Assembly: GCF_016592435.1 (NCBI RefSeq)
Contig: NZ_AP014545.1
Location: 1,518,693-1,558,692 of the forward strand
Length of the DNA: 40,000 nt
From: Amphritea japonica ATCC BAA-1530
GTDB lineage: Bacteria > Pseudomonadota > Gammaproteobacteria > Pseudomonadales > Balneatricaceae
Reading direction: 5' to 3'
The translations under genes and the position numbers were made by a program. The notes beneath the pieces were generated by a model. The model was not told the origin of the DNA. It did not search any database and saw nothing but the letters and a program-made list of their open reading frames with translations. Shown piece after piece: positions 1 through 40,000 of the stretch. Numbering within the stretch: the first letter of the stretch is position 1; every line of letters starts with the position of its first letter.

Positions 1-1
1 T

Positions 2-196
2 CCTGAAGGTGATCGCTACTGGTTTGGCGCCGGTGCCGCTCTGTTTTCCTTCGTCTGGTTTTTCTCTTTAAGTCTAGGTGCGCGCTGGCTGGCACCACTT
101 TTCCGCAACCCGCTTAGTTGGCGGGTATTAGATGGGTTGGTGTGTATTATGATGTGGACCCTTGCCGGATTGTTGCTCAGCGATAATCTGGTATAG
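2..196 (+). CDS. LysE/ArgO-family amino-acid exporter, C-terminal fragment (5' end outside window)
   Basis: Open frame from the window edge to TAG at 194-196. The translation PEGDRYWFGAGAALFSFVWFFSLSLGARWLAPLF...IMMWTLAGLLL gives two hydrophobic helices resembling ArgO/LysE C-termini. It is absent from the ORF track because it is truncated. Confidence 0.45.
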   Translation, partial: PEGDRYWFGAGAALFSFVWFFSLSLGARWLAPLFRNPLSWRVLDGLVCIMMWTLAGLLLSDNLV

Positions 197-227
197 CGCT
201 GATCGATAATCCGGCAAGCGTTCTTGC

Positions 228-1790
228 TCAGCGTTTCAGTGTTCGATTTACAATTTGAGACAGGTCGGTCACCAGCATCGCCAATTTATCGGTTGCGTCA
301 TTGGTCCGGGCAATGGAATCTTTATTATTGTCGGAAATGTCGCGAATCGAAATGACGCTGCGGCTAAGGCTTTCAGCGGTACCGCTCTGTTCTTCAGCAG
401 ATACAGCAATCTGCTGACTCTGTTGCGATATCAGATCGAGTGACTGGCTCAGCTGGTCAAAAGACTTACCGGCGGTTTCGGCTCGGGTAATACTCTCTTT
501 CGCCTGAAGATGGGTTTTACTCATACTGTTAGTAGTTTGTTCTACCTGATTCTGGATAGCATCAATACTGGCTTTAATCTGATTGGTGGCTTCCTGAGTT
601 CGGGTTGCAAGGGTGCGTACCTCATCGGCGACCACCGCAAACCCCCGGCCATTATCACCTGCCCGGGCCGCTTCGATCGCAGCATTGAGCGCCAATAGGT
701 TGGTTTGATCTGCAATGTCGTTGATCATGGTGGTAATGTTGCCGATCTCTTCAGTCTGGCTATGCAACTGATCTGATAGTTTCGAGGCCTGTGCGACTTC
801 AATGACGAGCTGCTCAATAGTATTCAGCATATCGTTAACACTCGTGCGACCGTTCTGCGCATCTTGAGCGGCCTGAAGCGTCACCTCTGATGTGCGTGAG
901 GTGTTTTCTGCAACCTGATGCGATGACGAAGCCATCTCTGTACTGGCGGAGGCTAGCATGTCGCTTTCCAGGTTTTGCTGTTCAATACCGTCAGTGGTTT
1001 GATCCAGGCTCTCGTGGGTAACCCCCATCACGTTTTTAACGGTCGCAATGGCATCCTCAACCCGGCCGGTAACGGTGCCTAATCGCGCCTCAAGAAACAA
1101 GTTGGATAGCTGGAAAGCGCCTATCTCATCCATCCGTCCGGTCAGTGCTTTCTGGGAGACGGGGTTGTTATAAATTTCAAGTGAGTGTCTGGATCTATCG
1201 TGCAAAGGTGAGAGAAGCCAATGGGTTAGTCCGGTAAATGACAGGGTCAATACGCTGGATAGGGCAATCTTTAAATAGAGATCTAACGGCGCCAGATTAA
1301 CCAAAGTAACCCCGAGTAAACCGCAAAAGGCTGACGCAACGACTCGATGACTGAGTTGTTTTCGAGAAAACGAAACCCGTGTTGGATGGCTATTGAGTTG
1401 ATCGTAGAGCCGTTGGGCGGTCTCTTTAATGTCGTCAGGCAGCTTTGTCCGGACCGACTGGTAGCCAACTTTTTTTCCCGCTTCATTGTATTGCGGGGTG
1501 ACATAAGCCAGCACCCAGTAGTAGTCACCGTTCTTGCAGCGGTTTTTCACCGCGCCCAGCCACGATTCGTCAGCTTTTAAGTGTTTCCACAGATCGGCGA
1601 AGGCTGCTGCCGGCATATCCGGATGTCTGACAATATTATGATTCTGCCCCATCAGCTCGTCTGCCGTGTAGCCGGCAACCTCACAGAAGTATTTATTGGC
1701 ATAGGTGATACAGCCGGTTAGAGAGGTCGTGGAAATGAGGCGACAGCCATCCTGGACAAGTTGTTCTCTCTGTTGCTGATTTGTAGACAT
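228..1790 (-). CDS. PAS-domain methyl-accepting chemotaxis protein (Aer-like energy/aerotaxis receptor)
   Basis: 520-aa ORF. The N-terminal PAS carries the Aer-type motif [11 protein letters not shown], followed by two TM helices. The C-terminal MCP signalling domain has [31 protein letters not shown]. Confidence 0.85.
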
Positions 1791-2091
1791 TGAAACCTCT
1801 TACTGAATCGTTTCAGGTTCAGATTATTACTGGCAGTATCAGGCCGCGATCTCAAGCCTGACGGGCCTTAGGTGGATAATATGAATATAGCGTTGTTTGT
1901 CTGTTATTGCTTTTGAAATGGTGCTCAGTTTGGGGGGCAGGTTATGTACTTCAGCTCAGGAATTACTACTAAATGACTAATTTTTCAGTGCCAAGGGAGC
2001 ATGGTTGAGGGTCGGCCCTACTGACTACTATGAACAGGTACTCAAAACAGCCCGCGAAGTGCGCTGTATAACAAAAAAGAGGCTTAGGAAA

Positions 2092-3612
2092 ATGATTTAC
2101 GCACAGCCAGGAACCGAAGGTTCAGTTGTTTCTTTTAAAGACCGTTACGCTAACTATATTGGTGGTGAGTGGGTTGCGCCTGTTAAAGGTCAGTACTTCC
2201 AGAATACTACACCCGTTACCGGTGAAACGTTTTGTGAAATTCCACGTTCTTCTGAGGAAGATATTAATCTGGCGCTGGATGCAGCGCATGCAGCCAAAGC
2301 TGCCTGGGGCGCTACCTCAGTAACTGAGCGCTCTAATCTACTGCTTAAAATTGCAGATCGCATCGAACAAAATCTTGAGCTTCTGGCCGTTGCAGAAACA
2401 TGGGATAACGGTAAAGCAGTTCGTGAAACGATGGCCGCTGACGTGCCTCTCTGTGTTGATCATTTCCGTTACTATGCCGGTTGTATCCGTGCTCAGGAAG
2501 GTTCAATCGGTGAAATCGATCAGAATACAGTTTCTTACCAGTTCCACGAGCCTCTGGGTGTGGTGGGTCAGATCATTCCATGGAACTTCCCATTGCTGAT
2601 GGCTGCCTGGAAGCTGGCACCTGCACTGGTGACAGGTAACTGTATCGTACTGAAGCCTGCGGAGCAGACGCCGGTATCTATCCTGAAACTGATGGAAGTG
2701 ATTGGTGACCTGATACCACCGGGTGTTCTGAACGTGGTTAACGGCTTTGGTAAAGAAGCGGGCGAAGCGCTGGCAACCAGCACCCGTATCGCTAAGATTG
2801 CATTCACTGGTTCTACGCCTGTTGGTTCGCACATTCTTAAGTGTGCTGCTGAAAATATTATTCCGTCTACCGTAGAGCTGGGTGGTAAGTCACCAAACAT
2901 CTTCTTTGCCGATGTAATGGATCAGGAAGATGAGTTTGTGAGTAAAGCGGTCGAAGGTGCTGTACTGGCATTCTTTAACCAGGGCGAAGTATGTACCTGT
3001 CCCTCTCGCTTGCTGATTCAGGAAAGCATGTATGATGAGTTCATCGCTAAGGTAGTTGAGCGTGCCAATCAGATTAAGCGTGGCAACCCGCTGGATACTG
3101 ATACGATGGTAGGTGCTCAGGCGTCTGAGCAGCAATTCGACAAGATCATGTCTTACATGGATATCGGTAGAGAAGAGGGCGCTGAATTCCTGATCGGTGG
3201 CGATGCTCATGAGAATGATGGTGAGTTTGGTTCTGGCTACTACGTTCAGCCTACGCTGATGAAAGGTCATAACAAAATGCGCGTATTCCAGGAAGAGATC
3301 TTCGGTCCTGTTGTCGCTGTAACGACCTTTAAAGATGAAGCGGAAGCGCTTGAAATCGCAAATGATACTGAGTTTGGTCTTGGGGCCGGTGTCTGGACCC
3401 GCGATATGAACCTTTCTTACCGTATGGGTCGTGGTATCGAATCTGGTCGTGTTTGGACAAACTGTTACCACCTGTATCCTGCTCACGCAGCGTTCGGTGG
3501 CTACAAGAAGTCTGGTGTAGGCCGTGAGACTCATAAAATGATGTTGGATCATTATCAGCAGACCAAGAACCTGTTGGTTAGCTACGATATTAATCCACTG
3601 GGCTTTTTCTAA
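2092..3612 (+). CDS. aldB: NAD-dependent aldehyde dehydrogenase, AldB/ExaC family
   Basis: Start moved to ATG 2092 ([10 protein letters not shown]..., AGGAA upstream); the track start at 2005 adds 29 unlikely residues. Family motifs seen: [38 protein letters not shown]. The N-terminus is colinear with AldB/ExaC. Confidence 0.9.
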
Positions 3613-3789
3613 GCCGATCTGTTGATGCTATAGCAATATAGCTGACGCAATCCCCGGGGTAGCCATGCTGCCCCGTTTGCATATCTCCATTCGTCGTTTT
3701 GGAGACTCGCACCGTAACCCGCTATTCATGGGCGGGTTACAATCCGCAACTGGTATCGCACTTTGTACCGGGATTTGTCGGTGTTCTTT

Positions 3790-3816
3790 GGCGGTCTTTG
3801 ACCGCCCTTTTTGTTT
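3790..3816 (+). terminator. rho-independent terminator-like hairpin
   Basis: GGCGGTC-TTT-GACCGCC followed by CTTTTTGTTT. It lies ~180 nt after the aldB stop. A second 9-bp hairpin (GTAACCCGC/GCGGGTTAC) sits at 3714-3740. Confidence 0.5.
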
Positions 3817-3934
3817 GATTACCTGTCATCTTGAGTAGTCCGCTCCCGAACCTCCTTGTAACGGCTCTTCTACACCAACTAAGCTGGTACACAGCTTCTT
3901 TTTAGGAACGATCTGTTTTCTTGCCGGAGCAGGA

Positions 3935-6055
3935 ATGGAATTGACGAAAAGCCTCTATCAAAAACACATGCGCACCCTCTGGTCGGCGATGTTACTTATT
4001 GTCTTTTTGCTGGTGGGAGTGCTGGCTTATTTTTCTATGATCAGCCATCAACATAGCGAAGCACGGCTTAATGCATTGCAGCTGTCAGTTGAAGCGCAGG
4101 TTAATCGGCGCTTACAGGATGAAGTGGATACCGCAAGTGGCTATGCAGAAGCCCGGTATCAGAGGGCTGAACAAGTGCTGATGACTCGCGCGCAGGATGA
4201 AGTACTGCAAGCGATAGCGGTGTTGAAGGGAATCTACCAGGAGAATAAAGACAAGCTTTCAGACGATCAGTTGAAACAAGTCATGTTGGAATCCTTGCGT
4301 GAAGTGCGGTTCTTTAATGGTCGCGGATATTATTTCGTCGGTGATTCATTTGGCAAAAGCTTGTTATTACCCCCGCAGCCTGAATTAGAGGGAACCTCGC
4401 TTATTGATCTGAAAGATGACCGGGGGAATTATTTTGTCCGTCGCTTTACCCAGGTGATCGCTTCAGAGGATGGGCGGGGGTATGTGCGTTATCGCTGGTA
4501 TCCGCCGGGTGACGAGCAGAATATGCAGGATAAAATCACCTATATCGCACGTTTTGAACCCTTCAACTGGATGATTGGTGCGGGTGATTATGTCTATAGA
4601 ATTCAGAATGATCTGCAGCAGGAAATTATCCAGCACCTCGAAAATATTCAGTTTGGTGAAGATGGCTATATCGCTGTTTTTGATAGCAGAGGACATATTA
4701 TTGCCGGTAAAGGGGTTAGTCAGTTTATTGAAAAACATTTATCTCTGTACGAATCGGCAGATGATCAGAAACGGCTTACGGCGCTGTCTTATAAACTAGG
4801 AACGGAAGGGTTTCACCGAAGCGATTGGTATCAGGCAGATGGTACGCCGATAGATGATCAGTTGATTTATATTAAACCACTGCCTATCTGGGGTTGGTCC
4901 CTGGTGGGCGGGGCTGATACGGATCCGGGTATACAGCTGTTGGCGCAACAACGACAAGTGATTAATCAGAAGGAACGTATTGACCATCTGCAGCTGATGC
5001 TCCTGTTGGGTCTGATATTGTTCATCGCCCTGGTAGCGATGAGGTATTTTACTCGTGGATTTGAACATGTCTTCAGAAACTACCAAACGGATATTGATCA
5101 GCAGCAAAAAGAACTTTCAGAGAATGCTCTGTCGTTAGAGATTAGTGCTCGTATCGTTCAGGCCGCGCATGAAGGCATTATGGTGACCGATGCGGATAAT
5201 CGAATTGTGAGTATCAATGAATCATTTACCCGAATTACCGGTTATGAGCGCGATGAGGTTTTAGGTAGAAATCCCAAGTTCTTACAATCCTCCCGTCAGG
5301 AAAGTGGTTTCTATCGAAGGCTCTGGGAGACGCTGACTAAAGAGGGCGAGTGGCACGGGGAGGTCTGGAACCGGCGTAAGAATGGGTCTCTTTACCCTCA
5401 GGCATTATCAATCACCTGTTATCGGAATAGTCGGGGGGAGGCAGAAAATTATATTGGCACCTTTACCGATATTAGTCAGCGTAAGGCGTTTGAGGAAAAA
5501 CTAGAACACCTGGCGCAAAGTGATTCTTTGACGGATCTGCCCAATCGTCGAACGTTAACCGCCCGGTTGCAGCATGAACTGGCTATTATCGGTCGTAACC
5601 CTGGCCGACAACTGGGTATCATCTTTATGGATCTGGATCACTTTAAGCCGATCAATGATACCTACGGTCATGGGGTAGGCGATCAGGTACTTATTACAAC
5701 GGCCCGTCGGTTGAACGAGACAGTCCGTAGTATTGATATGGTTAGCCGGGTAGGGGGAGATGAGTTTGTGATTCTGCTGGGCAACCAGCCTGGTGATATG
5801 CAGCAAACAGCGATCAAACTGGCGGAACGTATTATCCAGGTTGTCTCAGAACCCATTATGATTGCCGGAGAAAGTTTTTCACTAACGGCCAGTCTTGGCA
5901 TTTCTGTGGCACCATCGGATAGCCGGGATGATATTCAACTACTCGAATATGCTGATTTAGCACTTTATCAGGCGAAGGAGCAGGGGCGTAATAACTATAA
6001 GTTTTTCGAACTCTGGATGGCTGCGAAAGGGCAGCAGAAGACTGATTATGTTTAA
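3935..6055 (+). CDS. sensor diguanylate cyclase (periplasmic Cache-like domain, TM, PAS, GGDEF)
   Basis: 706-aa ORF with an N-terminal TM, a large periplasmic-type segment and a second TM (LLLGLILFIALVAM). The PAS region contains SINESFTRITGYERDEVLGRNPKF. The GGDEF domain contains RVGGDEFVILL. Confidence 0.85.
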   Translation: MELTKSLYQKHMRTLWSAMLLIVFLLVGVLAYFSMISHQHSEARLNALQLSVEAQVNRRLQDEVDTASGYAEARYQRAEQVLMTRAQDEVLQAIAVLKGIYQENKDKLSDDQLKQVMLESLREVRFFNGRGYYFVGDSFGKSLLLPPQPELEGTSLIDLKDDRGNYFVRRFTQVIASEDGRGYVRYRWYPPGDEQNMQDKITYIARFEPFNWMIGAGDYVYRIQNDLQQEIIQHLENIQFGEDGYIAVFDSRGHIIAGKGVSQFIEKHLSLYESADDQKRLTALSYKLGTEGFHRSDWYQADGTPIDDQLIYIKPLPIWGWSLVGGADTDPGIQLLAQQRQVINQKERIDHLQLMLLLGLILFIALVAMRYFTRGFEHVFRNYQTDIDQQQKELSENALSLEISARIVQAAHEGIMVTDADNRIVSINESFTRITGYERDEVLGRNPKFLQSSRQESGFYRRLWETLTKEGEWHGEVWNRRKNGSLYPQALSITCYRNSRGEAENYIGTFTDISQRKAFEEKLEHLAQSDSLTDLPNRRTLTARLQHELAIIGRNPGRQLGIIFMDLDHFKPINDTYGHGVGDQVLITTARRLNETVRSIDMVSRVGGDEFVILLGNQPGDMQQTAIKLAERIIQVVSEPIMIAGESFSLTASLGISVAPSDSRDDIQLLEYADLALYQAKEQGRNNYKFFELWMAAKGQQKTDYV

Positions 6056-6109
6056 TAGCGTTAAATTACAATACTCAATTTTATAATTTATAGTTAAGGA
6101 TTTTGCCTA

Positions 6110-6559
6110 ATGCCCGTTGTCTGGATGCCAAAAATTTCTACTGGGAATGATCAGATAGATCAGGACCATAAATACCTGATCGCTTTATTTAACTCGGTTG
6201 AACTGGCTATAAGTAAGCCGGAAAATCTAAAGTTCTTACCTGTTTTTTTTCGTCAACTGGTGGATTACACCCGGGAGCACTTTGACCGGGAAGAAACCAT
6301 CCAGCTAAAGATTCGTTATCCTCACTATGCTGAACATAAAATCGAGCATCAGCAGATTGTTGAGCATCTGGAGAAGCTCTATCTTGAGGTTCAACAGGTG
6401 GTGGGGTCGAATGCAGCGAAGACCGCGCCAGAAGAGATTAGTGCTAAGTTGAATAATGAAATTATTAGTCTGGCACGTGAATGGATTTTAGATCACCTGA
6501 TTAAGACAGATGGCAAAATGGCGGTATTTCTACGAAAGCACCCGCAGGATCTGAGCTGA
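6110..6559 (+). CDS. hemerythrin-like metal-binding protein
   Basis: 149 aa. Contains STGNDQIDQDHKYL, HFDREE and HYAEHKIEH, the His/Glu/Asp spacing typical of bacteriohemerythrins. AAGGA lies upstream. Confidence 0.75.
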   Translation: MPVVWMPKISTGNDQIDQDHKYLIALFNSVELAISKPENLKFLPVFFRQLVDYTREHFDREETIQLKIRYPHYAEHKIEHQQIVEHLEKLYLEVQQVVGSNAAKTAPEEISAKLNNEIISLAREWILDHLIKTDGKMAVFLRKHPQDLS

Positions 6560-6609
6560 AAGAAGAGATGCTGTTATAATGGATTTCCTCGACTAAAACG
6601 GGCCCAGTT

Positions 6610-7023
6610 GTGCTGAAAATTTCCAATGCTATATCTATACCGGATGATGAAATTGAACTAACTGCGATTAGGGCTCAGGGAAGCGGTGGGCAGAATGTTA
6701 ATAAAGTCTCGTCTGCGATACACCTGCGTTTTGATATCCATGCTTCTTCGTTACCTGTTGTCTACAAAGAACGATTGCTACAGCTGAAAGACTCTCGTAT
6801 CACCAAAGAGGGGATTATTGTCATCAAGGCGCAGCAGTTTCGAACGCAGGAAAAGAACCGGGATGATGCACTGCAACGCCTTTTGTTACTGATTAAAACC
6901 GTTACCGTTGTGCAGAAAACCCGAAAAGCCACCAAGCCTAGTCGTTCAGCCAAACGAAAACGGATGGACAGTAAGACTAAGCGGGGCCAGGTAAAGGTAA
7001 TGCGGGGACGGGTTACCGACTAA
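6610..7023 (+). CDS. arfB: alternative ribosome-rescue factor ArfB (GGQ peptidyl-tRNA hydrolase)
   Basis: 137 aa with a GTG start. It has the GSGGQNVNKVSSAIHLRFD motif and a basic C-terminal tail (KRKRMDSKTKRGQVK), as in ArfB/YaeJ. Confidence 0.85.
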   Translation: MLKISNAISIPDDEIELTAIRAQGSGGQNVNKVSSAIHLRFDIHASSLPVVYKERLLQLKDSRITKEGIIVIKAQQFRTQEKNRDDALQRLLLLIKTVTVVQKTRKATKPSRSAKRKRMDSKTKRGQVKVMRGRVTD

Positions 7024-7048
7024 TTTTTAAAAAGAAGGAAATAGATAG

Positions 7049-7225
7049 ATGAAACTGATTAAGCGACTGGGGTTAGTGACAGTGATGGGGCTGGCCATAG
7101 TGTCTTTACAGGGCTGCTCCCCTGAAGTAGGCAGCAAAGAGTGGTGTGCAGAAATGAAAGAGAAGCCGAAGGGAGACTGGTCGGGCAATGAAGCCAAAGA
7201 GTTTGCTAAAAGCTGTATTTTCTAA
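7049..7225 (+). CDS. small lipoprotein (DUF3012-like)
   Basis: 58-aa ORF below the track cutoff: MKLIKRLGLVTVMGLAIVSLQGC... It has a lipobox (LQGC), then KEWCAEMKEKPKGDWSGNEAKEFAKSC. GAAGGA lies upstream. Confidence 0.5.
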   Translation: MKLIKRLGLVTVMGLAIVSLQGCSPEVGSKEWCAEMKEKPKGDWSGNEAKEFAKSCIF

Positions 7226-7385
7226 CTTATTGATTCATATATAAAACGTAGTAGAGTTTGTTTTTTTATAGACTAAAACAGGAGCGTTTTTAGTTCCAAA
7301 GTACCATATGTGATCCGCGAACTACTTCATATTATTAATAACAGTCTCAAGACTGGAAAATCTAATAACAACAGAGGTAATGCAT

Positions 7386-7457
7386 ATGTGGACTAAACCA
7401 GCTTACACAGATCTGCGTATTGGTTTTGAAGTAACAATGTACTTCGCAAACCGCTAA
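7386..7457 (+). CDS. pqqA: PQQ precursor peptide PqqA
   Basis: 23-aa [26 protein letters not shown]. It contains the E-x3-Y pair (EVTMY) that is cross-linked into PQQ, and it sits directly upstream of pqqB. Confidence 0.9.
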
Positions 7458-7468
7458 GCAATCTATCA

Positions 7469-7500
7469 AGCTCCGCCCCAGGGTGGAGCTTTTTAGTTTT
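7469..7500 (+). terminator. hairpin plus T-tract between pqqA and pqqB (attenuator/partial terminator)
   Basis: AGCTCCGCC-CCAG-GGTGGAGCT forms a 9-bp stem with one G.T pair, followed by TTTTAGTTTT. Confidence 0.45.
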
Positions 7501-7533
7501 TGCCCCTTCAGAATTGCTGACAAGATAATAACA

Positions 7534-8454
7534 ATGAAAATTCAGATTCTAGGTTCCGCAGCCGGTGGCGGGTTCCCTCAGTGGAACTGTAACTGCCGTA
7601 ACTGTGCCGGCTATCGTGCCGGAACCCTCAATGCAAAGGCTCGTACTCAGTCATCCATCGCGATAAGTGCAAACGGTGAAGACTGGATTCTATTTAATAC
7701 GTCGCCTGATATACGCCAGCAGCTGGCAGACTTTTCACCCATGCAACCGAATCGTCAGATACGTGATACGGGTATTGCGGCAATTGTTTACATGGACAGT
7801 CAGATCGACCATACCACCGGCCTGCTGATGCTGCGGGAAGGTTGCCCTCATGAGGTCTGGTGTACTGATATGGTCTATCAGGATCTGACCACCGGTTTCC
7901 CTGTTTTCAATATGCTGGAACACTGGAACGGCGGCATTAAGCGTAATGCTATTCCGGTAGAAGAGGGAAACAATAGCTTTGTTATTCCCCAGGTTCCCGA
8001 ATTTAAACTGACAGCGGTTGCACTGCTCAGTAGTGCTCCCCCTTATTCGCCGCATCGTAACGATCCCCATCCAGGGGACAACATAGGTATCCTGATAGAA
8101 GATACCCGCAGCGGTAAAAAACTGTTCTATGCACCTGGCCTTGGTCAGATCGAACCCCACCTGAAACCGATTATGAAAGATGCGGATTGCTTGCTGGTTG
8201 ACGGCACTATCTGGCGTGATGATGAGCTACTCACCACCGGTGTTGGCGATAAGCTGGGTGTCACGATGGGTCATCTGGCTCAGTCGGGCGAAGGTGGCAT
8301 GATTGAATTTCTGGATACGCTGGAAAAGCCCCGGAAAGTTCTGATCCACATAAACAATACCAATCCGATTTTAGATGAAGATTCGCCAGAGAGGGCTGAA
8401 GTGTTCGCCCACGGTATCGAAATCTCTCATGACGGAATGAGCATAGAACTGTAA
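7534..8454 (+). CDS. pqqB: PQQ biosynthesis protein PqqB (metallo-beta-lactamase fold)
   Basis: Start moved to ATG 7534 ([24 protein letters not shown]); the track start at 7483 lies inside the pqqA hairpin. Operon position fits pqqB. Confidence 0.9.
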
Positions 8455-8464
8455 GAGGTTGACT

Positions 8465-9235
8465 ATGAACGCACAGGTTAACGAAGCCCTGCCACCGATG
8501 AGCCGGGATGAATTCGAACAGGCACTGCGGGCTAAAAGTGCTTTCTATCATACCCAGCACCCCTATCATGTCGCCATGTATAACGGCAGCTGTACGAAAG
8601 AGCAGATTCAGGGCTGGGTGGCTAACCGGTTTTACTATCAGATCTCAATACCGGTAAAAGATGCGGCGATTATGGCCAATTGCCCCGACCGGGATGTACG
8701 CCGTCACTGGGTACAGCGTGTGCTGGATCACGATGGTTATGATGGTGCTGTCGGGGGTATTGAAGCCTGGTTGCAACTGGGTGAAGCGGTCGGCTTGACC
8801 CGTGAAGAGATTCTCTCTCAGGAACATGTACTACCGGGTGTGCGTTTCGCCGTGGATGCTTATGTGAATTTTGCCCGTCGGGCGACCTGGCAGGAAGCCG
8901 CCAGCTCCTCACTGACCGAGCTATTTGCACCAACTATCCATCAAAATCGTCTGGATAGCTGGCCGGGACATTATCCCTGGATTAAAGAAGAGGGCTATCA
9001 GTATTTCCGTAATCGTCTGACCGAGGCCCGTCGTGATGTGGTTCATGGACTTGAAATTACTCTGGAACACTATACGACCCGTGAACAGCAGGAAAGGATG
9101 CTGAATATTCTGCAGTTTAAGCTGGACGTTCTCTGGAGCATGCTTGACGCCATGACCATGGCCTATGAAATGGCGCGCCCACCGTACCATACCGTGACCG
9201 ACGAGAAGGTCTATCACAAAGGGTTGTTTTCATGA
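8465..9235 (+). CDS. pqqC: pyrroloquinoline-quinone synthase PqqC
   Basis: ATG at 8465 follows AAGAGG; the track uses TTG at 8459. Sequence [15 protein letters not shown]...WVANRFYYQ and the operon order support the call. Confidence 0.9.
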
Positions 9236-9525
9236 GTGGCCCGGCGCAAGTGAGTGAGATTAGCCTGACTCAGACGCCAGCTCTTAATAGCATGTTTCGT
9301 TTCCAATGGGAGAAAGCGCAGGATTGTTATGTTTTGCTCTATCCTGAAGGGATGGTGAAGCTTAATGGCCCGGCTGGTGAAGTACTGGCTTTAGTTGATG
9401 GCCAGCGTACTGTAGCGGATATTGTCCAGGCTCTACAGACCAAATTTCCCGATGCCGAAGGGATCGATCGGGATATTCTTGATTTCTTAGGAGACGCTCG
9501 TGAGCAACTCTGGATCAGCCTGTAA
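9232..9525 (+). CDS. pqqD: PQQ biosynthesis peptide chaperone PqqD
   Basis: 97 aa with an ATGA overlap onto the pqqC stop. [31 protein letters not shown] is typical of PqqD. Confidence 0.9.
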
Positions 9526-10675
9526 CGGCCAGCCTTCATCGGCGCCGTCTTTAAGTAGTGTTCCAACCCACGGCCAGCCACTCTGGTTGCTGGCTGAATT
9601 GACCTACAAGTGTCCGTTGCAATGTCCTTACTGTGCGAATCCGGTAGATTTCGCCAGCAAGACAGGCGAGCTGACAACGGCTGAGTGGATCGATGTCTTT
9701 ACCCAGGCGCGTGAACTGGGTGCGGCACAACTGGGGTTTTCCGGTGGTGAGCCACTGGTGCGCCAGGATCTGACTGAGCTTATTCGTGAAGCGCGGCAAC
9801 TGGGTTACTATTCTAATCTGATTACCTCCGGTGTCGGGCTTAACGAACGTAAAATCGCTGACTTTCGTGAAGCAGGACTGGATCATATTCAAGTCAGTTT
9901 TCAGGCGGCAGACCCGGAAGTCAATAACCTGTTGGCGGGTTCTAAAAAGGCTTTTGCGCAAAAAATGGCGATGGCGAAAGAGGTGAAAGCCCAGGGTTAC
10001 CCGATGGTGCTGAACTTCGTCACCCATCGTCACAATATCGACCAGATAGATCGTATTATTGAACTCTGTGTTGAGCTGCAAGCCGACTATGTTGAGCTGG
10101 CCACCTGTCAGTATTACGGTTGGGCTTATGAAAATCGTAATGATCTTCTGCCAACTCATGCACAGCTCGAAAGAGCAGAACGCATTACCAATGAGTACCG
10201 TGACCGTCTGGCTGCGGCAGGCAACCCGATTAAGATTATCTTTGTGACGCCGGATTACTATGAAGAACGTCCGAAGGGCTGTATGAATGGTTGGGGTCAG
10301 GTGTTTCTGACCGTGACACCGGATGGTACAGCGTTACCCTGCCATAGCGCCCGTATGTTGCCGATTGAATTTCCCAATGTGCGGGAGCAGAGCATCGAGG
10401 CGATCTGGAACCAGTCGAACGGCTTTAATCACTACCGTGGTTACGAATGGATGAAGGAGCCTTGCGCTTCCTGTGATGAGAAAGAGAAAGACTTCGGTGG
10501 TTGTCGCTGTCAGGCCTTTATGATGACCGGCGATGCTAATAATGCCGATCCTGTGTGCAGTAAATCACCTCATCATGAGTTGATTGTGAAGGCCCGGGAA
10601 GAAGCTGAACTTCCCTCGCACAAAGAACCTATCTTCCGCAATGAGCGTAACTCAAAGGTGTTCTGCAAAGGCTGA
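9500..10675 (+). CDS. pqqE: radical-SAM enzyme PqqE
   Basis: GTG start overlapping pqqD. It has the CPLQCPYC radical-SAM cluster motif and C-terminal SPASM-type cysteines ([18 protein letters not shown]). Confidence 0.9.
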
Positions 10676-10722
10676 TATGATCAGCCATCTCTGATTTCAA
10701 CCGGAAGGGACAGATCCTGCCT

Positions 10723-12777
10723 ATGCCCAAATATGGTTTTTTCGATTCTACATTGTCGGCCGTGGATGCGGTAACGGCAGGGCTGGAATATGGTCAGCTA
10801 GAGGCCTGTGAACAGGGGCTATACTGGATTGAGTACCGGCCTGCAGACGGGGGGCGAAATGTTCTGGTTTACCGTAGCTGGGAGGGCAGAAAAGCCTGTT
10901 TGACGCCCGCCGGTTTTAACGTTCGTAGTGGGGTGTATGAATACGGTGGTAAAAGCTGGTGCAAGCTGGCATCGCAGATTGCTTTTGTAAACGCGGCAGA
11001 TCAGCAGATCTGGCTGTGCGCCGATGAACCCCCATTACCCCCATCTTCAACATCCGCTAGTCAGTCAGACTCTCAAACGAGGCCTGAAACAGAGCCCTGG
11101 CAGCTGACTCATAATAGCGATTGTCGCTATGGCGACCTGCTGTATGATGCCACGCAGCGACGTATTATCGCCGTGCAAGAACAAACAACGGCGGACTCGA
11201 CTCAGCCTCGTCATTCATTAGTCGCTATCTCAATAGAGAGTGGAATCGTCACCGAATGGGTCAGTGGCGATGATTTTTATGCTGCGCCGACCCTCAGCGC
11301 TGATGGGCGGCTATTTGCCTGGCTAAGCTGGGACCACCCGCATATGCCCTGGGTAAGCACCCGGCTGAACAGCGCTCGTATTAATGCCGAAGGCGAACTG
11401 AGTGCTCACCGGGTACTAGCGGGAGGCACCACGGAAGAAGCGATTCAACAGCCCCGATTTATGCGTGATAACAGTCTGGTGGCGATAAGTGATAAAACGG
11501 GCTGGTGGAATTTATACCGTTATCTATATAAGGATGGTTTTGTTGAGACATCGCAGGAGCTGACCGGTGGCATAGAGGAACGAGAACCAGGCGGTCTGTC
11601 GATTGAGGCCGAAGCCCTGTGGCCCCGCAATAACGATTTTGGCATTCCGCAATGGCAGTTGGGGGTGTATACCTGGGATGAACTGACCGACCCTCAGAGG
11701 GAAGATAATCAGTCACTTTCTAATCAGTTCTTTGAGCATCCTTGGGTCGCCTGCTATATGGAACAGGGTGAAGGCCGACTGGTAATCGGGTCTGTTTCTA
11801 TGCCTGAGCAGCGGCTGGCTGAAACATACAGCTTATTTCGCCATGTGTGCTGCTTTCGTGGCCATGTGTACTGTATTGCATCATCAAAAGCGCAGGGCTC
11901 TGCCGTCATCGAGATCGCACCGGCTAAGTCCGGGAGTGAGGCGGTTAAAGTGATTGCGGGAGGGCAATTACCCGGTATTCAGGTGAGCGAGCCGGAACCA
12001 CTTCACTACCCGGTGGCTGATGAGTCGGCATACGGGTTTCTCTATCGTCCTCAGCAACCTAAGCCCACGGAAGTTGGCGTACAGGAACAGGAAAGCCAGC
12101 CGCCCCTGGTAGTCTTCACGCATGGAGGGCCAACGGGGGCGACCTATCCGGTGTTTAACCCAAAGATTCAGTTCTGGGTCAGCCGCGGCTTTGCGGTGGT
12201 TGATCTGAACTACCGTGGTAGCACCGGTTATGGGCGGGATTACCGGTTGAGATTAGCCGGTAGCTGGGGCGAGACTGATTGGCAAGACGCGGTGGCAGTT
12301 GTTGATTATCTGGCGGGGCGAGCGCTGATTGATCCCAACAATGTCTTTATTCGCGGCGGCAGTGCCGGGGGCTACACGACTCTCTGCGCCCTGGCTTACA
12401 GCGAACATTTTAAGGGGGGCGCCAGTTATTACGGGGTGAGTGACCCTGTCGCGTTAACCCGGGATACGCATAAATTTGAAAGTCATTATCTGGACTGGCT
12501 CATCGGTGATCCACAAGCGGATGCGGCGCGATATCAACAACGCAGTCCACTGGCGCATGCCGACCAGATTCATTGCCCAATGGTTTTCTTTCAGGGGGGG
12601 AAAGACCGGGTGGTGGTGCCACAACAAACCGACGTTATGGTTAACGCGCTTAAGAGGCAGAACATTCCGGTTGAATATCATCTATATCCAGACGAGCAGC
12701 ACGGTTTCCGTCAGGCTGAGAATCAGATCCATAGCCTCGAAGCGGAGCTGGCGTTTTATCGTGGTCTGCTTAGCTGA
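10723..12777 (+). CDS. S9-family serine peptidase (prolyl oligopeptidase/dipeptidyl aminopeptidase type), pqq-linked
   Basis: 684 aa. The N-terminal part looks like a beta-propeller. The C-terminal alpha/beta hydrolase has the nucleophile elbow GGSAGGY and a late D...H (YPDEQHGF). It sits immediately after pqqE. Confidence 0.8.
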   Translation: MPKYGFFDSTLSAVDAVTAGLEYGQLEACEQGLYWIEYRPADGGRNVLVYRSWEGRKACLTPAGFNVRSGVYEYGGKSWCKLASQIAFVNAADQQIWLCADEPPLPPSSTSASQSDSQTRPETEPWQLTHNSDCRYGDLLYDATQRRIIAVQEQTTADSTQPRHSLVAISIESGIVTEWVSGDDFYAAPTLSADGRLFAWLSWDHPHMPWVSTRLNSARINAEGELSAHRVLAGGTTEEAIQQPRFMRDNSLVAISDKTGWWNLYRYLYKDGFVETSQELTGGIEEREPGGLSIEAEALWPRNNDFGIPQWQLGVYTWDELTDPQREDNQSLSNQFFEHPWVACYMEQGEGRLVIGSVSMPEQRLAETYSLFRHVCCFRGHVYCIASSKAQGSAVIEIAPAKSGSEAVKVIAGGQLPGIQVSEPEPLHYPVADESAYGFLYRPQQPKPTEVGVQEQESQPPLVVFTHGGPTGATYPVFNPKIQFWVSRGFAVVDLNYRGSTGYGRDYRLRLAGSWGETDWQDAVAVVDYLAGRALIDPNNVFIRGGSAGGYTTLCALAYSEHFKGGASYYGVSDPVALTRDTHKFESHYLDWLIGDPQADAARYQQRSPLAHADQIHCPMVFFQGGKDRVVVPQQTDVMVNALKRQNIPVEYHLYPDEQHGFRQAENQIHSLEAELAFYRGLLS

Positions 12778-12915
12778 TTCTGATCCCAGTGAAGGGCTGG
12801 TTCGCAGCTTTCCTCTCTTCTGATACAATGCGCGACTTTGAATCACCACCTGCCTGTATCGACAGTTGTATTCAACTCTCACACAGCGGCGTCCTGACAC
12901 ACTATCGGAGTAATC

Positions 12916-13494
12916 ATGAGTACAGAGCAAGCCTTACGTGACCGCAGCGAATCTAAATGTGAACTGTGTAGCGCTACCGCTAACCTGAGCGTGTATGAAG
13001 TACCGCCAAGTTCGAAAGGCGGTGTGGATGACTCTGTGCTGGTCTGTGATACCTGCAAAGGCCAGATCGAGAACCCTGCTACCACCGATGCAAACCACTG
13101 GCGCTGCCTGAATGACAGCATGTGGAGTCAGGTGCCAGCGGTTCAGGTAATCGCCTGGCGTATGTTGAATCGACTGCGTAGCGAAGGCTGGCCTCAGGAT
13201 CTGCTGGACATGCTTTACCTGGATGATGAAACCTCTCTCTGGGCACAGGCGACTGGCGAGCATCTGGACGATTCTGAAAAAGTCATTCACCGGGATAGTA
13301 ATGGCACTATCCTTGAAGCCGGTGACAATGTCGTGCTGACCAAAGATCTGGATGTAAAAGGTGTCGGTTTCACCGCCAAGCGCGGTACAGCGGTGCGGGG
13401 TATCTCACTGGTACAGGATAACCAGGAGCATATCGAAGGCCGGGTTAACGGTACACGACTTGTGATTCTGACCAAATTTGTTAAAAAATCCTGA
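12916..13494 (+). CDS. phnA: PhnA/YjdM-family zinc-ribbon protein (long form)
   Basis: N-terminal CELC...CDTC zinc ribbon. C-terminal PhnA domain: DSNGTILEAGDNVVLTKDLDVKG...LKRGT-type sequence. Confidence 0.75.
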   Translation: MSTEQALRDRSESKCELCSATANLSVYEVPPSSKGGVDDSVLVCDTCKGQIENPATTDANHWRCLNDSMWSQVPAVQVIAWRMLNRLRSEGWPQDLLDMLYLDDETSLWAQATGEHLDDSEKVIHRDSNGTILEAGDNVVLTKDLDVKGVGFTAKRGTAVRGISLVQDNQEHIEGRVNGTRLVILTKFVKKS

Positions 13495-13512
13495 TTCGAG
13501 TCTGAATCATAG

Positions 13513-13538
13513 AAACGCGCCTGAGGGCGCGTTTTTTT
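13513..13538. terminator. bidirectional terminator between phnA and intI
   Basis: AAACGCGCC-TGAG-GGCGCGTTT followed by a T7 run. On the other strand the A-run becomes a T-run after the intI stop. Confidence 0.6.
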
Positions 13539-14496
13539 ATAGTAAGTCTAACGGGCTGGACGTTCCCGCATAATGTTCGCCTATTACATGAGTGTAGATT
13601 TGAGTGGTTTTTACATCACTGTGACCTAGTAGTTCCTGTACGGTTCTTATATCCCTACCGGCCTCAAGCAAATGCGTTGCAAAAGAGTGTCGGAAGGTGT
13701 GGCAGCTCACCCGTTTGAATCGGATCTCAGTTTTAGTGAACGCCTGTTTAAGTGCTTTTCGTGGCGCCGAATTATGTAAATGATGCCGGCATAACTGCCC
13801 AGACAATGGATGCGGGCTCAGCGTGTTTGACGGGAAAAGATACATCCAGCCGGGTTGGCGAAAAGCGTTTGGGTATTTTCTACCAAGAGCAAAGGGCAAA
13901 GAAGGGCCAAGACCCTGGCTGTTGTCTTCTTGTTGGAGCTTTATCGCTTTAGACATTTGCGCCTCAATGGCTGGAAACAGACTTCGACTTAAAATTGTTT
14001 GTCGGTCTTTATTTCCTTTGCCGTCGCGTACTAATAAAGCACATCGTTCAAAACAGATATCCTGAAGGCGTAAGCGCAGACATTCAGTAATTCGAAGGCC
14101 GCTGCCGTATAGCAGCGAAATTATGAGTCTGTGACGGCCTTTCAATTGGCTCAGTACCGCATTAACTTCTGCTGGAGTTAAGACTACGGGAAGTCTCCTT
14201 GGGCGTTTTGCTTGCTTAAAACCCAGTTCACCTAGCTCAATTTTAAGTATTTTGTGGTACAAAAAAGCTAAGGCGTTCAGTGCTGTTTTTTGAGTATTAA
14301 TGGCGACATGTTGTTGGTTTGCCATCCAGGATAAAAATTCTTTAACCTGTACAGGGCCCATATCCGCGGGGTGCTTCTTATGATGAAAAAGGATATAGCG
14401 CTTGATCCACAAAAGATAAGTCTTTTCAGTGCGTATGCTATATCCGCGTAATCTAATCTCTTTGCGAACCTGTTCCAGAAAAGGACTTTTTGACAT
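13537..14496 (-). CDS. intI: integron integrase IntI (tyrosine recombinase)
   Basis: Start set at ATG 14496 (MSKSPFLEQVRKEIRLRGYS...), preceded by AAGGAGG. Catalytic residues are present: GLRITECLRLR, HTFRHSFATHLL, GHSDVKTTQIYTHV. The IntI-specific insertion (LSGQLCRHHLHNSAPRKALKQA) is also present. The track ORF reaching 14730 is an unlikely 78-aa extension. Confidence 0.9.
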   Translation of the reverse strand: MSKSPFLEQVRKEIRLRGYSIRTEKTYLLWIKRYILFHHKKHPADMGPVQVKEFLSWMANQQHVAINTQKTALNALAFLYHKILKIELGELGFKQAKRPRRLPVVLTPAEVNAVLSQLKGRHRLIISLLYGSGLRITECLRLRLQDICFERCALLVRDGKGNKDRQTILSRSLFPAIEAQMSKAIKLQQEDNSQGLGPSLPFALGRKYPNAFRQPGWMYLFPSNTLSPHPLSGQLCRHHLHNSAPRKALKQAFTKTEIRFKRVSCHTFRHSFATHLLEAGRDIRTVQELLGHSDVKTTQIYTHVIGEHYAGTSSPLDLL

Positions 14497-14518
14497 AAGA
14501 CACCTCCTTGTGAAGTTA

Positions 14519-14818
14519 TGTGCATCTGTATGTATATACAGTTTATTTTGTTCTGTCCAGCAGTTATGCTCAGTTTGTCGTTTTTGATAAGCGTGTTTTG
14601 TTACTTCAATGTGTAGCAAAACATTAAGAAAACAAAGGGATAGGTTAAAAACGCTGGCGGGATAGTGAGCCGGGTTAAGAATGCATATGCGCATTCTCGT
14701 TTTTGTCTTAAAGGAGATCGCGATGTTCAATAATTCCTCTTTATTATCTGATAGTTATCCTTCTTTTCATCAATTCTTCCTGGCATGCATGTGCGCCGGC
14801 GTAGTATTAAAATGTTAT
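14519..14818 (+). other. attI platform 1 (intI/cassette promoter region, leader, recombination core GTTAT at 14814-14818)
   Basis: This is the region between the intI start and the first cassette. It ends in AAAATGTTAT, whose GTTA matches the R' cores of the attC sites. It is duplicated colinearly at 26325-26626. Confidence 0.7.
14526..14541. promoter_or_regulatory. LexA (SOS) box in the intI promoter region
   Basis: CTGTATGTATATACAG matches CTGT-N8-ACAG exactly. It lies 30 bp upstream of the intI start codon. Confidence 0.65.
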
Positions 14819-14827
14819 ATGTTTTAG
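14723..14827 (+). CDS. attI leader small ORF (34 aa) reading across the recombination core
   Basis: AAAGGAGA lies 6 nt before the ATG. Translation: MFNNSSLLSDSYPSFHQFFLACMCAGVVLKCYMF. A homologous ORF sits at 26531-26626. Below the ORF-track size cutoff. Confidence 0.4.
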   Translation: MFNNSSLLSDSYPSFHQFFLACMCAGVVLKCYMF

Positions 14828-14853
14828 CCAATGAGGTTACTTTGAGAAAATTA

Positions 14854-15051
14854 ATGAGAGTATTGGGAGGTATAGTCGGTCTGCTTTTCGTCTTAGGCTT
14901 TACTTTTATGCTCTCAGAGAAAGTGGTGACATCTTTGTCAGGGATATCAGGAGTAACCACTGGTCTGTATTTCCTGATTTTTGCAATCACAGGTGAATCT
15001 AGTTTATTAAAAGGAATTAAAGAAATTGGTAATAAACTCTCACACCGTTAA
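14854..15051 (+). CDS. cassette 1: small two-TM membrane protein
   Basis: Internal ATG of track ORF 14785-15051, because the upstream part overlaps attI. Translation MRVLGGIVGLLFVLGFTFML...TTGLYFLIFAITG shows two hydrophobic helices. Confidence 0.45.
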   Translation: MRVLGGIVGLLFVLGFTFMLSEKVVTSLSGISGVTTGLYFLIFAITGESSLLKGIKEIGNKLSHR

Positions 15052-15054
15052 CAC

Positions 15055-15114
15055 ATATAACAAATCGCATAAGCAAGGACGCAGCAAGCTGCGCCGCTTA
15101 GCTTTGCGTTATGT
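15055..15114 (+). repeat. attC 1 (60 bp)
   Basis: R'' is ATATAAC and R' is GTTATGT. Inner arms AAATCGCATAAGCAAGG / GCTTAGCTTTGCG are imperfectly complementary. Confidence 0.8.
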
Positions 15115-15137
15115 ATTACCAGTTTCCGGAGTAATCA

Positions 15138-15539
15138 ATGAAGTGTGAAATCTGTGGAGAGAAAACGGGAATTAACTGGGGTGAAGGGAATACTGTTCTT
15201 TGCAAGAAGCATAGTGATAGAGCCAGTGAACTAGAGCCTTTTAAAAAAGCATCCCAAAAAGAAAATGAGGCAGAACATAAAAAGCAAGTTGAATTAGAAA
15301 AGAAGAAAACTAATTCTCCAAGTATGCTTCGGTGGAAGCTCTATGGCTCAATAATTATGTTTTGCTTGGTTGTAGTAGCCATTGCTACAGGAACCCTGTA
15401 CTTGCCAAGTAAGAGTGGTTTTTTATATAGAGGTGAAGATCCCGAAATGTTCTGGTCCATTACTGCATTTTGTTTTCTTTTGGCCTGCTATTCATCTTAT
15501 GAAGGCTATACGGGATTAAAAAAGCATAAAAATACATAA
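15138..15539 (+). CDS. cassette 2: zinc-ribbon-like N-terminus plus two C-terminal TM helices
   Basis: MKCEICGEKTGINWGEGNTVLCKKH (CxxC...CxxH), a Lys/Glu-rich linker, then TM helices. GGAG lies upstream. It is a paralogue of cassette 11. Confidence 0.6.
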   Translation: MKCEICGEKTGINWGEGNTVLCKKHSDRASELEPFKKASQKENEAEHKKQVELEKKKTNSPSMLRWKLYGSIIMFCLVVVAIATGTLYLPSKSGFLYRGEDPEMFWSITAFCFLLACYSSYEGYTGLKKHKNT

Positions 15540-15593
15540 CAAGACGCACAAGCAAGGACGCAGCAAGCTGCGCCGCTTAGCTTGGCGTTATGG
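15534..15593 (+). repeat. attC 2 (60 bp)
   Basis: R'' is ACATAAC (contains the stop codon) and R' is GTTATGG. The core GCAAGGACGCAGCAAGCTGCGCC is nearly identical to attC 1, 4 and 8. Confidence 0.8.
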
Positions 15594-15608
15594 CGCAAGG
15601 AGAGTTAA

Positions 15609-16190
15609 GTGCTAGTAGAGCATGCAGAAGACCTAGCTAGCTTTGTGAAGGAGCTTCAAAACGAAACCGATAGAGGTTTGCCGCTGGTTGGTGCAGCATT
15701 AATCGATGAAAAATTGCTGAATTCACTTGAATCATTTTTCGTTGAAGGCAAGTCTGCAAAGAAATTGCTTTCTTCCCCAAACGCACCGCTGGGAACATTC
15801 TCCTCAAGAATCGATGCTTGCTACAGTTTGGCTCTAATAGATAAATTTGAGTATCAAGAAATCGGATTAATCAGAAAAATTCGCAATGAATTTGCCCATG
15901 CTAAACACGGGATTTCATTTGAAAGTGAAAAAATAAAAGGGCTTTGTACAAGCCTTCAGTCACCTTTACCTGAAGAGGGAAATTACCCGGTAGGTACCTC
16001 TCGGTTTAGGTTAGTAAATTCCATAGTGTGTATTGTGTTACGCCTATACTATCGGCCGGAATGGGTGGCAAAAGAACGCCTAGAACCCAGAAGTTGGGTT
16101 CCAGACTCACGTTGGTACAACACAAATGAAAACCCACCACCTAAGAATGTTGGGTTCATGGGCTTGGTGCCAGAAAAGAATGAAGAGTAA
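15609..16190 (+). CDS. cassette 3: MtlR/YggD-like (mannitol-repressor fold) protein
   Basis: GTG start 6 nt after AAGGAG. The pattern NETDRGLPLVGAALIDEKL...PLGTFSSRIDACYSLALIDKFEYQEIGLIRKIRNEFAH resembles the MtlR/YggD family. Confidence 0.55.
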   Translation: MLVEHAEDLASFVKELQNETDRGLPLVGAALIDEKLLNSLESFFVEGKSAKKLLSSPNAPLGTFSSRIDACYSLALIDKFEYQEIGLIRKIRNEFAHAKHGISFESEKIKGLCTSLQSPLPEEGNYPVGTSRFRLVNSIVCIVLRLYYRPEWVAKERLEPRSWVPDSRWYNTNENPPPKNVGFMGLVPEKNEE

Positions 16191-16193
16191 GCA

Positions 16194-16274
16194 CCATAAC
16201 AAGGCACGCCACACTCGCCCGCGAGCGGGCTGGACTCGTCGCTTCGCTCCTCGCCTGTGCGCTGAGCGTTATGT
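16194..16274 (+). repeat. attC 3 (81 bp, GC-rich variant)
   Basis: R'' is CCATAAC and R' is GTTATGT. The internal sequence (CGCCCGCGAGCGGGC...) differs from the 60-bp class. Confidence 0.7.
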
Positions 16275-16305
16275 TTTTTTTACAGATCTAGCCAGGAATC
16301 ATGGA

Positions 16306-16677
16306 ATGAAGTTTATCTACGGGCTACTAGTAGCAACCCTCGTTATGTCACCCTTACTGGCTAGTGAAAGCGAAATCGAGACGAAGTACCATGCTTTCGG
16401 AATGGGTGTAACTAAATGTGTTGAAGTTAACGAAAACATCGAGAAAGAAGAATTTCAGTTCGTTTTAAAAGTATGGCTCACCGGGTACATGACAGCTGTT
16501 AATAGCATTTTAAATAAACACTCAATTGGTCTTAGTGGCCCCGATATTGGAAGGTCTATTGAAGCCATTCGTTCCTATTGCACTGTGCCGTCAAACGAAC
16601 AGGGTTCTATAAGTGAGGCAGCTGAAACATATTGGCGTGGGCGTATTAATGAAATGACGACAACAGTAGCCCAATAA
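16306..16677 (+). CDS. cassette 4: secreted/periplasmic protein of unknown function
   Basis: Start moved to ATG 16306; the track start at 16126 would translate attC 3. Signal peptide: MKFIYGLLVATLVMSPLLASE. Confidence 0.6.
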   Translation: MKFIYGLLVATLVMSPLLASESEIETKYHAFGMGVTKCVEVNENIEKEEFQFVLKVWLTGYMTAVNSILNKHSIGLSGPDIGRSIEAIRSYCTVPSNEQGSISEAAETYWRGRINEMTTTVAQ

Positions 16678-16694
16678 TTAGATGGTCCACAAAA

Positions 16695-16754
16695 ACATAA
16701 CAAGGCGCATAAGCAAGGACGCAGCAAGCTACGCCGCTTTGCTTGGCGTTAAGC
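16695..16754 (+). repeat. attC 4 (60 bp)
   Basis: R'' is ACATAAC and R' is GTTAAGC. Same core family as attC 1, 2 and 8. Confidence 0.8.
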
Positions 16755-16772
16755 CAATGAATAGAGAGATCG

Positions 16773-17708
16773 ATGAGTATTAAGCCAGATTGGAATGAAA
16801 TAGCTCTAAGGATTGGAGATGATCAAAGTCATGATGACTTGCATTCTGAATGGTCTAAAGAATGTAAGAAATGGTTAGAATCTATCGCCAGTGAATTTGG
16901 CAGCGATTATAGAATTGAAGAATCGCTAAACTTTTCGATTATGTCGAATGAAAGCGATCGGTATATTCATGTTTTTTCAGGCTTCTTAGAAAGAACATTA
17001 AAACGAATTTTAAGCACTCTTGAAGGAATTGCTTCCGACGAAGGATTTGGGAAGCATGTAGCATTAATCTTTCAAGATAGTGACCAATATTATGAATACG
17101 TTGGCATGTTCTTTCCTGATGAAGGGGAGTTCGGTCTTAGCTCAGGAATGTACATAAATGAAGGTTATGGTCATTTTGTATTTCCATCTCAAGATATAGA
17201 TTATGCTGAGCCAATTGCCGTTCATGAACTCACCCATGCTTGCTTGGTTCATCTGCCGATACCATTATGGCTAAATGAAGGCATGGCTGTTCTGATGGAA
17301 GATGTACTTGCAGGTAATCGCCTTTTTCTAGATAAAGAAATGGTTGAACGTCACCAAAGGTATTGGAATGAAGATACTATCCAAGATTTTTGGTCAGGCG
17401 AAAGCTTTATGGCAATTGATGAAGGTCAGGAGCTTAGCTATAACTTGGCTCACATTCTTGCGCGTAATATCTCCCAGGATTTTTCGGCTTTTGCAAAGTT
17501 CAGTAATCATGCAAATTACGAAGATGCAGGTGAGTCGGCAGCACAGGAATTCCTAGGCTTATCACTTACACAAATTGTTGGTTCGTTTCTCGGCGAGGGA
17601 AACTGGCAACCAGATGGTAGGCTTAACAAGGCGCTGCAACCGACTGCCAAAAGTGTCACTCGTTTTGCAAAAAGCCGCAAAATAAGCGCCACTTTTGTCA
17701 GCGGCTGA
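16773..17708 (+). CDS. cassette 5: putative zinc metallopeptidase (HExxH, peptidase-MA-like)
   Basis: 311 aa. It has AVHELTHACLVH followed by PLWLNEGMAVLMED, the gluzincin-type third-ligand motif. The last ~29 codons lie inside attC 5. Confidence 0.6.
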   Translation: MSIKPDWNEIALRIGDDQSHDDLHSEWSKECKKWLESIASEFGSDYRIEESLNFSIMSNESDRYIHVFSGFLERTLKRILSTLEGIASDEGFGKHVALIFQDSDQYYEYVGMFFPDEGEFGLSSGMYINEGYGHFVFPSQDIDYAEPIAVHELTHACLVHLPIPLWLNEGMAVLMEDVLAGNRLFLDKEMVERHQRYWNEDTIQDFWSGESFMAIDEGQELSYNLAHILARNISQDFSAFAKFSNHANYEDAGESAAQEFLGLSLTQIVGSFLGEGNWQPDGRLNKALQPTAKSVTRFAKSRKISATFVSG

Positions 17709-17722
17709 GCGCGGCGTTAGCT
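17621..17722 (+). repeat. attC 5 (102 bp)
   Basis: R'' is GCTTAAC and R' is GTTAGCT. Long arms: AAGGCGCTGCAACCGACTGCCAAAAGTG / CACTTTTGTCAGCGGCTGAGCGCGGC. Confidence 0.75.
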
Positions 17723-17735
17723 GTCTTAATAGAGT

Positions 17736-18044
17736 ATGAGCATGGATCAAGTTGTATCACCTAAAAAAGCATTAGCGCTATATCTAATCCCAGTTCTTTT
17801 TCTGGTGTATTTCGTGGCAGGCGCTTTCACTGGTGAAATAAGTGTTCCCGGTCGCAGCGACATTCTTAATATCCGTGGTGTGTCTGCTTGGTTAGCTTGT
17901 AGCTTTCCTGCATTATGGCTGGCAAGTGAAGTCATACGTCACGAGCAGCGGATTAAAATAGGCCCAAAATCACGCAAGATATTGGCCCCAATAATAATGG
18001 TTTTTGGTGTGAGTATATTTTTCTATGCAATATATAAAATGTAA
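17736..18044 (+). CDS. cassette 6: small membrane protein (3 predicted TM)
   Basis: 102 aa with hydrophobic helices LALYLIPVLFLVYFVAGAF, AWLACSFPALWLA and LAPIIMVFGVSIFFYAI. Confidence 0.55.
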   Translation: MSMDQVVSPKKALALYLIPVLFLVYFVAGAFTGEISVPGRSDILNIRGVSAWLACSFPALWLASEVIRHEQRIKIGPKSRKILAPIIMVFGVSIFFYAIYKM

Positions 18045-18056
18045 TCGTGCCAAAAC

Positions 18057-18125
18057 AGCTAACAAGGCAAGCCAGCGGACTCAAAAAAGCTTCGCTTTTT
18101 CGGTCCGCTGCTTTTGGCGTTATAC
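18057..18125 (+). repeat. attC 6 (69 bp)
   Basis: R'' is AGCTAAC and R' is GTTATAC. Arms: AAGGCAAGCCAGCGGAC / GTCCGCTGCTTTTGGC. Confidence 0.75.
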
Positions 18126-18138
18126 CTCAAGGACGGAT

Positions 18139-18627
18139 ATGAAAGTAATTCTGACTATTGTGTTAATTTTAACTTCAGGCGTTGTAAGTGCTGAGAGTTC
18201 TTTGCCTGATCTGGAGAAAACGATTAAGGCTGCAAACGGAGGTAACGTAATTGCTATGCACTATCTCTGTTATCAGTATCGGTATGGAGATGATTTTGAA
18301 GCAGACTATAAGAAAGCCGTTAAGTGGTGTGAAAAAACTGCTAAATCGGGAGATAGTGATGGCCAAACTCTCTATGCAGAGCTTCTTCAGTATGGTTTTG
18401 GCACGCCTGTAAATCTGGAAGGGTCAGTGAAGTGGTATCTCAAAGCAGCTGAACAGGACCATGTACATGCGTTATATATGCTTTTCTTTGCATATGCAGA
18501 AGGAATTTTTGTACAACAAGATTTTAATAAAGCGCACTATGTTCTAAAGAGGTCAGCTGATTTAGGTTATGAGAAAGCAAAAGAGCTTTTAAAAGAAATC
18601 GAAGACAGGACGAAAGCTAAGGTATAA
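18139..18627 (+). CDS. cassette 7: secreted Sel1-repeat (TPR-like) protein
   Basis: Start moved to ATG 18139; the track start at 18025 translates attC 6. Signal peptide MKVILTIVLILTSGVVSA, then repeated Sel1-like units (AMHYLCYQYRYG, AVKWCEKTAKSGDSDGQ, KWYLKAAEQDHVHA). Confidence 0.7.
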   Translation: MKVILTIVLILTSGVVSAESSLPDLEKTIKAANGGNVIAMHYLCYQYRYGDDFEADYKKAVKWCEKTAKSGDSDGQTLYAELLQYGFGTPVNLEGSVKWYLKAAEQDHVHALYMLFFAYAEGIFVQQDFNKAHYVLKRSADLGYEKAKELLKEIEDRTKAKV

Positions 18628-18677
18628 CAAGTAAAGTCAGCCGACCGCTAAAGCGTCGGCTGCTTTAAGCGTTATGC
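18622..18677 (+). repeat. attC 7 (56 bp)
   Basis: R'' is GTATAAC (contains the stop) and R' is GTTATGC. Arms: AAGTAAAGTCAGCCGAC / GTCGGCTGCTTTAAGC. Confidence 0.8.
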
Positions 18678-18689
18678 ATCATCAAAGGA

Positions 18690-19151
18690 ATGAATATGAA
18701 CGAAATATATAAAACACCTGCTAGTGATCTTTCTATCCAATCTGAAGGCACTATTCCCAAAAGACCCACCTCTGTAACCGCTTTAGGTTGGCTTTTTATA
18801 CTAGCAGGTATTCTCTACTTACCTTTTCTGTATAAATCCGGCCTGTTAACCGTTCAGGAAACAGCTCGAGGCAGCAAAATCTCAGTTAACCTTATTTGGA
18901 TCTTGCTTATTTGGAACGGTTATATGCTTCTTGTTGGTGGTAACATTTCCAGGTACTTTGCTGCGTTTTTTGGATTATTCGCTTTTGTACTACCAGCCAT
19001 TGCTGTCATATACATTTGCTTCATCAGTAACGCTAAAACTTTCTTCGCTAAAAAATCATGCCCGAGCTGTGGTCATAATAAATTTCGTGTTGGCAATCCT
19101 ATTGTTACTTCAATTCGTTGCCGAAAATGCAGCACAAAAGTTAAGGTCTAA
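18690..19151 (+). CDS. cassette 8: membrane protein with C-terminal zinc ribbon
   Basis: 153 aa with 3-4 TM helices, then CPSCGHNKF...CRKCSTKV. AAAGGA lies upstream. Confidence 0.55.
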   Translation: MNMNEIYKTPASDLSIQSEGTIPKRPTSVTALGWLFILAGILYLPFLYKSGLLTVQETARGSKISVNLIWILLIWNGYMLLVGGNISRYFAAFFGLFAFVLPAIAVIYICFISNAKTFFAKKSCPSCGHNKFRVGNPIVTSIRCRKCSTKVKV

Positions 19152-19152
19152 T

Positions 19153-19212
19153 GCATAACAAGGCGCACAAGCAAGGACACAGCAAGCTGCGCCGCTTTGC
19201 TTGGCGTTAGAT
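19153..19212 (+). repeat. attC 8 (60 bp)
   Basis: R'' is GCATAAC and R' is GTTAGAT. Same core family as attC 1, 2 and 4. Confidence 0.8.
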
Positions 19213-19228
19213 TGCAAAGGAACGCAAT

Positions 19229-19734
19229 ATGAGTAAGCCTAGCTTGAAGCCTTCTATAGAGCACTATCGAGGTATATTAAGGATGATTATCGGTGCAGGG
19301 TTGATAGGCCTTTTTTTTACTTTAGGGATTACGTAGACATTCCGTATTTGAGTGATTATTTGAACCAAAGAAGTGACTCTTTAAATCATAGGAATGGTTT
19401 AGCAAACGTTCTTGAAATTACATTAGATTTAATTATGGGTATTATCTGTGCATTAGGTTTGGATAGGGTATTAGTCCCTTTCCTCAAACCTCTATCCAGA
19501 AAGCAGAAAATCGAAATAATAACGGATGGAATTAGATACCTCTATACCAATGCGCATGCAGATATTTTATTTTCTGATATTGAGAAAGTTATAACTCGCT
19601 TAGAATCTGATGGTTCCATCGAAATATTCACAACTTCAGGCCAATTCATAGAGATAAAGCATTATACAAATATGGATCACTTGATTGAACATTTGGAACA
19701 AGGGCGGGTTCAAATTGAACAATCTAACAAGTAG
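19229..19734 (+). pseudogene. cassette 9: probably disrupted gene (35-aa TM ORF 19229-19336 plus out-of-frame 128-aa ORF 19348-19734)
   Basis: The SD-led ATG at 19229 gives MSKPSLKPSIEHYRGILRMIIGAGLIGLFFTLGIT and then TAG. The larger ORF starts 12 nt later in another frame, with TTG and no SD. Confidence 0.35.
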
Positions 19735-19779
19735 CTGTAGTGGATCGTCGCTACGCTCCTACTAAGCTAAGCGTTATAC
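19722..19779 (+). repeat. attC 9 (58 bp)
   Basis: R'' is ATCTAAC and R' is GTTATAC. The core AAGTAGCTGTAGTGGATCGTCGCT is nearly identical to the first attC of array 2. Confidence 0.8.
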
Positions 19780-19792
19780 CTAAGGGAAAGTT

Positions 19793-20305
19793 ATGCTCAA
19801 GGATATATATTTTCTTAATAGTCGAGGGCTCTCAGAAGAGCTTAAATCAGGGACGTTCTCAGAGGTTAGAGCTTTAAAACATTTGATTGTTACAGCAGTG
19901 ATAGGGCGGTTTTCATTTGAGTTTCCTGTTGAAATTGCTTTTTCTGAGTCTGAAATAAGTATGTGGAAGAGCTTGGCCTCACTATTAATACTAATAGTTT
20001 CAGGTGTTATTACTTACTATGGATTATGGCTAGCTTATCAGGCTAACGAAAAAGGAGACGGTAAAGATTTTTTCTTGAGATTAGCATCTTTAAGTTTACC
20101 AATTGGTCTCAAGCTTTTTATGTACTTTTTAGTTGCTGGGGTAGCTTTGGGTTTTACATCAACATTATTGATAAGCGGTTTAGGTTCGGTTGGTGCGGTA
20201 ATTACTGTGGTTGCAATGTTTGTAGCAACACTAGCGTTCTACTCACTTTTTTATCTTCAGCTAAGAAATCATATAGCTATAATATCCGGCTATGAAAAAG
20301 TATAA
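19793..20305 (+). CDS. cassette 10: polytopic membrane protein
   Basis: 170 aa with GGGAAAG upstream. Four hydrophobic helices follow a ~45-aa soluble N-terminus. Confidence 0.55.
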   Translation: MLKDIYFLNSRGLSEELKSGTFSEVRALKHLIVTAVIGRFSFEFPVEIAFSESEISMWKSLASLLILIVSGVITYYGLWLAYQANEKGDGKDFFLRLASLSLPIGLKLFMYFLVAGVALGFTSTLLISGLGSVGAVITVVAMFVATLAFYSLFYLQLRNHIAIISGYEKV

Positions 20306-20373
20306 CAAGTTGCAGTAGTTCGCCGCCTACGGCTGCGGACTCGCTATGCTCGCCGCAGTGCAAGGCGATATTT
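20300..20373 (+). repeat. attC 10 with mutated R' core (GATAT instead of GTTAT)
   Basis: R'' is GTATAAC. The site aligns along its length with attC 11, but ends AAGGCGATAT where attC 11 has AAGGCGTTAT. Confidence 0.65.
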
Positions 20374-20396
20374 CTCTCCAAAACTAGGTGCCAAGG

Positions 20397-20855
20397 ATGA
20401 AGTGTGACGTATGTGGTCGTTCAATCACTATAAACTGGGGTAACGAATTCGCCGTAGTTTGTGAAGAGCATACCAACCATATCACTAAACTCACCGATCT
20501 AAAGCGAAGCGCTGCTAAGGTGTGGACAGAGGGTACAGTCAAGTTTATCCCGGTTGAAGTTGATACTTCTGGTTCAAACTTGTTATCCGTATGGTGGGCT
20601 ATTACGTGGCGCTTCATGCTTATGTTAGTCGTTATTGGCGGTTTCCTCGGATTAATATTTTATCATTCTATGAACACGCTTATTGAACAGGAGATGCTTA
20701 CTACTGGCGTAGCAGAAACTATCGGAGTGATATTTTACCTAGTGATAGCAACTGCATTTATCTTTGTTGCTTTAGATAGAGTTATCGGGAAAAAAATAGG
20801 CAATGTCCGGTTGGTAATAGTTAGTGCTAAGGAATCTGACATTGAAGAAAAATAA
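20397..20855 (+). CDS. cassette 11: zinc-ribbon-like N-terminus plus C-terminal TM helices (paralogue of cassette 2)
   Basis: ATG 20397 follows AAGG; the track GTG at 20388 is less likely. MKCDVCGRSITINWGNEFAVVCEEH aligns with the cassette 2 N-terminus. Confidence 0.6.
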   Translation: MKCDVCGRSITINWGNEFAVVCEEHTNHITKLTDLKRSAAKVWTEGTVKFIPVEVDTSGSNLLSVWWAITWRFMLMLVVIGGFLGLIFYHSMNTLIEQEMLTTGVAETIGVIFYLVIATAFIFVALDRVIGKKIGNVRLVIVSAKESDIEEK

Positions 20856-20924
20856 CAAGTTACAGCGGTTCGCAGCCTGTGGCTGTCGGACTCGTTGCAC
20901 TCGCCGCTGTGTAAGGCGTTATAC
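20850..20924 (+). repeat. attC 11 (75 bp)
   Basis: R'' is AAATAAC and R' is GTTATAC. Same family as attC 10. Confidence 0.75.
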
Positions 20925-21013
20925 CTAAGGAAAAGTTATGCTTAGGGATGTGTTTTTTCTGAATAGTTTAGGCTAATCAGAAGAGCTTTAATCAGCGGAT
21001 TTCTCAGAGATTA
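20925..21013 (+). pseudogene. decayed remnant of a cassette-10-like cassette (array 1 end)
   Basis: CTAAGGAAAAGTTATGCTTAGGGATGTGTTTTTTCTGAATAG... parallels 19780-19870. It hits TAA after 12 codons, and the homology stops near 21013. Confidence 0.5.
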
Positions 21014-21046
21014 GAAAATCGTTGCTCAACTAGCTTGGAAAAATGA

Positions 21047-21071
21047 AGAGCGCTTAGACGCTCTTTTTTTT
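21047..21071 (+). terminator. rho-independent terminator closing array 1
   Basis: AGAGCG-CTTAGA-CGCTCT followed by a run of eight T. Confidence 0.6.
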
Positions 21072-21344
21072 CGCTCAAATATGAGAGTTTATTAGACTCT
21101 GTTGGTGCAATTTACAAGTAATGAGTAAGGTCTGGATGAAGTTGTTTTCTAATGCTTAACGACTATTCTTATTTCAAACTGTTGTTTTAATTTGCTCAGG
21201 CAAAGCACGGCATCGAGCAATATGCGTAACAGCTAAAGTGTTTTTGGCGAAGGGGTAGTGCTTATAGCGAGCTCTTGGATAAGAGTTTTATCGCTAATCG
21301 GACGAATCCCCTAAGTTTATCAACGACGATAGAGGGAGTTTGAT

Positions 21345-22895
21345 ATGTCTACGCTGAACAAACTACTGGGGTTCGCCAAACGATTACCTGGCGTTGCTAA
21401 GCTTGCTAATCGAATCGCATCTAATAAGTTAGCGTCAGCCACAACACCCCGGCCCCATAGCCATAGTTTGTGGTCGCCCCTCGATAAAGTTGATGCCTCG
21501 CCCAGTGAATATCTGACCTGGCATACGGTCACCGATAAAAACTACTTCGATCGTCATCTTGCCCCGGCTGATGATCGTTTTATGAATGCCTTACCATCAA
21601 ATGAGGGGACGACTGAATTCCCTTTCGGTGAGGTTACCGCCTTGTTTGAGCGAAAAGGTGGAATGAAGGAAGACCGTTCATCGGTCTTTTTTATGTTTGT
21701 TGCTCAATGGTTCACCGACGGTTTTTTCCGTTCCAGTCATATCGATTTCAGACAGACCACCTCCAACCATAACATCGACCTTGCCCAGATATATGGTTCT
21801 AACGAAGCGGTAGCACTGATGCTCCGCTCAGGGGAGGGCGGCAAGTTGCGTAGCCAGATGATAGGGGGTGAAGAGTATCCGGATTCTCTTGGCGAACTGG
21901 ATGAAAACGGTGTCTGGCAGGTAAAAGATCGTTATAAAAACCTACCTTACATCGCTGATAAAGAGTGGATGGAGTCTATTTTTGGTGGGTTAACTGACTC
22001 GCAGAAAGACAAGCTATTCGCGACAGGGCTGGAGAGGGGGAACTCAATTGTTGGGCATATGGTGATGAGTACCTTGTTTCTAAGGGAGCACAACGGTATC
22101 TGTGATCAGCTGGCTAGCCGAAATCCCGGTTGGGACGATGATCGGTTATTTCACACCGCGCGCATCATCAATACTGTCATCCTGATGAAACTCATTATCG
22201 AAGATTACGTTAACCATATCGCCGGTCTGGATGTTCTGGTGATGGATAATTCATTCGTTGAGAAACAGCAGTGGTACCGTACTCCCTGGATAGCGGCAGA
22301 ATTCAATCTGCTTTATCGCTGGCACGGCTTAGTACCTGATGCGCTAAAGGTTGCGGGCAGAGATGAGAGCCTCGTTAAAAACTTTGATCTGCTGATCAGG
22401 GAAGGCCTGAGCAGTCTGTTAGAAGCGGCAACATTGCAGGTGGCCGGTAAAATATCACTGGACAATGTCCCCGGATTTTTAATGCCCGCAGAGCAGGCGA
22501 TGATCAACAAAGGCCGGGACTGGCGGTTACGGTCTTTTAATGATTATCGCGTTCAGTTTGGTCTGTCCCGATTAGACTCGTTCGATCAGGTGACTGACGA
22601 TACTAATCTCAACGCAAGCCTTAAAAGACTCTATAGCGACATTGATAATCTGGAACTCACCGTAGGGTTGTTTGCAGAAGATGGAGGCAGCACGCTGACA
22701 GGCGAGCTACAGACCGCCATGGTGGCCTACGATGCGCTGACACAGATATATACGAATCCTTTACTGGCAAAGGAAAACTTCTGCGATAAGCACTTCACCG
22801 CTTACGGTATGGAGCGAATCGATGCCACGAAGTCGTTTCAGGATCTGGCTGATCGCAATACCAATCGACTGGTGAAGGTTAGTGTTAAGAGGTAG
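21345..22895 (+). CDS. haem peroxidase / cyclooxygenase-like fatty-acid oxygenase family protein
   Basis: 516 aa with AGAGGGAG upstream. FVAQWFTDGFF aligns with COX FAQHFTHQFF. NLLYRWHGLVPD aligns with COX LYHWHPLLPD (Tyr and proximal His). RSFNDYRVQFGL aligns with COX SFNEYRKRFGL. Confidence 0.75.
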   Translation: MSTLNKLLGFAKRLPGVAKLANRIASNKLASATTPRPHSHSLWSPLDKVDASPSEYLTWHTVTDKNYFDRHLAPADDRFMNALPSNEGTTEFPFGEVTALFERKGGMKEDRSSVFFMFVAQWFTDGFFRSSHIDFRQTTSNHNIDLAQIYGSNEAVALMLRSGEGGKLRSQMIGGEEYPDSLGELDENGVWQVKDRYKNLPYIADKEWMESIFGGLTDSQKDKLFATGLERGNSIVGHMVMSTLFLREHNGICDQLASRNPGWDDDRLFHTARIINTVILMKLIIEDYVNHIAGLDVLVMDNSFVEKQQWYRTPWIAAEFNLLYRWHGLVPDALKVAGRDESLVKNFDLLIREGLSSLLEAATLQVAGKISLDNVPGFLMPAEQAMINKGRDWRLRSFNDYRVQFGLSRLDSFDQVTDDTNLNASLKRLYSDIDNLELTVGLFAEDGGSTLTGELQTAMVAYDALTQIYTNPLLAKENFCDKHFTAYGMERIDATKSFQDLADRNTNRLVKVSVKR

Positions 22896-22910
22896 AAGTA
22901 AAACCCTGGG

Positions 22911-22961
22911 GCGTTGTTCGAACGTCACAAAAAAACGTGACTTGCTCGTCGCTCGAAAAAG
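22911..22961 (+). repeat. family-2 repeat, Y module (unit A)
   Basis: GCGTTGTTCGAACGTCAC-AAAAAAAC-GTGACTTGCTCGTCGCTCGAAAAAG. It is nearly identical to 26236-26283. Confidence 0.7.
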
Positions 22962-22995
22962 CCCTCAAAAACCAACTTTAACACCTAAAAATATC

Positions 22996-23080
22996 ACCAC
23001 AGAGAACACCGAGAGCACGGAGAAGGACCGTTAACTAGCCTCTATCCGCTTTTCTCTGTGCTCTCTGTGTCCTCGGTGGT
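22996..23080. repeat. 85-bp imperfect hairpin (29-nt arms)
   Basis: ACCACAGAGAACACCGAGAGCACGGAGAA pairs with TTCTCTGTGCTCTCTGTGTCCTCGGTGGT. By hand count 25 of 29 positions are complementary, with a 27-nt loop. Confidence 0.6.
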
Positions 23081-23147
23081 AAAAGCTCTGAAGTAGCGGC
23101 TGGATGATCTGTTATCCTATGCGCTTCCCTCAAATAACAGCCAATCT

Positions 23148-24152
23148 ATGATGAGACGATCTTTTTTACCCCCCTGGTGGGCAAAGAACCCACATGTGCA
23201 GACGATTTTACCTGTGCTCACTAAGGTTGAATCCCCGGCACTTTCCCGCCAACGCCTGGAATTAGGTGATGGTGATTTTATCGATCTTGATTGGTTAGGT
23301 GACCCCCATAACGCCGGTAGCATTGTTGTTATTATGCATGGGCTGGAAGGTAGCTCTGATTCCCACTATATACGACGCTTACTGCAAGATTGTAATCGCC
23401 ATGGTTTATGCGCGGTTGTGCATCACCATCGGGGCTGTTCGGGTGAGCCGAACCGTTTAGCCCGCAGTTATCATAGTGGCGATACGCAAGATATTAGTGA
23501 CACCTTGGCGTACCTTAAAGAGCATTTCCCTCAAGCAAAACTGTGCGCTGTGGGTTATAGCTTAGGGGGGAATGTGTTGACTAAATATCTGGGCGAGATG
23601 CAGAGTGATAGCACCATAGACCGTGCGGTTGTTGTCTCGGCCCCACTGCAGTTATCAGCCTGTGCCAAGCGATTAGAAAAGGGGTTTTCGACTCTTTACC
23701 AATGGCATCTGATTAAGCAGCTTCGAGATAAACTCACCGATAAATTTAATCATCGAACCATTGTCGATCAAGCATCGGTGACGCCGAAGCAAGTCAGTAC
23801 ACTGAAAACGTTTTATCAATTTGATCACCGGGTGACTGCGCCACTGCATGGCTTCGAGGGTGTTGATGATTACTATGCTAAAGCCAGTGGATTTAGTTAT
23901 TTGGCGAAGATTGACCGACCAACGTTAGTCATACATGCCGCTGATGATCCGTTCATGAATGCAGACGTAATCCCATCAGCTAACCAGTGCTCCGCAGATG
24001 TAACCTATGAACTGCATCAACAGGGTGGTCATGTCGGCTTTATTGACGGTGGTTCTCCACTAAAACCACGCTACTATTTAGAACAACGTATTATTCATTT
24101 TCTGACGATAAATAAAGCTGTAGCTAGTGATGAAGCAATCGCTAGTGGTTAG
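23148..24152 (+). CDS. alpha/beta-fold hydrolase, YheT/ABHD1-3-like
   Basis: 334 aa. N-terminal FLPPWWAKNPHVQTILP, then HGLEGSS, the nucleophile elbow GYSLGGN, and late D (AADDPF) and H (GGHVGF). Confidence 0.8.
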   Translation: MMRRSFLPPWWAKNPHVQTILPVLTKVESPALSRQRLELGDGDFIDLDWLGDPHNAGSIVVIMHGLEGSSDSHYIRRLLQDCNRHGLCAVVHHHRGCSGEPNRLARSYHSGDTQDISDTLAYLKEHFPQAKLCAVGYSLGGNVLTKYLGEMQSDSTIDRAVVVSAPLQLSACAKRLEKGFSTLYQWHLIKQLRDKLTDKFNHRTIVDQASVTPKQVSTLKTFYQFDHRVTAPLHGFEGVDDYYAKASGFSYLAKIDRPTLVIHAADDPFMNADVIPSANQCSADVTYELHQQGGHVGFIDGGSPLKPRYYLEQRIIHFLTINKAVASDEAIASG

Positions 24153-24219
24153 ACGTAGCTTCGCTACTTGCCAGAACGTCGCTACGCGACTCGCTAGGAA
24201 AAGATTAAAAGCCGTAAAC
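24141..24219 (+). repeat. family-2 repeat, X module (unit B)
   Basis: GCTAGTGGTTAGAC-[GTAGC TTC GCTAC]-TTGCCAGAAC-[GTCGC TAC GCGAC]-TCGCTAGGAAAAGATTAAAAGCCGTA. It overlaps the hydrolase stop codon. Confidence 0.7.
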
Positions 24220-24240
24220 TGTAAATAAAGGCAGGACTCA

Positions 24241-24648
24241 ATGAAAGAGATCACACGAATTAATCATGTAGGGCTTCGGGTTAGAGATTTAGATACCGCT
24301 AGAAAATTCTACGAGCAACTCGGATTTAAATTCATTGCAGGTCCGGTTGGTCCAGAGCCTGCGGCTATCGTTGAGCACCCATCAGGTATCAATATCAATT
24401 TCATTCTCAACGCATCTGATGATGCTCCGGAAGATAATATTCTAATGAAACAGGATATAAAATATCCTGGCTATACACATATCGCGTTGGAGATAACTGA
24501 CGCAGAGGTCGTGTCTAAGAAAATTGAAGAGCTGGGAATAACAATCACTGAACGGGTAGAGATTAATGGTGCAAAATTCTTCTTTATCAGAGACCCGGAC
24601 GATAACGTCATAGAGCTTCATCAGGCCTCAAATAAGAGCAGTAGCTAG
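24241..24648 (+). CDS. VOC/glyoxalase-family protein
   Basis: 135 aa. INHVGLRVRDLDTARKFYEQLGF ... HIALEI ... FFIRDPDDNVIELH is the typical glyoxalase I fold signature. Confidence 0.8.
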   Translation: MKEITRINHVGLRVRDLDTARKFYEQLGFKFIAGPVGPEPAAIVEHPSGININFILNASDDAPEDNILMKQDIKYPGYTHIALEITDAEVVSKKIEELGITITERVEINGAKFFFIRDPDDNVIELHQASNKSSS

Positions 24649-24738
24649 TGGTTAGACGTGGCTTCGCCACTTGCTAGAACGTCGCAATGCGACTGCTAGG
24701 GAAAGACTAAAAGCCGTAGCGCGTTGTTCGATCGTCAC
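24644..24738 (+). repeat. family-2 repeat, X module plus partial Y (unit C)
   Basis: GCTAGTGGTTAGAC-[GTGGC TTC GCCAC]-TTGCTAGAAC-[GTCGC AAT GCGAC]-TGCTAGGGAAAGACTAAAAGCCGTAGCGCGTTGTTCGATCGTCAC. Confidence 0.7.
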
Positions 24739-24762
24739 ATTCACATGGGATATTAAGTCAGA

Positions 24763-25446
24763 ATGATCAAGCACAACGTTCTCAATAACCTGTTCCAAGG
24801 AAAGGTAAAGCAAAGCTTTGGGCTAGAGACAGGGATGGAGAAATCGCCTGTGGAAGGGGATATTTACCTATCTATTGAAGGCCTGGAAGGTGACGCCTGT
24901 GCGGATAAAAATCACCATGGTGGCTTAGAGCGTGCCCTTCATCAGTATCCATCTGAACACTACAAATATTGGTGCAAGCGATATGGGACAGGGTTTCAAT
25001 GGCATGCGCCGGGCATGGGAGAGAATCTTAGCTCTACGGGTATGACAGAGCAGAACGTTTGCATCGGCGATCGTTTTAGCTGGGGTGATGCGGTTATTGA
25101 GATAAGCCAGCCTCGCTCTCCCTGCTATAAACTCAATACACGGTGGGGTATAGAAGACTTTTCTATCCATATGCAGGAGATCAGTCGATGCGGGTGGTTG
25201 TATCGAGTGATCGAGCCCGGAATAGTCAATGTTGATAAGCCGCTTCGGCTGATTGAGCGGGTCCCTGACGCGCTAACCGTTCGTCAGGTATGTGATATCT
25301 ACTTCGGCAACCCACTCGATCAAGAGGGCTTGTGTAAACTAAAACAGCAAACGAGATTGTCTGATAGCTGGATGCAAAAAGTTGTCCAGCGTATAGACAC
25401 AGGTGAAGTTGAAAACTGGAATTTTCGATTATTGGGCCACGCTTAA
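24763..25446 (+). CDS. MOSC-domain protein (YiiM-like)
   Basis: 227 aa. GDACADKNHHGGLERALHQYPSEHYKYW and ISQPRSPCYKLN (conserved Cys) are typical of the MOSC/YiiM family. Confidence 0.8.
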   Translation: MIKHNVLNNLFQGKVKQSFGLETGMEKSPVEGDIYLSIEGLEGDACADKNHHGGLERALHQYPSEHYKYWCKRYGTGFQWHAPGMGENLSSTGMTEQNVCIGDRFSWGDAVIEISQPRSPCYKLNTRWGIEDFSIHMQEISRCGWLYRVIEPGIVNVDKPLRLIERVPDALTVRQVCDIYFGNPLDQEGLCKLKQQTRLSDSWMQKVVQRIDTGEVENWNFRLLGHA

Positions 25447-25487
25447 TCGTTCAACATGAGTTGCGTGCGAAGATTTGGAGCAGAAGC

Positions 25488-25590
25488 CAGTGGTTAGACG
25501 TGGCTACGCCACTTGCTAGAACGTCGCTACGTGACTGCTAGGGAAAGATTAAAAGCCGTAGCTCGTTGTTCGAATGTCGCTAAGCGACAT
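25488..25590 (+). repeat. family-2 repeat, X module plus variant Y (unit D)
   Basis: CAGTGGTTAGAC-[GTGGC TAC GCCAC]-TTGCTAGAAC-[GTCGC TAC GTGAC]-TGCTAGGGAAAGATTAAAAGCCGTAGCTCGTTGTTCGA-[ATGTCGC TAA GCGACAT]. Confidence 0.7.
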
Positions 25591-25599
25591 GATAGGCAT

Positions 25600-26118
25600 T
25601 TAGGTCGGTGCTTTGTTATCTGCGCTTGATTTTTCGGCTAATAAATCCAAATAACCCTTATCCAGGCCTTTTCTTGAAAGGTAGTTAGTACCGCCCTTAT
25701 GGATGACTATAAAACCTTTCTCAGTGGTCTTTAATTCATCAATATCGTTCCAGAGGATACTTTGCTGGTGGTGAGCGCTGTCGCTATAGATACCCTGATC
25801 ATCAATCCGAATATTGACCCGGCTACCGGCCCTGCGACTAAGCATTTGACGGGTTACCCACCAACCGCGTTTATAGCGAATAGATAGCAGTTCAACAGCG
25901 CAGAGGGCGAGTAGAAACCATGCAATATAGGGGTCAGACTCTTGGGCAAAAAACACACCGGCGAGAATGACCAGTATTATCACCTGACGGTATGTTTTGA
26001 GGCTGAGAGTAGTATTCGCAGATTCGTCAAAGCACTCAATGAAGTATTCACGATTGAGGATATAGTAGCTGCTCTGATCTGTACTGGTGCTGCTGTTAGG
26101 GTGGGCGGTGTCTGTCAT
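25600..26118 (-). CDS. YcxB-like membrane protein
   Basis: 172 aa. Two TM helices (VIILVILAGVFFA, IAWFLLALCAVELL), then a soluble domain with ILWNDIDELKTTEKGFIVIH. It is the only minus-strand gene in the island. Confidence 0.5.
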   Translation of the reverse strand: MTDTAHPNSSTSTDQSSYYILNREYFIECFDESANTTLSLKTYRQVIILVILAGVFFAQESDPYIAWFLLALCAVELLSIRYKRGWWVTRQMLSRRAGSRVNIRIDDQGIYSDSAHHQQSILWNDIDELKTTEKGFIVIHKGGTNYLSRKGLDKGYLDLLAEKSSADNKAPT

Positions 26119-26214
26119 ACTCTGGCCTGGCGATGTAAGGACAATGTTGTAGGAACGCTAGTGTAGCAAATCTGGCAAATGAAGCTTGATTAGTTAAAGG
26201 GCTCTAATCGATTT

Positions 26215-26283
26215 AGTCTTTAAAAGCCGTAGCTCATTGTTCGAACGTCACAAAAAGCGTGACTTGCTCGTTGTTCGAAAAAG
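26215..26283 (+). repeat. family-2 repeat, X tail plus full Y module (unit E)
   Basis: AGTCTTTAAAAGCCGTAGCTCATTGTTCGAACGTCAC-AAAAAGC-GTGACTTGCTCGTTGTTCGAAAAAG. It directly abuts attI platform 2. Confidence 0.7.
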
Positions 26284-26333
26284 TAATTGTCAAAAGTATC
26301 AATTCTCCAGTACTGTTATAGTTAGTGCATAGC

Positions 26334-26349
26334 TTGTATGTATAAACAG
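26334..26349. promoter_or_regulatory. relic LexA-box-like sequence
   Basis: TTGTATGTATAAACAG has one mismatch to CTGT-N8-ACAG. It is positionally equivalent to the box at 14526-14541, with a 3-nt insertion immediately upstream. Confidence 0.35.
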
Positions 26350-26530
26350 TTTATTTTGCATATAGCAGTAGTTATGCTCGTTTTATCGTTAGACAAAGGC
26401 TCGTTTTGCTGCTTATAAGTTTTGCAAAACTGAAGAAATACAAAGGGATAGGTATAAAACGCTGGTGAGATACTGCGCCAGGTAAAGAATGCATATGCGC
26501 ATTCTCGTTTTTGTCTTAAAGGAGATCACG

Positions 26531-26626
26531 ATGTTCAGTAATTCCCTTCTAAGATCAGATAGTTATCACCCCTTTTGTGACTTTAGCTCGGCATGCATAT
26601 GCGCCGGCCTAGTATTAAAATGTTAA
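26531..26626 (+). CDS. attI leader small ORF, copy 2 (31 aa), stop codon inside the GTTAA core
   Basis: Same SD (AAAGGAGA) and spacing as copy 1. Translation: MFSNSLLRSDSYHPFCDFSSACICAGLVLKC. 20 of 31 residues are identical to copy 1, with no gaps. Confidence 0.4.
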   Translation: MFSNSLLRSDSYHPFCDFSSACICAGLVLKC

Positions 26627-26646
26627 ATGTCTAAAATGGATCTCAG

Positions 26647-26877
26647 ATGAAATCACTACTTATAATCATAATTGGATTATTTGCATCATGGCATTTCACG
26701 GACTTATCCTCTGATAGCAGCCTTTATAGTGTTCTCGCTCCATTAGGTGTATTCATTTTTCTAATCTCATTAGGTATTTGGCTCGTTTTGAAAGCAGGCT
26801 TTGGAAGAAGAGATGATGGAGGGGTTGGTTATCATGGTAATGATGGAGGTTTTGGTGGAGATGGTAGCTGTGACTAA
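26647..26877 (+). CDS. array 2 cassette 1: small membrane protein with Gly/Asp-rich tail
   Basis: 76 aa with two TM helices, then RRDDGGVGYHGNDGGFGGDGSCD. Confidence 0.45.
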   Translation: MKSLLIIIIGLFASWHFTDLSSDSSLYSVLAPLGVFIFLISLGIWLVLKAGFGRRDDGGVGYHGNDGGFGGDGSCD

Positions 26878-26879
26878 AC

Positions 26880-26941
26880 ATTTAACAAGTAGCTGTAGTG
26901 GATCGTCGCTGCGCTCCTCACCACTAAGCTAGGCGTTAAGC
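26880..26941 (+). repeat. attC, array 2 site 1 (62 bp)
   Basis: R'' is ATTTAAC and R' is GTTAAGC. The core AAGTAGCTGTAGTGGATCGTCGCTGCGCTCC is nearly identical to attC 9 of array 1. Confidence 0.8.
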
Positions 26942-26949
26942 GTAACTAG

Positions 26950-27246
26950 ATGGAAATCGTAGAAATTATAATTTCATTGGTATGGCTTTCGATTATGTTG
27001 ATTGTAGGCCTGCCGAGCTTAATCAAAGGCATGTACTTCACGATCAAAGCCGTAGGCAATCACAACGTGAACATTACCAAAGAAAACCGATTCACTCGTT
27101 TCAATACTTTTAATGCTCTGTTTGTCCCAGGAGCATTAAACGAAGAAGGCATCAAATACCGAGCTAAGGCCGGTAAGAACCTACTAGTATTTTTCGGTTT
27201 GTTTCTTATAACCGCGGCCGGAGGGTTCTTTAATGGCACTCTGTAG
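26950..27246 (+). CDS. array 2 cassette 2: small membrane protein
   Basis: 98 aa with an N-terminal TM (IIISLVWLSIMLIVGLP) and a C-terminal TM (LLVFFGLFLITAAGGFF). Confidence 0.5.
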   Translation: MEIVEIIISLVWLSIMLIVGLPSLIKGMYFTIKAVGNHNVNITKENRFTRFNTFNALFVPGALNEEGIKYRAKAGKNLLVFFGLFLITAAGGFFNGTL

Positions 27247-27251
27247 CAGCC

Positions 27252-27312
27252 GCTTAACAAGTGCAGGCATTGGACATCCACTGCGTGGCCGCCCATGCTG
27301 CAAGCGTTATAT
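27252..27312 (+). repeat. attC, array 2 site 2 (61 bp)
   Basis: R'' is GCTTAAC and R' is GTTATAT. Arms: AAGTGCAGGCATTGGAC / GCCCATGCTGCAAGC. Confidence 0.75.
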
Positions 27313-27336
27313 TTTGCACAAAGTTAAGGAGTAACA

Positions 27337-28473
27337 ATGGGCGAAGAAGACCATGACTTCGGTGGGTTAACTGTAGATACCTCCATTTTTGATAATCATG
27401 GAATTAGGCTGGAATCAGGTCTATTGAGAAAACTTGATCAGTTCAAACCTACAGATGTTGAACTTGCTATTTCAGATATTGTTTTAAATGAAGTTCGCAA
27501 CCATTTAAAGTCAAAAGTTTCTGAAATAAAAAATAAACTTGAGAAGAGCATCAAGGATACCGAAACCCACCTTTGCTTTGATTCATCCAAAATCAACGAT
27601 GGAAAAAGCATTTTAATTCCAGAAAAGTCCCCTGAAGAAATCACAGATGAACGTCTAAAGGACTTTCAAGAAAGCAATGGGTTCACAACCGTTGAGTCTT
27701 CTAAATACCTCAATGTTGATGAACTGATAAATAGCTATTTTTCTCACAAAGCCCCATTTAGCGAGTCTGGTCAAAAGAAAAATGAGTTTCCTGATGCTAT
27801 AGCCCTTTTATCTCTTGAAAAATGGGCGGAAGAAAATGAAATAAAAGTTTTGGCCGTATCAACAGATAAGGATTGGGTGAAGTTTTGTGAGGTATCAGAT
27901 TGGTTATTTATCAAAGGAGACTTAGCTGAGGCCATTTCTACTTTTCAACCTAAAACTGCTCCATATCACTTCTGCGATGTACTTGCCAAAGCTATATCAA
28001 GTGGCGATGATCAAGCTGTCATTGCAGATATTGAGCAAGCGGCATGCGACTATACAAATGATTTATACCTTTATGCAGAAGCAACCTCTGGTTTCTTCTG
28101 GGAAGCTACGGATTCAGTGGAAGTCAACTATGAGAGTTTTGAGTTTGTAGAAGATGGTAACAATCAACCAGTTTTACGCTTAGTCGAAGTAGAAGAAGAA
28201 AGCATTGTCATTGAAGCAAAAGTAATTATTAAGGCTGAGGCAAGCTGTAGCTTCTCTCTTTCAGTGCATGATTCCATTGATAAAGACTACGTGTTTCTAG
28301 ATAGTTCATCAGCTTCAACTGATTTTGAGTACAAAACCGATGTACTAATGACCTTGGCGGGTGAGTTTGACCAAGGAATGGATGCTGTTGAGCTAGTTGG
28401 AATTGAATTTCTATCTAGTCCTAACAGCGTTGAGTTCGGGGATCTACAGCCAGATTTTTGGGATGATGAGTAA
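27337..28473 (+). CDS. array 2 cassette 3: PIN-like (DUF4935-type) predicted nuclease with acidic C-terminal domain
   Basis: 378 aa with GGAG upstream. N-terminal LTVDTSIFDNHGIRLESGLL, and later NEFPDAIALLSLEKWA and VLAVSTDKDW, resemble PIN-like DUF4935 proteins by my recollection. This is the largest cassette ORF. Confidence 0.5.
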   Translation: MGEEDHDFGGLTVDTSIFDNHGIRLESGLLRKLDQFKPTDVELAISDIVLNEVRNHLKSKVSEIKNKLEKSIKDTETHLCFDSSKINDGKSILIPEKSPEEITDERLKDFQESNGFTTVESSKYLNVDELINSYFSHKAPFSESGQKKNEFPDAIALLSLEKWAEENEIKVLAVSTDKDWVKFCEVSDWLFIKGDLAEAISTFQPKTAPYHFCDVLAKAISSGDDQAVIADIEQAACDYTNDLYLYAEATSGFFWEATDSVEVNYESFEFVEDGNNQPVLRLVEVEEESIVIEAKVIIKAEASCSFSLSVHDSIDKDYVFLDSSSASTDFEYKTDVLMTLAGEFDQGMDAVELVGIEFLSSPNSVEFGDLQPDFWDDE

Positions 28474-28478
28474 CCAAA

Positions 28479-28534
28479 ATATAACAAGAAAAAGCAGCGG
28501 ACTCGTTCCTCGCTCGCTGTTTTGGGCGTTAAAA
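28479..28534 (+). repeat. attC, array 2 site 3 (56 bp)
   Basis: R'' is ATATAAC and R' is GTTAAAA. Arms: AAGAAAAAGCAGCGGAC / CGCTCGCTGTTTTGGGC. Confidence 0.75.
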
Positions 28535-28549
28535 GTAACGGGAGAGTAC

Positions 28550-28942
28550 ATGTATATCGATAAATTCAAAATATATACCCTTGTTGTCCTTGTAGTATTC
28601 CTCACTGCTTGCGCTTCAGGTTCATCGATTGTCACTGGTAAAGTCAGAGCACCAATAGACTTTAATCAAGTTAAACTTTACCTAGACGCTCCTAAAAATT
28701 ACGAATCAGTAGGTATTGTTAAAGCATCTAGTGATGCAGGTTGGACAGAGCAGCGCAGCCAAGATTATGCTATTCAAGAGCTAAAAAAGCAGGCAGCAAA
28801 ATTGGGTGCTAATGGTGTTTTACTCTCTACTACCGGAGAGAATGCTTCGGCTATTGTTTGGACTTACTCAAATGGAGTCACCTACGTTATACCTGTCTCT
28901 GAACAAACAGTTACCGGTAGGGCTATTTATGTCAGTGAGTAA
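28550..28942 (+). CDS. array 2 cassette 4: lipoprotein of unknown function
   Basis: Start moved to ATG 28550 after GGGAGAG; the track start at 28397 runs through the previous gene and attC. Lipobox: MYIDKFKIYTLVVLVVFLTAC. Confidence 0.65.
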   Translation: MYIDKFKIYTLVVLVVFLTACASGSSIVTGKVRAPIDFNQVKLYLDAPKNYESVGIVKASSDAGWTEQRSQDYAIQELKKQAAKLGANGVLLSTTGENASAIVWTYSNGVTYVIPVSEQTVTGRAIYVSE

Positions 28943-28945
28943 TTG

Positions 28946-29035
28946 TTCTAACAAAGAAAAAGAAGAGAAAAAAGGGCAAATTTATTCGTTGTCCCCTCTC
29001 TCTTCACAACCCACAGAACCAAAGCTTTTTCTAGC
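28946..29035 (+). repeat. terminal, degenerate attC-like sequence (R'' present, no recognisable R')
   Basis: It starts TTCTAAC-AAAG like the other attC sites and has complementary arms GAAGAGAAAAAAGGG / CCCCTCTCTCTTC. No GCGTTA-type end is present; it runs into family-2 unit F. Confidence 0.35.
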
Positions 29036-29093
29036 AAGCGACGAAGTCGCGTCTAACCACTAGCTAGCCGCGAAGCGGCGGTCTAGCTGCTGA
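29030..29093 (-). repeat. family-2 repeat, X-like module in inverted orientation (unit F)
   Basis: The reverse complement reads GCTAGAC-[CGCCGC TTC GCGGC]-TAGCTAGTGGTTAGAC-[GCGAC TTC GTCGC]-TTGCTAGAA. Confidence 0.65.
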
Positions 29094-29103
29094 CCTTAAA
29101 AAA

Positions 29104-29117
29104 TTGACTGCCATCAA
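29104..29117 (+). promoter_or_regulatory. FNR/Anr box upstream of ubiT
   Basis: TTGACTGCCATCAA has one mismatch to TTGAT-N4-ATCAA. Exactly 22 nt separate it from a TACTAT -10 hexamer at 29140-29145, which is class II geometry. Confidence 0.6.
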
Positions 29118-29169
29118 AGGCTAAAAGCGCATTTTCCTCTACTATCAGGCATCGATTAAGGAGTCTCCC

Positions 29170-29670
29170 ATGACCTCGTTCACGCTGCCTGACTTGGCGC
29201 CATCCCGGCTGCTGCAATCTCTACCGATACCGAGTTTCTCTAAATTTATTCAGTTTACAGAGCCGAAGCTGCCGTTTGCTTTTAGGAAAAAAATGGCGGA
29301 GCAGCTGTTAAATTATCTGTTCAAAGAACAGCTTCAGGATGATGAGTTTTATTTTCTCGAAGGGCAGCAGTTAGGTTTGGAGGTCAGGGATTTAGGCATA
29401 CAGGTGGCGTTTACCTGCGAGTTCGAAAAGCTCGTGGTGCTGCCAGCCCAACAACCGGATGCCTGGATTCGAGGCGATTCAGCCGACTTCATCAAAATGG
29501 CGTCTCAGGACGTTGACCCCGACACGTTATTCTTTCAACGTAAGCTGGTTATCGAGGGTAATACAGAACTCGGTTTAGCTATTAAGAATCTAATGGATAG
29601 CGTGGACTGGAGTGAAATGCCGGCGGTGTTCCAGCGTAGTATTCAGTTAGCCCAACGTTCAACTACTTAG
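29170..29670 (+). CDS. ubiT: SCP2-domain ubiquinone biosynthesis accessory factor UbiT (YhbT-like)
   Basis: 166 aa. SADFIKMASQDVDPDTLFFQRKLVIEGNTELGLAIKNLMDS is the SCP2/YhbT signature. It lies adjacent and divergent to ubiU-ubiV. Confidence 0.75.
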   Translation: MTSFTLPDLAPSRLLQSLPIPSFSKFIQFTEPKLPFAFRKKMAEQLLNYLFKEQLQDDEFYFLEGQQLGLEVRDLGIQVAFTCEFEKLVVLPAQQPDAWIRGDSADFIKMASQDVDPDTLFFQRKLVIEGNTELGLAIKNLMDSVDWSEMPAVFQRSIQLAQRSTT

Positions 29671-29687
29671 TTGGACTCGGTAACTTG

Positions 29688-29729
29688 AACAGGAATAAGA
29701 TGACGACCCTCTCTTATCTTATTCCTGTT
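29688..29729. terminator. perfect 14-bp hairpin between convergent ubiT and ubiV
   Basis: AACAGGAATAAGAT-(14 nt)-ATCTTATTCCTGTT. There is no clear T-tract on either strand, so its role as a terminator is uncertain. Confidence 0.4.
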
Positions 29730-29797
29730 AGTTGAAACTCATCACTTAGCCCTCATAGGTCGCCACTGAGATTCAGTTTCGCGACTTAGAAAACACC

Positions 29798-30748
29798 CTA
29801 ATCGATCCACTTCATACCGGGCTCACCATACCAGTAGCCATTACATTGGGACTGATTCAGTAGCGGGATACTCGTTGATGAAGACTCATGTAAACGGTTA
29901 GCGAAGCGTTGCACCACGTCAGCCATGCCTTCACGCTGTGGGCTGAGGCGCACCAGGTCTACCCCGATGTCACGCATCCGCTGTAACTCGTTTTCGAGGT
30001 TGTAGTGCTCTCCCGATAACGTCTGAATACCATTGATGATGAAAAGATTATCATCTTCCTGTGATCTCATCGGAATACCATCGGGGTATTCGATACAGCA
30101 AAAATTGCAGTTATCTTTGGGCAGGTTCTTAAAGCGAGCGGTAAAGCAGCGTGCAGCGTAAGCCAGGGGTAAGCAACCATAAGCAAAGACTTCGGTTTCT
30201 AGCGCTGGTAAGCCACCATCAGCGGTGGCTTGTTGTAACAAGTCTTCAAGGGTTTGTGCGCCTAATTCTACAGGCATCACCCAACGTCGCATGCCGCTGC
30301 TATACAGTTGTTTCAGAACCGGTAAGTTATAAACGTTGATAGAAGGGCCGGTCACGAAGGGGATACCCTGTTGACTGAGTAACTGCACGGCGGCCATATC
30401 ATTGGCCTCGACCATCAGATCGCCATTGCTGCAGATACGCCGCAGCATTTTTAGTTCTGATTCGGCCTCAAGCAACGCCAGGGTAGAGAGCACCACTCTT
30501 TTTCCGCACTGAGTTAACTCCTGCGCTATCTCTAACCAATCAGACAGTTTGAGTTCACGCCGTTTAGAGCAGACGGTTTCGCCCAGATAAATGGTATCCA
30601 GTGGCAGCTCTGCCATTTCTGCATAAAAATTGTAAACATCCTGTTTTGGCCAAAAATATAACATAGGGCCCAATGACAGCTTCATGGCCTTTTCGATGAT
30701 CTGATTTTCTGGATGAGGTTCTTGTTGATTCACAACCCGGTTCATCAT
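29798..30748 (-). CDS. ubiV: U32-family protein UbiV (YhbV-like), O2-independent ubiquinone hydroxylation
   Basis: [21 protein letters not shown]...[12 protein letters not shown] is colinear with the YhbV N-terminus. AAGGGAGA precedes the ATGATG at 30748; an alternative start is Met22 at 30685. Confidence 0.85.
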
Positions 30749-30759
30749 GTTATCTCCCT

Positions 30760-31755
30760 TTACTGCCAGCTACGGTGATAAGCACCGATGGTCGTTGTTG
30801 AGCCTTCAGAGAGTTCCAGCAGGCCGTTATTCCACTCAGGATTTATGTCAAAGTGATCAGGGTTACGCGCCGCCGTATCCAGGGCTTCTCGCCAAATACG
30901 CACAACCTTAGCGACATAGGCAGGGCTTCTCTGGCGTCCCTCAATTTTTAATGCCTTAATGCCCATTTGTTTTAACTCAGGAATCAAGTTCAACGTATTT
31001 AAGCTAGTGGGTTCTTCCATCGCGTGATAAACCGAGCCTTCCACATCAAAGCGACCTTTACACAGGGTGGGATAGCCTGCTTTTTCATCAGTTTTGTAGC
31101 GGTCGATCAGCACATCATTTAAACGCGATTCAAGGCCTGTTGCGGTCTCTTGCCAGCACACCGCTTTCGCCGGAGAGCAGGCACCACAGGTATTAGGCGA
31201 TTCGTCTGTAATATACGAAGAAAGATAACAACGGCCCTCGACCATGATGCAAAGGCTGCCAAAGGCAAATACCTCCAGTTCAATCGGGCTGTGCTGAGCT
31301 AAGTGTTCGACCTGCGCGAGCGATAACACACGGGGCAGTACCGCACGCTTAATACCGAACTGCTGCTGATAGTAGGCGAGGGCTTCATAGTTGGTTGCTG
31401 AACCTTGTACAGAAAGGTGCAGGTTAAGCGCTGAATGTGTATCCGAGGCGTAGCCTAATACTCCCATATCCGCAGCGATTAACGCATCAACTTCCATATC
31501 GGCGGCCAGATCAACCGCGCCCTGCCAGGCTTTCCAGCCGGAAGGCTGCGGATAGGTATTCACAGCACAGAGCACTTTAACGCCATGCTTGCGGGCATAG
31601 TCTATGCCTTTTTCAGCCTTGCGGCGGTCAAAATTAAGGCCTGCAAAATGGCGGGCATTGGTGGCATCTTTAAAGCCAAAGTAAACAGCACTAGCACCAT
31701 TATCAACGGCTGCTTTTAAGGCAGGATAACTTCCGGCAGGACAAATCAAATCCAC
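30760..31755 (-). CDS. ubiU: U32-family protein UbiU (YhbU-like)
   Basis: [42 protein letters not shown] matches the YhbU N-terminus. Fe-S cysteines are present ([15 protein letters not shown]). Confidence 0.9.
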
Positions 31756-31813
31756 GATGCATCTCCAACATATTTCAGAGACGCTAGCCTAACAATCGCA
31801 ATAATAGATGTAT

Positions 31814-31827
31814 TTGATAGCCATCAA
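31814..31827. promoter_or_regulatory. FNR/Anr box upstream of ubiU
   Basis: TTGATAGCCATCAA is a perfect TTGAT-N4-ATCAA. On the minus strand it lies 22 nt from a TAGGCT -10-like hexamer (31786-31791). Confidence 0.65.
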
Positions 31828-32113
31828 ACAATAAAAATAGATGACGCTATGCATCATCAGATTTATCTTCTGTCATCGGCAAGGTGAACTTAAAAGGAGC
31901 GCCTGAGTTGCAGAAAAGAGAGGCATGAAAAGCGCGCCTCTATTATCATGAAAAATATTTACAGCGATAGATGGTTAAGTTGTCGTTATTGATTTGACTG
32001 TCTGCAGGTCGATTAGAAAAGCTGGACATAGTCTGACCCTGTGCATTGCTTTGTATCATGCGGGCATCTATACAGCGGACAAATGATCAGGAGAAGGATG
32101 CTTTGAAGGAATT

Positions 32114-32344
32114 ATGAATATTATATTTGGCGCATGTTCCGCTCAGTATGAAGTGTTTTTGTTAGCTGGCTTTGTTGTCGCTCTGGTTGGAATAGTATGC
32201 AGTATTCTGGTGCTTGTGAGAGACAGATGGTCTGCAAGTGTAAAAGGTAGAAAGTGGCGTGCCGTTTTATTTTTTTGTGTAATTTACATAATCGCTGCGA
32301 TACAGCTAGCTGAAGACTTTGGTTTATGTACGGGTAAAGCATAA
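32114..32344 (+). CDS. hypothetical small membrane protein
   Basis: 76-aa ORF with two hydrophobic helices in an AT-rich spacer. No convincing SD, and an antisense ORF of equal size exists. Confidence 0.25.
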   Translation: MNIIFGACSAQYEVFLLAGFVVALVGIVCSILVLVRDRWSASVKGRKWRAVLFFCVIYIIAAIQLAEDFGLCTGKA

Positions 32345-32447
32345 TAATTAAAAGTTCACCAATGCGCGTTGAGTTGCAAACTGAATACCTGGTTCCGTGT
32401 GACCCTAACAGTTATGTTCAAATCTATATTGCTACAGAGCCATTTGA

Positions 32448-32816
32448 ATGAATGAAAATACGTTATTTGAGTTAACCCTTTTTGATCCTGAGAATACGCT
32501 TGTTGCCGGGTTAAATAAACGCGGTATAGCGTTTAGGAAGGTACCGGTTACCCGGCAGTTTGTGGTGGCGATGGACGAAACGGTGGAAATTATCAGTACT
32601 GATTCCCCTGAAACGCTGATTGAAAATCTTGTATCGGTTTTCATCGCGTGGCTTAAAGGTAAGCGAAACCGGAAGCTACAGGTTCAGCTAGTAGACGGTA
32701 GCACTGTTTATATTGATGAAAACGATATTGAAGGCGCGACCTGTATACTCACTAATTCGCTTAAAGTGACCGCATTTGACCCGGAATATAACAACAGAAT
32801 ACTCAATAGCGAATGA
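32448..32816 (+). CDS. hypothetical protein
   Basis: 122-aa ORF with no family recognised by eye. Codon usage looks plausible. Confidence 0.4.
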   Translation: MNENTLFELTLFDPENTLVAGLNKRGIAFRKVPVTRQFVVAMDETVEIISTDSPETLIENLVSVFIAWLKGKRNRKLQVQLVDGSTVYIDENDIEGATCILTNSLKVTAFDPEYNNRILNSE

Positions 32817-32928
32817 CGCGGAACTTTTACCCTTGATAAGATTCCGCCTGGCTGCTGCTGGCTATGTTCACTGTAAAGGCGGCCTGGCGTTTCGGGGCCA
32901 ACGTTCTGCATGACTAAATGGATAACAG

Positions 32929-33531
32929 ATGATTTTTGATATTTCAGAATTAGAAAACCAGGATAAATATCGCCTCTTGAATGGGGGAGTTACGCCCAGA
33001 CCGATCGCATGGGTGAGTACACGATCAGATGATAATATTGATAATTTAGCCCCGTATTCATTTTTCACCGTGGCCAGCTGTAACCCTCCGGTACTGCTCT
33101 ACACACAGGTAAACCCGAGAAGTGGCGTACAGAAAGATACGCTGCGCAACCTTATTGAAACGGGTGAGTGCGTGGTTAATATTGTGAATACTGCGCTATT
33201 AGAAAAAATGAGTCTGACCAGTACCACGCTTAACAGGGATGAAAGTGAGTTCGATCTGGCGGACGTTGAACGTTGCCCGAGTCAGAAAGTGAAACCTCCT
33301 TCTGTAAAAGAGTCTCCTGTGCGTTACGAGTGTACTCTGAGAGAAGTTGTGTCTATCAGTGACTTACCGATGGGCGGTACCGTTGTGCTTTTAGATGTGC
33401 AGTCTGTTTATGTCCGTGATGACTTGTATGAAGATGGAATTATAAATCAGCAACTAATCGAGTCAGTCGGAAAGATGGGTGGTGATCACTACAGCTTAAT
33501 TTCTACCTGCGTAGAGATGAAACGCCCCTGA
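32929..33531 (+). CDS. flavin reductase-like FMN-binding protein
   Basis: LLNGGVTPRPIAWVSTRSDDNIDNLAPYSFFTVASCNPPVLLY is typical of the flavin reductase (split-barrel) domain family. Confidence 0.8.
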   Translation: MIFDISELENQDKYRLLNGGVTPRPIAWVSTRSDDNIDNLAPYSFFTVASCNPPVLLYTQVNPRSGVQKDTLRNLIETGECVVNIVNTALLEKMSLTSTTLNRDESEFDLADVERCPSQKVKPPSVKESPVRYECTLREVVSISDLPMGGTVVLLDVQSVYVRDDLYEDGIINQQLIESVGKMGGDHYSLISTCVEMKRP

Positions 33532-33635
33532 AAACCAGGCTGTAATGTTGAATAGTTTTCGCCGTTTTTTATACGATGGGGCTGCTGTGCTCCGGTGTTT
33601 GAGTTACAGGTTCACATAAGCTTAAGAGGGAACTC

Positions 33636-34040
33636 ATGGGAAAATCTACTGCGGCATTGAGTCATATTACGCTGGGGTCTAATGACTACGAAAGGTCCGC
33701 CCGCTTTTATACGGCGGCACTTGCGCCGTTAGGGTTTAGCCGTGTGCCTAAGCCGGCGGGTAAGCCTCCATTGTTTGCCAAGAACGGTGAAATGCCCCAC
33801 TTATATTTGTATAAACCCTTTGATGGAAGGCCCGCAACCTGGGGAAACGGTACTCACCTGGCCTTGCTTGCAGAGACCCGGGATGAAGTCGATGCGTTTT
33901 ATCATCAGGCCCTCGCACATGGTGGGTTGTGTGAAGGCCCTCCCGGCGTACGAACAGAGTACAGCGATCACTACTATGCTGCCTATGTAAGAGACCCGGA
34001 TGGCAATAAACTGCAGGCGGTGTGTTATGAGCCAGTATAG
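33636..34040 (+). CDS. VOC/glyoxalase-family protein
   Basis: 134 aa. LSHITLGSNDYERSARFYTAALAPLGF ... HLALLA ... YAAYVRDPDGNKLQAV. Confidence 0.75.
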   Translation: MGKSTAALSHITLGSNDYERSARFYTAALAPLGFSRVPKPAGKPPLFAKNGEMPHLYLYKPFDGRPATWGNGTHLALLAETRDEVDAFYHQALAHGGLCEGPPGVRTEYSDHYYAAYVRDPDGNKLQAVCYEPV

Positions 34041-34082
34041 ACCGGGTAATGAAGAGAGATATTACGGTGAACAGCCCTCATT

Positions 34083-34595
34083 ATGCTGATTAAATATTTT
34101 GCCTATGGTTCCAATATGTCTGTTGCCCGCTTAAGGCAACGTGTCCCCAGCGCCTGCGTTATCGGTGTCTATTATCTTGATGGTCACTCGCTGCGGTTTC
34201 ATAAGTCCGGTCAGGACGGCTCTGCCAAATGCAATGTGTGCTATACCGGTGGGGAAGGCCGGGTCTACGGTGTGCTGTATGAGATTGATTCGGTCGAAAA
34301 AATTCAATTAGATAAGGCAGAAGGGCTCGGCGTCGGCTATGGTGAAAAAATGGTTCAGATCTATAATCTGAATGGCACTAACGTTGAGGCGATCACCTAT
34401 TATGCGTTGCAGATCGATGAGGTTCTGAAGCCCTATAGCTGGTATGTGAATCATGTGGTCATCGGTGCCAGGGAAGCGGAGTTACCCGATGAGTATATCC
34501 TCAGCATCACCTCGACAGAGTCTGTCGATGATGCTGATGCTGCCCGGAATACCCGGGAGAGAGAGATTCATCAGCCATGCCCCGAAAATTCCTGA
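34083..34595 (+). CDS. gamma-glutamylcyclotransferase-like (AIG2/GGCT fold) protein
   Basis: YFAYGSNMSVARLRQRVPSA at the N-terminus and the later VYGVLYEI...LDKAEG pattern. Confidence 0.7.
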   Translation: MLIKYFAYGSNMSVARLRQRVPSACVIGVYYLDGHSLRFHKSGQDGSAKCNVCYTGGEGRVYGVLYEIDSVEKIQLDKAEGLGVGYGEKMVQIYNLNGTNVEAITYYALQIDEVLKPYSWYVNHVVIGAREAELPDEYILSITSTESVDDADAARNTREREIHQPCPENS

Positions 34596-34621
34596 AGAGC
34601 TGATTAGGCTATAGTTACTCT

Positions 34622-34993
34622 ATGAAAAAAAATACCTGTGTTTTTGCGTTGCTGCTACTGAGCTCATTGTTGAATGGCGCCGACGCAGGAGAAGCGAATG
34701 TCGTTAACGCGACTGTCAGTAAGACGGGTGCGGGTCTTTATTCTTTTAGTGTGACGGTGCAGCACGAGGATAGCGGCTGGGATCATTATGCCAATCAGTG
34801 GGAGGTTGTTGATCCGCAGGGTAAGGTTCTGGGAACCCGGATTTTGGTTCATCCCCACGTCAGAGAGCAACCCTTTACGCGAAGCCTTTCGGGTGTCCGC
34901 ATCGGTGCCGGGGTGAAGTCCGTGACGATTCGCGCCCAGGATCTGGTGCATGGGTACGGTGGAACGTCATTTACACTCAATCTTCCGGATTAA
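34622..34993 (+). CDS. secreted protein of unknown function
   Basis: Signal peptide MKKNTCVFALLLLSSLLNGADA. The mature part has conserved-looking His clusters (HEDSGWDHY, HPHVRE). Confidence 0.55.
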   Translation: MKKNTCVFALLLLSSLLNGADAGEANVVNATVSKTGAGLYSFSVTVQHEDSGWDHYANQWEVVDPQGKVLGTRILVHPHVREQPFTRSLSGVRIGAGVKSVTIRAQDLVHGYGGTSFTLNLPD

Positions 34994-35243
34994 TAACAGG
35001 AGCTCTCGTAGTGCTTGAGAGCCGGACATAAACGCGCCTGAATATCTGCTCTAAGATCGCTTTATCTATCGTCAGGCCGCCACGGGTTTATTTTTTAAAA
35101 CAAGCATTTTTAAACCAGTAACTTGCTAATTTAATGAGCTATTTCATGTTTTTGTGTTTCATCTTTATGAGTCCTTGTTAATTATCCTGTTATCGTTAGA
35201 ATGAGTTTTTACACCTTTCTGAGCGCAACAGGGAATTTTGCAA

Positions 35244-36533
35244 ATGTCGGATCAATACAAAGTGGTTTTTACGGGTAAGCTTGCAGAGGATCGCGAGCCT
35301 GAAGATATCATTACCGCGTTTGCTGGAACATTTAAATGCAGCGAAGAAAAAGCCCGTGTTCTGGTGATGTCCGGTAAGGCAACGCCTATTAAGAGTGGTC
35401 TGGAAAAAGCTAAGGCCGAAAAATACCAGGCGGTTCTTGTCGCGATGGGGCTGGAAGTCGAACTGGTCGCCCCGCAGCCAGCAGCTAAGCCTGCATTTGC
35501 ATTTGAGATAGAGGGAGACTCTCCTTCCGCTGATGATGACGATTCTGTTTCTGATACCAGTGTTTCTGCCTGCCCTAAGTGCGGTTCAAAACAAGTTGCC
35601 GATGACCGCTGTCTGGACTGTAAAATCGTTATTTCGAAGTATCTTGCCATACAGGAAAGCGGCCATGCGTTTACGGCACCGGCCGCGACCCCGGAAAAAG
35701 TTGAAGAAGCTGAAGAGTCATCGCCAGATACATCATCCTCTTCGGCAGTAGATTACAGCGCCCCGGCGGATTCCTCATCAAACCCTTATCAGGCACCTGA
35801 AGCAGATCTGACCCCCGAGTATGAAGAAGGGGATATGACCGGGCCCGTATCGGTATCGGCTTTACGGGGCTGGGGATGGTTGACCGAAGGCTTTGGTCAT
35901 TTTAAGCAAAACCCGGTTGCCTGGATTGTTACAATGATCGTCTGGGTAATCCTTACCTCGGTACTTAGTTTTATTCCTGTTATTGGTTCTTTGGCGGTAA
36001 CACTGTTGTCACCGGTTATCTCGGCGGGCTTTATGCTGGGATGCCGTGAGCAAGAGGAGGGCGGAGATTTCCGCGTTGCTCATCTGTTCAGTGGCTTTAG
36101 CAGCAATGTCGGACAGCTGGTATTGGTAGGGCTACTCTATCTGGTATCAATGATCGTGGTGATTGTGGTTATCGCTATGTTCGCTGGCGGCGCAGCTTTT
36201 TTGCTGGGTGATGGTCTTAACAGCATGGGGCCGGATATGGCTTCGGCGATGCTGGTACCGATTCTGATTGGTACTTTGTTTATTATCCCGGTGGTGATGG
36301 CTTATTGGTTTGCGCCAGCGCTGGTTGCACTGAATGATATCTCGGCGATTGCTGCCATGAAGATGAGCTTCAGTGCCTGCCTGAAAAATATGCTGCCGTT
36401 TTTCCTTTACGGCTTGTTCATGATGCTGTTATTTATTATTGGCTCAATTCCCTTTGGCTTAGGATTGTTGGTGGTTATACCGATGATCGTCGCCTCAATG
36501 TATACCTCGTACCGCGATATTTTTTACAGCTAG
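35244..36533 (+). CDS. BPSS1780/DUF2189-like membrane protein with N-terminal soluble domain and zinc ribbon
   Basis: ATG 35244; the track TTG at 35238 is less likely. It has CPKCGSKQVADDRCLDCK, an acidic/Ser-rich linker, then a polytopic domain starting GWGWLTEGFGHFKQNPVAWIV. Confidence 0.6.
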   Translation: MSDQYKVVFTGKLAEDREPEDIITAFAGTFKCSEEKARVLVMSGKATPIKSGLEKAKAEKYQAVLVAMGLEVELVAPQPAAKPAFAFEIEGDSPSADDDDSVSDTSVSACPKCGSKQVADDRCLDCKIVISKYLAIQESGHAFTAPAATPEKVEEAEESSPDTSSSSAVDYSAPADSSSNPYQAPEADLTPEYEEGDMTGPVSVSALRGWGWLTEGFGHFKQNPVAWIVTMIVWVILTSVLSFIPVIGSLAVTLLSPVISAGFMLGCREQEEGGDFRVAHLFSGFSSNVGQLVLVGLLYLVSMIVVIVVIAMFAGGAAFLLGDGLNSMGPDMASAMLVPILIGTLFIIPVVMAYWFAPALVALNDISAIAAMKMSFSACLKNMLPFFLYGLFMMLLFIIGSIPFGLGLLVVIPMIVASMYTSYRDIFYS

Positions 36534-36543
36534 GCTGTAGAGG

Positions 36544-37251
36544 ATGTCAGTGCACACTGAAATGAGCCCGTTGACGGATACTGTCCGGGCGCATGAAACG
36601 CCTGAAGGTATTCGCCTGGAACTCCGATTGGCAGGGCCGATCGTGCGTGCCTGTGCCTGGAGCATCGATATGCTGATCAGGACGATTCTCTATGGTCTGA
36701 TTGTCACCGTTTTCTCATTCTTTGGTGGGGTGGGGACGGCGGTAATGCTGATCATGTTTTTCCTGATTGAATGGTTTTATCCGGTGTTATTCGAACTCTA
36801 TAACGGCGCTTCACCGGGAAAAAAGGCGATGGGGCTGGTGGTTATTCATGATAATGGTACGCCGATCTCTTTTTCCTCTTCGTTCATTCGGAACCTGTTA
36901 CGGGCTGCGGATTTTCTGCCATTTCTGTATGCCGCAGGGTTACTTTCGATGTTGATGAATCGAAATTTCCAGCGGCTTGGTGATCTGGCTGCTGGCACCC
37001 TGGTGGTATACCGGGATAAGGAACTGCAAAGAGTTAAGCTTCCAGATGTGGAGGGCCGGCGCCCGCCGCTAGAGCTGAGTGTAGAAGAACAGCGTGATCT
37101 GATCAGTTTTGCGGAACGTAGTGCACAGTTGTCGCTTGATCGTCAGATTGAACTGGCCGCACAGTTATACCCTGTTACCGGAAAACGGGGTGAAGCCGGG
37201 GTGCATGAAATATTGTGCTATGCCACCTGGCTGACGCGAGGCCATCGATGA
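36544..37251 (+). CDS. RDD-family membrane protein
   Basis: 235 aa with AGAGGA upstream. The RAC..IDMLIR start, FIRNLLRAADFLP and NRNFQRLGDLAAGTLVV are typical RDD-domain features. Confidence 0.75.
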   Translation: MSVHTEMSPLTDTVRAHETPEGIRLELRLAGPIVRACAWSIDMLIRTILYGLIVTVFSFFGGVGTAVMLIMFFLIEWFYPVLFELYNGASPGKKAMGLVVIHDNGTPISFSSSFIRNLLRAADFLPFLYAAGLLSMLMNRNFQRLGDLAAGTLVVYRDKELQRVKLPDVEGRRPPLELSVEEQRDLISFAERSAQLSLDRQIELAAQLYPVTGKRGEAGVHEILCYATWLTRGHR

Positions 37252-38234
37252 GGCAGGATCAGTTTGAACAACGCTATCAGTCTGTCTGGGACCGTTTAGA
37301 AAGTCATCTGAGCGGATTAGAAAAATTTCGTTTTAGACGTTCATCAGATGAACTGCCAGCAGATTTGCCGGGGCTTTATCGACAAGCCTGTAATCACTAC
37401 GCATTGGCGCGAGCCAGACGTTATAGTCCGCAACTGGTTGAGTTGCTACACCGACTGGTCTTACGCGGTCACCAGCAGCTTTATACCCGTCGTGGTGCCT
37501 GGCTGTGGCGTTTTTTTGCGTTTGTTGCTGTAGATTTTCCTGTCAGCCTGAGACTGAATATTGGTTACTTCTGGATCGCATTAGCGCTGTTTCTGCTACC
37601 TGCGCTGTTAGTCGGTGGCTTCTGCCTGATTGATAGCAGTCTGATTTACAGCCTGATGAGTGATGCCGAAGTCAGCAAGATGGCTGAGATGTATGAGCCG
37701 GATAATGCCCGTCCTGGGCGTACGCTTGAACGTACCGCGGAATCTGATTTTGCGATGTTTGGCTTTTACATCTTTAACAATATTGGTATCGGCTTTCGTA
37801 CCTTTGCGATGGGTATTCTGGCGGGTGTCGGGACTGTTTTTACGCTCTTTTATAATGGGCTTGTGATCGGTGGTGTGGCAGGCTATCTCTCGAGTCTGGG
37901 TTACTATGATACATTCTGGCCTTTTGTTTCCGGTCACTCCTCTTTGGAACTGACCGCTATTGTGATTAGCGGTGCGTCCGGACTGATGCTGGGTCGGGGC
38001 GTTATCGCTCCGGGGCGTTATGGTCGGTTGGATGCTATCCGATTGCAGGCGGGCAGAGCCGTTCCGTTGGTGATGGGGGCGGGACTCATGTTGTTGGCGG
38101 CTGCGTTTATCGAGGCGTTCTGGTCTGCCAGTGATCTGCCCAATCTGATTAAGTACGTGGCTGCCGCCATCCTTTGGACTCTGATGATTCTCTATTTTAT
38201 CTATGCGGGCAGGGGGGCTGGTGGAACTCGATAA
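37248..38234 (+). CDS. SpoIIM-like (DUF95) integral membrane protein
   Basis: The ATG at 37248 overlaps the RDD stop (ATGA). FGFYIFNNIGIGFRTFAMGILAGVGTVFTLFYNGLVIGG matches the DUF95/SpoIIM NN...NG pattern. Confidence 0.7.
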   Translation: MRQDQFEQRYQSVWDRLESHLSGLEKFRFRRSSDELPADLPGLYRQACNHYALARARRYSPQLVELLHRLVLRGHQQLYTRRGAWLWRFFAFVAVDFPVSLRLNIGYFWIALALFLLPALLVGGFCLIDSSLIYSLMSDAEVSKMAEMYEPDNARPGRTLERTAESDFAMFGFYIFNNIGIGFRTFAMGILAGVGTVFTLFYNGLVIGGVAGYLSSLGYYDTFWPFVSGHSSLELTAIVISGASGLMLGRGVIAPGRYGRLDAIRLQAGRAVPLVMGAGLMLLAAAFIEAFWSASDLPNLIKYVAAAILWTLMILYFIYAGRGAGGTR

Positions 38235-39768
38235 ACTCGAAATTAACCTGCGGCGCCGAACCTCCTGGGAAGCGATTGATCTTGGTTTTGCGCTGGCACG
38301 CCGCTGGTTTATGCCTCTCTGGTTGTTATGGCTGGCGAGTGCAGCCCCTCTGGGAGTGATGCTATTCCTATTGTTGCATGAGCAACTTTGGTTATTGATC
38401 CTGCTGGTCTGGTGGTTCAAACCTCTCTATGAGCCACCGTTGATGTTCTGGATGAGCCGGGCGGTATTTGGCGAACAACTGCCGGTTAAATCTGTGCTTC
38501 GGCAGTGGTGGACGGTGGTTCGTCCTCAGTTACTGCTGAACCTGACCTTTCGTCGGTTTAATCCATCCCGGTCGTTTACCTTGCCGGTGGCTATTCTTGA
38601 ACAGCTTCGGGGCAAGCCCCGGCGAGACCGCTTACGGGTGCTGGGAAAAAATCAGCATGCGGCTACCTGGCTTACGGTTATCGGTATTCACCTTGAAACA
38701 ATTCTTGAGACGGCCTTTGTGGCGGTGGTGTTCATGCTGATCCCGGAAGATCTGCGCTGGACCAGTCTTAACGATCTTATTTTTGCCCCCGGACGGATTG
38801 GTGAGTGGCTTCAGTTAGCCGGTGGTTTGTTGTGCATGTCGCTGATCGCACCCTTTTATGTGGCGGCGGGCTTTGCTCTGTATCTCAATCGACGTAGTGA
38901 GCTGGAAGGCTGGGATATCGAGATTAATTTCCGTCGAACCCGTGAACGCTTAAAGATGAGCCGTACCCAGCTGGCTGATAAAGGGGTCGGTAAATACGCC
39001 AGAAAAACGGCCCGTAAAGGCTCTGCCAGTCTGATACTCATCTGCCTGGTGAGTTTTCTGTTGCCAGGGTCGCCAGCTGAAGCGGGTGCGCCTGTGAGCA
39101 GCCAGGAGGCAAAGCCCGTCATTGAACAGGTTCTTGAAGATGACGCTTTTGGCCGGACGGAGCAGACCCATTACTGGCAATATATTGGTCAACCCGACAC
39201 GGATGAAAAGACTGATAATAGCTGGTTTTTCGATCTGTTAGAGGGGCTATTCAAAATACTGGGTGGCTTCTTTGAGGGCACCGCAGAAGTTGGCAAGATT
39301 CTGATCTGGATTGTCGGCATTCTGCTAGTGGTGTATCTGGTTTATCGCGTGGCTGGTAATACGCAGTGGTTCAGTCGTTTTCAGCGCAGGCCGGTGCGTG
39401 TTAGCAGACAGCAGCCGGTAGAGTTATTTGGTCTGGATCTGCGTCCCGAGCAGTTACCGGATGATCTCGCTGCTGAAGCCCATCGTTTGGCCTCTGACGG
39501 TGCTTTTCGTGAAGCGCTGAGCTTGCTCTACCGGGGCGCATTGGTTTATCTGGTGATGCAGGCGCAACTGGATATACCCGATAGTGCTACGGAGGGGGAG
39601 TGCCTCGAGATGGTGAAAGCCAGTCGTACTGTGGCAGAGGCGGAGTATTTTGATTCGCTGACCGGGCACTGGTTAAAGATGGCGTATGGGCATATAACAC
39701 CCGCAGCAGAGCCAGTACTTTCGCTATGTGAACGATGGCCGGAGGTATACAGTAATGTCGATGGCTAA
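38203..39768 (+). CDS. membrane protein with C-terminal DUF4129-like domain
   Basis: 521 aa, overlapping the upstream gene (an alternative GTG start is at 38221). It has N-terminal TM helices. The C-terminal FREALSLLYRGALVYL...IPDSATEGECLEMV resembles DUF4129. Confidence 0.6.
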   Translation: MRAGGLVELDKLEINLRRRTSWEAIDLGFALARRWFMPLWLLWLASAAPLGVMLFLLLHEQLWLLILLVWWFKPLYEPPLMFWMSRAVFGEQLPVKSVLRQWWTVVRPQLLLNLTFRRFNPSRSFTLPVAILEQLRGKPRRDRLRVLGKNQHAATWLTVIGIHLETILETAFVAVVFMLIPEDLRWTSLNDLIFAPGRIGEWLQLAGGLLCMSLIAPFYVAAGFALYLNRRSELEGWDIEINFRRTRERLKMSRTQLADKGVGKYARKTARKGSASLILICLVSFLLPGSPAEAGAPVSSQEAKPVIEQVLEDDAFGRTEQTHYWQYIGQPDTDEKTDNSWFFDLLEGLFKILGGFFEGTAEVGKILIWIVGILLVVYLVYRVAGNTQWFSRFQRRPVRVSRQQPVELFGLDLRPEQLPDDLAAEAHRLASDGAFREALSLLYRGALVYLVMQAQLDIPDSATEGECLEMVKASRTVAEAEYFDSLTGHWLKMAYGHITPAAEPVLSLCERWPEVYSNVDG

Positions 39769-40000
39769 TCGTATTTTACTCTGGGTATTGGCGGCGTTAC
39801 TGATAGCGGGTGTGTCCTGGTATACGGTATGGTTTTTTAACAACTATGAGCGGCAGGTACGCGAAGAGCGGGTTGAGGTTTCACCGCAAGCAAAACGGAA
39901 TCGTTTTCTGGCCGCTGAATACTATTTGAAGGCTTTGGGATATCAGGCGGAGAGCTTTCAGGCGCGCGATCTTGTTTCCAATCTGCCACCCACCGGTGAT
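39755..40000 (+). CDS. DUF4350-like protein, N-terminal fragment (continues beyond window)
   Basis: ATG 39755/39761 overlaps the upstream stop. Translation MSMANRILLWVLAALLIAGVSWY... shows a TM anchor, then RNRFLAAEYYLKALGYQAE. The frame stays open to the window end. Confidence 0.5.
   Translation, partial: MSMANRILLWVLAALLIAGVSWYTVWFFNNYERQVREERVEVSPQAKRNRFLAAEYYLKALGYQAESFQARDLVSNLPPTGD

Follow-up and report, generated by a model that had tools for sequence, protein, structure and literature searches.

What is the role of a 43-nt non-coding block that recurs, letter for letter, in front of two gene cassette arrays of Amphritea japonica ATCC BAA-1530? We addressed this question in a 40,000-nt stretch of its genome (the window), combining pattern and homology searches with comparative RNA folding. 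Our analysis indicates that the block is the conservation peak of a multicopy element. The best explanation we can offer for it, with about an even chance of being right on sequence grounds, is a leaky intrinsic terminator or attenuator in the leader RNA of the integron platform, followed by the ribosome site of a leader ORF.

The repeated block

The 43-mer AAGAATGCATATGCGCATTCTCGTTTTTGTCTTAAAGGAGATC has exact matches on the + strand of the whole window only at 14677-14719 (copy A) and 26485-26527 (copy B), and no further match was found in the window at up to 3 mismatches (0 expected in shuffles). The ~295-bp surroundings of the two copies (14524-14822 and 26332-26630) are 78-80% identical. 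In copy A, the block contains the hairpin P2 (14678-14697), in which AGAATGC (14678-14684) pairs with GCATTCT (14691-14697) across the loop ATATGC (14685-14690). This is followed by CG (14698-14699), a U-tract (T5, 14700-14704), GTCTT (GUCUU in the RNA, 14705-14709) and the Shine-Dalgarno (SD) sequence AAAGGAG (14710-14716), with the ATG at 14723-14725 placed 6 nt past GGAG and 5 nt past AAAGGAGA. In copy B, also on the + strand, the hairpin lies at 26486-26505, the U-tract at 26508-26512, the SD at 26520-26524 and the ATG at 26531.

The P2 stem has 7 bp, including 3 G-C pairs, with a 6-nt loop and 2 nt separating the stem from the five U residues. Its folding energy of -7.6 to -10.5 kcal/mol is at the weak end of the intrinsic-terminator range. 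A consensus scan called the site terminator-like in both copies, and on the + strand only. The first-pass annotation of this DNA had thus read the locus well: the identical block with flanks about three-quarters identical, the 7-bp stem, 6-nt loop and T-tract forming a terminator-like shape on the cassette strand, and the SD 6 nt ahead of an ATG were all recovered, and folding, which it had proposed as a check, predicted the hairpin. Motif strength alone is not discriminating, since the genome carries 2,028 comparable terminator-like motifs, 53% of them inside ORFs. A promoter within the block (TTGTCT, 17 nt, TTCAAT) was considered and dismissed, its -10 being unconserved in other copies.

A multicopy element of the genus Amphritea

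BLAST of 14520-14830 showed that the block belongs to a ~295-bp element present in 6 copies in its own genome, at 1.533, 1.545, 1.962, 2.627, 2.629 and 3.117 Mb; the two attI platforms taken as the full set at first pass are therefore two of six. Among 23 other Amphritea genomes, 14 gave matches (up to 8 per genome) and 11 a substantial copy, with only one intI-adjacent copy per genome. The same search gave no match in other genera. From the Amphritea genomes we gathered 42 distinct copies, which make up the family alignment used below.

A covariance model built from the leader RNA (R1) scored copy B at 156 bits (genome positions 1545089-1545225) and matched none of 111 genomes that represent 15 other genera of the family. 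When 185,579 species genomes were scanned for the exact pattern, the matches were Amphritea genomes plus two other contigs from metagenome-assembled genomes (MAGs), of which the one labelled 'Oceanospirillales' was also matched by R1 and the one labelled 'Saprospiraceae' was not. A metagenome pattern scan added only two copies, both near-identical. At gathering thresholds, no Rfam family matched anywhere in the window; in 14480-14900, relaxing the limit to E=10 brought up only noise. Across these searches, the element was not found outside the genus Amphritea, save for the single R1-matching 'Oceanospirillales' contig.

We rejected a terminator-like hairpin as a general property of integron platforms: in other genera of the order, 3 of 24 integrons had such a hairpin on the cassette strand in the 450 bp next to intI and 2 had one on the opposite strand, which is a background level. 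A second Amphritea integron type, with an intI 64-69% identical, shares the LexA box, the TTTATT hexamer and the attI core, but lacks the RNA module. Judged by these sequence comparisons, the terminator-like leader feature is lineage-specific and not a general integron property.

Organization of the platform

The platform of copy A is headed by intI on the - strand (13537-14496), which codes for an integron integrase of 319 aa (TIGR02249, E=3.8e-123, 411 bits against a cut-off of 265). Between intI and the block, we read a LexA box, CTGTATGTATATACAG, at 14526-14541, where LexA would bind according to the gammaproteobacterial consensus. It overlaps the -10 (TATACA, 14531-14536) of a putative - strand intI promoter, PintI, whose -35 is TGGACA (14554-14559), and it abuts the -35 of a promoter predicted on the + strand. 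The PintI -35 is retained only in intI-linked copies. Four of the five intI-linked copies and 3 orphan copies have the CTGT-N8-ACAG form of the box intact; in most other orphans it is half-mutated.

The predicted leader/cassette promoter on the + strand consists of TTTATT (-35, 14542-14547), a 17-nt spacer and TATGCT (-10, 14565-14570), with a probable transcription start site (TSS) at ~14577. Over the 42 copies, the hexamers are ~90-100% conserved and the spacer 35-65%, and such conserved hexamers around a free spacer are the signature of a sigma-70 promoter. This arrangement is found upstream in every full copy, and L113, a divergent copy in another genome, retains the hexamers and the 17-nt spacing around a spacer of unrelated sequence. 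LexA may control this promoter as well.

Downstream of the block, a leader ORF of 34 codons (14723-14827, + strand) spans the attI crossover, whose core GTTA lies at 14814-14817. The homology of all full-length copies ends at G|TTA, and that between copies A and B stops exactly at AAAATG|TTA, as expected of an attI crossover. Downstream of attI lie attC-bounded cassettes. The platform of copy B (26334-26630, + strand) has no adjacent intI, and comprises a half LexA box (26334-26349), the -35 (26350-26355) and -10 (26373-26378) hexamers, the leader RNA, and an ORF at 26531-26626 with GTTA at 26622-26625.

Nearly all copies have 91 nt between the ATG and the G of GTTA; L113 has 85 nt, in the same frame. 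Most copies retain the SD with an ATG or GTG. The reading frame ends AAA TGT TA|N, and in many copies the cassette supplies the resulting TAG or TAA. Of 25 equal-length copies, 17 have no stop in the ORF up to and including codon 30, and all five intI-linked copies have an open ORF. Entropy by codon position (0.77/0.64/0.66) indicates no selection on the leader peptide, and peptide selection was rejected on this basis. The features of an ORF-11-type leader, namely an SD and start in the attI region, an ORF across the crossover and a stop supplied by the cassette, are all found here.

Purifying selection on the element

The best-conserved 20-nt window across the 42 copies is 14691-14710 (mean column identity 95.6%), and the best-conserved 43-nt window starts at 14679-14683, nearly coinciding with the block. 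None of the 42 aligned copies departs from G14699, T14701-14704 or T14706. As a neutral yardstick we took the four-fold sites of the neighbouring intI, which show 36-47% identity between the A. japonica genome and four other species; in the same comparison the element is 82-83% and the block 91-98% identical. Hence, on sequence comparison, the whole non-coding element is under purifying selection, with the block as its peak. This bears out the strong purifying selection claimed for the block at first pass, and the conservation in orthologous integrons that was to be checked is seen among the Amphritea species. Gene conversion between the two window copies is unnecessary to account for the identity of the block.

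The hairpin, U-tract and SD are present in all subfamilies. The P2 loop varies (ATAT, AACT, ATTT, AACA, and a 4-nt insertion in one copy) and the U-tract does not. The P2 stem is more conserved in sequence than pairing alone demands, which could reflect sequence-specific recognition. In L113, which is 57% identical, the original P2 stem is gone and a 4-bp palindrome with U4 is left.

Fold of the leader RNA

The RNAalifold consensus for the + strand begins with hairpin P0 (GUUUUG.../...CAAAAC, 14595-14622), in which 98.7% of alignment cells are paired and which L113 retains with a different stem sequence. There follows a nearly invariant purine-rich segment, ACAAAGGGATAGGT / ACAAAGGGAUAGGU (14632-14645), unpaired in the consensus fold, and then a three-way junction (14647-14704) in which a closing stem S, formed by AAAAACG (14647-14653) with CGTTTTT (CGUUUUU, 14698-14704), encloses P1 (14654-14673) and P2 (14678-14697).

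Pairing was evaluated on a MAFFT alignment that had not been fitted to any structure. In the 25 proposed pairs, 97.1% of cells are standard-paired, against 41-52% with the partners slid. Shuffling within columns leaves 96.5% of cells paired because the columns vary little, and thus barely separates structure from sequence conservation; the shuffle controls are weak, at 7/500 for the paired cells and 23/500 for the covariation score. There is little true covariation: one P1 pair shows CG/UG/UA and another UG/CG/UA, CG/UA covariation is confined to P1, and no double compensatory change in P2 was found in the 42-copy alignment.

The direction of the substitutions is more telling. G-U accounts for 111 cells of the paired columns and A-C for 8, and parsimony on a tree made from the unpaired columns and flanks counts 37 changes from Watson-Crick to G-U, 20 from G-U to Watson-Crick and 7 from Watson-Crick to A-C. 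The P2 stem variants (GAGUGC, GGGUGC, GUAUUC and GCAUUU) are all of the G-U kind. A priori, a transition at a Watson-Crick position is about as likely to produce A-C as G-U, and it is only on the + strand that G-U can pair. The observed asymmetry therefore points to selection on the fold of the + strand RNA and, as read from the alignment, speaks against both a minus-strand RNA and a protein site in double-stranded DNA. A minus-strand terminator (P1' with U5) was rejected, the U-G pairs of P1 becoming A-C mismatches on that strand.

Two further interactions were considered and set aside. A long-range pairing of the purine-rich AAAGGGAU with AUCCCUUU or with CCUCUUU in the ORF is predicted by the consensus, and its partner varies with no clear covariation. 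A kissing interaction between the P1 and P2 loops showed no consistent covariation by eye. When the alignments were folded with the 3' arm of P2 left out, the 5' arm stayed unpaired, so no conserved alternative partner, and hence no antiterminator, was found for it.

Independence from the integrase and attI

The promoter, leader, hairpin and SD persist in copies with no attI core (L005, L006, L014, L015, L032 and others). The same module is found in a divergent subfamily that has no LexA box and a shifted ATG and lies between GGDEF and zinc-ribbon genes, at a locus conserved in four genomes. It is also found in two genomes with in-frame stops in the cognate intI (G014 and G017, the latter with 8 matches) and in five with no detected intI (G008, G016, G020, G022 and G023). 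This survival in the absence of an attI core or an intact intI fits an expression function for the block better than a recombination function. The block itself (14677-14719) has no GTTA core and lies 95-137 bp upstream of G|TTA at 14814; nor does it contain CTGT-N8-ACAG, the LexA box of the platform being at 14526-14541.

Several roles had been suggested at first pass. The RNA-level ones, an attenuator or an RNA structure controlling the leader ORF, are favoured by the G-U bias and the invariant U-tract. A binding site for IntI or a regulator fits worst, given the lack of GTTA, the 95-137 bp separating the block from the crossover and its conservation where intI is broken or undetected.

Proposed mechanism

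According to the terminator or attenuator explanation, a sigma-70-type promoter (TTTATT/TATGCT, TSS ~14577) immediately right of the LexA box would transcribe the + strand, and the leader RNA of ~125 nt would fold into P0, the purine-rich single strand and the three-way junction. P2 (AGAAUGC/GCAUUCU), followed by CG-UUUUU, would then act as a weak intrinsic terminator. The A-tract of stem S could pair with the U-tract, as in many terminators, and the two C-G/G-C pairs of the same stem would extend the branched structure as far as the U-run, thereby closing the 2-nt gap. Termination at the hairpin would be partial: a fraction of the transcripts would stop near 14703-14708, giving a small structured RNA, and the remainder would read through into AAAGGAG-N6-AUG. 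There, ribosomes would load on the short ORF crossing attI, which would hand over to the first cassette in the manner of ORF-11 in class 1 integrons. The block would thus set, and possibly gate, transcription into the cassette array, at intI-linked and orphan platforms alike. With no conserved antiterminator found, regulated read-through is speculation.

A bolder and rather doubtful extension is that the ~125-nt leader is a genus-specific, signal-sensing RNA that gates the array and all orphan platforms, making them a co-regulated set independent of the integrase. Signals that may be proposed for such a leader include CsrA/RsmA acting on the GGA motifs, a small molecule, and SOS-linked factors.

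Alternative explanations

The unit could instead be a free-standing gene for a trans-acting sRNA of ~125 nt, working for example through ACAAAGGGAUAGGU, with the hairpin and U-tract as its terminator and cassette read-through as a secondary matter. A promoter-like pair and a terminator-like hairpin do bracket a compact structured RNA, the purine-rich single strand is nearly invariant, the unit is multicopy and retained where intI is missing, and for one class 1 integron an sRNA from the Pc-attI1 leader has been reported (PMC8876359). However, a conserved SD and start stand no more than 20 nt further on, at a fixed distance and in a fixed frame relative to the crossover, so that the read-through transcripts appear to matter, and the U-tract has only 5 U. 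We consider it fairly unlikely that the sRNA is the main product. This proposal overlaps with the leaky terminator and differs only in which product matters.

The invariant U-run bears on the next proposal, that the block is a post-transcriptional element that does not terminate transcription, such as a stabiliser, a processing site or a control of translation through access to the SD. A U-run directly after the stem is what a terminator requires and is unneeded for any of these roles. We consider them unlikely. Candidates for control of SD access are a GUCUU/GAGAU hairpin, pairing of UUCCUCUUU with the SD, and a GGA-binding protein such as CsrA/RsmA. RNAfold of the 43-mer does give a second, 5-bp hairpin over GGAGA, and UUCCUCUUUA, which lies 10-20 nt inside the ORF and hardly varies whatever the frame, shows partial complementarity to UAAAGGAGA; yet the pairings that would mask the SD are weak and mismatched, and show no covariation. 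Similarly, GGA motifs occur in the single strand, the P1 loop and the SD, but that of the P1 loop is present in only about two thirds of the copies.

Recognition of the block as DNA, with AGAATGC-N6-GCATTCT or the repeated ATGCATATGCGC serving as a protein site (an IntI accessory site, or one for a LexA-like or other regulator or a nucleoid protein), might explain why the stem sequence is almost invariant beyond the needs of pairing, why ATGCAT(A/G)TGCGC appears again ~115 bp downstream, near the attI core, and why the distance from the ATG to the crossover is fixed at 91 nt. A double-stranded site, however, does not predict substitutions in which G-U far outnumbers A-C on one strand. In addition, about half of the copies have AACT for ATAT at the centre of the palindrome, which varies freely together with the ATGCATATGCGC 12-mer repeat with the stem retained; the T-run, which is invariant, is not part of the palindrome; the block lacks a GTTA core; and conservation extends to genomes with a broken or undetected intI. 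Such a site is therefore improbable as the main role of the block.

Finally, that the identity of the block is a functionless by-product of recent duplication or gene conversion is very improbable. Exchange between the several copies of one genome is conceivable, but the flanks of the two window copies are no more than 78-80% identical, the block is just as well conserved across species with an intI saturated at silent sites, and the same peak is seen in all subfamilies, including the copy at the different conserved locus.

Relation to known systems

Rho-independent attenuators and riboswitch expression platforms, such as the trp and pyrBI leaders, the T-box and the purine riboswitch, share with the Amphritea element a promoter, a structured leader of ~120 nt, a hairpin with U-tract and an SD. 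Unlike them, the element has no antiterminator that we could find, no leader peptide ahead of the terminator-like hairpin and no Rfam match.

The orphan platforms resemble CALINs, which Cury et al. in 2016 reportedly defined as clusters of attC sites lacking an integrase, in being integrase-less cassette loci scattered in the genome. They differ from CALINs in retaining the whole platform of attI, promoter and leader, and it is this retention that makes the block comparable across many copies. That the module heads integrase-less arrays and survives a broken intI suggests that the platform is selected mainly as an expression device. As captured by R1, the leader is a defined, structured and multicopy RNA candidate.

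Cassette expression is thought to be set by the Pc promoter, the position in the array and the translation signals in attI. If the terminator explanation is true, a terminator-bearing leader RNA would be an added transcriptional gate at the entrance of a chromosomal integron. A 2022 review of integron regulation covers sites for LexA, CRP, H-NS, IHF and FIS, the ORFs ORF-11, -17 and -18 in or near attI, cassette-borne translation attenuation, a disputed attI1 'aminoglycoside riboswitch' and a leader-derived sRNA (PMC8876359). It describes no terminator or structured attenuator in an attI platform, which agrees with the earlier statement that no such element had been described for chromosomal integrons.

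The closest parallel for the translated part is the attI1 leader with ORF-11, ORF-17 and ORF-18 (Hanau-Bercot et al. 2002, in PMC8876359), which likewise combines a strong SD with a short ORF in attI; there too the ORF crosses the crossover, the first cassette gives the stop (TAG/TAA in GTTRRRY) and the peptide sequence is unimportant (PMC8876359). The distance from the promoter to the crossover is also similar, at ~245 bp here and 223-252 bp for the class 1 Pc (PMC8876359). In contrast, there is no sequence similarity to attI1, the promoter lies outside intI, the ORF has 31-34 codons against 11, and the hairpin and U-tract directly before the SD have no described counterpart in attI1.

A structured RNA across attI has also been proposed as a regulator in class 1 integrons, as a riboswitch or as a leader sRNA of ~300 nt (Jia et al. 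2013; Anderson et al. 2020; in PMC8876359). The class 1 riboswitch RNA is attI1 itself and has no intrinsic terminator, and the claim has been disputed in favour of ORF-11-dependent translation attenuation (PMC8876359), whereas in the Amphritea leader the structured part precedes the attI core and has a terminator-like hairpin at its end.

On the intI side, a LexA box lies over the -10 of the putative intI promoter, as has been described for PintI in Vibrio cholerae and in class 1 integrons (Guerin et al. 2009; Krin et al. 2014; in PMC8876359). The V. cholerae chromosomal integron also has its cassette promoter in the intI-attI intergenic region (PMC8876359). That Pc is CRP-activated, lies 65 bp from the crossover and has no described structured leader or terminator (PMC8876359), whereas the predicted + strand promoter of the Amphritea platform abuts the LexA box and lies ~245 bp from the crossover.

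Conserved motifs in the leader RNA and leader ORF

Within the leader ORF, the stretch TTCCTCTTTA(Y)TATCTGATAGTTA (window positions 14740-14763 and 26548-26571) is nearly invariant, including at third codon positions, and its conservation is independent of the reading frame. The stretch includes GATAGTTATC, in which a GTTA is present; it could serve as an accessory site for IntI or as an RNA element. A direct repeat, ATGCAT(A/G)TGCGC, occurs once in the P2 hairpin and once near the attI core (14681-14692 and 14796-14807 in the copy with intI; 26489-26500 and 26604-26615 in the copy without it). The P2-hairpin copy of this repeat is not preserved in roughly half of the family members, whose loop reads AACT and not ATAT. 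GGA motifs are also recurrent in the leader, being found in the conserved single strand (GGGAUA, 14637-14642), in the P1 loop (GGGAUA, 14660-14665) and in the Shine-Dalgarno sequence (14713-14715). In spacing and setting these candidate binding motifs resemble CsrA/RsmA targets.

Divergent platforms and a second integron type

The very divergent full platform at locus L113 (460-775, genome and contig G005:C156; 57% identical) retains the -35 and -10 hexamers, P1 and the attI core CTATTAAAATGTTA, as well as the ORF frame, with 85 nt from the ATG to the G of the attI GTTA. P0 is present but with a different stem, and the original P2 stem is gone. In four Amphritea genomes, the entire module was also observed in divergent form at a conserved locus, flanked by a GGDEF gene on one side and a Zn_ribbon_TFIIB-domain gene on the other (L064 4190-5066 in G021:C12; also G005:C228, G017:C3 and G023:C94). 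This copy is without a LexA box and has GTTG/GTTC as its terminal sequence, its P1 shows compensatory changes (CUGGC/GCCAG versus CCGGC/GCCGG), and its TTCCTCT motif lies in another reading frame.

A second type of Amphritea integron (L019 1100-1570 in G004, minus strand), whose IntI is 64-69% identical, has the LexA box, TTTATT and the attI core GTATTAAAATGTTA in common with the platform. The stretch between TTTATT/LexA box and the attI core is unrelated to that of the platform, and the leader RNA covariance model gave no match to this integron.

Orphan platforms, their flanks and broken intI genes

In-frame stops were observed in the cognate intI of two genomes that still carry platforms: one TGA in G014:C1:1514667-1515623 (three platform matches), and one TGA and two TAA in G017:C3:925395-926351 (eight platform matches). 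In several genomes carrying platform copies, intI was not detectable. Comparison of the upstream flanks of loci L002-L006 and L021-L041 revealed REP-like hairpin modules (e.g., ...GTTCGAACGTCAC-A4-6-GC-GTGACTTGCTCG...) ahead of almost every integrase-less copy. These modules are members of the repeat family that also occupies the inter-array island of the window (22897-26283). The orphan copies include two subfamilies, each with its own conserved left extension of approximately 60-130 bp. The truncated platform copy L006 is directly followed by a toxin-antitoxin pair, in which the toxin is of the RelE family and the antitoxin is an HTH protein (Xre/MqsA-like) (L006 763-1367, corresponding to 2628714-2629318 of the window's own genome, G000; minus strand).

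What the first reader, a model, noticed from the sequence alone, without database searches (positions are those of the whole stretch)
14723..14827. Conserved SD-led small ORF translated across the attI crossover point in both platforms
Seen in the sequence:
- Copy 1 encodes MFNNSSLLSDSYPSFHQFFLACMCAGVVLKCYMF.
- Copy 2 (26531-26626) encodes MFSNSLLRSDSYHPFCDFSSACICAGLVLKC.
- The two share 20 of 31 residues with no gaps, and have the same SD and spacing.
- The last conserved codons (VLKC = ...AAA TGT) end exactly at the GTTA core. The stop codon is therefore supplied by the core or the first cassette: TAA within GTTAA in copy 2, and TAG 9 nt into cassette 1 in copy 1.

Established knowledge: in class 1 integrons a short attI ORF (ORF-11) enhances translation of cassettes lacking their own initiation region.

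Inference: this looks like an analogous but unrelated and longer leader. It would deliver ribosomes to whatever cassette is inserted, and its C-terminus changes with every insertion. The conserved Cys-rich tail (ACxCAG) could alternatively reflect DNA-level constraint from IntI binding sites.
Basis: partly seen in the sequence, partly recalled or inferred. Interest (0 to 1): 0.7.

Follow-up and report, generated by a model that had tools for sequence, protein, structure and literature searches.

The report
Small leader ORF spanning integron attI
A 31-codon mini-gene with a strong ribosome-binding site runs across the cassette-insertion point of an Amphritea chromosomal integron; it is built like ORF-11 of clinical class 1 integrons, which boosts translation of newly captured genes, but whether it is actually translated remains untested.

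Summary
Both small ORFs exist as described, with AAGGAG, a 6-nt spacer and ATG, and they stay open up to the GTT core.

The window is the Amphritea japonica chromosomal integron. I recovered 16 copies of this attI (13 distinct sequences) next to at least 12 different first cassettes. In all of them the ATG is kept, there are no indels, and the frame is open to the crossover. The stop is TAA or TAG at core positions 3-5, or lies 3-13 codons into the cassette. That is the ORF-11/ORF-18 layout of class 1 attI1, in the same frame.

The peptide itself is not under selection: variable columns fall 13/11/13 by codon position, and pN/pS is 0.8. The 'ACxCAG' tail is a DNA palindrome. It recurs upstream in non-coding DNA and in most related integrons.

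Stop avoidance within the clade is not significant (P about 0.2). However, in 43 other IntI clades, SD-led ORFs crossing attI in this frame number 10 against 2.8 expected.

The cassette promoter could not be located, so translation remains inferred. Copy 2 has no integrase beside it.

Verdict: a plausible new variant of a known kind, of moderate interest.

The parts
13546..14496 (-). intI, integron integrase (317 aa)
   Evidence: Pfam PF13495 + PF00589. NCBIfam TIGR02249 'integron integrase', 409.6 bits against a cutoff of 265. 100% identical to Amphritea japonica WP_019621529.1.
14526..14541 (.). LexA-box-like palindrome CTGTATGTATATACAG between intI and attI
   Evidence: Read directly from the sequence. 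It matches the gammaproteobacterial CTGT-N8-ACAG consensus (my own knowledge; SOS control of intI is reviewed in PMC8876359). It is conserved in the orthologs. Copy 2 has TTGTATGTATAAACAG at 26334-26349.
14678..14709 (+). Upstream palindrome/hairpin AGAATGC-ATATGC-GCATTCT followed by CGTTTTTGTCTT, immediately 5' of the SD
   Evidence: Terminator-like hit in both copies. RNA hairpin -8.3 kcal/mol. It is homologous in position to a GCATGC-centred palindrome about 132 nt upstream of the crossover in most related integrons.
14711..14716 (+). Shine-Dalgarno AAGGAG, 6 nt before the ATG
   Evidence: duplex with the anti-SD, -8.7 kcal/mol. Across the 16 orthologous copies there are 13 distinct sequences; the SD is AAGGAG or GGGAG in 9 of them and AAGGAA in 4.
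14723..14827 (+). Small ORF, copy 1: 31 attI-encoded codons, 3 cassette-encoded codons, then TAG
   Evidence: It is intact in all orthologs.
14751..14760 (.). GATAGTTATC, a core-like (GTTA) direct-repeat element inside the small ORF; candidate accessory IntI-binding site
   Evidence: Invariant block in alignment A3. The resemblance to the attI1 DR sites (GATGTTA) is an inference.
14782..14797 (.). Downstream palindromic motif GGCATGCATGTGCGCC, which encodes the 'ACxCAG' tail
   Evidence: It shares TGCATATGCGC with the upstream palindrome. The equivalent motif sits about 26 nt upstream of the crossover in most clades and co-varies with the upstream copy.
14814..14820 (+). attI core GTTATAT; the crossover follows G14814
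   Evidence: Homology with all orthologs ends here, and at least 12 different cassettes follow it.
14842..15051 (+). First cassette ORF of array 1 (TTG at 14842 or ATG at 14854; small hydrophobic protein)
   Evidence: No family hit in NCBIfam. The small ORF's stop lies 15-27 nt upstream of these starts.
15050..15113 (+). attC of the first cassette (R' core GTTATGT at 15108)
   Evidence: Repeat family D2, 4 copies. List of cores.
26316..26625 (+). Orphan copy of the whole intI-attI intergenic region (copy 2), with no intI
   Evidence: 83% identical to copy 1 over about 300 nt. No intI remnant in the window. It is about as divergent from copy 1 as the orthologs from other species are.
26486..26505 (+). 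Copy 2 upstream palindrome/hairpin
26519..26524 (+). Copy 2 Shine-Dalgarno AAGGAG
26531..26626 (+). Small ORF, copy 2: 31 codons, then TAA formed by core positions 3-5 (GTTAA)
26647..26877 (+). First cassette ORF of array 2 (76 aa, weak SD)

Best explanation
The small ORF is an attI-embedded leader ORF of the ORF-11/ORF-18 type in the Amphritea japonica chromosomal integron.

Proposed mechanism. Transcripts entering attI from upstream carry a strong translation initiation region: AAGGAG, a 6-nt spacer, then ATG. Ribosomes translate 31 codons across every recognisable attI element (the GATAGTTATC repeat, the GC-rich palindrome and the L/R core). They terminate either at the TAA/TAG formed by core positions 3-5 or a few codons into the first cassette. 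That places them within a few nucleotides of the cassette's own start. The expected effects are termination-reinitiation or coupling, melting of the palindrome hairpin in the mRNA, and protection of the untranslated leader. Whatever cassette was captured last would gain expression.

The peptide is a by-product. Its conserved C-terminal residues are dictated by DNA recombination or binding motifs.

Shown: the anatomy, its conservation in 16 copies, its frame, the absence of peptide-level selection, and the recurrence of such ORFs in other clades.

Inferred: that the cassette promoter lies upstream of 14723, that the ORF is translated, and that translation raises cassette expression.
For: - Canonical initiation region with -8.7 kcal/mol anti-SD pairing.
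- ATG invariant, and no indel across 122 nt, in 16 copies (13 distinct sequences), although 37 of 93 ORF columns vary.
- It is the only one of six frames without stops in every copy.
- In L082, five substitutions surround the GGAG and ATG without touching them, and they create a second in-frame ATG.
- Relocating the observed variable columns keeps the ATG and the open frame in only 2.3-2.8% of trials.
- Same frame as ORF-11: the stop falls at positions 3-5 of GTTRRRY (attI1 sequence). It is TAA or TAG in the core in 5 of 12 cassette contexts, and the ORF extends 3-13 codons in the other 7, like ORF-18.
- The small ORF's stop lies within 8 nt of a plausible cassette start in L001 (TGATG), L002, L089, L096 and L097.
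- Several first cassettes have weak SDs (L090, L091, L094, window copy 2).
- In 43 other IntI clades, SD-led ORFs crossing the core in this frame number 10 against 2.8 expected from shuffles (0 of 300). With ATG starts only the figures are 6 against 1.1, and with dG <= -6 they are 7 against 1.2.
- Their starts cluster 85-94 nt upstream of the crossover, as here (-91).
- Copy 2 keeps the ORF despite about 17% divergence and no adjacent intI.
Against: - No cassette promoter could be placed upstream of the ORF. The consensus scan finds no plus-strand promoter in either attI region.
- Weak conserved promoter candidates include YYGGCA-16-TAGTAT, ending 7 nt before the crossover. TTGTCT-17-TTCAAT overlaps the SD and ATG. 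V. cholerae Pc lies 65 bp upstream of its crossover. Any of these would leave the ATG off the cassette mRNA.
- Stop avoidance alone is not significant (P = 0.19-0.23), because only 3.3% of single substitutions would create a stop.
- The SD-like purine box after the upstream palindrome also occurs in clades that have no start codon, so it may have a DNA-level role.
- The SD is weakened to GGAA in 4 of 13 distinct sequences.
- The other two frames entering the cassettes also stop near the cassette start, so that geometry is generic rather than specific.
- More than half of the surveyed clades have no such ORF.
- 23 of the surveyed crossovers were predicted from the core motif rather than from a homology break.
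Confidence: 0.5

Rival explanations
1. The ORF is a non-translated by-product. The region is conserved as DNA: IntI-binding repeats, two operator-like palindromes, and possibly promoter elements. The AAGGAG, the ATG and the open frame then persist because those DNA elements are constrained and because this frame happens to be poor in near-stop codons.
For: - Variability in the ORF is about the same as in flanking non-coding DNA: 31% against 34%, and 37/93 against 31/88.
- There is no excess of third-position change (13/11/13), and pN/pS is 0.80 against 1.02 and 1.14 in the other frames.
- Stop avoidance gives P about 0.2.
- The purine box and the palindromes are conserved in clades with no start codon.
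- A promoter-like TTGTCT-17-TTCAAT overlaps the SD and ATG. Twelve of 44 clades have a promoter-like hit whose -10 ends 81-90 nt upstream of the crossover.
- The peptide was never called as a gene in a collection of 15 billion proteins.
Against: - The putative -10 (codons 2-3 of the ORF) is among the most variable stretches in the clade, so that promoter model fits poorly here.
- The ATG is invariant while 32 of the next 60 positions vary, and GGA(G/A) is kept amid neighbouring changes.
- The cross-clade enrichment of SD-led ORFs, strongest by far in the ORF-11 frame (10 against 2.8; 0 of 300 shuffles), is not expected from DNA constraints alone. The GTT frame shows none, and the xxG frame only a weak excess (8 against 3.5, P = 0.02).
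Confidence: 0.3
2. The ORF is a regulatory leader. The hairpin plus U-run just upstream of the SD (14678-14709), together with the small ORF, forms an attenuator or translational switch that tunes cassette expression rather than simply enhancing it. Possible routes are read-through of a weak terminator, or ribosome stalling on the leader.
For: - A terminator-like hairpin (-8.3 kcal/mol) followed by CGUUUUUGUCUU is 100% conserved in both window copies and its stem is kept in all orthologs.
- The leader folds slightly better than shuffles (z = -2.0).
- Translation-attenuation leaders are known in integron cassettes, for example cmlA.
Against: - The hairpin lies upstream of the ORF, not within or after it, so translating the ORF cannot remodel it in the classical way.
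- RNAalifold finds no compensatory pairs at all.
- Rfam gives no hit.
- The same palindrome in other clades is a DNA-type perfect palindrome with no U-tract beyond its own arm.
- There is no conserved stalling motif, and the peptide is free to vary.
Confidence: 0.1
3. The ORF encodes a functional Cys-rich micropeptide (conserved ACxCAG...LKC) with its own activity, for example metal binding or membrane association.
For: The C-terminal 11 residues are nearly invariant, and 3-4 cysteines are conserved in most copies.
Against: - The conserved residues map onto a DNA palindrome that also occurs in non-coding DNA 104 nt upstream and in unrelated clades.
- Cys codons are lost in natural variants: TGC to TAC in L084/L092 and in L089-L091.
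- pN/pS is 0.8 in the remainder of the ORF.
- The C-terminus changes with each cassette, by 0-13 extra residues.
- Analogous ORFs in other clades have unrelated sequences.
Confidence: 0.03

Closest known systems
ORF-11 of the class 1 integron attI1 site (Hanau-Bercot et al. 2002, as reviewed in PMC8876359)
   Same: - A short ORF inside attI on the cassette strand, with a canonical SD plus ATG.
- It overlaps the crossover.
- Its stop is supplied by positions 3-5 of the inserted cassette's GTTRRRY core.
- The reading frame is the same relative to the L and R boxes...CTA AAA CAA AGT TAG against ...TTA AAA TGT TAG.
- The peptide sequence is unimportant in ORF-11 and unconstrained here.
   Different: - 31 codons against about 11.
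- It starts 91 nt upstream of the crossover, against about 35, and so covers the whole attI, including a GC-rich palindrome.
- The N-terminal two thirds show no sequence similarity.
- It sits in a sedentary chromosomal integron of a marine Oceanospirillaceae bacterium.
- A palindrome plus T-run immediately precedes it.
- Pc has not been located, and function is untested here.
ORF-18 (ORF-11 extended into the blaOXA-1 cassette 5'UTR)
   Same: When the cassette core provides no stop (GTTAY or GTTG), the ORF runs into the cassette leader and ends at the first in-frame stop. That is 3-13 extra codons here, against 7 in ORF-18.
   Different: Here the extension differs for each of at least 7 cassette contexts. 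No expression data exist.
Short ORFs within attC sites that relieve hairpin blocks to translation (Jacquier et al. 2009, cited in PMC8876359)
   Same: The idea is the same: translating through a structured recombination site keeps ribosomes on the polycistronic cassette mRNA.
   Different: Those ORFs lie in attC sites between cassettes. This one is in attI, at the head of the array.
Vibrio cholerae attIA regulatory region (Pc 65 bp upstream of the crossover, with a CRP box overlapping -35; PintIA with a LexA box)
   Same: It is a chromosomal integron whose regulatory sites are packed between intI and the crossover. A LexA box is present here too (14526-14541). The -10 hexamer TAGTAT also occurs here (14802-14807).
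   Different: No small ORF has been reported for attIA. Here the TAGTAT lies 7 nt from the crossover rather than about 65. No CRP box was recognised.

Membership tests
attI-embedded translation-enhancing small ORF (ORF-11/ORF-18 type) | Located inside attI, on the cassette-sense strand, upstream of the crossover | tested here: met
   The ATG lies 91 nt upstream of the crossover G. The crossover is defined by the homology break in 16 copies.
attI-embedded translation-enhancing small ORF (ORF-11/ORF-18 type) | Canonical translation initiation region (SD, proper spacer, ATG) | tested here: met
   AAGGAG, 6 nt, ATG; -8.7 kcal/mol against the anti-SD. The ATG is invariant. The SD is GGAG or GGGAG in 9 of 13 distinct sequences and GGAA in 4.
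attI-embedded translation-enhancing small ORF (ORF-11/ORF-18 type) | The ORF overlaps the crossover; the stop is supplied by core positions 3-5, or lies further inside the cassette | tested here: met
   TAA or TAG in the core in 5 of 12 cassette contexts; a 3-13 codon extension in 7. The frame is identical to ORF-11.
attI-embedded translation-enhancing small ORF (ORF-11/ORF-18 type) | Present on transcripts from the cassette promoter (Pc upstream of the ORF) | tested here: inconclusive
   No convincing conserved sigma-70 promoter was found. Weak candidates lie both upstream and downstream of the ATG.
attI-embedded translation-enhancing small ORF (ORF-11/ORF-18 type) | Mutating its SD or ATG lowers expression of a TIR-deficient first cassette | not testable with these tools
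   This needs reporter or mutagenesis experiments.
attI-embedded translation-enhancing small ORF (ORF-11/ORF-18 type) | The peptide sequence is itself dispensable | tested here: met
   pN/pS is 0.80 against 1.02 and 1.14 in the control frames; variable columns fall 13/11/13 by codon position.
Integron platform (intI + attI + cassette array) | Integron-type tyrosine recombinase | tested here: met
   TIGR02249, 409.6 bits (cutoff 265); PF13495 + PF00589.
Integron platform (intI + attI + cassette array) | attI with a GTT crossover followed by variable cassettes bounded by attC sites | tested here: met
   At least 12 different cassettes follow the same core. The attC repeat families end in GCGTTA. 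Copy 2 meets this feature but lacks an adjacent intI.
Leader-peptide transcription or translation attenuator | Alternative RNA structures whose choice depends on ribosome position on the leader ORF | tested here: not met
   The hairpin lies upstream of the SD. There are 0 compensatory pairs among 44 predicted. Rfam gives no match.
Functional small protein | Purifying selection on the amino-acid sequence | tested here: not met
   (pN/pS 0.8). The conserved tail is explained by a DNA motif that is repeated in non-coding DNA.

The most novel reading that the evidence does not exclude
Leader ORFs that cross attI in the ORF-11 frame are a selected, recurrent feature of sedentary chromosomal integrons, not a peculiarity of class 1. 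They sit between two co-varying palindromic sites about 105 bp (about 10 helical turns) apart, at roughly -132 and -26 from the crossover. Those sites bind IntI or an unknown regulator. Recombination-site occupancy, transcription and translation across attI would then be mechanistically coupled.
Probability: 0.2. Interest if true: 0.7.

Novelty: new variant of a known kind. Interest (0 to 1): 0.5.

Why it matters
Integron cassettes are mostly promoterless, and many lack good ribosome-binding sites. How a freshly captured cassette gets expressed is central to the 'adaptation on demand' model.

The only documented translational helper is ORF-11 (with ORF-17 and ORF-18) in clinical class 1 integrons. 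In the literature I could search, no equivalent is described for chromosomal integrons, which are the natural reservoir of cassettes.

This locus supplies a concrete, testable example in a cultured strain, A. japonica ATCC BAA-1530. A comparative signal also suggests the design recurs in other marine gammaproteobacterial integrons.

There is a practical caution as well. Conserved residues in such small ORFs can be imposed entirely by recombination-site DNA.

Tried and rejected
- **Rfam.** Gathering thresholds on the whole window gave nothing. A permissive scan of 14450-14900 gave only chance snoRNA-type hits.
- **Conserved RNA structure.** RNAalifold found 0 compensatory pairs. The single-sequence z-score was -2.0. 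I rejected this as evidence for a riboswitch or attenuator.
- **Peptide-level selection.** Rejected on the codon-position and pN/pS results.
- **Stop avoidance as proof of coding.** Not significant on its own (P = 0.14-0.23).
- **Phasing of cassette 5'UTRs to the small-ORF frame.** The stop of the small ORF often abuts the cassette start, but the other two frames behave similarly. I rejected this as specific evidence.
- **Locating Pc.** I tried a consensus scan, a position-weight-matrix (PWM) scan of six aligned copies, and a positional profile over 44 clades. The result was inconclusive. The T-run as -35 with a -10 over codons 2-3 fits poorly, because that -10 is highly variable in the clade.
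- **Finding more copies.** A metagenome DNA-pattern scan gave 1 contig and a viral scan gave none. Exact peptide look-ups found nothing.
- **A second intI near copy 2.** None was found.
- **The repeats at 21000-26300.** I did not resolve the nature of repeat families D1 and D5.

Full report
**Observation.** Each is preceded by AAGGAG and a 6-nt spacer. Each ends its conserved part on the TGT codon that contains the G of the GTT core (14814 and 26622). Copy 2 stops at the TAA inside GTTAA. Copy 1 reads three cassette codons before TAG (14825-14827).

**Context.** The window is an integron of Amphritea japonica.
- The minus-strand gene 13546-14496 is an integron integrase: Pfam PF13495 + PF00589 and TIGR02249 at 409.6 bits against a cutoff of 265.
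- It is 100% identical to WP_019621529.1 of A. japonica.
- Between intI and the small ORF lie a LexA-type box (14526-14541) and, immediately 5' of the SD, a 7-bp hairpin followed by a T-run (14678-14709).
- Downstream of 14814 come cassettes bounded by attC sites ending in GCGTTA.
- Copy 2 (about 26316-26625) reproduces the whole 300-nt intergenic region at 83% identity. It has no integrase beside it, and there is no intI remnant anywhere in the window. It is therefore an orphan attI heading a second short array.

**Orthologs and the crossover.**
- IntI relatives in genomes, one metagenome contig found through the hairpin sequence, and contigs encoding IntI cluster members gave 16 copies of this attI region, of which 13 are distinct.
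- Homology stops exactly after ...AAAATGTT in all of them.
- At least 12 different first cassettes follow the core. Three different cassettes sit behind one identical attI in contigs from a single study (L089-L091). So the crossover is real and the site is active.
- In every copy the ATG is present, there is no indel in the 122 nt between the hairpin and the core, and the frame is open to the core.
- The stop is TAA or TAG at core positions 3-5 in 5 cassette contexts, and 3-13 codons inside the cassette in 7.

**Coding or DNA constraint?**
- 37 of the 93 ORF columns vary, spread 13/11/13 over codon positions.
- pN/pS for codons 2-20 is 0.80, against 1.02 and 1.14 in the two other frames. The peptide is not under purifying selection.
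- The frame is the only one of six without stops. Even so, only 3.3% of single substitutions would create one, so stop avoidance alone is unremarkable (P = 0.19-0.23).
- Counting loss of the ATG as well, relocating the observed variable columns preserves the ORF in 2.3-2.8% of trials. This is modest support.

**The 'ACxCAG' tail.**
- It is encoded by GCATGCATATGCGCC. The same TGCATATGCGC core forms the hairpin 104 nt upstream, in non-coding DNA.
- In most related integrons a GCATGC- or GCCGGC-centred palindrome occupies both positions, at about -132 and -26 from the crossover.
- The two copies resemble each other more within a locus than between loci (10.70 against 10.05 matches per best 14-mer; 0 of 300 permutations).

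**RNA-level ideas.**
- Rfam finds nothing.
- The consensus fold has no compensatory pair.
- The hairpin is weak (-8.3 kcal/mol), and in other clades it is a perfect DNA-type palindrome.

I found no support for a riboswitch or a classical attenuator.

**Promoter.** This is the main gap.
- The consensus scan finds no plus-strand promoter in either attI region.
- A PWM scan gives only weak candidates. TTGTCT-17-TTCAAT overlaps the SD and ATG, but its -10 is highly variable in the clade. YYGGCA-16-TAGTAT ends 7 nt before the crossover.
- Across 44 clades, promoter-like hits pile up with the -10 ending near -265, -185, -85, -65 and -5 relative to the crossover.
- V. cholerae Pc lies 65 bp upstream of its crossover, while the P. 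stutzeri Pc lies inside intI.

Whether the ATG is on the cassette mRNA is therefore not established.

**Survey of other clades.**
- I defined crossovers by homology breaks or by the conserved core motif in 56 attI regions, giving 44 independent representatives.
- I then asked whether an SD-led ORF (anti-SD duplex <= -4.5 kcal/mol), starting 24-160 nt upstream, stays open through the core.
- Excluding Amphritea, the ORF-11 frame (xGT-TAx) has 10 such ORFs against 2.8 expected from dinucleotide shuffles (0 of 300). With ATG starts only the figures are 6 against 1.1, and with dG <= -6 they are 7 against 1.2.
- The xxG frame has 8 against 3.5 (P = 0.02), and the GTT frame 2 against 1.6.
- Starts cluster 85-94 nt upstream of the crossover, just after the purine-rich box that follows the upstream palindrome, as in Amphritea. 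An example is Arenicella L055: MIKRINNIEGYSRFVKTNLSRKRACILISC|YMHKIRV.
- Their peptides are unrelated except where they read the shared DNA motifs.

Caveats: shuffles destroy motifs that are conserved for other reasons, about half the crossovers are motif-predicted, and more than half the clades have no such ORF.

**Comparison with what is known.**
- ORF-11 of attI1 has a GGAG 8 nt before its ATG, overlaps the crossover, and takes its stop from core positions 3-5. ORF-18 is the same ORF extended into a cassette that lacks that stop. Amino-acid changes in ORF-11 matter little, whereas SD or ATG changes abolish the effect.
- The attI1 sequence, which I wrote from memory, matched at >=99% identity in at least 5000 plasmid records. 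Read in L098, it confirms the frame ...CTA AAA CAA AGT TAG.
- The Amphritea ORF meets every structural criterion of this kind, but it is three times longer, spans the entire attI and lies in a chromosomal integron.
- Four literature searches found attI-embedded ORFs described only for class 1.

**Mechanism and verdict.**
- Most likely (about 0.5): an ORF-11/ORF-18-like leader ORF that carries ribosomes across attI to the first cassette, with the peptide a by-product.
- Main rival (about 0.3): an untranslated by-product of DNA-level constraint.
- Lesser rivals: a regulatory leader using the hairpin and U-run (about 0.1), and a functional Cys-rich peptide (about 0.03).
- The close spacing between the small ORF's stop and cassette starts (L001 TGATG; L002, L089, L096, L097 within 8 nt) fits reinitiation but is not specific, because the other frames also stop there.

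Overall this is a new variant of a known kind, of moderate interest, and directly testable in a cultured strain.

Noticed in passing
window 26316-26625 (and array to about 29700): A complete copy of the intI-attI intergenic region heads a second short cassette array. It carries a degenerate LexA box, the palindromes, the small ORF and the core, but it has no integrase. The window contains no intI remnant. The copy is as divergent from copy 1 (about 17%) as the orthologs from other species are, so it is not a recent duplication. attI sites inside arrays are known for mobile integrons (PMC12901181), but I found no report for chromosomal ones.
   Followed up: partly
window 14678-14697 and 14782-14797; loci L003-L080 at about -132 and -26 from the crossover: Nearly all integrons of this IntI group carry two related GC-rich palindromes (GCGCATGCGC, GAGCATGCTC or GAGCCGGCTC types) about 105 bp apart. 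One is followed by TTT and a purine-rich box, and the other lies just upstream of the L/R core. The two copies co-vary within a locus (0 of 300 permutations). In some clades the upstream one is a perfect 22-26 bp palindrome, for example GTGTAAACGCGCATGCGCGTTTACAC in L070. What binds them (IntI or a regulator) is unknown, and I found no description in the literature I searched.
   Followed up: partly
window 13537-14730 (minus strand): The intI reading frame stays open for 78 codons upstream of the true ATG, across the LexA box and up to the start of the small ORF. Public annotations of this integrase exist as 385-aa and 397-aa versions (P0001, P0122, P0123) alongside the 319-aa form. This is probably over-extension by gene callers.
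   Followed up: no
window about 21000-26300: Between the two arrays lies a block with different repeats: three 101-nt copies at 24133, 24636 and 25478, and four copies of AAAAGCCGTAGC.CGTTGTTCGAA. Its genes are unusual for cassettes: a 516-aa animal-haem-peroxidase-like protein (21345-22895), an alpha/beta hydrolase, a MOSC/YiiM protein, and a YcxB-like gene on the minus strand. I did not resolve whether the repeats are atypical attC sites or another element.
   Followed up: no
L041 1880-2735 (minus strand), Paenalcaligenes suwonensis 191B: The first cassette behind a non-class-1 integron integrase (63% identical to the Amphritea IntI) encodes a VIM-family metallo-beta-lactamase (NCBIfam blaVIM, 580.8 bits against a cutoff of 500). 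An attI-borne GTG ORF with an SD reads in frame into it.
   Followed up: partly
L046-L048, L057-L060: One integron platform, comprising intI plus 370 nt of attI region, is about 99% identical across Advenella, Paenalcaligenes, Thiopseudomonas and 'Candidatus Aphodousia' genomes. This implies a mobile integron circulating among these genera. Its xGT frame is open for 50 codons, but no SD-led start was found.
   Followed up: no
window 14812-14814 and 14785-15051; most loci at the crossover: In most clades the crossover G is the last base of an ATG (AAATG|TTA), so attI supplies a potential start codon fused to every cassette in the xxG frame. In the window, the first cassette ORF is in frame with this ATG and with the ATG inside the palindrome (ORF 14785-15051). 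SD-led ORFs in this frame are mildly enriched (8 against 3.5).
   Followed up: partly
L089, L090, L091 (ENA PRJEB22097 assemblies): Three contigs from one study carry an identical attI region followed by three different first cassettes. This is direct evidence of ongoing cassette turnover at this attI in nature.
   Followed up: no

Follow-up and report, generated by a model that had tools for sequence, protein, structure and literature searches.

Modular hairpin repeats beside the integron arrays of Amphritea japonica probably belong to a genus-restricted, genome-wide REP/BOX-like family and are not attC sites

The BOX elements of Streptococcus pneumoniae, built as boxA-(boxB)n-boxC, are intergenic, are co-transcribed with their neighbours and encode no transposase. 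In REPINs (Bertels and Rainey 2011, PMC3116915), REPs form inverted doublets that are tied to the RAYT gene that they flank. In the CGTC repeats, HH dimers are predominant and HT dimers negligible, according to Di Nocera et al. (2013, PMC3733652). Here we analysed a window of 40,000 nucleotides of A. japonica DNA (the whole stretch under study), in which a sequence-only reading had described two structured repeat modules, X and Y, in an island at 22.9-26.3 kb between two integron arrays. The coordinates given for X (24141-24219, 24644-24720, 25486-25562 and, inverted, 29024-29089) and for Y (22912-22961 and 26234-26283) are real, and a module is present at each of the five internal gene junctions of the island (5/5), as had been stated. 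The elements of the window are as follows.

21016..21045, plus strand: degenerate family unit or tail (AAATCGTTGCTCAACTAGCTTGGAAAAATG), recognised by alignment with the related genome G016; weak, missed by model R1
22912..22961, plus strand: Y-type element 3' of the haem-peroxidase gene (R1, 17.1 bits)
24141..24219, plus strand: X element B (R1, 40.1 and 21.9 bits)
24644..24738, plus strand: X element C and the first 18 nt of a Y head (R1, 44.2 bits)
25486..25590, plus strand: X element D and a Y variant (R1, 42.9 and 14.9 bits)
26220..26283, plus strand: X tail (TTAAAAGCCGTAGC) and a full Y-type element (R1, 17.0 bits)
29024..29089, minus strand: inverted X element F (R1, 43.2 and 19.1 bits)

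Besides the listed copies, none other was found within the 40 kb, in agreement with the earlier remark that the core regions of the window carry none. The degenerate unit or tail at 21016..21045 lies where the truncated last cassette of array 1 meets the island, and repeat D5 ends at 21015; at this place G016 has an intact unit (GTGGC-TTC-GCCAC, GGCTAGAAAATG) before a shared terminator. The Y element at 22912..22961 consists of the head GTTCGAAC, the hairpin GTCAC-A7C-GTGAC and the tail TTGCTCGTCGCTCGAAAAAG, with an outer stem TTCGAAC/GTTCGAA predicted by folding, and its copy in G016 is conserved except for a 1-nt indel in the loop. X element B carries two units head-to-tail (GTAGC-TTC-GCTAC and GTCGC-TAC-GCGAC) and the tail GCTAGGAAAAGATTAAAAGCC, and spans the hydrolase stop codon (TAG 24150-24152); the G016 orthologue of unit B reads GTAGC..GCCAC and is half-compensated. 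X element C (X part 24644-24720, with GTGGC-TTC-GCCAC, GTCGC-AAT-GCGAC, then the tail; partial Y 24721-24738) spans the TAG (24646-24648) that ends the glyoxalase-family gene and differs from the G016 copy by one base. The overlap of X with upstream stop codons noted earlier holds for these two genes but not for the MOSC gene, whose stop codon lies 40 nt before X element D (25486-25562; GTGGC-TAC-GCCAC, GTCGC-TAC-GTGAC with one G.T pair, then the tail). The Y variant beside it (25563-25590) has the hairpin ATGTCGC-TAA-GCGACAT; G016 is without the tail of element D and the Y variant and has another hairpin in that place. The element at 26220..26283, of which 26234-26283 is the Y part, abuts a second, integrase-less attI platform, and the same junction between element and platform occurs in G017, G013, G021 and G005; synteny with G016 stops within the Y tail. 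Finally, X element F is located between the end of array 2 and ubiT and is composed of two head-to-tail units (CGCCGC-TTC-GCGGC and GCGAC-TTC-GTCGC) with the tail GCTAGAAAAAGC; G016 has no such element upstream of ubiT, and its homology begins at about window position 29095. Across these copies the stems vary yet stay paired, as had been observed: GTAGC/GCTAC in B, GTGGC/GCCAC in C and D, GCGAC/GTCGC in F.

The modules had been taken to be two in number and confined to the island, and neither view stood. The first half of X, and Y, recur across the 3.83-Mb genome, and X and Y are variants of one modular hairpin repeat family, Y-type elements differing by an A-rich loop and by linkers with TCG where the others have TAG. 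A unit reads, in order, linker (G)CTAGA(A)C, a stem of free sequence (4-7 bp, mostly 5), a TNC loop, the matching stem and TTGCTAG; an element is composed of a head (A)GTRGCTAGA(A)C, 1-4 hairpin units head-to-tail and an A-rich tail TTGCTAG(TGGCTAG)AAAAAGCRTAAAAGCC. Conserved in each unit are the CTAG-bearing linkers, which have a period of 7 nt (GCTAGTG GCTAGAA), and the TNC triloop with its C-G closing pair; the inner stem pairs (3-5 per unit) are free in sequence and keep their complementarity. The genome holds about 90-105 units at ~64 loci: a strict pattern picked out 90 units, distributed over 64 loci, compared with 3 units in the reversed-genome control, and the family covariance model gave 105 matches. 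Strict units comprise ~38 distinct stem pairs, with an invariant closing C-G pair, and their loops are TTC (45), TGC (26), TAC (17) and TCC (2). Because units chosen for pairing give inflated pairing statistics, the unbiased measure is the selection of sites by their flanks alone, which yielded 54 sites paired at 5/5 positions and 15 at 4/5, compared with 0.1% and 1.4% of random 13-mers. The predicted hairpin folds are thermodynamically unremarkable (z-scores 0 to -2.7), and Rfam 15 at gathering threshold gave no match anywhere in the window.

The position of the elements relative to genes is strongly biased. All 88 of the 88 strict units examined for context lie between genes, coding sequence making up 87% of the genome, and most are in sense orientation 0-60 nt 3' of a stop codon, often before an intrinsic terminator; the element sometimes provides the stop codon itself. 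In convergent spacers, 28 of 32 clusters are closer to the stop of the gene with which they are co-oriented (median 39 nt vs 185 nt). Of 25 clusters in tandem spacers, 20 run in the same direction as the upstream gene, and 16 of these 20 start -2 to 55 nt from its stop codon. Within the next 110 nt downstream, 19 of 67 clusters are followed by a terminator, compared with 25 of 400 random intergenic windows. The elements are not intrinsic terminators themselves: their hairpins run into TTGCTAG and an A-rich tail with no direct T-run, and canonical terminators are separate. From their sense position 3' of stop codons, transcription within 3' UTRs or intercistronic spacers is expected, and we infer this transcription, and any effect on RNA, from position and orientation. 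The structured transcript element proposed among the options of the sequence-only reading is compatible with these data and favoured by them, and its option of a REP-like element that also occupies the integron region is borne out by dozens of extragenic copies, genome-wide and genus-wide, which number about 100 rather than the hundreds anticipated for an ordinary REP. Taken as a whole, the elements are probably genus-restricted (Amphritea), genome-wide REP/BOX-like extragenic repeats that may act at the RNA level and are not attC sites; ten clusters in divergent spacers, the Y at 26234 among them, the unremarkable folding of the hairpins and an excess of A.C over G.T stem mismatches on the sense strand count against this explanation. 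In our best reading, the family is a new, Amphritea-specific set of REP/BOX-like hairpins of 3' UTRs and intercistronic spacers with a putative function in RNA. The hairpin array may act on the transcript as classical REPs do, as a barrier to 3'-5' decay or as a processing or pausing signal, and could thereby set the relative expression of the upstream gene; the compensatory stem changes would reflect selection for pairing. Changes in the arrays would come from duplicated units and from slippage at the 7-nt linker. Family elements, being dispersed repeats, probably also serve as break points for rearrangement, which would explain their presence at the junctions of integron and other DNA here.

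The family was detected with the covariance model in 17 of 23 other Amphritea genomes and in 0 of 37 genomes of other genera, and the named matches all belong to Amphritea or to an Oceanospirillales MAG. Within the genus the copy number is uneven, with 0 to 110 or more units per genome: G016 combines 62 units with no detectable IntI, and G003 has about 110 or more units and no attI platform. In a comparison of 10 orthologous spacers, the element persists in 4, with point or indel changes, different units are present in 5, and 1 shows presence/absence. The elements evolve in situ, as is seen also in the half-compensated GTAGC/GCCAC state of unit B in G016.

It is possible, if rather unlikely, that the family consists of MITE- or REP-like mobile elements that are non-autonomous and are spread by a trans-acting enzyme that reads the CTAG linkers and triloop on single-stranded DNA. 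Stems would then be free as only their shape is read, and RNA effects would be a by-product; this account is compatible with the RNA-level explanation. The patchy copy number resembles lineage-specific bursts, and orthologous spacers of G000 and G016 hold different units or orientations. Single stem mismatches on the sense strand are more often A.C than G.T (9 vs 2 in this genome, 11 vs 7 in other genomes, 20 to 9 overall), an excess that, if real, would indicate pairing of the opposite strand, on which the loop closed by C-G reads GNA. The GNA triloop is a very stable DNA minihairpin motif. CGTC-type REPs likewise have no dedicated transposase, according to the abstract of PMC3733652. Against a mobile origin, the sole classical RAYT of the genome (148 aa, 985612-986058), a gene that the earlier reading had proposed to look for, is present but flanked by a different REP, GTAGGAGC..CACGGCGA. 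Neither it nor a 256-aa Y1-like protein tracks the family: G016, with its 62 units, has neither gene, the RAYT is missing in G013 and G023, and the Y1-like gene is missing in G003, G008 and G014. No Y1 transposase co-occurs with the family in the genomes compared. Moreover, the replication-strand bias (50 to 38) is no greater than that of the genes, orthologous spacers of G000 and G016 offer no clean empty versus filled site with a target duplication, and units are head-to-tail rather than in inverted doublets. Neither a cognate RAYT nor REPIN-type inverted doublets were found.

An improbable alternative is that the elements are DNA-level sites for a chromosomal protein binding the CTAG linkers (nucleoid protein, gyrase or regulator), as reported for BIMEs. 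The most conserved parts are indeed the unpaired CTAG-containing linkers and not the stems, and the linkers repeat at the 7-nt period. However, the strong bias to sense orientation 3' of stop codons is not expected of a DNA site that is strand-neutral, stem complementarity is unneeded in a duplex binding site, and Y-type copies with CTCG or TTCG in place of CTAG still persist and multiply.

X and Y are not attC sites. A local attC model (R2, distinct from that of IntegronFinder) was built on the 14 attC sites of the window and run on both strands with filters off; these sites score 33-63 bits, and X and Y stay at noise level on either strand, the best match nearby reaching 9.1 bits (E 3.6). 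X and Y are without R''/L''..L'/R' organisation (box order AAC...GTT); the core-like motifs of X follow the order GTT...AAC, as had been seen, and the fit to GTTRRRY that had suggested a core site is incidental, since the consensus there is GCTAGAC and GTTRRRY occurs in only 11 of 82 distinct units. The proposal of a second, non-canonical recombination-site class is not supported, the attC model being silent and 93% of units lying far from attC sites and attI platforms (of the 88 strict units, only 6 come within 3 kb of one). Among integrase-less attI platform copies in 11 genomes, 22 of 25 are preceded by a family element that lies 50-130 nt upstream of their edge, as are 5 of 5 in this genome, where the base rate is 64 loci in ~2700 spacers, and junctions of integron and non-integron DNA in the window coincide with family elements. 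That X and Y are nonetheless used by IntI or form a second site class, with the intervening genes as cassettes and the elements recruiting or moving attI platforms, is very hard to credit: in its favour are this proximity, the attC-like overlap of X with stop codons, a platform-less cassette array that begins right after Y in G016, and G017, in which the hydrolase gene, without the glyoxalase, MOSC and YcxB genes, is directly followed by X-Y-platform, but ~300 nt separate the element from the attI crossover point, and it sits at the intI-proximal platform edge and not at a recombination junction, G003 and G016 carry their many units with no platform and no detectable IntI, respectively, the platforms of G020 and G022 (0 and 2 units) have no element, and MOSC homologues in G010 and G007 have none adjoining.

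The island at 22.9-26.3 kb consists of ordinary chromosomal DNA that carries REP-like 3' elements; however tempting, a reading as cassettes with a novel recombination site is wrong. The island is kept as a block in a relative without detectable integrase. The recurrence of the repeats beside orphan attI platforms, on the upstream side, and where integron meets non-integron DNA bears on the rearrangement of chromosomal integrons. We think it unlikely, but conceivable, that the Y-type element, a ~75-nt spacer and the platform from its LexA-box edge are copied or relocated as one unit, by repeat-mediated recombination or by a hairpin-reading enzyme. If so, one IntI would serve several docking sites seeded beside repeats, and the repeats would take part in the multiplication of insertion platforms by a sedentary chromosomal integron. 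The family is also a clean case, with linkers and triloop fixed, stem free, arrays direct and no cognate RAYT, and hence convenient for asking which part of such repeats is recognised.

Compared with attC sites, the family shares imperfect palindromes right after or over the upstream stop codon, with variable stems and conserved ends, but its hairpin measures 13 nt against 57-100 nt, and it is spread genome-wide without boxes in AAC...GTT order. BOX elements have no sequence relation to it, and its units are far shorter (~27-32 nt), each a single small hairpin; both have a fixed head, variable tandem internal units and a fixed tail. REPINs (PMC3116915) are likewise within-genome families of REP-type hairpins thought to be non-autonomous mobile DNA, whereas the Amphritea doublets have direct orientation, and the family neither flanks a RAYT nor shares the distribution of one. 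It is not a RAYT-linked REP, the RAYT being flanked by GTAGGAGC-type REPs and differing from the family in phyletic pattern, and it is not organised in BIME/REPIN inverted dimers (25 neighbouring pairs head-to-tail, 1 convergent). Neither does it carry the tag of REPs sensu stricto: there is no unpaired GTAG or CGTC at the stem end, where AGA(A)C precedes the stem; GTAG is confined to some of the heads, at a distance of 8-10 nt upstream, and CGTC occurs only where a stem chances to start with GTC. In PMC3733652, CGTC families have stems of 8-9 bp and loops of 4-5 nt, against 4-7 bp and 3 nt here, and the Amphritea repeats further differ from them in being head-to-tail, 25 to 1, and in having CTAG linkers as their conserved parts. 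As in REPs, the family is nonetheless a high-copy extragenic palindrome (90-105 units, all intergenic). Like the REP/BIME repeats of the GTAG and CGTC super-families described by Di Nocera et al. (2013, PMC3733652), its members are short GC-rich extragenic hairpins in ~100 or more copies, lie mostly between unidirectional and convergent genes, 3' of coding regions, where they are plausibly transcribed, and are species- or genus-specific, with sub-families that vary in stem, loop or tail.

The genes, integrase and attC arrays of the window are laid out as follows, the island being the stretch between integron arrays 1 and 2.

Integron and gene layout of the window
13537-14730, minus strand: intI, with Phage_integrase and SAM-like domains; attI next to it
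15054 to 20928: attC sites of array 1, between attI and the island
21345-22895: haem peroxidase gene, cyclooxygenase-like; ordinary gene of the island
23148-24152: alpha/beta hydrolase gene; ordinary gene of the island
24241-24648: glyoxalase-family gene; ordinary gene of the island
24763-25446: MOSC gene; ordinary gene of the island
25600-26118, minus strand: YcxB-like gene; ordinary gene of the island
26366-26630: second copy of the attI region, 78% identical to 14558-14822; a short second array follows
29170: ubiT, beyond the second array

The intI ORF as listed has 397 aa from a TTG, with about 70 N-terminal residues ahead of the SAM-like domain. Its true start probably lies further in, because its 5' part overlaps a region common to integrase-less platforms (copies of the attI region without an adjoining intI); an ATG at 14525 is out of frame.

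The hairpin-repeat module X is present at 24141-24219, 24644-24720 and 25486-25562 and, inverted, at 29024-29089, and module Y at 22912-22961 and 26234-26283, all where a sequence-only reading of the window had placed them; a truncated Y head (24721-24738) and a Y variant (25563-25590) are to be added. The first stems are likewise as described there (GTAGC/GCTAC, GTGGC/GCCAC twice, GCGAC/GTCGC), and X does overlap upstream stop codons, those of the hydrolase and glyoxalase genes lying inside the X head. The last 12 codons of the hydrolase gene (AVASDEAIASG; 24117-24152) come from two copies of the repeat-head motif, GTAGCTAGTG/GCTAGTGG, in a TAG-avoiding frame, so that the gene has absorbed repeat sequence into its coding part. 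The hydrolase of another Amphritea genome, G017, ends in ...AVASG. Twenty copies read in context are organised alike: the head (A)GTRGCTAGA(A)C opens the element, between one and four directly successive hairpin units come next, separated by linkers TTGCTAG(TGGYTAG)A(A)C, and the A-rich tail TTGCTAGTGGCTAGAAAAAGCRTAAAAGCC closes it. X consists of two of these units followed by the tail, and Y of a unit whose loop is A-rich and whose linkers have TCG or TTG instead of TAG; folding gives Y an outer 7-bp stem in which the head TTCGAAC pairs with the tail GTTCGAA. Judged by their sequence, X and Y are one family.

To count units we used a strict pattern: [TC]AGA(A)[CT], a 4-7 bp stem, a TNC loop, the matching stem and (T)TGCTAG. 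It yielded 90 units at 64 loci in the source genome (G000) and 3 units in a reversed-genome control; the loop is TTC in 45 units, TGC in 26, TAC in 17 and TCC in 2, and some 38 different stem pairs occur, with an invariant closing C-G pair. One pairing tally used units that had been picked for pairing, so that the fair test is a selection of sites by their two flanks only, with pairing not required. Sites chosen in this way are bimodal, 54 being fully paired (5/5) and 15 paired at 4/5, compared with 0.1% and 1.4%, respectively, of random 13-mers. Applied to loci of other Amphritea genomes (869 kb in all), this flank-based selection returned 179 fully paired and 24 singly mismatched sites, with 17 distinct stems. 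Given the flank-only test and the many distinct stems, the compensatory changes reported in the island are real; they are not specific to it and are a property of the whole family. In G016, the closest relative compared, the unit with the GTAGC/GCTAC stem (unit B) reads GTAGC..GCCAC, a one-sided intermediate between GTGGC/GCCAC and GTAGC/GCTAC. A loose hairpin-plus-linker scan of the genome gave no gain over displaced controls, and only the scan with both flanks and the TNC loop separates the family from background. Neither as DNA nor as RNA does either strand give a remarkable folding z-score, and support for the predicted hairpin structure comes from covariation only.

The family is not confined to the island, contrary to the sequence-only reading. 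One X copy, searched against the 3.83-Mb genome, matched through its first half at more than 25 other places, short-word BLAST found further Y copies elsewhere, and a covariance model of the family unit gave 105 matches in G000. This model also matched in 17 of the 23 other genomes of the same GTDB genus; counts within the genus range from 0 to at least about 110 units per genome, with no more than 118 candidates scored in each. Outside the genus, the search covered 37 genomes, each from a different genus of the family and order, and none gave a match. An exact-pattern scan of the species collection found, among the matches listed, only Amphritea and one Oceanospirillales MAG; no match was found in Rfam and no account of these repeats in the papers searched. 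We rejected a MITE in which the elements would be the termini around a conserved centre, since BLAST shows no repetition of that centre; only the short motif TTGTAAGAAAGTTGT recurs after Y-type units.

The sequence-only reading had also offered X and Y as a second, non-canonical class of integron recombination site. A covariance model built from the window's own 14 attC sites, run unfiltered on both strands, recovers these sites at 33-63 bits and gives no signal on either strand of X and Y, the nearest match being noise (9.1 bits, E 3.6). Across G000 its attC sites lie only in the window and at 1958.9-1961.9 kb, 1940-1941.6 kb, 3117.5 kb and 2348.2 kb, and just 6 of 88 strict units fall within 3 kb of any attC or platform. 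The fit of GTTAGAC to GTTRRRY belongs to a minority variant (11 of 82 distinct units), CTAGA standing there in 58 of the 82. The site-class proposal is therefore wrong, and the REP-like alternative named beside it is borne out by the genome-wide spread of the strict units. We consider it very likely that X and Y are a genome-wide REP-like family and not a class of recombination site. This is largely deflating for the original finding: what was observed is real, the integron-confined reading falls and the REP alternative holds.

The placement of the copies was analysed with crude gene calls (ORFs of at least 100 aa, covering 87% of the genome), by which every one of the 88 retained units is intergenic. 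Of 32 clusters in convergent spacers, 28 are nearer the stop of the gene whose orientation they share (median 39 nt, versus 185 nt for the gene opposite). Of 25 clusters in tandem spacers, 20 are oriented as the upstream gene, and 16 of these 20 start -2 to 55 nt from the stop of that gene. For 19 of 67 clusters there is a canonical hairpin-plus-T-run terminator no more than 110 nt downstream, compared with 25 of 400 random intergenic windows, and terminators are directly visible behind several of the 20 copies read in context. Neighbouring units are arranged head-to-tail 25 times and convergently once; no replication-strand bias was detected beyond the gene bias. Such position and polarity would be expected if the elements were transcribed at cistron ends or in intercistronic spacers. 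The island order hydrolase-X-glyoxalase-X-MOSC-X, on one strand with short spacers, fits this genome-wide placement exactly.

Comparison with relatives places the island itself outside the cassettes. In G016 the stretch 21040-26283 is present entire, in the same order and at 89% identity, flanked on the left by a fatty-acid desaturase gene and an intact family unit, with no integron, and on the right by Y, one more family hairpin and a cassette array with five attC matches; this array has no attI platform, and no IntI was detectable in the assembly. G017 lacks the glyoxalase, MOSC and YcxB genes at this locus, and X, Y and a cassette-bearing integrase-less platform come immediately after its hydrolase gene. 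The island genes vary between species, and MOSC homologues in G010 and G007 are without a family element. From this gene order, the island is no set of cassettes but conserved DNA that borders the second array on its left; intI and array 1 on its other side are particular to G000. The X tail and Y variant after the MOSC gene are missing from G016. Among 10 other orthologous spacers of the two genomes, 4 keep the element with point changes or a 7-nt linker indel, 5 are occupied in both by different units or orientations, and 1 has an element in G000 only; thus, family elements are kept at some positions while the family also turns over. At several of the five differently occupied sites, G016 has Y-type units beside (CAACGAG)n runs (L174, L179, L180, L182), the reverse complement of the Y-type linker CTCGTTG, so that the 7-nt linker seems to expand by slippage. 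When G000 and G016 were compared for empty sites showing a target duplication, no clean insertion footprint emerged, flanking genes being 76-92% identical and spacers largely unalignable.

Several other features were observed at these loci. The spacer that separates the peroxidase and hydrolase genes holds an 85-bp hairpin with CACAGAGA arms (22996-23080), a dispersed repeat found again, adjoining family units, at G000 2817251-2817342 and around 2634440-2634480; in its G016 orthologue, 9 nt of the left arm are deleted. The G016 desaturase gene (C21 8.6-10 kb; L156/L168) lies directly upstream of the haem peroxidase and hydrolase genes, and the three may form an oxylipin-type gene cluster; its orthologue in G000 is at 2.90 Mb. 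G017 has about seven tandem copies of a ~100-nt repeat, CCTCGTTCCCACGCTCCTGCGTGGTAATGCAGACGGAA..., between ABC-2 permease and hydrolase genes (L157 840-1480; C3 ~362.9-363.6 kb).

A modest residue of interest is the association of the family with attI platforms. A genus search with the platform alone (window 26330-26640, Y left out) found five copies joined to intI and about 25 that are integrase-less; other Amphritea genomes have up to eight platform matches, and G000 has five integrase-less copies, at least two of its orphan platforms being followed by attC sites.

Integrase-less platforms of G000
Window 26330-26640: followed by the short second array
G000 1962309-1962603, minus strand: five attC at 1958.9-1961.9 kb
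G000 3116745-3117033, plus strand: one attC at 3117.5 kb
G000 2626536-2626795, minus strand: found by the platform search
G000 2629475-2629652, minus strand: found by the platform search

The left edge of every platform copy carries a conserved CTGT-N8-ACAG palindrome (CTGTATGTATATACAG; window 14526-14541 and 26333-26350), which resembles a LexA/SOS box of the intI promoter; integrase-less platforms keep it despite having no intI to regulate. In 22 of 25 orphan platforms a family element stands 50-130 nt upstream of this edge, in at least four spacer types; the three others are a truncated platform and those of G020 and G022, genomes with 0 and 2 family units, respectively. The base rate in G000 is 64 family loci in about 2700 spacers. 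All three junctions of the window between integron and other DNA lie at family elements (~21016-21045, degenerate; 26283; 29024-29089). Elsewhere, Y-type units often precede a 75-nt extension ending in TTGTAAGAAAGTTGT, which in one class of orphan platforms runs into the platform. Many element-platform copies are related by descent and hence are not independent observations, and the association may go back to an "element + spacer + platform" module inherited from a common ancestor. It could also have arisen by rearrangements involving dispersed repeats, or by a preference of the repeats for that spot; the element lies ~300 nt from the attI crossover point and so does not mark the usual kind of recombination junction.

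We rejected a cognate RAYT or transposase for the family. G000 has four Y1_Tnp matches, among them a classical RAYT (148 aa, 985612-986058) flanked on both sides by a different REP, GTAGGAGCNGTGCCCNCACGGCGA, in alternating orientation (985500-986700), and a Y1-like gene (256 aa, 2031791-2032558, IS200-type fold) that has an X copy ~670 bp away without being flanked by family members. In the 24 genomes compared, the presence of the family goes with neither gene: G016 has 62 family units without RAYT or Y1-like gene, RAYT is lacking in G013 and G023, and the Y1-like gene in G003, G008 and G014. The GTAGGAGC/GCTCCTAC words of the RAYT-linked REP occur about 78 times in G000 and are unrelated to X/Y. 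A second, truncated copy of the Y1-like gene lies 1.2 kb from the first, and both are bounded by ATCAATGACTCTGACCCTATTGATTTT-type repeats (2031791-2033700); a similar motif stands upstream of ubiT in G016 (L213 820-850).

The family thus has a fixed architecture with selected pairing, is extragenic, sense-oriented, near stop codons, often ahead of a terminator and limited to one genus. REPs of E. coli have long been proposed to protect mRNA 3' ends and to tune expression within operons. By analogy, family units would be transcribed together with the upstream gene and would act as RNA hairpins in mRNA 3'-end protection and differential expression within operons, a mechanism to which we give at best an even chance. 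This comparison draws partly on PMC3733652. Against a purely RNA reading, predicted stem stability is low, and the weak mismatch excess corresponds to wobble pairs on the opposite strand: single stem mismatches number 9 A.C versus 2 G.T in G000, which is suggestive, and 11 versus 7 in the other genomes, which is not. The opposite-strand loop, moreover, is GNA closed by C-G, an exceptionally stable DNA triloop that would suit an enzyme reading single-stranded DNA.

For the REP-like family as a whole, REP/BIME is the nearest known kind. RAYT-linked GTAG REPs are recognized by their tag, a flanked RAYT and inverted dimers, whereas the Amphritea family has none of the three; the published CGTC families differ from it in stem size, loop size and dimer type. 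Its modular build, in our estimation, resembles that of BOX elements. The family is most aptly placed within the broad class of REP-like extragenic hairpin repeats, as a new member specific to its genus.

Follow-up and report, generated by a model that had tools for sequence, protein, structure and literature searches.

Cassette arrays that lack an integrase (CALINs) occur as often as complete integrons. To our knowledge, attI sites have been identified for almost no chromosomal integrons, and for this reason CALINs are defined without attI and are usually viewed as passive fragments or as reservoirs of cassettes. There are class 1 integrons in which intI1 is truncated or deleted; these still possess attI1 and depend on IntI1 provided in trans. 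Integrase-less arrays as such are an already described category, comprising at least two attC sites with no intI within 4 kb, and integrase loss in one of several integrons has been named as a possible origin (Cury et al. 2016, PMC4889954). In Xanthomonas, CALINs occupy a few conserved loci away from ilvD–intI in genomes that have, or once had, one intI (bioRxiv 10.1101/2025.06.18.660453). The attI1 site of class 1 integrons contains ORF-11/ORF-18, which has its own Shine–Dalgarno sequence and extends across the attI crossover, its stop codon being provided by positions 3–5 of the cassette core GTTRRRY (Hanau-Bercot et al. 2002, reviewed in PMC8876359).

The DNA studied here is a 40,000-nt stretch of Amphritea japonica ATCC BAA-1530 (the window, to which all coordinates refer), which carries one integron integrase gene and two attI/leader modules, platform 1 next to this gene and platform 2 apart from it. 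Platform 2 probably heads a CALIN that has retained a complete attI/leader, with the single IntI acting on it in trans.

Two platforms and their arrays

Platform 1 (14497–14816, plus strand) consists of an intI-proximal regulatory region, a leader and attI, ends at the crossover GTT and is conserved in 5–27 platforms of other genomes. Adjoining it, as had been described, is an intact intI of 319 aa (13537–14496, minus strand; Pfam PF13495 and PF00589) that matches NCBIfam TIGR02249 over its full length (410.9 bits, cut-off 265) and whose product is identical in sequence to WP_019621529.1 of A. japonica; it is the sole match to IntI by tblastn in the whole window. A perfect LexA box, CTGTATGTATATACAG (14526–14541), overlaps a putative minus-strand promoter recognized by eye, TGGACA-N17-TATACA, with its −35 at 14554–14559. 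Platform 1 heads 11 cassettes (array 1, 14817–20923) with attC sites, all on the plus strand, at 15056–15113, 15535–15592, 16195–16273, 16696–16753, 17622–17721, 18058–18124, 18623–18676, 19154–19211, 19723–19778, 20301–20372 (weak, with a mutated R′) and 20851–20923, called with covariance model R1, which replaced two cruder or stricter detectors. Platform 1 thus resembles sedentary chromosomal integrons such as the Vibrio cholerae superintegron in its divergent intI, its LexA box overlapping the intI promoter region, its attI with a G|TT crossover, its homogeneous species-type attC array and its fixed context (pqq, peptidase S9, yjdM, intI). Unlike Vibrio-type integrons, the A. japonica genome carries an extra attI platform without intI.

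This second platform (26316–26624, plus strand) is homologous to the first. A preliminary description of the window had counted 227 identical positions out of 291, with no indels, between 14527–14817 and 26335–26625; direct ungapped comparison gives the same figure (78.0%), the best of 2000 shuffles reaching 102/291 and every other offset within the window at most 45% identity. BLASTN aligns the two at 78.6% over 313 nt (E = 7e-71), and a repeat search of the window returns a gapless 265 nt at 78%. Two blocks singled out in that description are indeed identical: 43 nt at 14677–14719 and 26485–26527, and the terminal 16 nt, TAGTATTAAAATGTTA, at 14802–14817 and 26610–26625. The attI core GCGCCGGCNTAGTATTAAAATG|TTA is common to both platforms. 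The LexA-box position, likewise placed within the aligned region, is degenerate in platform 2 (TTGTATGTATAAACAG, 26334–26349), where it reads TTGT...ACAG with one further change relative to the CTGT-N8-ACAG box; the −35-like element is gone, with ATAGCA in place of the TGTCCA of platform 1.

Two copies 11.8 kb apart in one window, and short-read contigs that break at the shared block, could suggest a recent segmental duplication or an assembly artefact joining two loci, the latter having been raised at the outset as a reason to discard the twin arrangement. Independent Logan contigs match the window at 9409–14705 (L001) and 22064–26510 (L032) with 0 mismatches and confirm the left junctions of both platforms; both end inside the 43-nt block, as expected for a repeat in a de Bruijn assembly, and both genes lie on one complete 3.83-Mb contig. 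The twin platforms are not an artefact. Platform 2 shares 82–83% identity with the platforms next to intI in A. pacifica, A. atlantica and OZ223298, and 79–83% with platforms of other Amphritea, against 77% with platform 1. Its nearest counterparts are thus found in other species, which bears out the earlier argument from about 22% divergence against a recent duplication. As the arrangement of hydrolase, REP-like element and orphan platform also recurs in OZ223298 (L017), duplication or misjoining is exceedingly improbable.

Directly left of platform 2 is a REP-like element, REP_A (26220–26283, plus strand; repeat families D6 and D15), and beyond it a YcxB-family gene (25600–26118, minus strand; Pfam), corresponding to the hairpin repeat and YcxB-like gene reported before. 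The accompanying claim that no intI remnant lies there agrees with a tblastn search with IntI of 20900–29200, which found neither intI nor a remnant (best E = 3.3); the nearest intI is 11.8 kb away. Array 2 (26625–28944, plus strand) comprises three attC-ending cassettes and a terminal ORF without attC, with attC sites at 26881–26940, 27253–27311 and 28480–28533 (model R1, 54–61 bits) and no others in 20900–29300 by the same model. Its ORFs, all on the plus strand, are at 26647–26877, 26950–27246, 27337–28473 (with a PIN_12 domain by Pfam) and 28550–28942 (the terminal, lipoprotein-like ORF). Of the four cassettes originally proposed, the attC array therefore stands and the number does not: a fourth attC after 28942 was rejected, as 28945–29030 is conserved core intergenic DNA that is also present in the relative L034, which has no array. 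A 98-aa product of array 2 has homologues within cassette arrays of A. balenae and A. pacifica, and the attC at 26881–26940 is 95% identical over 39 nt to the ninth attC of array 1 (19723–19778), the near-identity noticed earlier.

With three attC sites, intI 11.8 kb off and no pseudogene, array 2 is a CALIN, whereas the array of platform 1 has the adjacent intI of a complete integron. Array 2 differs from CALINs as defined in that a complete attI/leader, maintained by selection, heads the array, and in that several such copies can occur per chromosome.

The leader

Within the 43-nt block lies a terminator-like hairpin, AGAATGC-ATATGC-GCATTCT, with a T-run, identical in platform 1 (14678–14707, plus strand) and platform 2 (26486–26515, plus strand) and found by a terminator scan. 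Its 7-bp stems (14678–14697 and 26486–26505) are followed by CGTTTTTGTC, the layout predicted for an intrinsic terminator or attenuator. The Amphritea copies agree throughout the stem but differ in the loop; other genera keep the hairpin and T-run with different stem sequences.

Immediately downstream is a small ORF, preceded by a Shine–Dalgarno sequence and reading AAAGGAG-N7-ATG, of which the start codon and Shine–Dalgarno sequence are conserved across copies. In platform 1 it spans 34 codons (14723–14827, plus strand) and runs through attI into the first cassette; in platform 2 it spans 31 codons (26531–26626, plus strand) and its stop, TAA, is formed by positions 3–5 (T3-A4-A5) of the GTTAAAT core. 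It shares with ORF-11/ORF-18 a Shine–Dalgarno sequence and start upstream of attI, passage across the crossover, a stop at positions 3–5 of GTTRRRY and a peptide sequence that seems unimportant. It differs in its length (31–34 codons against 11), in lacking sequence similarity and in directly following a terminator-like hairpin, and it is known here from sequence. Values for the three codon positions (0.18/0.11/0.13) reveal no codon-position bias, as expected if translation matters and not the peptide; protein-level selection was rejected for want of a third-position excess, and the peptide had no match in NCBIfam. Both the hairpin and the long attI-spanning ORF set this leader apart from Vibrio-type integrons, for which we know of no description of either.

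Rfam 15 gave no match in the whole window at the gathering threshold and noise only in 14480–14860 at E ≤ 5. Across all genera, RNAalifold recovered only four trivial pairs, the alignment being too divergent; within Amphritea it returned a plausible three-hairpin leader with no compensatory double changes, so this structure is unproven, and G–U pairs make the predicted helices specific to the plus strand. A consensus scan of both platforms found no plus-strand sigma-70 promoter towards the cassettes, weak candidates being seen by eye, and the best −10-like position reads CATAAT in some relatives and CTGAAG in platform 2. Moreover, the terminator-like hairpin stands between any upstream promoter and the cassettes. 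These points count against the account of platform 2 given above, as do the small ORF being broken in three of seven Amphritea-type orphans (L017, L028 and L031) and absent from the Oceanisphaera group. We treat as predictions a cassette promoter and its location, any terminating or antiterminating effect of the hairpin, and translation of the small ORF.

The 300-nt module could instead be kept mainly as an expression element (promoter, regulated leader and coupling small ORF), attI activity being irrelevant at orphans. Its most conserved stretch is the 43-nt block with hairpin, T-run and Shine–Dalgarno sequence, which fits such a role, as do the plus-strand-specific helices and the ORF-11-like layout (PMC8876359). 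However, the 16–25 nt adjoining the crossover, for which recombination is the sole known role, are equally invariant (92–97% conserved), some orphans do without an intact small ORF and the scan identified no promoter. Expression as the main reason for retention is quite unlikely, and a role in expression is in any case compatible with, and not exclusive of, trans-served recombination at platform 2.

Recurrence and selection on orphan platforms

Orphan platforms without intI recur in related genomes, where a search had been proposed: a pattern scan located 24 copies of the platform, spread over 16 genomes from five genera (Amphritea, Marinobacterium, Zobellella, Oceanisphaera and Oceanimonas), 18 of them without adjacent intI, a linked-to-orphan ratio that is approximate since the pattern misses some copies, such as the linked platform of Z. 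aerophila. Chromosomes carry up to four orphans. Of the platform copies, linked and orphan together, the five on OZ223298.1 lie near 298, 365, 614, 925 (with intI) and 1509 kb, and in Z. aerophila about 480 kb separate a linked copy from an orphan. The second platform of A. japonica is thus no isolated case, and its spacing of about 12 kb, emphasized initially, is incidental, orphans elsewhere lying hundreds of kilobases from intI. Comparison of these copies gives good support to several independent losses of intI.

Homology among 27 copies of the platform breaks off at the attI crossover, ...AAAATGTT|, that is, ...ATTAAAATGTT|, with unrelated sequence beyond, as expected of attI sites at which cassettes are inserted at G|TT. 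All 42 attC-model matches outside the window lie downstream of a platform on the same strand, and 14 of the 18 orphans are followed by attC arrays (at least one attC each). The A. balenae orphan adjoins tRNA-Met; this being the only case, tRNA or tmRNA genes were rejected as a general insertion target.

Between orphans, identity is 72–92% along the module and falls to about 25% just beyond attI. The attI, hairpin and Shine–Dalgarno parts are 80–95% conserved in orphans, whereas four-fold degenerate sites of intI and the flanking hydrolase in the same genomes are 39–50% identical. As module identity is far above that of synonymous sites, the orphan platform is, on these comparisons, under purifying selection. 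What is kept is attI, the terminator-like hairpin and the Shine–Dalgarno/ORF-11-like small-ORF parts. By contrast, the LexA CTGT half-site, the GTCCAG block (invariant among intI-linked copies) and the −35-like TGGACA are retained in linked copies and degraded in orphans; elements that appear to serve intI alone decay. Recent gene conversion from the linked copy, as a source of orphan conservation, is contradicted by the 22% divergence. The earlier proposal of a second integron whose integrase was lost, with selection still acting on its attI and promoter region, is therefore well supported, by the lack of an intI remnant, conservation above synonymous sites, decay of intI-only elements and recurrence.

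Cassette turnover and integrase supply

Loss of intI might nevertheless have left an inert relic, its platform and cassettes fixed, non-recombining and slowly decaying. The degraded LexA box and −35-like element of platform 2, the broken small ORFs of some orphans, the last ORF of array 2 without attC and the shortness of this array would all suit a relic; the conservation of attI, hairpin and Shine–Dalgarno sequence far above neutral sites would not. Nor would the first cassettes of related orphans, which have nothing in common beyond the precise crossover point. Two metagenome contigs, L044 and L048, share a platform without intI at the ybhG-like locus; over the 627 nt that lead up to GTT their identity is 97.4%, and beyond it only 24 of 88 positions agree. 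The first cassette of L044 ends in attC. By alignment, this pair shows that cassettes have turned over at one orphan other than platform 2 since intI was lost. Differences in cassettes between copies could in principle also stem from homologous recombination with the platform as one arm. Taken with the turnover, an inert platform 2 is unlikely. The same metagenome scan found no close relative of platform 2, and two further matches (L049 and L050) look like chance, lying inside a coding region.

That one IntI serves both platforms, as first suggested, gains indirect support from the shared attI core, the break at the crossover in all copies and the differing first cassettes of one near-identical orphan pair; for A. 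japonica itself, we infer the action of IntI in trans at platform 2 from these sequence features. The single IntI (13537–14496) would probably be SOS-induced through the LexA box at 14526–14541. Because IntI is diffusible and the attI core is common to both platforms, excised circular cassettes could be inserted at the first position of either array. Transcripts entering an array would pass the conserved leader with its terminator-like hairpin and then reach the Shine–Dalgarno sequence and the 31–34-codon small ORF across the crossover, for which the incoming cassette supplies the stop; by analogy with ORF-11 of class 1 integrons, this ORF may couple translation to the first cassette.

Orphans resemble intI1-deleted class 1 integrons in that attI and array persist without a cis integrase, the integrase presumably acting in trans, but those are recent accidents on mobile elements, whereas the orphan platforms described here are old and conserved, lie on chromosomes and exist in several copies. 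The Xanthomonas CALINs are similar in being integrase-less arrays at few conserved positions; a conserved attI/leader module at the array head is not reported there (bioRxiv 10.1101/2025.06.18.660453). Here attI and leader are recognizable by sequence and were kept after repeated independent intI losses, with cassette turnover, which makes the long-standing question of whether CALINs are active capture-and-expression sites served in trans directly testable. The 300-bp module (hairpin, ORF-11-like small ORF and attI) lends itself to assays of recombination and expression. These features also suggest that integrons may function as units of one integrase with several platforms.

More tentatively, the integrons of this clade might be distributed systems, with one intI and several dispersed attI/leader modules each heading an array. 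Inverted REP-like elements would then mark off the Amphritea modules as units able to relocate, so that mobility existed at a second level, above that of the cassette, and the leader (hairpin, T-run, Shine–Dalgarno sequence and small ORF) would be a so far undescribed conditional expression switch. The module of platform 2 is closed on the right by an inverted REP-like pair, REP_B (29025–29095, minus strand; repeat comparison). The close relative L034 (UbiT 95% identical) has the same flanks without platform or array, so the module is not essential and can come or go as a unit, which weighs against a trans-served platform 2. An orphan upstream of ubiT is likewise absent from two other Amphritea (L036 and L038), and at the Memo/AMMECR1 locus, where A. 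pacifica has a platform, a Logan contig of A. japonica has none within 1 kb. The breakpoint relative to L034 is the 3′ end of REP_A. In five orphan platforms, 384–394 nt separate this element from the end of attI, and REP_B also closes the orphan arrays of L029 and L031.

Twin platforms and a single integrase gene

The regulatory, leader and attI module adjoining intI (platform 1, 14497–14816) heads array 1, and its copy without an adjacent intI (platform 2, 26316–26624) heads array 2. As claimed in the preliminary description, 14527–14817 and 26335–26625 are colinear, with 227/291 identities (78.0%) in an ungapped comparison; the best of 2,000 shuffles reached 102/291, and other offsets in the window all gave at most 45%. 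Pairwise alignment by BLASTN yields 78.6% identity over 313 nt (E = 7e-71), and a repeat search of the window recovers the platform pair as a gap-free repeat of 265 nt at 78%. Within the aligned region are two identical blocks, of 43 nt (14677–14719 and 26485–26527) and 16 nt (14802–14817 and 26610–26625).

Abutting platform 1 on the minus strand is an intact integron integrase gene, intI (13537–14496; Pfam PF13495 and PF00589; TIGR02249 score of 410.9 bits, cut-off 265). Platform 2 had been described as lacking any intI remnant, and tblastn with IntI indeed gave a single match in the window; no second copy or remnant was found in 20900–29200, where the best match had only E = 3.3. The sequences of IntI (WP_019621529.1) and of YcxB, encoded to the left of platform 2 (BBB25940.1), are both on a 3.83-Mb A. 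japonica contig.

An assembly artefact does not account for the platform pair: in an independent assembly of run SRR891940, two contigs reproduce window sequence without a single mismatch, one at 9409–14705 (L001) and the other at 22064–26510 (L032). Both stop within the 43-nt block common to the two platforms, a repeat at which a k-mer assembler is bound to break. Each left junction, that between intI and platform 1 and that between YcxB/REP and platform 2, is thus independently attested.

Elements of the platform and its arrays

On the intI strand of platform 1, a promoter-like sequence picked out by eye, TGGACA-N17-TATACA, overlaps a perfect LexA box (14526–14541). The 7-bp inverted repeat GTTTTGC...GCAAAAC (14596–14624 and 26404–26432) is invariant, with a 14–15-nt spacer that is hypervariable among copies, and may form an RNA hairpin or act as an operator. 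Both platforms contain a terminator-like hairpin followed by a T-run (14678–14707 and 26486–26515), and the G-U pairs of a short helix, CUGGY/GCCRG, fit the plus strand only. RNAalifold produced a plausible leader fold without compensatory changes, and the platform had no match in Rfam. The 12-mer ATGCATATGCGC occurs twice per platform, once in the terminator-like hairpin (14681–14692 and 26489–26500) and once in the attI-proximal palindrome (14785–14796 and 26593–26604), with the related (A)ACGCGCATGC at both positions in other genera; these copies may be binding sites for a protein, possibly IntI.

Reading across attI in both platforms, after a Shine–Dalgarno sequence, is a small ORF of 31–34 codons. 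When the cassette begins TTAA or TTAG, its stop codon coincides with positions 3–5 of the GTTRRRY core. Exactly this layout is described for ORF-11 of attI1, an enhancer of first-cassette translation (PMC8876359). Per-site substitution rates at the three codon positions of the small ORF (0.18/0.11/0.13) reveal no bias, so it is not the peptide that is conserved. At one locus of A. atlantica DSM 18887 (L024, approximately 6469–7056), the small ORF runs in frame into the lipoprotein ORF of the first cassette, together a reading frame of 210 codons, an example of the attI small ORF fusing to cassette genes.

A covariance model built from 13 attC sites of the window places 11 sites after platform 1, ten of them at 36–63 bits. 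The tenth (20301–20372) scores only 16 bits and has the R′ core GCGATAT, not GCGTTAT; cassettes 10 and 11 are probably a fused, immobile pair. In 9 of the 10 detected array 1 sites (for example, 17622–17721 and 18058–18124), the predicted fold of the bottom strand is more stable than that of the top strand, with −47.7 for bottom versus −39.6 kcal/mol for top in one case, which fits bottom-strand recombination of attC. Following the last attC is a truncated copy (20924–21015, 81% identical) of the initial ~90 nt of cassette 10 (19771–19870), which marks the decayed end of array 1 and has a terminator-like hairpin downstream, near 21045–21070.

The four cassettes originally counted in array 2 have to be revised to three attC-bounded cassettes (attC at 26881–26940, 27253–27311 and 28480–28533) and a terminal ORF (28550–28942), the model detecting no sites in 20924–26880 and none beyond 28533. 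The segment 28945–29030 is conserved in a relative without the array and is therefore core intergenic DNA, not a decayed attC. Between the arrays are 5.4 kb encoding a haem peroxidase family protein, an alpha/beta hydrolase, a glyoxalase, a MOSC protein and YcxB, each gene being followed by REP-like hairpin clusters and not by attC sites. The first of these, just past array 1 (21345–22895), encodes a 516-aa animal haem peroxidase family protein (PF03098, E = 1e-41) on a bacterial chromosome. REP-like hairpins of the window form two families, with cores GTTGTTCGAACGTCAC and GCTAGTGGTTAGACG (22897–22961, 24133–24233, 24636–24741, 25478–25583, 26220–26283 and 29025–29095, and also at position 15); they lie after every inter-array gene and, inverted, on both sides of the platform 2 module.

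Platform copies in other genomes

Homologues of IntI with 88–96% identity occur in A. pacifica and a metagenome in the same context (pqq genes, peptidase S9, yjdM, intI). The platforms of these integrons align with both window copies, and all five diverge right after ...AAAATGTT. The architecture is also found in a second Amphritea integron type and in Marinobacterium zhoushanense (IntI 69–72% identical), which keep the LexA box, GTCCAG, the hairpin and T-run, the Shine–Dalgarno sequence and small ORF, and the ATTAAAATGTT core.

Scanning species-representative genomes with a degenerate pattern over invariant attI-proximal positions gave 24 sites in 16 genomes, from Amphritea, Marinobacterium, Oceanisphaera, Zobellella, Oceanimonas and one Oceanospirillales MAG; intI adjoins only six of the sites. 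Nearly all copies can be aligned over the full 290-nt module (in L008 similarity is lost to the left of about −215), and homology ends at GTT in all of them; the multi-genus alignment left out one locus, L018. All 42 attC-model matches in the census loci follow a platform on the same strand, and 14 of the 18 copies without adjacent intI (orphans) have at least one attC. Further orphans were added by a scan of JGI metagenomes.

Five copies are carried by the Amphritea chromosome OZ223298.1, at about 298, 365, 614, 925 (with intI) and 1509 kb, and two each by A. pacifica, M. zhoushanense, O. sediminis and the uncultured Amphritea MAG ERR2094169_bin.10. Z. aerophila has one orphan and, about 480 kb away, one copy with adjacent intI (linked) that the pattern missed. 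One copy in the MAG ERR2094169_bin.10 (L014:3900–4202, contig NZ_CAKZLP010000066.1) is at the yjdM locus, directly after the yjdM terminator; the intI ORF is cleanly deleted from this ancestral integron locus, and the 3.8 kb following the platform yielded no attC. A complete integron of another subtype (L023) lies elsewhere in this MAG. An orphan in the Amphritea sp. OB2 MAG (L009:6232–6500) keeps about 60–70 nt resembling the intI 5′ end, with the start codon lost, and represents another independent loss of intI.

Platform 2 is 77% identical to platform 1 and 82–83% identical to the linked platforms of A. pacifica, A. atlantica and OZ223298, whereas four-fold degenerate sites in intI and the flanking hydrolase are merely 39–50% identical between these genomes. 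Orphans are 72–92% identical to one another along the module and ~25% just beyond attI. Only the elements dedicated to intI depart from this pattern: linked copies retain the LexA CTGT half-site and the GTCCAG block, and orphans have lost them. The identity of the 43-nt block is therefore due to constraint everywhere, and not to gene conversion. The observation of a second, intI-less platform is confirmed, and its evolutionary interpretation, an integron that lost its integrase while its attI stayed under selection, is supported; the functional proposal that one IntI serves both platforms is plausible.

Cassette turnover and gain or loss of the module

Array 2 fits the definition of a CALIN (PMC4889954). 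CALINs may arise by integrase loss in one of several integrons, and their cassettes may be excised in trans; attI could not be assessed in that study because it is unknown for most integrons (PMC4889954). In Xanthomonas, CALINs are reported to occupy conserved positions, with no attI module described (10.1101/2025.06.18.660453). Full-text literature searches, in which matches were partly swamped by unrelated words so that absence is not established, found no description of conserved multi-copy attI-headed intI-less arrays or of Amphritea integrons. The status of CALINs becomes a testable question, with a compact module now defined as the object for tests.

The first cassette is never common to related orphans. 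Two JGI metagenome contigs, Ga0193962_1053137 (L044) and Ga0193954_1025203 (L048), share an intI-less platform, truncated on its left, next to a ybhG-like gene; in L023 this locus holds a complete integron. Over the 627 nt before and including GTT the two contigs are 97.4% identical, but beyond it they match at 24/88 positions, and the first cassette of L044 has an attC at its end. With near-identical platforms and unrelated first cassettes, the cassette at this orphan attI changed after intI loss, which needs either an integrase acting in trans or homologous exchange. Exchange with the platform as one arm explains the change less simply than an integrase acting in trans.

Six Amphritea-type orphans (platform 2, L010, L016, L017, L028 and L031) have a common junction at the former intI start, and all but L010 have a REP-like element of the kinds found in the window at a constant 384–394 nt from the attI end. 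In the window, L029 and L031 alike, the array is closed off by an inverted REP pair. In a metagenome scaffold from a close relative (L034; UbiT 95% identical), a 2153-aa ORF (3308–9769) with no Pfam match replaces platform and array between the same flanks: hydrolase, glyoxalase, MOSC, YcxB and the REP-like element REP_A on the left, and the terminator, the inverted pair REP_B and ubiT on the right. The breakpoints are at the 3′ end of REP_A and at about 28944. Gain or loss of platform and array as a single block is therefore possible, with recombination between REP copies as a speculative route. The OZ223298 orphan L017 directly follows the gene for an 80% identical homologue of the hydrolase encoded in the window.
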